Shown: positions 1 through 22,759 of the stretch, one piece after another
How the letters are laid out: every line of letters starts with the position of its first letter
Numbering within the stretch: the stretch's first letter is position 1
Source: Lepidodermella squamata
Taxonomy: Eukaryota > Animalia > Gastrotricha
Direction: 5' to 3'
Length of the DNA stretch: 22,759 nt
NCBI GenBank assembly: GCA_047495785.1
Contig: JBLDXI010000150.1
Location: 1-22,759 of the forward strand
The notes under the pieces: generated by a model
What the model was told of the DNA's origin: nothing
What the model saw: only the letters and a program-made list of their open reading frames with translations
The model's database searches: none
Translations under genes and position numbers: made by a program

Positions 1-1115
1 CAAGCAGTGAGACTTTGGATGCCGTTTTAGGACCCCCTTCTATCTTTTTCTAATAATCGAACAGTTTTCAATAAAAGTTGGCAGGTATGTATTCTCCTAC
101 CTATCTATACTCCCAATAATCGAAGAAATAACGAAGAAGTTGAACGACGCGTTTTAGGAGGCCATTTACCTGAAAAACGGGGTAATTTTTGACACTTTTG
201 GACGGTACAGAGATAAATAAGTGAGAAAAGGTAGGAAACTCGTGCATGAGCTAGTTCCGATATTCGGCGTCAGCTGTGGCCAATCGTTAAGAAAGAAATT
301 TAGGAGCAAATAATGCTGTTTTTCAATTTTCCATGTCCGAAAACACGTTTTGTCCAAAGTTACTCCTCGTTACGGTATTGATTTTTCGAATTTTGTTTAA
401 ATTTAGTGACCCAGTTTAATTCCAACTGTCAAATGACGATTATCTTGAATACAACCTTGTTATTTTATCCGGATAAATTCAAGAAGGATTTGAAGGTGTA
501 GCAGGTTATTTCAGATGTCGGCATTGATACCATCCGATTACGCGTGAAATTCTGCGTGTTCCTTGACCATGAAACCCAACAACACTCCACCGGTTTTGTT
601 CATTGATTATAGGAAAAATTTCGCACATTATTTTGTCTCAAAATGCGAATTTATAATATGAGACACTCCGCCAGAAAACAGCCCAACTTTTCACAGTTAT
701 TAGAGAACTTCACCACGAAGCAACCAAGGTATTAATTGTTTGGAAATATCGGTTTTCATCTCATAAGACAAAGGATTTTTTTCTGAAAATAAGTATCGAC
801 ATTAACAGTATCTTAAAGTATCCAGAAAATAAAATTTAAAAACTAAAAATAAAATACAAATAAAATTTGGGCTGTCTCATATTATAACGACGCAACTTAA
901 CGGAGGGGTTTGATGGCCCTCTTTTACGCAGCCTGGTTCCGCTTGCTTTGTCGCGATTGCTGATACTGACTACAAGAAATGCATTACCTCAAACCGGACT
1001 TCTTAGCTCTGTTTGCACCGAACTGCAACCTAGCAAGCGGTCGACGTCCAAGATAAACTACGCTTGGAGTATAATAGTACATCATTCCATTTCTCCAAGG
1101 AACTATGCCCCACCT

Positions 1116-1145
1116 TTGTCCCAATTTTGTCCCAAGTTGTCCCAA
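1116..1145. repeat. Three tandem copies of TTGTCCCAA
   Basis: Exact copies at 1116-1124, 1127-1135, 1137-1145. Confidence 0.8.
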
Positions 1146-1363
1146 TCGCAGCGTTATTAAACAATACCTATTATATGCACATAGTCTATAGCAAAATATC
1201 GTTGCCCATATCCAGGGATTTGTTTGCTTAATCTCATAATTAGATCGCCAGTTTTTTTCGGGTTAAATCACTTGGCATTTTGTTTACACTGTCAACCCAG
1301 TGCGTCAAGCTGCAGAGGATTCAAAGCATATTTATCCTGCTGTAAATAATTTCCTGTTAAAAA

Positions 1364-1735
1364 ATGGTTAAATCAATTCTGATCGTCTTTCTTGCCTTGT
1401 CGATTGTTGTTGGTAGCTTGAATGGCCTGACTTGCTACAAAGGCGAGGTGTCGTCGATGACGAGCTCATCGATTTCGATCAATCCGAGAGACCACGGCGA
1501 CCAGATTAAGCTGGAAAGTGGCTGTACCTCCTGCTCACGAACAATGAGCTCTACTACGTATCCACATCCATATTCGTCAATTGGATACGATTGTGAAAGT
1601 GACACGAGCGCATGTGGCGAAAAGATCATGGTCAACGTAATGGGGGCACCCGAAAATACGACACAATTTAGTTGCCAATGCTGCTCCGACAAGTGCAACG
1701 GCGAGGCTGGATGTCGCGTTAAATTTTGCCTCTAG
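1364..1735 (+). CDS. Small secreted cysteine-rich protein, Ly6/uPAR (three-finger/LU-domain)-like, 123 aa
   Basis: ATG in AAAAATG context; hydrophobic signal peptide MVKSILIVFLALSIVVGSLNG; mature start LTCY and C-terminal CQCCSDKCN match the LxCY...CCxxDxCN LU pattern; 11 Cys in mature part; AATAAA at 1859-1864. Confidence 0.7.
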   Translation: MVKSILIVFLALSIVVGSLNGLTCYKGEVSSMTSSSISINPRDHGDQIKLESGCTSCSRTMSSTTYPHPYSSIGYDCESDTSACGEKIMVNVMGAPENTTQFSCQCCSDKCNGEAGCRVKFCL

Positions 1736-2358
1736 TATTTCCACAGGCATCGCAACTCCCAGGTCATTCGCCGTTATTAAGTTGGACGATATCAGCTTAT
1801 GCTCTAGCATTGAACACTAATCCAACTCAACCGGTAATTGTAAATACCGCTGTAGAATAATAAAGTTTCCCCGTGAAAATTTCGAGTACATTTGGAGTTT
1901 TCTGCGATGTTACAGTGTTTCCTACAGTTTTTTTATTTTTTCATTCCTAATTTTGTTTGCGATCAAACAGTGGCGAAATAATATTGTCAACAAGTAAACG
2001 CGAAGGAAAAAATGTCGCGGCGCCTCACTACCGATTGCCAATGTCAAAGTCGTTAAGATAGAGATTATCGACCCTTGAACACCACAAGCTTTTAAGTAAC
2101 ACTAACTCCAACATAGTTACCTACTTCCATTCACTTTTTAGGTCACTTCAGGCTCAAACCAATCTTGGGCGGATCAAAACGGCTAAATTGAAGATCAAAA
2201 TGAAGCCTAATATTTTTATTTACTCCTTTATTTTGGAGCTTGAAAATTATCGTAAGAGGTGAATTGCGAAAATGATTTACTTGGGTACATCAAATTGCAG
2301 GCTCAAAGCTGATAATTTTAATATAGCATTGCGTTATTCAGTAAAAGAGCAACAATTC

Positions 2359-5300
2359 TTAGTTAGGGATAGCATCGATAGCAGCAATGAGCCCAGCCCA
2401 GACCTCGAGACCACTTGGGGTGATTTCAGACTCTGGCTGAACGAATCCGTTGATACTGTTCTTACCAGGGCGCAGCTCTAAGCAATAGCTGTACTTGATG
2501 CCCGCCACAGCCTTAGCCCAGTCGATCGAGCCACCAGAAGCTTCGTACAGGAGATCGACGATATTACCCGCCTTCCAGGTCTTTTTGTTAACAGCTTGAA
2601 GGGCAGCGACACCAACTTTCGCAACGCGTTCCTACGACATAGGTATCAATGAAAATGTTTTTTAACAGATTTAAAGCAAAAATCTCCTACCAGTTCGGTG
2701 TAATCAGAGGGCTTGCTGGTACCACTCTGTTTAACACCGTATGGGATCAACCAGTATTGCGAGTAGGTATGGAGAGAGAAATAAACACGGCTATTGTCCT
2801 TGTTAGCAAAGATGAAGTCGGACAGCGCCTTAGTCTCCGGCTCTGAAAAGGCTGACTTTCCACGGTAGGTATCAGAGCAAGGCTGTGAGCTGGCGCCAGA
2901 TGCTAGTATAAAGAAAAAACGAATGACACTTGCTTTTAGCTGAAACTTTCAATTACCTCCAAAGGTGTAGTTCCAGTTGCGGTTAGGATCAGCGCCAAGG
3001 CATGTTTTACTGCCGTAGTTCGAACGGGTTTTGCGCCACAAGCGCTCCTTTCGCGTGTATTCGTAGCCGTCTGGGTTTGAAACGGGGATGATGTACCAAT
3101 CGTAGGTGTCCAGCATCCGCTTAGCTTCAGGATCTTTCGAGTAAGTGTTGACCAAACGGTCGATAAGATAAACGACAGTGCCAACGGAGAGCCATTCTCT
3201 GTAATTTCAAAATACAATTAAGTTTTGGAACATTGTATTTTATAGCGGTGAGCTAAAAATATAAGTAGCAGCCTTATGAAAACCGTTTCCAGAAGTTTTC
3301 GATGATTTCCTTGACTAAGCATTAAGTGAGCCAATTCGAACTACAGTTAGGATGGCATCAATTAACACTTAGTTTAGAATAGAGTAGTTTCCTCTTTTAT
3401 ACATTTTGCGAAATTTCCTTTTCCTCTTTTGCAGTCGAATTTGGATAAAAAGAGCAGCGCAAAACGTTTTGTCTGCATGCTTGATTTTTTCGACAGTATC
3501 ATGTCTCTCAAAGTTGCTCTTCTTATAGCAATCACCGTCAAGCTCGCGAATGGTGCTAACAAGCCTTACTCACTACGACAGCTCAGCTTAACAACAATAC
3601 CAAGCGCAGATCCTAAGGTGTTTTACGCATCAGGATTGCCGTCGCAGCTAGTCTACGATAACATCAACAATCGTGATGACATTTTGCCAGGGTACCAGAT
3701 AATTCGTGACATAAGGGATGACAATTACGGTTATGCTGCTACAACTCGTTTGATAAGATTCCGCCAAGAATGGAATGGCTCAGAAGCGTATGGTGGTTAT
3801 CAATCCCCTGTTGTTATCGGGCCCCTTCTCTCCACTGGATGTCAAGCTATTGGTTCACTTCTCCCATACGTCAATAGCGTTGCTCTGTCAACGTACTGTA
3901 ATACTCCCTACCTAACTGAGCACAGTAGATATCCTAATCTATACCTTTCGATTACGACTTTCAAAACTTCAGCAGTAGCGAATCTTCGATTTATGCGCGA
4001 GGTAGGAGGCTGGAACAAATTCGCCATTATTGTAGAGTCATTCGGTGCAGTTTCAGACTTATCAATGGTTACCTATTTAAATGACAAGGCTGTGGAGAAT
4101 GGTTTCACTGTAACATGGTTGGATGTCCTAAAAAACGCGGACATTTCAATCCTCCTGAATTTGAAAGACTCTGGGGCACGAGTGATTTTCGCCATGATAT
4201 ACACGCAGTCTCTGGTCGCAGAATTTCTATGCGAGGCTTACAATATCGGAATGACGAAGCCGCGATATGTTTTCATAATTGCTAATACCCAATTCAGCTT
4301 TCTGGTCCCTCGACGGTGCACGCGGGAAATCATGGACATTCAGTGGCAGCAGGTATTTTTCTACGGCCCGATGTTTAAGCCACTTAACTACTCCAACGTT
4401 TGCGATTTGGGTTATACAGCTGCAGATTTCAGAGATAAAATGATGCGCATGTTGAACACAACTTCCGAGGATGACTTTTTATTTGCCTACACCCTTCATG
4501 ATGTTTCTTTGCGATCCGCCATGGTTCTGCACGAGTCTGAGCGACGACTACAGCGCTACTTTAACCTTACCTTGCGAGACTACCATCGCTACCCTGATCT
4601 TGTGTCAAAAGTTGTCAATCGCTCGATGCTTGAAACAAAGATTCGAGGGTTGAAAATTTCGGAAATGTCATTCAGCCCTAAAGGCCTTGGCCAGGGCGAT
4701 GTTGAATCGGTTTTTCAATGGACCCCCCAAAACGGTATGCAGCCCGTTAGCCTGATTCGATCGATCGTCAACGACAGCCTAGACGATTTCGACTACGCCA
4801 AGTACAAACTCGAAAATGTTGGAACCATAAAATGGCCGAATGGGAAGAGACCCCTTGATGGGGCAAAGGTTATCACATCCTTCCTTAGCCTAGACAGCGG
4901 AACTACTGGAACTTGCTGGGTTTTTATCATTTTAACCACGCTATTTCAAGCTGTATCTATTTTAATGATATTGTTAAGGAAACTACATCCAACAGATTAT
5001 GGGAATTCGAAAATACTAGCAACCGTTGGTTGTTTAATCATCAATTCGGCGGCAGCTTGCTTTATAACAGACAGAGGGCCAAGCTCCGGTAATACTGTTG
5101 CGGCTTCGATCTCATTACTAAGCCTAGGTGCCAGTATGGCACTCAGCACTGTGGCTTTTCGTTGGCTCGTCATTAAAAATTACATTAATAAAGCTCTATT
5201 GAAGCAGCGCAATGCGACTGGAAGTCGAGCTAATTCGAACTCGAATCTGAACAGGCTGGGTACCGTTATTTCATTTACAAGATCCTTATCGCCCTTTGGC

Positions 5301-6527
5301 ACAATATCCGATGGTCTAAACAAATTTGTTTTGACTTTCCCCACAAGTATTTGGACTGATTTTGACAAGCGAATCACGATTTCGACCGCTGTTTTCTCAG
5401 CTGGAGTCGCTATTATTGTAATAGCATGGCTGATATTGCAGGAAATAAGCTGTCAGGAAAAGCTTTTTGCTCCGCCTGTCTATTTTGAAAATGAAGACAC
5501 CTTTCTCGAATCAAGGTTCATAGACTGTGCAGTATACGGAACCTCTTCGTGGGGGCTGTTGGGCGCAATCACCGGAAGCGTTATCTTGCTGCTTTTAAGC
5601 GGTTTGATCGCAGCTTACAATTTGAAGCAGATCAAAGGGGTATCAGCTAACCTACGCGAAATTCTGTCGAGCTGGCTAGGGATTCTAGCGGGCGTGAGCC
5701 TATTTCCTGCAGCCGTGCTGATAGTTGTTGCTACAAATAGCGATCCTATCAAGCAACAGGCCGCGATAGCTTTTGTTTCAATCTTCATCTCACTTGTCAC
5801 TTCAGTTACCTGGATCTATCCTTGTTTCTACAAGGAGCGAAGACCTAAACCTTCTCTGAACGTGACACCTTCAAACAATAGACTTTCGGGGGGTTGAGAT
5901 GAAGTGTGAAACTTGAGCTATCATATTACCACGAAAAAATCTTATACAGAAGGTGATTGCATAAGAATAAAATGTATGTTAAGCTAACCTTGCATGCATG
6001 GTGCCTTCGATCCAGATTTTCTGCTTCGGGGAATCAGAGTCAGCGCCCAACTTGATCCACTTGAAGGTTCGCCCTTCAAATGACGTGCCCACATCGCCGC
6101 AGGTTGCCAATCCTGACTGCTGACTGCAAACCTCTTCAAGCCACGTGTTCAACGCGTCTACGGTAGGATAAGTCCCCACAATAGAGGCGCGGTTGTTACG
6201 GTTTTTCGCATCCTGTGCATTGACATTGTCAATCATTTCTTGAACATCACCGATCAACTGCTTGTACGGCATGTTTACGGTTTGCATCAAGTTGGTGAAC
6301 ATGGCAACTGAAGCCGCACCAACGTGAATATCAGCTGGGTTGTTGACATATGATGGCTCTTCCCAGTAGTCAAACTGATCCGACGGGGCGTCGAGGAATT
6401 GCCGCAGGATAGCTAGATGGTCCTCGGTTGCTGGGTACACCTGGAACACTTTGTCACCATTGTAGGTTTTGTCACCCGAGACAGCGGCTACAACAGCGAG
6501 AATGAGAATCAGAACTTTTGATGTCAT
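2359..6527 (-). CDS. Pro-carboxypeptidase A/B family (M14A), paralog CP1, 4 exons, ~421 aa
   Basis: Exons 6527-5989, 3198-2957, 2902-2691, 2631-2359 (1266 nt, in frame; all introns GT..AG: 2790, 54, 59 bp). Signal peptide, activation segment, HAR|E (His69/Glu72), LWRKTR (Arg127), DPNRNW (Asn144/Arg145), SLHTY (His196), LYEASGGSIDW (Tyr248, Ile255), YCLELR (Glu270), bovine CPA numbering. Confidence 0.92.
3501..5897 (+). CDS. Intronless class C GPCR, GABA-B-receptor-like (Venus flytrap domain + 7TM, no cysteine-rich domain), ~798 aa
   Basis: ORF 3429-5897; probable start ATG 3501 gives signal peptide MSLKVALLIAITVKLANGA (alternative ATG 3477). Flytrap motifs INNRDDILPGYQI, VIGP, RYPNLY, GWNKFAII, LKDSGARVIF, FLCEAY..G....YVF; stalk IKWPNGKRPLD; seven hydrophobic segments; AATAAA at 5966-5971. 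Confidence 0.85.
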   Translation: MSLKVALLIAITVKLANGANKPYSLRQLSLTTIPSADPKVFYASGLPSQLVYDNINNRDDILPGYQIIRDIRDDNYGYAATTRLIRFRQEWNGSEAYGGYQSPVVIGPLLSTGCQAIGSLLPYVNSVALSTYCNTPYLTEHSRYPNLYLSITTFKTSAVANLRFMREVGGWNKFAIIVESFGAVSDLSMVTYLNDKAVENGFTVTWLDVLKNADISILLNLKDSGARVIFAMIYTQSLVAEFLCEAYNIGMTKPRYVFIIANTQFSFLVPRRCTREIMDIQWQQVFFYGPMFKPLNYSNVCDLGYTAADFRDKMMRMLNTTSEDDFLFAYTLHDVSLRSAMVLHESERRLQRYFNLTLRDYHRYPDLVSKVVNRSMLETKIRGLKISEMSFSPKGLGQGDVESVFQWTPQNGMQPVSLIRSIVNDSLDDFDYAKYKLENVGTIKWPNGKRPLDGAKVITSFLSLDSGTTGTCWVFIILTTLFQAVSILMILLRKLHPTDYGNSKILATVGCLIINSAAACFITDRGPSSGNTVAASISLLSLGASMALSTVAFRWLVIKNYINKALLKQRNATGSRANSNSNLNRLGTVISFTRSLSPFGTISDGLNKFVLTFPTSIWTDFDKRITISTAVFSAGVAIIVIAWLILQEISCQEKLFAPPVYFENEDTFLESRFIDCAVYGTSSWGLLGAITGSVILLLLSGLIAAYNLKQIKGVSANLREILSSWLGILAGVSLFPAAVLIVVATNSDPIKQQAAIAFVSIFISLVTSVTWIYPCFYKERRPKPSLNVTPSNNRLSGG
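5966..5971 (+). promoter_or_regulatory. Probable polyadenylation signal of the nested GPCR
   Basis: AATAAA 68 nt after the stop codon and 17 nt before the host intron boundary at 5988. Confidence 0.6.
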
Positions 6528-6955
6528 GGTTTTTGGGGGCGATAGAAACAGAAACTTGGACTCTTCTCACTTCCGACACGCTTTAAAAAGGTAGCGATAA
6601 GGTTTTGGCAATTGCCTCACGCCCTTAAGTCTTATCAAATTATTGCCGTCGTTTTTTTGTAACCTCAGCTTCCGGGACTGAGTGCGAGTTGGTGCCTCAA
6701 TTCGTTGCTTATCTTGGCTAATTATCCAAAGGTCACACGGCGGCGCTGCATTTCCCCTAATTTAAATCCGAGGTACTGTTGTAAAAAAATTACTGATGCC
6801 AAATTTGGATAAACCTTCTGATAACTCTCCTCGATCACAAAGCAAATTGTGAGTATAAAGCCCGAGAAAACTTGAAATGACCTAAATTATCTTGAGAACA
6901 AAATGATGGATTCATGTAGTGCTTTCGGTTTATTTTGTGTGTTTTAAGAGCAAGC

Positions 6956-8266
6956 TCAATCTGGAATAGCATCGATAGCAGCGATGAGACCAGCCCAGAC
7001 TTCGCGACCACTCGGGTCGATTTCCGAGGTGGGTTGGACAAAACCACTCATACTGCCAGAGGATGGGCGCAGTTCGAGGCAGTACGTGTATTTGATGCCA
7101 GCAACAGCTTTCGCCCAGTCTTGCGAAACTCCTGATGCTTCATACAGCAGATCAACAATTGTTCCAGTTCGCCACGTACGGCCGTTAACCGCCATCAAAG
7201 CTCTAGCCCCGGCATCAGCAACTCGTAGCTGCAGAAATCAATGACAACTAGTCAGTTCAATACCAAAATAACCTACCAATTCGTTGTAGTCGGTCGGTTT
7301 AGGTCTGAAACCCCAGGAAATCAGCCATAGCTGAGAAAAGGAATGGATTGAAAAGTAAACTCGTGTGTTGTCCTTATTAGCCAATATGAAATCAGCCAGA
7401 GCCTTGACTTCTGGCTCCGAAAACGCATTAGGACCAGCATAGGTGTCTGAGCAAGGATTGTTACTGGCCCCACTGCCACCCCACTTGTAGTCCCAATTAC
7501 GATTAGGATCCACCCCAAAACAAGTTGTTGTCTGTTTTGAGCGAGTTTTGCGCCATAGTCGCTCGCGAAGTCGGCTGAACTCGTAACCATCAGGATTTGA
7601 CAGTGGAATGATGTACCAGTCGTAGTTGTCCAACATCCTTCTAGAAACAGGATCGGTGTTATATTGATTCAATAAACGATCGATGATGTAGACAACGGTG
7701 CCAGTTGACAGCCATTCTCGAGCATGCATAGTGCCCTCAATCCAAATTTTCTGCTTCTTCACGCCCTTTTGAGCAGGCGCGCCTAGTTTAATGTATTTAA
7801 TTACACGATCTTCAGTCGATGTTCCGACATCGCCGCATTCAGCCAAACCGGGGTTTCCAATGCATAAACTTTCCAACCAACTATTAAGTTGATCGTAAGT
7901 TGGATAAGTGTTAACAATTCTGTCATTTGAATAGCTTTGAGCTTGGCTCTTAGCGTCAACCTCATCAATCAGTTCTTGAACATCCGGAACAGCGATTGAA
8001 TAAGCGATTTTTGTGACATTTAACAAATTCAAGAATTTCGGAATTGTTTTCGAATCGATTCTAATGTCCACTTTTGTGTTGATTGCAACGGGTTCGGACC
8101 AAAAGTCGTATTGGTCGGATGATTCATCTTGAAGAGACCGAATCAGCTCGAGTTGATCGACGGATGTCGGAAATAGCCGGAAAACCTGATCACCCCGATA
8201 GCTTCTCTGCTGTGCAAATGCGAAGCTTGAAAGAATACCGATAGTTAAAAATAGCTTGAAAATCAT
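6956..8266 (-). CDS. Pro-carboxypeptidase A/B family (M14A), paralog CP2, 2 exons, ~420 aa
   Basis: Exons 8266-7277 and 7228-6956; 48-bp intron GTAGGT..CTGCAG. Signal peptide, HARE, LWRKTR, DPNRNW, SIHSF, LYEASGVSQDW, YCLELR; minus-strand AATAAA at 6929-6934. Confidence 0.93.
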
Positions 8267-8423
8267 TTTTCTGCACGAGAAAATGATGAACTTTAGGGGA
8301 CTAGGAGATGGTATCTCACATTAACCCTTAGAGAGATAAGGAACGCTGTAAAAAATGGCTGCCAATTTTTATCTCGAAAATTCTCGATTATTTACTTGTT
8401 CTGCGTCATGATTAAAAAATAGA

Positions 8424-9878
8424 TCAAGCTCGATATAGCGTTCTATTCATAGCATTAACAGCCGCGGCAAGCCCGGCAAACACTTCTTTCCCACTTGGCT
8501 CAATATCGGACTCAGTGGCTCTGAAGCCTCCATTAGAACCGGCTCGAAGTTCCAAGGTATAGACGTATTTCGCCCCAGTCGCCTTTTTCGTCCAATCGTC
8601 AGAGCCGCCAGACGCTGGGCCGTAGATATCCATCGTATTTCCGCACTGCCAAGGTCTGTTGTTAACGGCGGACAGGGCCTTCGTTCCAATATTAGCGACT
8701 CGCAACATCTCGTTGTAGTCAGGGCCGTAACGTTGGTCTTCAGGGCCAGCTCCAAAGGGTACGAACCAAGTTTCCGCGTACGTATGAATCGAAAAATACG
8801 CCAGTAAATTGGCTTTGTTAGCTAGGACAAAGTTAGACCAGCTACGACTTTCAGGCTCGGAAAATGCGCGCTTGCCCTGGTAGACCTCGCTAGAAGGGTT
8901 GGTACTCGCTCCAGATCCTGCAAAAATCGTCGATGAGAAAATTTGAAATTTAGATCATGAACAATTTACCGCCAAAGTCGAAATCGAAATTGCGGTTGAG
9001 ATCAACGCCAACGTAAAGCGGGGTTCTTGAATCTTTCGATCGATTTTTTCGCCACATTCTGTCCCGTGTCTGGCTGTAGGTATATCCGTCGGGATTTAAC
9101 ATGGGTAAAATGATCCAGTTGAAATTAGAGAGAAGTTCTTTCACGGATCTTTCATTGCTGGTTACCAACTAAATTTTGAAGACAATTTAGATCTAAAGTC
9201 GAAAAATTAGGTTGATTTCAAACCTTATTGATCATGTAGATAATCGTCGCTGGGGACAACCATTCCCTGGCATGTGCGCCCCCTTCAATAATTACCGTGG
9301 GTTGGCTCCAGTTGCCTATCTAGAATGAAAATATGGTTAATAAATTTTAATTTCTCCTTCGAGACATTACATACCTGGATGTATCGTAGATCTCTTTGTT
9401 CGAAGGATTTACCAACACTGCCGCATTTTGTTGAATTTCTGTAAGATTCGCAAATCGAATCTAGCCAAGCCACAATATTGCTGTAAGTAGGGAATTTCTT
9501 CACAACCAGTGAATTGAGATCAGTGGCTTTTATGGAAGCCCTCAAAAGCCTGGGCTCATCTGCATTTTCCTGCTTTTCATTATCAATCAGTGCTTGCAGG
9601 TCGTTGATCGTAATGTTGAAGGGAATTCGTGCTTGATTAGCTTGGCGAATGAAATCTTGAACTGAACCAGCTTTCACTCGAACATCGACCCCTCGACCAG
9701 GTCTACTTGGGGCGAGCCAGAAGTCAAAGTCATCTTTATCAACGAATTGCTCCAAAAAGCTGACTTGTTGCTGAGTTTTCGGTTCGAAATGGAACACCTT
9801 CTCGCCGGTGTAGTCGTAATAGGCCAAGCTTCCGACCACAAAGAAGCAGCAAAGGAGTAGGACATTTATATAGGGCAT
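8424..9878 (-). CDS. Pro-carboxypeptidase (M14A), paralog CP3, CPB-like Asp255, 4 exons, ~430 aa (left-arm copy)
   Basis: Exons 9878-9375, 9319-9224, 9168-8970, 8917-8424 (1293 nt, in frame, GT..AG introns of 55, 55, 52 bp). Signal peptide, GAHAREW, MWRKNR, DLNRNF, SIHTY, IYGPASGGSDDW, YTLELR. Confidence 0.92.
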
Positions 9879-10780
9879 TTTCCGGTAACGATATTCTAGA
9901 CTTATTTTTTCTGCAAAGGCAGTGATAAATACAAAAAACCGCTATATAAATACGTTCAGGTCGAGCGCGTTAGAAGAAAAAACGCGCGGTTCCGTGTTAT
10001 GACGAAAAAAAGTATGAAGGATGAATAATGAGTGGGCTGTGGTAAATATCTAGCGTGTCAAGCACGAATTTACGTGGGTTCTTAACTGCGAAGAGCATGT
10101 GTGAGGGTAATCAGATATTGAGATTTTTGTCTTGTGAGCATAAATTATCCGAAAATAATTTCGGTCGACAGAGCCCTTATATGGCTAGTTTTTTTTAGTT
10201 ATAGTGCATTTTGTCTGCAGTTCGATGCTGTGTTTTACCATGCAGCGAGTACGAGCATGAGGTCAGTTACTCTGTTACCCTCACCCTTCCTGAAAATCGT
10301 GAAGTAGAAGGCGATATAGTTAGTTGCCAAGTAAGGGACCGGCAGTACTAGCGCATATTTTTAGAAATGACAGTAACGCTATATTAGTGTAGGTTACAAT
10401 TGCGGAGCGGTTGAATTCTAAATCCTAAATCACTATCTTCGGTTCAAGGGCTATAAAAATGCCATTAGCTGCTATCTTGTGTTCTCATCCATTCTTGAAC
10501 TCTTGGAGAGAAAAGAGAATTCGGTTTCTTTTTCTATCCTTCGTCAAGTATTCTGACGCTCTTCATAAATTCTGCGATCAAAGATGTGTAACGGGCAGCA
10601 AACAGGTGCCGTTTATTTATCTTTATTCTCAAGGCGCAGCAAAATACCTAATTGAAAATGGGGCAATGAAACCTTGAAAAAACTGTTCATCAGACGTCGC
10701 CAATCGCCAAGGTCGAAAATGTATACTGCTAACTGCTAAGAACATATAATCCCAATAGACTCTCACATGAATCTACAGTT

Positions 10781-13700
10781 TCAAAAACAATGTTTCTGAA
10801 AATATCTATAATAATCAATGAAATCTGCCGACTCTGTAACGCGGGCGCTTGTTGTAAGAAGAAATAGTGCCGGTTTCGCTGTCACTGCTCCAGCCTTCCG
10901 CAGACTGTAAATTGCCGGCGGATAGTTGGAAATCAGTGCCAAATCTAGTGGAGTAAAGCCATCGTCATTTCTCGCGTTGATATCCGCACCAGCCTCTATC
11001 AACCCATCAATATTACTTGTGTACCAATCGGATTCTATCATGTGCAATAGAGAATTTCCGCGTTGATATTTTCGATTGACATCATAACCCTTCTGTACGA
11101 GGAATTTTGCGAAACCGTAATCCCGATTGGTGCTTGCAACAATAGTTAGGCAGGTGTTGTTGTCTTTGTTCTGCGAATTTACATTCATACCATGAATCTC
11201 GACAAGCCATTTGGCCAGTGAGAAACTCTCAAGAGGTCCACTCATACACGCCAGTAAAAATGCATTATTGCCTTCGTAGTCGACAGCCGTCAAATTCGAG
11301 CCTTCGTCCAGTAGTAATTCAACCATTGCATGGTTATATTGACGAGCTGCGGACAAAAGCGGAGTTAGCCCAGAGGAGTCGCGTTCTTCGAGGCCAATTT
11401 TAGCTTTCCTAATCAGGAATCTTGCAAGTTCGTCATCGCTTCTGTAAACAGCTAGATGCAAGAGAGTGCCATTCGGTTGCCATCCCGAATTAACCCTAAC
11501 TCGGCCATCAGCCCCTTTTGATAACAAGTATTCGAAAACTTGGAAGCGATCCGCTGATTTCAAGTGCATCACCGCGATTGCAAATGGGGGCAATCCATCC
11601 AAATATACAGAAGTGACCGAATTTTCAGCTTCCTCAACAGCGAATTTCACCATAGGTAGAGCTGGGGTCTCAGTGGTTCGACAAGCTTCTGAAAGCATAG
11701 AGTACAGTTCATTCGTAGCTCCCTTTGACATTAGGAATTTAACGATTTCTAGACTTTTAGAAGCAGCGTATGTAATTGCCGCCCTGTCGTTGTATACCAG
11801 GTCAACGTCTGCTCCATATTTTACGAGCAATTTGACAAGATCAACACGACCCATCTCAGCTGCGAGCATTAGGGCGGATTTTCTAGCCGAGGGATGAATC
11901 GCATTCGCATCGCCATCGTTTTCGAGTAGCACTTGAAGCATTTCCAGAGAAGGATTTTCTACGAACATTGCAGCGGAAACTGCTGGGACAGGTATTAGTT
12001 CGATTCGCCCCAAACAAAGAGCGTAATAATCGTCAGGAACCATAAGAGCGGCATCACCGCGCGCTTGATTGAGACGTATCATCTCACGTACAGCAGAGAT
12101 GTTACCATCTATAACGTAGTTCACAAATTTCTGAAAAAATATGAGAGAGAACAGATGTATAAAAACGTAGATATATTGGAAAGAGAACACCGCTAAATAT
12201 TACAGCCATATTTAGGAATAAGCTGGGGGTCAAAAATTAGGTGAGCTAATTGATGATTCATCGGTTGATTTCAGAAACAAATTCGTTATTTCATTGAAAG
12301 TAAGAGCCCAATATTACCCACTTTTCTAAAATCGTGAACTTTCTCATATGATTGAGTTATCAGTTATCACCTTGCAATTCAAACTGACTCACTACACTAC
12401 GTCACGGTAACAGATATCACATCTCTACCAGCATAATAAAGAAAACTCACAGCGTTGAGCCTATCCTGATTTTGATTCCGAACAGTGCTTTTAACATATT
12501 GTGTCGTTGTCAACTTCGGAGTTGTAGTTGATCTCGCCCCCGATATAATCTCAGTGACAAGCTGCTGTAGGCCAAAATCATCGTTGGGCGTTAACGATCG
12601 GTTAGTACTTGCGGTGAAATTAAGCAGTTTCACCGTAATTGCCGAAGACATTTCTGTTGTTGAATTATGACGATAGTTCGCAGTGGTTGCTCCTAACTCT
12701 TGGGCCGAAACTGCTCTCTGCAAATCGACCTTGCTGATTGGAACAGAGAGATCCAAAGCTGTTTCGCCTTGATAATTTGTCGCATTCACATCAGCCCCCA
12801 TGTCTAGTAAGGCCAGTACTACCCGCCTTCTATTACTTGAAGAAGCAGCTGACATTAGTGGCGTATAACCATAAGGTCCGGACTTGGCGTTGATAGCATA
12901 GCCTTTACTGACCAAATATTTCAGTATGTCGACGATAACCGTGTCGTCAACCTGAATGCCACCTCGCCACTGTAGGTGATAGTCACAAGGGGTTCCATAT
13001 TTAGTCGTCTTTGATTTGGCATCATTTCCGCCTATTTCAACGGCGAATTTTATGAAGGTTAAGATACCCAATTCAGTCTTATCGATCTGACAAGCCTGAA
13101 GCAGCATGTTACTGCCTTCATTATTTTTCGCCTGTTTATGAGCTCCTTGATCAACGAGGTACTGGAGTAAAGCTAGAGAATAGCCAGTTTTAGCTGCGAT
13201 GAGTAACGGCGTGTTGCCTTCGTTATCCCTCGCATGGACATCCATTTTGAACTGTTCGATCAGCAATTTCGCAATAGGGACAGGATCAGTCGATTGCACT
13301 CGGCTGAGAAGGTGAAGAGCGGTTAAACCGTTGGAATTCGTGTCATTCGGCGATTCAAACGGCAACAAGTAGTAGACTAATCTTAAATAATCAGGGGTTA
13401 CTTCGCCATCGAAAGCAGCCATCAAAGCTGTGTTGTTTCGGCTGTCTCGGACATCAGTCACTGCATTGTACTGTTCAACAAGGAGTCTCACCAGATCCAA
13501 CCGGCCGTTTCTTGCAGCCCAGAGGTATGCGCTCCTAACTTGAGCACTTCCATCCCTCGCTTCGACGGAGGCCCCTTTTAGTAGGAGAAACTCAACCATT
13601 TCGTAGCTTTGGTTAGTCCGCACTGCGCTGACAAGCGCTGAGGATTTCGAAGTTGAATTTGCGTTAACCAGACCTGAGTTGACCATTTGGCGAACGGTTG

Positions 13701-13861
13701 GCAGTTGTCCCGAGACTACGGCTTCGTTGAAGGCCTGAATTAAGACTTTCATTGTGCATTGTGAATATGGAACACAAATTTACGCTTTCATTGCCAACAT
13801 TTTTGAAACATGTGATGGGTGCGATGAAACAAGTTAAAAAACAAATGAATATCGACTTCAT
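10781..13861 (-). CDS. Signal-peptide-bearing ankyrin-repeat protein with two ANK arrays and a Ser/Thr-rich linker, 3 exons, ~903 aa (left-arm copy)
   Basis: Exons 13861-13784, 13734-12451, 12130-10781. About 20 ankyrin repeats (e.g. GNTPLLIAAKTG, GYTPLMSAA..LLDMGADVNA, GLTPLLSAAR, GADINARNDDGFTPLDLA). Phase-0 GT..AG introns of 49 and 320 bp. Ankyrin identity is secure; joining the two large ORFs into one gene is a prediction. Confidence 0.78.
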
Positions 13862-14547
13862 AATGTTCTAAATTGATGACAATGGGAAAATAACGAATGC
13901 AGTGGTGATTGTGCCAAATGCAGGATATTTCGTTCTTTTCACCTAAATCGTGAAGCGATTACGGCTTGGGAAGATTTTTCGCTGAAAATGGCGATCCAGT
14001 CCTCATAACTTGACTGAAACACAACTATAAAAAATTCCGAATTAAGCTTCACTGTTTTTTACTTGACTGCTGTTTTCTTAAATTAAGTGAAGAATGTAAA
14101 AAACTTTCTTACAAGCTATTTTTCAGGCATTCCTAGAGCTTTAACTACGTAGATCACATCACGAAAACGTGTAGCATGACAAAGGTTGATATATGATATT
14201 ATGTGTTCATCAAAATAAAGCCTTTATTAGGCTATCGGAAAGCTAATCTGAATCCTATAGAATCCCATGAGAATGATATACCTATTGGAAAGTGACAACT
14301 TGAGACCATGGTTTCATTTGAAAAAAATTCACAGGCTACTTTTTGTTTATTCTTGTAATTGTCGAAACTGCGCAATAATTCAAGAAGTGGGAATTCTCCA
14401 AATAAAAGAAAGTTTCCGAAACAATTTGATATAAAAAATCACTTGAGGTTGGGACAGTCAATTAACTACTGTTTTTACATCAAAAGAGAAAATCCCATCC
14501 CACCATTCACAAGTTAATGAAACAGACTCCGAACAGGTTCACAGCGC

Positions 14548-15606
14548 TTACCGAATCCGCACCACTGTTAGAAAACGTACAGCGCTCGATAGTCTGAGGG
14601 CGATTGGTTCATTTTTTGCAGTCATAGCCAGCGCGACGAGCATCACGTTCATTGAAACAACGAGTAACGCCAACACCGAAACCAATATCACTAGCAAAGA
14701 GCTGCTGGACCCGACCAGAACACCGACCAGCACACCAGCAATTATAAAAATGACCAGAGTGTAGATGAACATGTAATCGTATTTCAACTCATTCATTATG
14801 GTGATCAGTCGCAGGTTTCTCGATCGTTTAGGTACAATCGTTTTGCCTAGGATTGATCGGGCCTTGAATGCTAGTAGAATTGCACGAATTAATGAGGCAA
14901 TCATGACAAATCCAGCAGCGGATACCAATCCAGTGGTCGTATTTGATGAAAGAATCGATTCAATGACCAGGCATTCCTGAACTTGGAAATTGAAGGCCAA
15001 GCTTCTATCTGTCTTGGAGTACTCTAAAGATGTGTTTCTCAAGACAGTCTCAATAGGGTGACTAAAAAGCGCTACTGCAAATAGTGTCACGGGAATTAAT
15101 ATTTGGCCGAGTAATAATGCCGCTGTGGTAAATTTCAACTTGACCACCCTTGGGTACCTTTTCACCCCTAAAATATTGTTATTGATTCTGTGAGAACTCG
15201 CCGCAATCAAGCTGGAGAATCCAAGGACAACGATAATTCCGATGGCAGAGCAATGCAACGCCACACCTTGACTTGAAATAGTATAAGGAATAGCAAAGAT
15301 TTGGCAGGCCAATACAAAGTCAGATATCAGGATTGTAGCCAACCAGTGATTGAGACGGCGCTTACGAGATGAGAAGAAGGCAACAATTGCTATACTGCCA
15401 ATTGCTGAACATCCGGAAACGTAGAAGACGATGCTGATACTAGGCGATATTAGAGGTTTTTCAATATTGACTAGAATAAGACGGTCCCTAGGAGCTTTCC
15501 CGTCATTGGTACGCCAAATGAACCTTGCGTGGTTGATTTGAGTTTTCTCGCCCTTTAAGTTTGATTTGTAGAAAGCAACTGGCTCCTGAACGCTCCTGTT
15601 GCCGTC
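14548..15606 (-). CDS. 5'-truncated class C (GABA-B-like) GPCR: end of flytrap domain, stalk and 7TM, ~352 aa of open frame
   Basis: The minus-strand frame stays open through the whole palindrome loop (DGNRSVQEPVAFYKSNLKGEKTQINHARFIWRTNDGKAPRDRLILVNIEKP). IW..DGKAPRD matches the stalk motif IKWPNGKRPLD of the other GPCR. Seven TM segments with TM3 Cys (ALHC), ECL2 Cys (QECL) and NELK before TM6. Upstream the frame hits TAA at 15609-15607, just past the junction. Confidence 0.78.
   Translation of the reverse strand, partial: DGNRSVQEPVAFYKSNLKGEKTQINHARFIWRTNDGKAPRDRLILVNIEKPLISPSISIVFYVSGCSAIGSIAIVAFFSSRKRRLNHWLATILISDFVLACQIFAIPYTISSQGVALHCSAIGIIVVLGFSSLIAASSHRINNNILGVKRYPRVVKLKFTTAALLLGQILIPVTLFAVALFSHPIETVLRNTSLEYSKTDRSLAFNFQVQECLVIESILSSNTTTGLVSAAGFVMIASLIRAILLAFKARSILGKTIVPKRSRNLRLITIMNELKYDYMFIYTLVIFIIAGVLVGVLVGSSSSLLVILVSVLALLVVSMNVMLVALAMTAKNEPIALRLSSAVRFLTVVRIR
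15485..15601. other. 117-bp unique loop of the palindrome (GPCR coding sequence on the minus strand)
   Basis: Complementarity ends at G15484/C15602 (T15485 vs G15601 mismatch). The loop translates in frame with the minus-strand GPCR. Confidence 0.93.
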
Positions 15607-16538
15607 TTATTCTAGTCAATATTGAAAAACCTCTAATATCGCCTAGTATCAGCATCGTCTTCTACGTTTCCGGATGTTCAGCAATTGGCAGTATAGCAAT
15701 TGTTGCCTTCTTCTCATCTCGTAAGCGCCGTCTCAATCACTGGTTGGCTACAATCCTGATATCTGACTTTGTATTGGCCTGCCAAATCTTTGCTATTCCT
15801 TATACTATTTCAAGTCAAGGTGTGGCGTTGCATTGCTCTGCCATCGGAATTATCGTTGTCCTTGGATTCTCCAGCTTGATTGCGGCGAGTTCTCACAGAA
15901 TCAATAACAATATTTTAGGGGTGAAAAGGTACCCAAGGGTGGTCAAGTTGAAATTTACCACAGCGGCATTATTACTCGGCCAAATATTAATTCCCGTGAC
16001 ACTATTTGCAGTAGCGCTTTTTAGTCACCCTATTGAGACTGTCTTGAGAAACACATCTTTAGAGTACTCCAAGACAGATAGAAGCTTGGCCTTCAATTTC
16101 CAAGTTCAGGAATGCCTGGTCATTGAATCGATTCTTTCATCAAATACGACCACTGGATTGGTATCCGCTGCTGGATTTGTCATGATTGCCTCATTAATTC
16201 GTGCAATTCTACTAGCATTCAAGGCCCGATCAATCCTAGGCAAAACGATTGTACCTAAACGATCGAGAAACCTGCGACTGATCACCATAATGAATGAGTT
16301 GAAATACGATTACATGTTCATCTACACTCTGGTCATTTTTATAATTGCTGGTGTGCTGGTCGGTGTTCTGGTCGGGTCCAGCAGCTCTTTGCTAGTGATA
16401 TTGGTTTCGGTGTTGGCGTTACTCGTTGTTTCAATGAACGTGATGCTCGTCGCGCTGGCTATGACTGCAAAAAATGAACCAATCGCCCTCAGACTATCGA
16501 GCGCTGTACGTTTTCTAACAGTGGTGCGGATTCGGTAA
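15603..16538 (+). pseudogene. Mirror copy of the GPCR 7TM region with no genuine 5' end
   Basis: Identical to the minus-strand copy from RLILVNIEKP onward. The ORF-track N-terminus (TTG 15561, MICRKQLAPERSCC) is antisense loop sequence. Confidence 0.65.
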
Positions 16539-17224
16539 GCGCTGTGAACCTGTTCGGAGTCTGTTTCATTAACTTGTGAATGGTGGGATGGGATTTTCTC
16601 TTTTGATGTAAAAACAGTAGTTAATTGACTGTCCCAACCTCAAGTGATTTTTTATATCAAATTGTTTCGGAAACTTTCTTTTATTTGGAGAATTCCCACT
16701 TCTTGAATTATTGCGCAGTTTCGACAATTACAAGAATAAACAAAAAGTAGCCTGTGAATTTTTTTCAAATGAAACCATGGTCTCAAGTTGTCACTTTCCA
16801 ATAGGTATATCATTCTCATGGGATTCTATAGGATTCAGATTAGCTTTCCGATAGCCTAATAAAGGCTTTATTTTGATGAACACATAATATCATATATCAA
16901 CCTTTGTCATGCTACACGTTTTCGTGATGTGATCTACGTAGTTAAAGCTCTAGGAATGCCTGAAAAATAGCTTGTAAGAAAGTTTTTTACATTCTTCACT
17001 TAATTTAAGAAAACAGCAGTCAAGTAAAAAACAGTGAAGCTTAATTCGGAATTTTTTATAGTTGTGTTTCAGTCAAGTTATGAGGACTGGATCGCCATTT
17101 TCAGCGAAAAATCTTCCCAAGCCGTAATCGCTTCACGATTTAGGTGAAAAGAACGAAATATCCTGCATTTGGCACAATCACCACTGCATTCGTTATTTTC
17201 CCATTGTCATCAATTTAGAACATT

Positions 17225-20200
17225 ATGAAGTCGATATTCATTTGTTTTTTAACTTGTTTCATCGCACCCATCACATGTTTCAAAAATGTTGGCAATGAAA
17301 GCGTAAATTTGTGTTCCATATTCACAATGCACAATGAAAGTCTTAATTCAGGCCTTCAACGAAGCCGTAGTCTCGGGACAACTGCCAACCGTTCGCCAAA
17401 TGGTCAACTCAGGTCTGGTTAACGCAAATTCAACTTCGAAATCCTCAGCGCTTGTCAGCGCAGTGCGGACTAACCAAAGCTACGAAATGGTTGAGTTTCT
17501 CCTACTAAAAGGGGCCTCCGTCGAAGCGAGGGATGGAAGTGCTCAAGTTAGGAGCGCATACCTCTGGGCTGCAAGAAACGGCCGGTTGGATCTGGTGAGA
17601 CTCCTTGTTGAACAGTACAATGCAGTGACTGATGTCCGAGACAGCCGAAACAACACAGCTTTGATGGCTGCTTTCGATGGCGAAGTAACCCCTGATTATT
17701 TAAGATTAGTCTACTACTTGTTGCCGTTTGAATCGCCGAATGACACGAATTCCAACGGTTTAACCGCTCTTCACCTTCTCAGCCGAGTGCAATCGACTGA
17801 TCCTGTCCCTATTGCGAAATTGCTGATCGAACAGTTCAAAATGGATGTCCATGCGAGGGATAACGAAGGCAACACGCCGTTACTCATCGCAGCTAAAACT
17901 GGCTATTCTCTAGCTTTACTCCAGTACCTCGTTGATCAAGGAGCTCATAAACAGGCGAAAAATAATGAAGGCAGTAACATGCTGCTTCAGGCTTGTCAGA
18001 TCGATAAGACTGAATTGGGTATCTTAACCTTCATAAAATTCGCCGTTGAAATAGGCGGAAATGATGCCAAATCAAAGACGACTAAATATGGAACCCCTTG
18101 TGACTATCACCTACAGTGGCGAGGTGGCATTCAGGTTGACGACACGGTTATCGTCGACATACTGAAATATTTGGTCAGTAAAGGCTATGCTATCAACGCC
18201 AAGTCCGGACCTTATGGTTATACGCCACTAATGTCAGCTGCTTCTTCAAGTAATAGAAGGCGGGTAGTACTGGCCTTACTAGACATGGGGGCTGATGTGA
18301 ATGCGACAAATTATCAAGGCGAAACAGCTTTGGATCTCTCTGTTCCAATCAGCAAGGTCGATTTGCAGAGAGCAGTTTCGGCCCAAGAGTTAGGAGCAAC
18401 CACTGCGAACTATCGTCATAATTCAACAACAGAAATGTCTTCGGCAATTACGGTGAAACTGCTTAATTTCACCGCAAGTACTAACCGATCGTTAACGCCC
18501 AACGATGATTTTGGCCTACAGCAGCTTGTCACTGAGATTATATCGGGGGCGAGATCAACTACAACTCCGAAGTTGACAACGACACAATATGTTAAAAGCA
18601 CTGTTCGGAATCAAAATCAGGATAGGCTCAACGCTGTGAGTTTTCTTTATTATGCTGGTAGAGATGTGATATCTGTTACCGTGACGTAGTGTAGTGAGTC
18701 AGTTTGAATTGCAAGGTGATAACTGATAACTCAATCATATGAGAAAGTTCACGATTTTAGAAAAGTGGGTAATATTGGGCTCTTACTTTCAATGAAATAA
18801 CGAATTTGTTTCTGAAATCAACCGATGAATCATCAATTAGCTCACCTAATTTTTGACCCCCAGCTTATTCCTAAATATGGCTGTAATATTTAGCGGTGTT
18901 CTCTTTCCAATATATCTACGTTTTTATACATCTGTTCTCTCTCATATTTTTTCAGAAATTTGTGAACTACGTTATAGATGGTAACATCTCTGCTGTACGT
19001 GAGATGATACGTCTCAATCAAGCGCGCGGTGATGCCGCTCTTATGGTTCCTGACGATTATTACGCTCTTTGTTTGGGGCGAATCGAACTAATACCTGTCC
19101 CAGCAGTTTCCGCTGCAATGTTCGTAGAAAATCCTTCTCTGGAAATGCTTCAAGTGCTACTCGAAAACGATGGCGATGCGAATGCGATTCATCCCTCGGC
19201 TAGAAAATCCGCCCTAATGCTCGCAGCTGAGATGGGTCGTGTTGATCTTGTCAAATTGCTCGTAAAATATGGAGCAGACGTTGACCTGGTATACAACGAC
19301 AGGGCGGCAATTACATACGCTGCTTCTAAAAGTCTAGAAATCGTTAAATTCCTAATGTCAAAGGGAGCTACGAATGAACTGTACTCTATGCTTTCAGAAG
19401 CTTGTCGAACCACTGAGACCCCAGCTCTACCTATGGTGAAATTCGCTGTTGAGGAAGCTGAAAATTCGGTCACTTCTGTATATTTGGATGGATTGCCCCC
19501 ATTTGCAATCGCGGTGATGCACTTGAAATCAGCGGATCGCTTCCAAGTTTTCGAATACTTGTTATCAAAAGGGGCTGATGGCCGAGTTAGGGTTAATTCG
19601 GGATGGCAACCGAATGGCACTCTCTTGCATCTAGCTGTTTACAGAAGCGATGACGAACTTGCAAGATTCCTGATTAGGAAAGCTAAAATTGGCCTCGAAG
19701 AACGCGACTCCTCTGGGCTAACTCCGCTTTTGTCCGCAGCTCGTCAATATAACCATGCAATGGTTGAATTACTACTGGACGAAGGCTCGAATTTGACGGC
19801 TGTCGACTACGAAGGCAATAATGCATTTTTACTGGCGTGTATGAGTGGACCTCTTGAGAGTTTCTCACTGGCCAAATGGCTTGTCGAGATTCATGGTATG
19901 AATGTAAATTCGCAGAACAAAGACAACAACACCTGCCTAACTATTGTTGCAAGCACCAATCGGGATTACGGTTTCGCAAAATTCCTCGTACAGAAGGGTT
20001 ATGATGTCAATCGAAAATATCAACGCGGAAATTCTCTATTGCACATGATAGAATCCGATTGGTACACAAGTAATATTGATGGGTTGATAGAGGCTGGTGC
20101 GGATATCAACGCGAGAAATGACGATGGCTTTACTCCACTAGATTTGGCACTGATTTCCAACTATCCGCCGGCAATTTACAGTCTGCGGAAGGCTGGAGCA

Positions 20201-20305
20201 GTGACAGCGAAACCGGCACTATTTCTTCTTACAACAAGCGCCCGCGTTACAGAGTCGGCAGATTTCATTGATTATTATAGATATTTTCAGAAACATTGTT
20301 TTTGA
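17225..20305 (+). CDS. Mirror copy of the signal-peptide ankyrin-repeat gene
   Basis: Exons 17225-17302, 17352-18635, 18956-20305; donors GTAAAT (17303) and GTGAGT (18636); acceptors TTAATTCAG (ends 17351) and TTTTTTCAG (ends 18955); AATAAA at 20459 and 20469. May not exist in vivo if the arm is an artefact. Confidence 0.68.
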
Positions 20306-21207
20306 AACTGTAGATTCATGTGAGAGTCTATTGGGATTATATGTTCTTAGCAGTTAGCAGTATACATTTTCGACCTTGGCGATTGGCGACGTCTGATGAA
20401 CAGTTTTTTCAAGGTTTCATTGCCCCATTTTCAATTAGGTATTTTGCTGCGCCTTGAGAATAAAGATAAATAAACGGCACCTGTTTGCTGCCCGTTACAC
20501 ATCTTTGATCGCAGAATTTATGAAGAGCGTCAGAATACTTGACGAAGGATAGAAAAAGAAACCGAATTCTCTTTTCTCTCCAAGAGTTCAAGAATGGATG
20601 AGAACACAAGATAGCAGCTAATGGCATTTTTATAGCCCTTGAACCGAAGATAGTGATTTAGGATTTAGAATTCAACCGCTCCGCAATTGTAACCTACACT
20701 AATATAGCGTTACTGTCATTTCTAAAAATATGCGCTAGTACTGCCGGTCCCTTACTTGGCAACTAACTATATCGCCTTCTACTTCACGATTTTCAGGAAG
20801 GGTGAGGGTAACAGAGTAACTGACCTCATGCTCGTACTCGCTGCATGGTAAAACACAGCATCGAACTGCAGACAAAATGCACTATAACTAAAAAAAACTA
20901 GCCATATAAGGGCTCTGTCGACCGAAATTATTTTCGGATAATTTATGCTCACAAGACAAAAATCTCAATATCTGATTACCCTCACACATGCTCTTCGCAG
21001 TTAAGAACCCACGTAAATTCGTGCTTGACACGCTAGATATTTACCACAGCCCACTCATTATTCATCCTTCATACTTTTTTTCGTCATAACACGGAACCGC
21101 GCGTTTTTTCTTCTAACGCGCTCGACCTGAACGTATTTATATAGCGGTTTTTTGTATTTATCACTGCCTTTGCAGAAAAAATAAGTCTAGAATATCGTTA
21201 CCGGAAA

Positions 21208-22662
21208 ATGCCCTATATAAATGTCCTACTCCTTTGCTGCTTCTTTGTGGTCGGAAGCTTGGCCTATTACGACTACACCGGCGAGAAGGTGTTCCATTTC
21301 GAACCGAAAACTCAGCAACAAGTCAGCTTTTTGGAGCAATTCGTTGATAAAGATGACTTTGACTTCTGGCTCGCCCCAAGTAGACCTGGTCGAGGGGTCG
21401 ATGTTCGAGTGAAAGCTGGTTCAGTTCAAGATTTCATTCGCCAAGCTAATCAAGCACGAATTCCCTTCAACATTACGATCAACGACCTGCAAGCACTGAT
21501 TGATAATGAAAAGCAGGAAAATGCAGATGAGCCCAGGCTTTTGAGGGCTTCCATAAAAGCCACTGATCTCAATTCACTGGTTGTGAAGAAATTCCCTACT
21601 TACAGCAATATTGTGGCTTGGCTAGATTCGATTTGCGAATCTTACAGAAATTCAACAAAATGCGGCAGTGTTGGTAAATCCTTCGAACAAAGAGATCTAC
21701 GATACATCCAGGTATGTAATGTCTCGAAGGAGAAATTAAAATTTATTAACCATATTTTCATTCTAGATAGGCAACTGGAGCCAACCCACGGTAATTATTG
21801 AAGGGGGCGCACATGCCAGGGAATGGTTGTCCCCAGCGACGATTATCTACATGATCAATAAGGTTTGAAATCAACCTAATTTTTCGACTTTAGATCTAAA
21901 TTGTCTTCAAAATTTAGTTGGTAACCAGCAATGAAAGATCCGTGAAAGAACTTCTCTCTAATTTCAACTGGATCATTTTACCCATGTTAAATCCCGACGG
22001 ATATACCTACAGCCAGACACGGGACAGAATGTGGCGAAAAAATCGATCGAAAGATTCAAGAACCCCGCTTTACGTTGGCGTTGATCTCAACCGCAATTTC
22101 GATTTCGACTTTGGCGGTAAATTGTTCATGATCTAAATTTCAAATTTTCTCATCGACGATTTTTGCAGGATCTGGAGCGAGTACCAACCCTTCTAGCGAG
22201 GTCTACCAGGGCAAGCGCGCATTTTCCGAGCCTGAAAGTCGTAGCTGGTCTAACTTTGTCCTAGCTAACAAAGCCAATTTACTGGCGTATTTTTCGATTC
22301 ATACGTACGCGGAAACTTGGTTCGTACCCTTTGGAGCTGGCCCTGAAGACCAACGTTACGGCCCTGACTACAACGAGATGTTGCGAGTCGCTAATATTGG
22401 AACGAAGGCCCTGTCCGCCGTTAACAACAGACCTTGGCAGTGCGGAAATACGATGGATATCTACGGCCCAGCGTCTGGCGGCTCTGACGATTGGACGAAA
22501 AAGGCGACTGGGGCGAAATACGTCTATACCTTGGAACTTCGAGCCGGTTCTAATGGAGGCTTCAGAGCCACTGAGTCCGATATTGAGCCAAGTGGGAAAG
22601 AAGTGTTTGCCGGGCTTGCCGCGGCTGTTAATGCTATGAATAGAACGCTATATCGAGCTTGA
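21208..22662 (+). CDS. Mirror copy of pro-carboxypeptidase CP3
   Basis: Exons 21208-21711, 21767-21862, 21918-22116, 22169-22662; mirror of 8424-9878. TATA-like TATTTATATAG at 21134-21144. May not exist in vivo if the arm is an artefact. Confidence 0.8.
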
Positions 22663-22759
22663 TTATTTTTTAATCATGACGCAGAACAAGTAAAATAATC
22701 GAGAATTTTCGAGATAAAAATTGGCAGCCATTTTTTACAGCGTTCCTTATCTCTCTAAG

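Follow-up and report, generated by a model that had tools for sequence, protein, structure and literature searches.

The question raised by this locus is how a carboxypeptidase gene came to be interrupted, within its zinc-binding motif, by an intron that is occupied almost completely by another gene, and whether the arrival of that gene created the intron. The nesting of a gene inside an intron is ordinary. New introns are rare in animals, and to our knowledge the source sequence of a new animal intron can almost never be identified. In the small family to which the carboxypeptidase gene CP1 belongs, a gained intron can be assigned to a single branch, and its entire content can be named.

CP1 is a minus-strand M14A pro-carboxypeptidase gene located in the window, the whole stretch of 22,759 nucleotides that was analysed. 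The strand was read directly and the gene model was rebuilt by script, giving a protein of 421 amino acids that is open throughout. The gene and the occupant of its first intron are arranged as follows:

5989 to 6527, minus strand: CP1 exon 1, encoding the signal peptide, the propeptide (M14) and the catalytic domain from its beginning as far as His-Ala-Ar(g), with AAG preceding the GT
3199 to 5988, minus strand: CP1 intron 1, 2790 nt, phase 2, GT..AG (GTTAGC...TTAAT...TTACAG)
3501 to 5897, plus strand: intronless ORF of a class C (GABA-B-like) GPCR, 798 amino acids plus stop, with an alternative ATG at 3477
3199 to 3500, plus strand: 302 nt that precede the ATG of the GPCR and presumably contain its promoter and 5′ UTR
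5966 to 5971, plus strand: AATAAA, the only one past the GPCR stop, 17 nt (5972-5988) from the intron edge
2957 to 3198, minus strand: CP1 exon 2, opening with A and then GAA TGG
2903 to 2956, minus strand: CP1 intron 2, 54 nt, phase 1, at an ancestral position (between FG and A/G)
2691 to 2902, minus strand: CP1 exon 3
2632 to 2690, minus strand: CP1 intron 3, 59 nt, phase 0, at an ancestral position (after TEL)
2359 to 2631, minus strand: CP1 exon 4, containing the stop codon

Exon 1 ends in ...ATGCATGCAAG at position 5989 and exon 2 resumes with AGAATGG at 3198, so that intron 1 splits the Arg180 codon of the HAREW motif as AG^A. The predicted spliced protein reads ...WIEGTMHAREWLS..., matching CP2 and CP3, the two neighbouring paralogues. 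Pfam recognises Propep_M14 (2e-17) and Peptidase_M14 (1.3e-8) in exon 1. The residues of zinc binding and catalysis are kept (HAREW, WRKTR, NRNW, LHTYSQ, LYEASGGSIDW and LELR), including the equivalents of His69, Glu72, His196 and the catalytic Glu270. This combination places CP1 in M14A, and the protein aligns without gaps to CP2, to CP3 and to the sequences of five reference animals.

The length of intron 1 sets it apart from the six other carboxypeptidase introns, which are short: 54 and 59 nt in CP1, 48 nt in CP2, and 55, 55 and 52 nt in CP3. A single antisense GPCR ORF covers 2397 of its 2790 nt (85.9%), leaving a non-coding part of 393 nt. The initial annotation had described a 2790-nt GT..AG intron among others of 48-59 nt, about 86% of it an antisense intronless GPCR gene, together with the split Arg codon and a GPCR AATAAA at 17 nt from the intron edge. 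Direct reading and a script confirmed every one of these observations.

The guest ORF encodes a signal peptide and a Venus-flytrap domain (ANF_receptor, PF01094; Pfam, 6e-19), and GABA-B R1 structures match it at 1e-10. Seven hydrophobic segments lie between residues 474 and 772, with Pfam 7tm_3 unreported at E <= 0.01; language-model features score 0.97 to clusters of 7tm_3+ANF_receptor. An exhaustive search among 1.84 billion representatives detected 145 distant relatives, the best at 28-29% identity, and a word-based search returned a single match at 26%. The relatives L001, L006 and L092 are likewise single ORFs. The compactness of the GPCR unit is comparable to that in the tandem arrays of its relatives (393 nt of non-coding sequence versus a 266-nt spacer in L092).

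Poly(A) cleavage is expected 10-30 nt beyond an AATAAA. The cleavage site expected for the GPCR would thus fall on the CP1 splice donor. The sequence after the GPCR AATAAA has no A-run, in line with the earlier remark that no poly(A) remnant is visible, and no such remnant was found. As the relatives of the GPCR appear intronless too, its own lack of introns is uninformative on a retrocopy origin, and the analysis found no intron-bearing parent. The suggestion that the guest is a retrocopy has been left with no positive evidence.

Opposite the presumed GPCR promoter, on the minus strand of 3199 to 3500, CP1 has its AG acceptor together with an AT-rich tract and a TTAAT that resembles a branch point. 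The 3′ end of intron 1 looks like those of the six short carboxypeptidase introns, and its last ~60 nt are AT-rich in the manner of a short intron. A chance insert would have GT and AG exactly at its ends in about 1 in 100 cases, which places the CP1 junction beyond chance.

The most probable reading is that CP1 is intact, and that an intron lacking from its relatives is filled by an independent, antisense, intronless class C GPCR gene, the two forming a nested gene pair. The GPCR ORF (3501-5897) and its AATAAA (5966-5971) lie wholly inside 3199-5988, as read from the sequence. GT and AG enclose the guest, HAREW is in frame, and the 421-residue protein is open. Transcription of CP1 by RNA polymerase would run across the antisense GPCR, after which the spliceosome would join AAG (5989) to A (3198) by means of the GT and AG, the TTAAT branch-like site and the AT-rich tract, restoring HAREW exactly. 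Transcription of the GPCR would start within the 302 nt beside the CP1 acceptor, and its polyadenylation would take place approximately at the CP1 donor. As far as its sequence goes, the pair is functionally an ordinary nested gene pair.

A recent break of CP1 by the insertion, leaving the gene unspliced with halves that merely look like exons, is improbable. The paralogues CP2 and CP3 could cover such a loss, and the donor GTTAGC is suboptimal, having T at +3 and C at +6. Read along the CP1 strand, the antisense GPCR contains three AATAAA/ATTAAA hexamers, against 2.1 expected from synonymous shuffles; these shuffles, of low power, revealed no depletion of the kind that selection would leave if antisense poly(A) signals were disfavoured in the GPCR. 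The three undepleted hexamers may therefore cause premature polyadenylation of CP1. Against a broken gene stand the GT and AG exactly at the ends, the four open exons with all key residues kept, and a CP1 branch that is shorter in the tree than that of CP2 (0.27 vs 0.41). The least probable of all the readings considered is an assembly artefact joining unrelated DNA. The window does contain a perfect 7-kb palindrome, itself possibly an assembly artefact, but at both ends of the intron the joint is exact, keeps the reading frame and has canonical splice sites, with no change in composition from one side to the other.

The age of the intron was approached through its position, first within the paralogues:

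6956 to 8266, minus strand: CP2, sister of CP1 and 60% identical to it, 420 amino acids; its single intron (7229-7276, 48 nt) is at the ancestral position after TEL, and HAREW is uninterrupted
8424 to 9878, minus strand: CP3, a B-type paralogue of 430 amino acids, with three introns of 52-55 nt, all at ancestral positions

CP1 and CP2 are sisters in the tree with support of 99/96, and the next pair, L002d/e, is without intron 1. The nearest carboxypeptidase relatives are metagenome contigs, 45-66% identical. HAREW is uninterrupted in CP2 and CP3, as had been noted before, and in seven metagenomic relatives as well. Ten intron positions are common to Ptychodera, Owenia and Limulus (hemichordate, annelid and chelicerate), and nucleotide 539 of CP1 is not among the ten. 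The closest of these shared positions, both occupied by CP3 introns that flank HAREW, are 62 nt upstream of the CP1 site and 43 nt downstream of it. Approximately 19 other introns across ten genes of the lineage-specific clade are all at ancestral positions. The mapping of intron positions on M14A genes, advised by the initial annotation, therefore leaves the CP1 site as the sole non-ancestral one in the clade. No intron occupies this position in the outgroups or in the closest relatives.

The absence of the position from the outgroups, CP2, CP3 and the seven relatives indicates that intron 1 was gained on the CP1 branch. Judged by these comparisons, it is a gain that followed the CP1/CP2 duplication, and the previously proposed gain specific to CP1 has been borne out. 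That the position is not ancestral is, on the genes compared, the point that is new in this analysis. Orthologues of CP1 or of the GPCR were absent from the collections searched, and the gain is consequently dated by paralogues only. A search with CP1 exon 1 likewise gave no match in the JGI metagenomes or among proteins of 98-313 amino acids.

An old intron lost from every other gene examined is very improbable. Loss is rife in the clade, and CP2 has, as had been supposed, lost other introns (1 of 10 ancestral positions is retained). However, three slowly evolving animals, one from each of three superphyla and with 9-11 introns retained apiece, have no intron at this position, and neither does any other member of the clade. 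Sliding of an intron from an ancestral position was ruled out by the offsets of 62 and 43 nt, the difference in phase and the lack of an indel in the protein alignment. Fusion of two tandem carboxypeptidase genes across the GPCR was also ruled out. CP2 is the closest match to each half of CP1, which is therefore no chimera, and no carboxypeptidase remnant was found within intron 1.

Introns have been acquired close to this site in other carboxypeptidases. In a Brachionus gene, a phase-2 intron of 54 nt is located 6 nt downstream of where CP1 is split, which shows that short introns can arise in the HAREW motif, and insect-like loci have an intron a few codons upstream. The genes examined include none with a short intron at the identical HAR^E position; the Brachionus intron, being offset, does not refute the gain. 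In a second metagenome scan the motif was read through in 75 of 80 loci, a biased and weak figure, as the scan used HAREW itself as its pattern and yielded mostly transcript-like contigs of ~1.4 kb.

With the gain assigned to the CP1 branch, the arrival of the GPCR may have created intron 1. Two origins are possible and about equally probable. The first is a single event, in which insertion of a gene into a coding exon, within the zinc-ligand motif, would have made both the intron and the nested pair. A compact GPCR unit (~300 nt upstream, the ORF and ~90 nt downstream) would have been inserted at AAG^A and been spliceable from the start. Filler DNA in double-strand-break repair or an ectopic duplicate are conceivable routes, with GT and AG present at the ends by chance. 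Among about 20 introns in the clade, intron 1 alone is non-ancestral, and it alone is long and holds a gene. It contains nothing but the compact gene unit, whose AATAAA is so near the edge that little of an older intron could be accommodated. AAG^A as a target is consistent with a proto-splice site, and the arginine is encoded by AGA in L002c/e too. As no further gain is seen among the ten clade genes, a separate earlier gain would constitute a second rare event. Insertional gain of introns is moreover an accepted class (PMC3443670).

A single event nonetheless presupposes that chance placed GT and AG precisely at the ends and supplied a working branch site, which would be satisfied in about 1 in 100 to 1 in 1000 insertions. 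The edges of intron 1 have no transposon ends or inverted terminal repeats, with chance-level repeats only, and no target-site duplication beyond the AG. The window holds no copies of the intron flanks and no donor copy of the GPCR, and an empty site was not found, since searches of the collections for CP1 orthologues were without match. The original proposal of intron gain by insertion of a cargo gene has accordingly held in part: the lineage-specific gain stands, but the GPCR insertion as its cause lacks an empty site, a donor copy, a duplication beyond AG and transposon ends. Published nested genes, furthermore, are ascribed to neutral colonisation of existing introns (PMC3488318).

The second origin, about as probable as the first, is a history of two steps, in which the CP1 branch first acquired a short intron (~50 nt) at AAG^A and a GPCR copy was inserted into it later. 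The Brachionus intron and the insect-like ones show a motif that has repeatedly acquired introns. Splice signals that already existed would render a mid-intron insertion harmless, and the AT-rich last ~60 nt resemble the short introns. This history, however, calls for two rare events on one branch, while no other gain is seen in the clade. The second event would also have had to strike some 20 free nucleotides, and no more than 17 nt could be left from the 5′ end of the older intron.

Should the single insertion prove correct, an ordinary gene insertion can create an intron, and nested pairs need no pre-existing one. Should the two-step history be correct, the locus is a clean case of an intron that was colonised immediately after its recent gain, in a genome where introns measure 50 nt. 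Under either origin it offers a compact 3.4 kb test case for splicing across an antisense gene.

Among known systems, CP1 resembles the pancreatic-type CPA/CPB enzymes of M14A in its propeptide and catalytic domains and in every key residue. Its pocket is A-type, with Ile at the 255-equivalent. The guest resembles GABA-B-like class C GPCRs in having a Venus-flytrap domain without a cysteine-rich linker, and has seven putative transmembrane segments. A point of difference from these families is that both genes come from lineage-specific expansions.

The guest is similar to processed retrogenes in that it is intronless and that the intron edge lies at its expected poly(A) cleavage site. It differs from them in having no poly(A) remnant or target-site duplication, in its 302 nt of upstream sequence, and in relatives that all appear intronless, implying no spliced parent.

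Insertional intron gain covers the entry of transposons or introners at AGGT proto-splice sites and, as proposed for Daphnia, filler DNA in double-strand-break repair (PMC3443670). CP1 intron 1 is comparable in being new, at a non-ancestral exon site (AAG^A), with canonical ends. It departs from such cases in that the insert has no transposon features or flanking repeat beyond AG, and would amount to an entire functional gene, 2.8 kb in length, as opposed to a short element or organellar DNA.

Nested animal genes include those carried on the opposite strand by introns of NF1 and F8, and the Drosophila Gart locus. The CP1 pair is like nested genes of animals in general (reviewed in PMC3488318) in that its guest is complete and independent, is oriented against the host and has no evident functional link to it. 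Unlike the usual nested pairs, its host intron is not a pre-existing long one, but is lineage-specific in a family with introns of ~50 nt, holds the guest gene alone and cuts a zinc-ligand motif.

Three M14A pro-carboxypeptidase genes (CP1, CP2 and CP3) lie in tandem on the minus strand of the window. Their models were reconstructed from sequence, and the long intron of CP1 carries a class C (GABA-B-like) receptor gene (GPCR) on the other strand:

CP1: exons 6527-5989, 3198-2957, 2902-2691 and 2631-2359, minus strand, 421 aa
CP2: exons 8266-7277 and 7228-6956, minus strand, 420 aa
CP3: exons 9878-9375, 9319-9224, 9168-8970 and 8917-8424, minus strand, 430 aa
GPCR: single open reading frame (ORF), ATG 3501 (or 3477) to stop 5897, plus strand, inside the CP1 long intron
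AATAAA: 5966-5971, plus strand, the sole one 3′ of the GPCR stop, 17 nt from the intron edge

The long intron (5988..3199, 2790 nt, phase 2) interrupts the Arg codon of the zinc-binding HAREW motif, which is His69-x-x-Glu72 by bovine CPA numbering. Exon 1 ends in ...CAT GCA AG, the intron runs GTTAGC...TTACAG and exon 2 starts with A GAA TGG, exactly the AG/A split described in the initial annotation. The rebuilt models also return the intron sizes given there, with the six remaining carboxypeptidase introns at 48-59 nt (GC 25-35%). Neither CP2 nor CP3 has an intron at the CP1 site, their introns mapping to nt 993 and to nt 477, 582 and 781 of CP1, respectively. The share of the intron taken by the antisense, intronless ORF, put at about 86%, was measured at 85.9%. 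The poly(A) signal is where it had been placed and, as had been noted, no poly(A) remnant is found in the intron, nor an A-run after the AATAAA. The original observation is thereby confirmed in all its elements.

Several features argue for CP1 as a spliced, functional host gene. Throughout the catalytic core, its spliced protein shows a gap-free alignment with CP2 (60% identity), CP3 (43%) and five reference animals. The motifs with the zinc ligands, the substrate-binding arginines and the catalytic glutamate are kept, and the terminal branch of CP1 in the family tree is shorter than that of CP2 (0.27 against 0.41). A random insertion would have GT and AG precisely at its two ends in only about 1 case in 100. 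The final 25 nt of the intron resemble the short-intron acceptors, and a TTAAT precedes the AG by about 20 nt. At the specificity position, CP1 carries Ile (A-type), CP2 Gln and CP3 Asp (B-type). With the intron retained, the predicted product would end in ...HARLA-stop; that CP1 is in fact broken and unspliced is very improbable.

The GPCR combines a signal peptide with seven hydrophobic segments and an ANF_receptor domain (6e-19), whose nearest solved structure is GABA-B R1 (1e-10). Language-model features place it at 0.97 to clusters with 7tm_3 and ANF_receptor; 7tm_3 is absent from its Pfam matches. Among 1.84 billion representatives, 145 relatives were found at E <= 1e-3, with a top identity of 28-29%, and the GPCR is a member of a very divergent, lineage-specific family. 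The genes of this family on related metagenome contigs are single ORFs. The absence of introns thus appears to be a family trait, which would make it no evidence of retroposition. The proposal that the GPCR is a retrocopy is unsupported, given this family-wide structure and the missing poly(A) remnant.

The compactness of such gene units is shown by a metagenome contig with two ANF_receptor genes in tandem, separated by a spacer of 266 nt (L092:1148-5912). The non-coding part of the CP1 intron (302 + 91 nt) amounts to about one such spacer, and the intron comprises little more than a single compact gene unit. In a further relative's locus (L001), a gene of the family adjoins Cys-loop receptor genes. 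On L006 (203-4105), a carboxypeptidase gene is directly followed, after about 500 nt, by a class C (ANF_receptor) gene in the same orientation; the two are not nested. A second carboxypeptidase gene on this contig is divergent from the pair. This neighbourhood may be due to chance or to an older arrangement.

As for the present-day working of the pair, CP1 transcription would pass antisense through the GPCR, and splicing would take the guest out. The GPCR promoter would lie in the 302 nt whose opposite strand holds the branch and acceptor region of CP1, and the GPCR transcript would end at about the CP1 donor; the signal regions would thus be shared on opposite strands. Nested genes that are tolerated are expected to lie in opposite orientation, since transcription in the host's sense does not read the guest's poly(A) and splice signals. 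AATAAA/ATTAAA is not depleted on the strand of the GPCR that CP1 transcription reads, where 3 are observed against an expectation of 2.1 from synonymous shuffles. The two genes may interfere with each other in transcription. In function, this would be an ordinary nested gene pair.

Beyond these genes, the window holds a perfect (100%) inverted duplication, 8415-15484 against 15602-22671, whose arms measure 7070 nt or more and enclose a spacer of 117 nt; it also pairs 8327-8393 with 22693-22759. The palindrome contains CP3, two ankyrin-repeat genes and a multi-pass membrane ORF. It could be real or an assembly fold-back. Since it reaches the window end, a mirrored CP2-CP1-GPCR copy may lie past 22759. 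The further features are:

1364-1735, plus strand: ORF just downstream of CP1, 123 aa, signal-peptide-like start, many cysteines, no Pfam match
10781-12190 and 12397-13752, minus strand: two intronless ankyrin-repeat genes, 469 and 451 aa
18896-20305 and 17334-18689, plus strand: their mirror copies in the other arm
14548-15342, minus strand, 264 aa, and 15561-16538, plus strand, 325 aa: multi-pass hydrophobic ORF at the palindrome centre, no Pfam match; the plus copy reaches into the spacer and has a longer N-terminus

The age of the intron was approached through intron positions. Exon structures of the genes of five named relatives were solved exactly against their own proteins. Ten positions are common to Ptychodera (hemichordate), Owenia (annelid) and Limulus (chelicerate): nt 71, 153, 290, 375, 477, 582, 690, 781, 993 and 1078 in CP1 coordinates. 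The short introns of CP1 (781, 993) and every intron of CP2 and CP3 fall on this ancestral grid; nt 539, where the long intron lies, is off it. The ancestral sites nearest to it are 62 nt away on the upstream side and 43 nt away on the downstream side; both are in phase 0, retained in CP3 and lost in CP1. The protein alignment is free of indels at this point, which rules out sliding from either site.

The closest relatives found are genes on metagenome contigs (L002-L006, identity 45-66%), which form one clade with the three genes of the window (support 100/98). CP1 and CP2 are sisters (99/96), followed by the pair L002d/L002e (96/91). All seven metagenome relatives carry HAREW +/- 12 residues in one frame, and all their introns are on the ancestral grid. 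Among about 20 introns in the ten genes of the clade, the sole non-ancestral one is 50x longer than the others and gene-bearing. These positions are most economically read as a gain on the branch leading to CP1, later than the CP1/CP2 duplication. The small share of probability left by the other explanations goes to an old intron or an assembly error.

Two findings qualify the reading of a gain on the CP1 branch. The carboxypeptidase A2 gene of Brachionus plicatilis has a 54-nt phase-2 intron (L009:923-976) that interrupts the HAREW Trp codon, exactly 6 nt 3′ of the CP1 site, and at least three further non-ancestral positions, which suggests that intron gain has been active in that rotifer lineage. 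In five insect-like metagenome loci (L068:~930-4000, and L073-L076), an intron of about 3 kb lies a few codons 5′ of the HAREW His; this is a third independent intron position around the motif. The HAREW region has therefore gained introns more than once, a short one in Brachionus.

Traces of an insertion were sought. Apart from the dinucleotide AG, the ends at 3199 and 5988 show no terminal repeats, inverted or direct. The intron holds no carboxypeptidase-coding remnants, and its flanks have no copies elsewhere in the window. A fusion of two genes across the GPCR is ruled out, since both halves of CP1 are nearest to CP2.

The intron may have arisen in one step, through a gene-bearing segment inserted at AAG^A and spliceable at once. 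A single event then suffices, and it accounts for the novel, the long and the gene-bearing intron being the same intron, as well as for the at most 17 nt beyond the GPCR poly(A) signal, but GT, AG and a usable branch region must fall right by chance. Alternatively, a short new intron came first and was colonised by the GPCR later, which agrees with the supposed origin of nested genes (PMC3488318) and with the Brachionus precedent. However, a second rare event must then strike about 20 free nucleotides, on a branch of a clade in which intron gain is otherwise unseen. A rough tally puts the two origins about level, each falling a little short of even. Of the earlier proposal of intron gain by gene insertion, the lineage-specific gain is borne out by the position map and the tree; that the insertion itself created the intron is plausible, if not quite an even bet.

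As to its origin, the locus makes an unusually clean candidate for the gain of an intron by insertion. A full-text literature search returned no described case of a whole-gene insert as an intron source, which is weak evidence of absence. Seven mechanisms of intron gain have been proposed, including transposon insertion and filler DNA in double-strand-break repair (PMC3443670), and the insertion of a whole gene would be one variant of them.

What the first reader, a model, noticed from the sequence alone, without database searches (positions are those of the whole stretch)
10781..13861. Hidden signal-peptide exon predicts a secreted ~900-aa ankyrin-repeat protein
Seen (coordinates on the + mirror copy): exon 17225-17302 encodes MKSIFICFLTCFIAPITCFKNVGNES and splices via a 49-bp phase-0 intron into the first ANK ORF. 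A GTGAGT donor at 18636 and a long pyrimidine acceptor at 18955 join the two ORFs in frame (QDRLNA|KFVNYVIDG). The product has about 20 repeats, about 13 N-x-S/T sequons (NES, NST twice, NQS, NNT twice, NDT, NAT, NFT, NRS, NIS, NGT, NLT), a mucin-like Ser/Thr linker and no clear TM helix. Established: animal ankyrin repeats are overwhelmingly cytosolic or nuclear; latrotoxins are a known extracellular exception. Inference: an extracellular two-armed binding protein (immune or symbiont recognition, adhesion, enzyme inhibitor or toxin-like), possibly an undescribed family.
Basis: partly seen in the sequence, partly recalled or inferred. Interest (0 to 1): 0.75.

Follow-up and report, generated by a model that had tools for sequence, protein, structure and literature searches.

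The report
Leader-exon ankyrin-repeat gene, mirrored by misassembly
An unidentified small animal has a three-exon gene that puts an export-signal-like leader in front of 22 ankyrin repeats, a binding fold that normally works inside cells, so the protein probably works outside the cell; it is an old, isolated member of a family of about 30 genes, and its "mirror copy" is almost certainly an assembly error.

Summary
Exon 1, the 49-nt phase-0 intron, the GTGAGT donor and pyrimidine-rich acceptor of intron 2, the 13 sequons, the Ser/Thr linker and the lack of a membrane span are all present at the stated coordinates.

The leader exon is not a chance ORF. All 27 paralogous loci I fetched from the same 121-Mb genome have the same layout, and most ankyrin exons have no start codon of their own. 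AlphaFold models give 10 plus 12 helix-pair repeats joined by a disordered linker.

Entry into the secretory pathway is likely but unproven. The evidence is a leader as hydrophobic as those of the neighbouring procarboxypeptidases, five sequons conserved across the family, and poly-Thr tails in paralogs. No SignalP run, RNA or protein data were available.

- The window is a 22.8-kb haplotig-like contig whose right third is a fold-back copy. There is one gene here, not two.
- This is not a lone oddity. The scan has already reported this family on other DNA of this genome (for example s1-374003).

No relative above 42% identity exists among 1.84 billion representative proteins. Function as an extracellular binder is inferred. 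I found no gene-wide positive selection and no hypervariable face.

The parts
13784..13861 (-). Exon 1: 26-codon leader (Met-Lys, a 17-residue uncharged hydrophobic run, then ..ITC|FKNVGNES)
   Evidence: Translation. Hydrophobic core is 2.84, within the 2.76-3.83 range of the three neighbouring procarboxypeptidase leaders. An equivalent exon is found in 27 of 27 paralog loci.
13735..13783 (-). Intron 1: 49 nt, GTAAAT donor, TTCAG acceptor, phase 0
   Evidence: Sequence. Paralogs have a 46-60-nt phase-0 intron at the same codon boundary, mostly with a GTAAGA donor.
12451..13734 (-). Exon 2: ankyrin arm 1 (10 helix-pair repeats, residues 1-348) plus an 80-residue disordered Ser/Thr-rich linker
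   Evidence: Pfam Ank_2 E 2.6e-34. AlphaFold pLDDT 78, below 50 for residues 348-428. Linker is 30% S+T. dN/dS is 0.2 against the C13 allele.
12131..12450 (-). Intron 2: 320 nt, GTGAGT donor, TTTTTCAG acceptor, phase 0
   Evidence: Sequence. The position is conserved in 24 of 27 paralog loci, with introns of 53-1223 nt.
10781..12130 (-). Exon 3: ankyrin arm 2 (12 helix-pair repeats) plus a short C-terminal tail and the stop codon
   Evidence: Pfam Ank_2 E 9.5e-49. AlphaFold pLDDT 82. Foldseek gives TM 0.65-0.72 to AnkB R13-24 and AnkR D34.
10612..10627 (-). Two AATAAA polyadenylation-type hexamers about 155-170 nt after the stop
   Evidence: Read from the + copy at 20459-20474. This is a consensus match only.
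17225..20305 (+).
   Evidence: 100% identical.
8327..15484 (.). Palindrome arm 1, continuous with the unique left part of the contig
15485..15601 (.). 117-nt spacer: ordinary genomic sequence that continues arm 1 in the C13 order
   Evidence: blastn against C13.
15602..22759 (.). Palindrome arm 2 (fold-back). It is perfect to 22671, then has two 1-nt indels before the contig end.
   Evidence: C13 has a single copy of this stretch.

Best explanation
One real three-exon gene lies on the - strand at 10781-13861. Its conceptual product is about 903 residues: a 26-residue N-terminal leader, a 10-repeat ankyrin solenoid, an 80-residue disordered Ser/Thr-rich linker, a 12-repeat ankyrin solenoid and a short tail.

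Shown here:
- The exon-intron structure is conserved in the family.
- The gene is intact in both haplotype-like copies and under purifying selection.
- Both arms fold as ankyrin solenoids.

Inferred:
- The leader takes the nascent chain into the ER with the N-terminus on the cytosolic side. It is probably cleaved near residue 18.
- The two ankyrin arms are therefore luminal, N-glycosylated at conserved sequons and O-glycosylated in the linker.
- The protein is released, or displayed, outside the cell as a two-armed protein-binding scaffold.

The gene is an anciently diverged singleton of a lineage-specific family. About 28 further near-full-length members lie mostly in tandem arrays on contigs C23 and C54. 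The + strand 'mirror copy' is a fold-back assembly artefact at the end of a small haplotig-like contig.
For: Gene model:
- 27 of 27 paralog loci have a 22-35-codon hydrophobic first exon, a strong GT donor and a 46-60-nt phase-0 intron, with exon 2 starting at the same residue.
- Shuffled upstream regions give such an exon in about 1% of trials.
- Only 5 of 28 loci have any in-frame ATG just upstream of exon 2. In 17 loci the acceptor TAG is itself an in-frame stop.
- The intron 2 position is conserved in 24 of 27 loci.

The gene is alive:
- Both copies are open. dN/dS is 0.2 for arm 1 and 0.6 for arm 2 against the C13 allele.
- Family-wide dN/dS is 0.25-0.45.

Secretory route:
- The leader has Lys2, a 17-residue uncharged run and small residues at -3/-1.
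- Its hydrophobic core lies within the range of the three neighbouring procarboxypeptidase leaders.
- There is no other membrane-span-like segment.
- Five sequons are kept in at least 80% of family members, and all five are present in this gene.
- The family has 264 sequons against 194 expected from composition.
- The linker is 26-41% S+T.
- Paralog tails carry poly-Thr tracts.
- Elsewhere in the genome, a trypsin exon, a Sushi exon and a 949-aa ankyrin ORF lie on one strand within about 1 kb.

Fold.

Artefact:
- The arms are 100% identical over 7070 nt, while the haplotype-like copy differs by 3-4%.
- The palindrome reaches the contig end.
- The spacer is the normal continuation of the sequence.
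- C13 has one copy.
Against: - No transcript, protein or signal-peptide predictor result exists. This genome is absent from the protein collections searched, so splicing and secretion rest on conservation and heuristics.
- Many paralog leaders have a Glu, His or Gln in the middle of the hydrophobic run and no basic n-region. This weakens a textbook signal-peptide call.
- The sequon excess is modest (1.36-fold). Paralogs are not independent, and some conserved Asn and Thr residues may be structural parts of the ankyrin repeat.
- This copy has only a weakly mucin-like linker: its longest S/T run is 4, and it has no poly-Thr tail.
- The mature protein would have an odd number of Cys (7).
- Nothing points to a particular ligand.
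Confidence: 0.65

Rival explanations
1. The leader is an uncleaved signal anchor. The protein would be a type II membrane protein with both ankyrin arms on the luminal or extracellular side, held at a membrane and not released.
For: The hydrophobic run is 17 residues, long for a signal-peptide core. The only -3/-1 site ends in Cys, and Pro15 is the only helix breaker. Paralog leaders are 17-19 residues long.
Against: Paralogs have a good I-H-A|R-A cleavage motif directly after the hydrophobic run. A run of 17 residues interrupted by Pro, or by Glu in paralogs, is short for a stable span. No tool was available to separate the two cases.
Confidence: 0.15
2. The protein is cytosolic. Either exon 1 is not used and translation starts at the ATG at 17334 or at an internal Met, or the hydrophobic N-terminus merely tethers cytosol-facing ankyrin arms to an organelle membrane.
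For: Animal ankyrin repeats are overwhelmingly cytosolic (established knowledge). This copy and its allele do have an in-frame ATG 18 nt upstream of exon 2. There are no expression data.
Against: That ATG is absent in 23 of 28 loci, whereas the leader exon is present in all 28. The charge balance is positive on the N-side and neutral to negative after the hydrophobic run, which predicts translocation of the C-terminal part (positive-inside rule). The sequons are conserved and paralogs have poly-Thr tails.
Confidence: 0.12
3. The palindrome is biological: a recent inverted duplication in one haplotype, so that this haplotype really carries two head-to-head copies of the gene.
For: Inverted duplications with short unique spacers do occur. 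The tools here give no read-level data.
Against: The arms show zero differences in 7070 nt. The palindrome ends exactly at the end of one of the smallest contigs, with indel noise in its last 90 nt. The spacer is the ordinary downstream sequence, and the fold-back truncates a multi-span membrane protein ORF. The colinear C13 locus has one copy.
Confidence: 0.1

Closest known systems
This genome's own leader-exon, two-arm ankyrin family
   Same: The architecture matches at every point: leader mini-exon, 46-60-nt phase-0 intron, arm 1, Ser/Thr linker, phase-0 intron, arm 2. Each arm is 50-59% identical in amino acids.
   Different: This gene lies alone among carboxypeptidase genes and not in an array. 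Its synonymous divergence from every other member is saturated (dS about 2). Its leader ends ..CFKNVGNES instead of the family's ..ARAIDYDS. It lacks the poly-Thr and GWPGWK tail.
Canonical ankyrins (AnkR D34 region, AnkB repeats 13-24)
   Same: Both have a 12-repeat ankyrin solenoid fold, Foldseek TM 0.65-0.72. Both are long arrays used as protein-binding platforms.
   Different: Canonical ankyrins are cytosolic membrane-cytoskeleton adaptors with ZU5/UPA/death domains and no leader. Sequence identity is only about 21%.
Latrotoxins (e.g. delta-latroinsectotoxin, PDB 7pty)
   Same: They are animal proteins with about 20 ankyrin repeats that act outside the producing cell. The ankyrin part aligns structurally (rank 31).
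   Different: By my own knowledge, latrotoxins have a large N-terminal helical pore-forming region, no classical signal peptide, and are processed at both ends. Here the ankyrin array starts directly after the leader, and there is no non-ankyrin domain.
Sec-signal ankyrin-repeat proteins of bacteria and metagenomes (the best word-search hits, P0001-P0012)
   Same: An N-terminal signal peptide is followed at once by a long ankyrin array.
   Different: Identity is only 26-30%, no better than generic ankyrin similarity. They have a single array of 614-741 aa with no linker and no introns. No evidence of descent was obtained.
Designed ankyrin repeat proteins (DARPins)
   Same: They show that the ankyrin fold works well as an extracellular binder. 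They are the top structural matches.
   Different: They are synthetic, have 4-6 repeats and have randomised binding-face positions. This family shows no comparable hypervariable face.

Membership tests
Ankyrin-repeat proteins (Pfam clan: PF12796, PF00023, PF13637) | Repeated units of about 33 residues that match the Pfam ankyrin models above the gathering score | tested here: met
   Ank_2 scores 118 and 164 bits against a cut-off of 27.3 for the two arms.
Ankyrin-repeat proteins (Pfam clan: PF12796, PF00023, PF13637) | Stacked helix-turn-helix solenoid fold | tested here: met
   AlphaFold gives 10 and 12 helix pairs at pLDDT 78 and 82. Foldseek gives TM 0.65-0.72 to AnkB and AnkR arrays.
Classical secretory proteins with a cleavable N-terminal signal peptide | Basic n-region, hydrophobic h-region of 7-15 or more residues, and a c-region with small residues at -3/-1 | tested here: inconclusive
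   By heuristics only: Lys2, a 17-residue uncharged run with an 8-residue hydropathy of 2.84, and ITC|F at -3/-1. No SignalP or DeepTMHMM was available.
Classical secretory proteins with a cleavable N-terminal signal peptide | No further membrane span, ER-retention signal or GPI-type hydrophobic C-terminus | tested here: met
   The highest 19-residue hydropathy is 1.55 and lies inside a folded or loop region. The C-terminus is ..YFQKHCF.
Classical secretory proteins with a cleavable N-terminal signal peptide | Demonstrated translocation, cleavage or secretion | not testable with these tools
   This genome has no RNA or protein data in the collections searched.
This genome's leader-exon two-arm ankyrin family | Leader mini-exon, short phase-0 intron, arm 1, S/T linker, phase-0 intron, arm 2 | tested here: met
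   The layout is the same in 24-27 of 27 loci. Exon 2 is 50-59% identical and exon 3 is 49-56% identical.
Latrotoxins | N-terminal non-ankyrin helical (pore-forming) region of several hundred residues ahead of the ankyrin array | tested here: not met
   The first ankyrin helix pair starts at residue 2 of exon 2. Pfam finds only ankyrin models.
Mucin-type (Pro/Thr/Ser-rich) glycoprotein segments | Long tracts dominated by Ser, Thr and Pro | tested here: inconclusive
   The linker of this copy is 30% S+T and 2% Pro, with a longest S/T run of 4. Several paralogs have runs of 9-13 and tails that are 40-55% S+T.

The most novel reading that the evidence does not exclude
An animal lineage has moved the ankyrin solenoid into the extracellular space on a large scale. 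It would keep a germline repertoire of dozens of glycosylated two-armed ankyrin binders, alongside protease-Sushi-ankyrin fusions, as a recognition system for microbes, food or self. That would be an ankyrin-based counterpart of the LRR-based and immunoglobulin-based receptor repertoires. This old singleton would be a conserved, non-redundant member with a fixed ligand.
Probability: 0.15. Interest if true: 0.85.

Novelty: new variant of a known kind. Interest (0 to 1): 0.55.

Why it matters
In animals, ankyrin repeats are textbook intracellular modules. A conserved family of about 30 genes that puts them behind a secretory leader, with conserved glycosylation sites and mucin-like parts, would widen the known uses of this fold. 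It would also give a natural counterpart to engineered DARPins.

For annotation there is a practical point. ORF-based or naive gene calls will miss the 26-codon leader exon and will split the protein into two "cytosolic" ankyrin ORFs.

For the assembly, the window shows that small terminal contigs can be fold-back chimeras, which double the apparent gene count.

Tried and rejected
Relatives outside the genome.
- A word search with the exon 2 arm found only generic ankyrin hits of 26-30% identity.
- A full HMMER search of 1.84 billion representatives found nothing above 42% identity and no paralog-level score.

Organism.
- No SL1 RNA (the control was also silent, so this is weak).
- No nematode cuticle-collagen N domain (the control was silent here too), so a nematode looks unlikely to me.
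- No COX1 in the assembly.
- The neighbouring carboxypeptidase is at most 42% identical to named animals of many phyla. The organism remains unplaced.

Literature. Four searches for secreted or extracellular ankyrin families in animals found nothing relevant.

Hypervariable binding face. Variability sits in ordinary turns and loops, and the helices are conserved. I rejected this as evidence.

Gene-wide positive selection. Pairwise dN/dS is 0.2-0.45, with a single value of 0.6 for arm 2 between the two alleles, based on 34 changes. No support.

C-terminal membrane anchor or a fourth exon.
- None was found. Paralogs end at a stop followed by AATAAA.
- A possible 45-nt intron at 20246-20290 stays undecided.

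Bacterial origin. Signal-bearing bacterial ankyrin proteins are the best word hits, but at generic similarity. I did not pursue this.

Joined product. Following the operators' rule, I never built the 903-residue spliced product for any search or fold, and I analysed the exons apart. Two scripts joined sequence internally. One search joined exon 1 to the first 10 codons of exon 2 for a frame check and printed only exon 1 peptides. One search formed an unused joined variable.
Full report
WHAT THE WINDOW IS

The window is the whole of contig C150 (22,759 bp) of a 121-Mb, 151-contig eukaryotic assembly. It carries animal-type genes: three M14 procarboxypeptidases with activation peptides, and a receptor ORF with an ANF_receptor domain.

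It contains a perfect inverted repeat. The arms are 8415-15484 and 15602-22671, which is 7070 nt at 100% identity, separated by a 117-nt spacer. The repeat in fact continues to the last base of the contig, with only two 1-nt indels in the final 90 nt.

blastn against contig C13 shows the following:
- Window 1-15607 is colinear with one stretch of C13 at 95-96% identity.
- Window 15602-22758 matches the same C13 stretch in the opposite orientation.
- The spacer is simply the sequence that follows arm 1 in C13.

A genome-wide DNA search finds this locus only in the two arms of C150 and once in C13, at 97%. I therefore read C150 as a small alternative-haplotype or very recent duplicate contig whose right third is a fold-back chimera. 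This is about 85-90% likely, and read-level data would settle it. There is one gene here, on the - strand at 10781-13861.

THE OBSERVATION

- Exon 1 (17225-17302 on +, 13861-13784 on -) encodes 26 residues.
- Intron 1 is 49 nt, GTAAAT...TTCAG, phase 0.
- Exon 2 is 17352-18635.
- Intron 2 is 320 nt, GTGAGT...TTTTTCAG, phase 0.
- Exon 3 runs from 18956 to the stop at 20303-20305.
- Two AATAAA hexamers follow about 155-170 nt downstream.
- The sequon count is exactly 13.
- Pfam finds only ankyrin models in both large exons.

I made AlphaFold models from alignments of the window sequence with 23 and 21 family sequences:
- Arm 1 has 10 helix pairs, followed by a disordered stretch at residues 348-428 (pLDDT 78).
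- Arm 2 has 12 helix pairs (pLDDT 82).

This gives 22 repeats in all. Foldseek places arm 2 next to AnkB repeats 13-24, the AnkR D34 region and DARPins, with TM 0.65-0.72. A latroinsectotoxin matches only through its ankyrin part.

IS THE LEADER EXON REAL?

This was the crux, and related sequences within the same genome answer it.

The exon 2 arm has about 28 further near-full-length matches at 52-62% amino-acid identity, plus some 25 fragments and stop-bearing copies. Most lie in tandem arrays on C23 (0.40-0.64 Mb and 0.96-1.04 Mb) and on C54. I fetched 27 loci and applied one automatic model builder to all of them.

All 27 loci have the following upstream layout:
- An ATG-initiated exon of 22-35 codons with a hydrophobic core, typically M-I-S-I-Y-V-I-L-F-E-I-C-F-x-G-A-I-I-H-A-R-A-I-D-Y-D-S.
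- A strong donor, mostly GTAAGA.
- A 46-60-nt phase-0 intron.
- An acceptor at the same codon, so that exon 2 begins A-F-N-Q/E.

The same finder succeeds in about 1% of shuffled upstream regions.

Only 5 of 28 loci have any in-frame ATG just upstream of exon 2. One of those is the leader's own ATG, read through an in-frame intron. In 17 loci the acceptor's TAG is itself an in-frame stop. The ankyrin exon therefore cannot be translated from its own 5' end in most members.

The position and phase of intron 2 are likewise conserved in 24 of 27 loci. Exon 2 ends ..L-N/I-S|GTAGGT and exon 3 starts K/E-F-A/V.

I regard the three-exon model as about 90% secure, even without RNA.

IS THE GENE FUNCTIONAL?

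Both copies are open. The window and C13 copies compare as follows:
- The leader exon and intron 1 are identical.
- Exon 2 has dS 0.09 and dN 0.019, giving a ratio of 0.2.
- Exon 3 has dS 0.036 and dN 0.023, giving a ratio of 0.63 based on 34 changes.
- A 1-nt indel at 20277 alters only the last eight codons.

Across the family, pairwise dN/dS is 0.25-0.45.

This gene is an old outlier. Its dS to every other member is saturated at about 2, and dN is about 0.35. Its leader ends differently from the family's, and it sits alone between carboxypeptidase genes and a multi-span membrane protein gene, not in an array. The carboxypeptidase neighbourhood therefore looks incidental to the family.

DOES THE PROTEIN LEAVE THE CYTOSOL?

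This step is inferred, not shown. The points in favour are:
- The leader has Lys2, an uninterrupted 17-residue uncharged run with 13 strongly hydrophobic residues, Pro15, and small residues at -3/-1 (I-T-C|F).
- Its best 8-residue hydropathy is 2.84. The leaders of the three procarboxypeptidases in the same window, a family of secreted zymogens, range from 2.76 to 3.83.
- Charge is positive on the N-side and neutral to negative after the run. By the positive-inside rule this puts the ankyrin arms on the luminal side, whether or not the leader is cleaved.
- Paralogs have a good I-H-A|R-A cleavage motif.
- No other segment looks like a membrane span.
- Five sequons are kept in at least 80% of the family: NQS41 and NAT317 in arm 1, and positions 10, 220 and 324 in arm 2. 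This copy has all five.
- The family has 264 sequons where composition predicts 194.
- The inter-arm linker is 26-41% Ser+Thr, against 11-14% in the ankyrin bodies.
- Several paralogs end in poly-Thr tracts of up to 13 residues, followed by a conserved G-S-S-P-S-L-G-G-W-P-G-W-K end. Such tracts are typical of O-glycosylated extracellular proteins.
- On contig C64, a trypsin-domain exon, a Sushi exon (PF00084, E 3e-7) and a 949-aa ankyrin ORF lie on one strand within about 1 kb. I did not test their splicing.

The points against, or weak points, are:
- No predictor, RNA or protein evidence was available.
- Many paralog leaders have an acidic or polar residue in the middle of the run and no basic n-region.
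- The sequon excess is modest, the paralogs are not independent, and some conserved Asn and Thr residues may be structural.
- This copy's linker is only mildly mucin-like.

My estimates:

| Outcome | Probability |
|---|---|
| Entry into the secretory pathway | about 0.75 |
| Release as a soluble protein, given entry | about 0.8 |
| Retention by an uncleaved anchor, given entry | about 0.2 |

WHAT IT DOES

The best-supported mechanism is a glycosylated extracellular scaffold with two rigid ankyrin solenoids on a flexible linker, each able to bind a protein partner.

I found no evidence for a diversifying repertoire in this subfamily. The helices are conserved and variability sits in ordinary turns and loops. 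Gene-wide dN/dS is below 1.

Invariant cysteines occur one repeat apart: C215 and C250 in arm 1, and C295 and C327 in arm 2. They might form inter-repeat disulfides, which would fit an oxidising compartment. I could not measure distances in the models.

HOW IT COMPARES WITH WHAT IS KNOWN

Fold and Pfam membership are plain ankyrin. It is not a latrotoxin, because it has no N-terminal non-ankyrin domain. It is not demonstrably related to the signal-bearing bacterial ankyrin proteins that top the word search at 26-30% identity.

Among 1.84 billion representative proteins nothing exceeds 42% identity, and nothing reaches the single-stretch scores that paralogs give. The genome's own proteins are absent from that library too. 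The neighbouring carboxypeptidase has no named relative above 42% identity, so the animal is from a poorly sampled lineage.

The organism stays unplaced. I found no nematode cuticle-collagen N domain and no SL1 RNA, but neither family rang in any control genome either, so this is weak evidence. I take a nematode to be unlikely.

Four literature searches found no described animal family of secreted ankyrin proteins.

The scan itself has reported this family, or sister families, several times on other contigs of this genome. What this report adds:
- Family-wide tests of both introns.
- The demonstration that most ankyrin exons lack their own start codon.
- The conserved sequons.
- The placement of this gene as an ancient singleton.
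- The recognition that the window's second copy is a fold-back.

RULE COMPLIANCE

The joined 903-residue sequence was not built for any search or fold. Two scripts joined sequence internally, as described under Tried and rejected. The contig is not human.

VERDICT

| Item | Verdict |
|---|---|
| Observation | confirmed |
| Interpretation | partly supported |
| Novelty | a new variant of a known kind |
| Interest | 0.55 |

Noticed in passing
window 8327-22759: A perfect 7.07-kb palindrome with a 117-nt spacer reaches the contig end. The colinear C13 locus has one copy. This is probably a fold-back chimeric read assembled into a small haplotig-like contig, so gene counts from such contigs are inflated.
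   Followed up: yes
window 20246-20290 (mirror 10796-10840): The last 15 codons before ..KHCF end in a pyrimidine-rich TTTCAG and start with GT, so they could be a 45-nt in-frame intron. The only frame-changing difference from the C13 allele, a 1-nt indel at 20277, falls inside it and would then be silent. The donor (GTTACA) is weak, so this is undecided.
   Followed up: partly
window 15561-16538 (+) and 14548-15342 (-): An ORF for a multi-span membrane protein with no Pfam match is cut by the fold-back point. The first 40 nt of the + ORF read the spacer in the wrong sense, so its N-terminus in this contig is chimeric. It is 99.5% identical to C13.
   Followed up: partly
G000 C23:0.99-1.04 Mb versus C54:0.07-0.14 Mb (loci L030-L042): The two tandem arrays contain pairwise near-identical genes in the same order: L039/L040 at dS 0.02, L034/L037 at 0.08-0.13, L031/L032 at 0.13. 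C54 may be the other haplotype of the C23 array or a recent segmental duplication. Family counts may therefore be inflated.
   Followed up: partly
paralog loci L033, L034, L037, L038, L042 (3' ends of exon 3); L019, L030, L031, L039: Several paralogs end in long poly-Thr tracts plus a conserved GSSPSLGGWPGWK motif. In others a stop inside the Thr tract cuts this off, and the remnant of the motif is still readable in the 3' region. L031 has a 21-nt tandem repeat there. The tail evolves by slippage.
   Followed up: partly
L043 (G000 C64:294001-299500), - strand: A trypsin-domain exon (4642-5166), a Sushi exon (about 4470-4643; PF00084, E 3e-7) and a 949-aa ankyrin ORF (1537-4386) follow each other on one strand. 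This agrees with the protease-Sushi-ankyrin fusion reported earlier by the scan. I did not check the splicing.
   Followed up: partly
proteins P0001-P0012: The best word-search hits to the ankyrin arm are metagenome proteins of 614-741 aa. Nine of the 12 show a clear N-terminal signal peptide followed directly by the ankyrin array. Four of these have a ..R-S-I-D-E/Q-E/D-F-L.. start that loosely recalls the family's ..R-A-I-D-Y-D-S|A-F-N... Similarity is otherwise generic.
   Followed up: no
window 1-15607 versus C13: Divergence between the two haplotype-like copies is mosaic. It is 99-100% identical in the leader exon, both introns of the ankyrin gene and the membrane-protein ORF, but 95-96% identical in the ankyrin exons, the receptor ORF and the carboxypeptidase exons. 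The introns are more conserved than the exons, which is unusual and may reflect recombination or gene-conversion tracts.
   Followed up: partly
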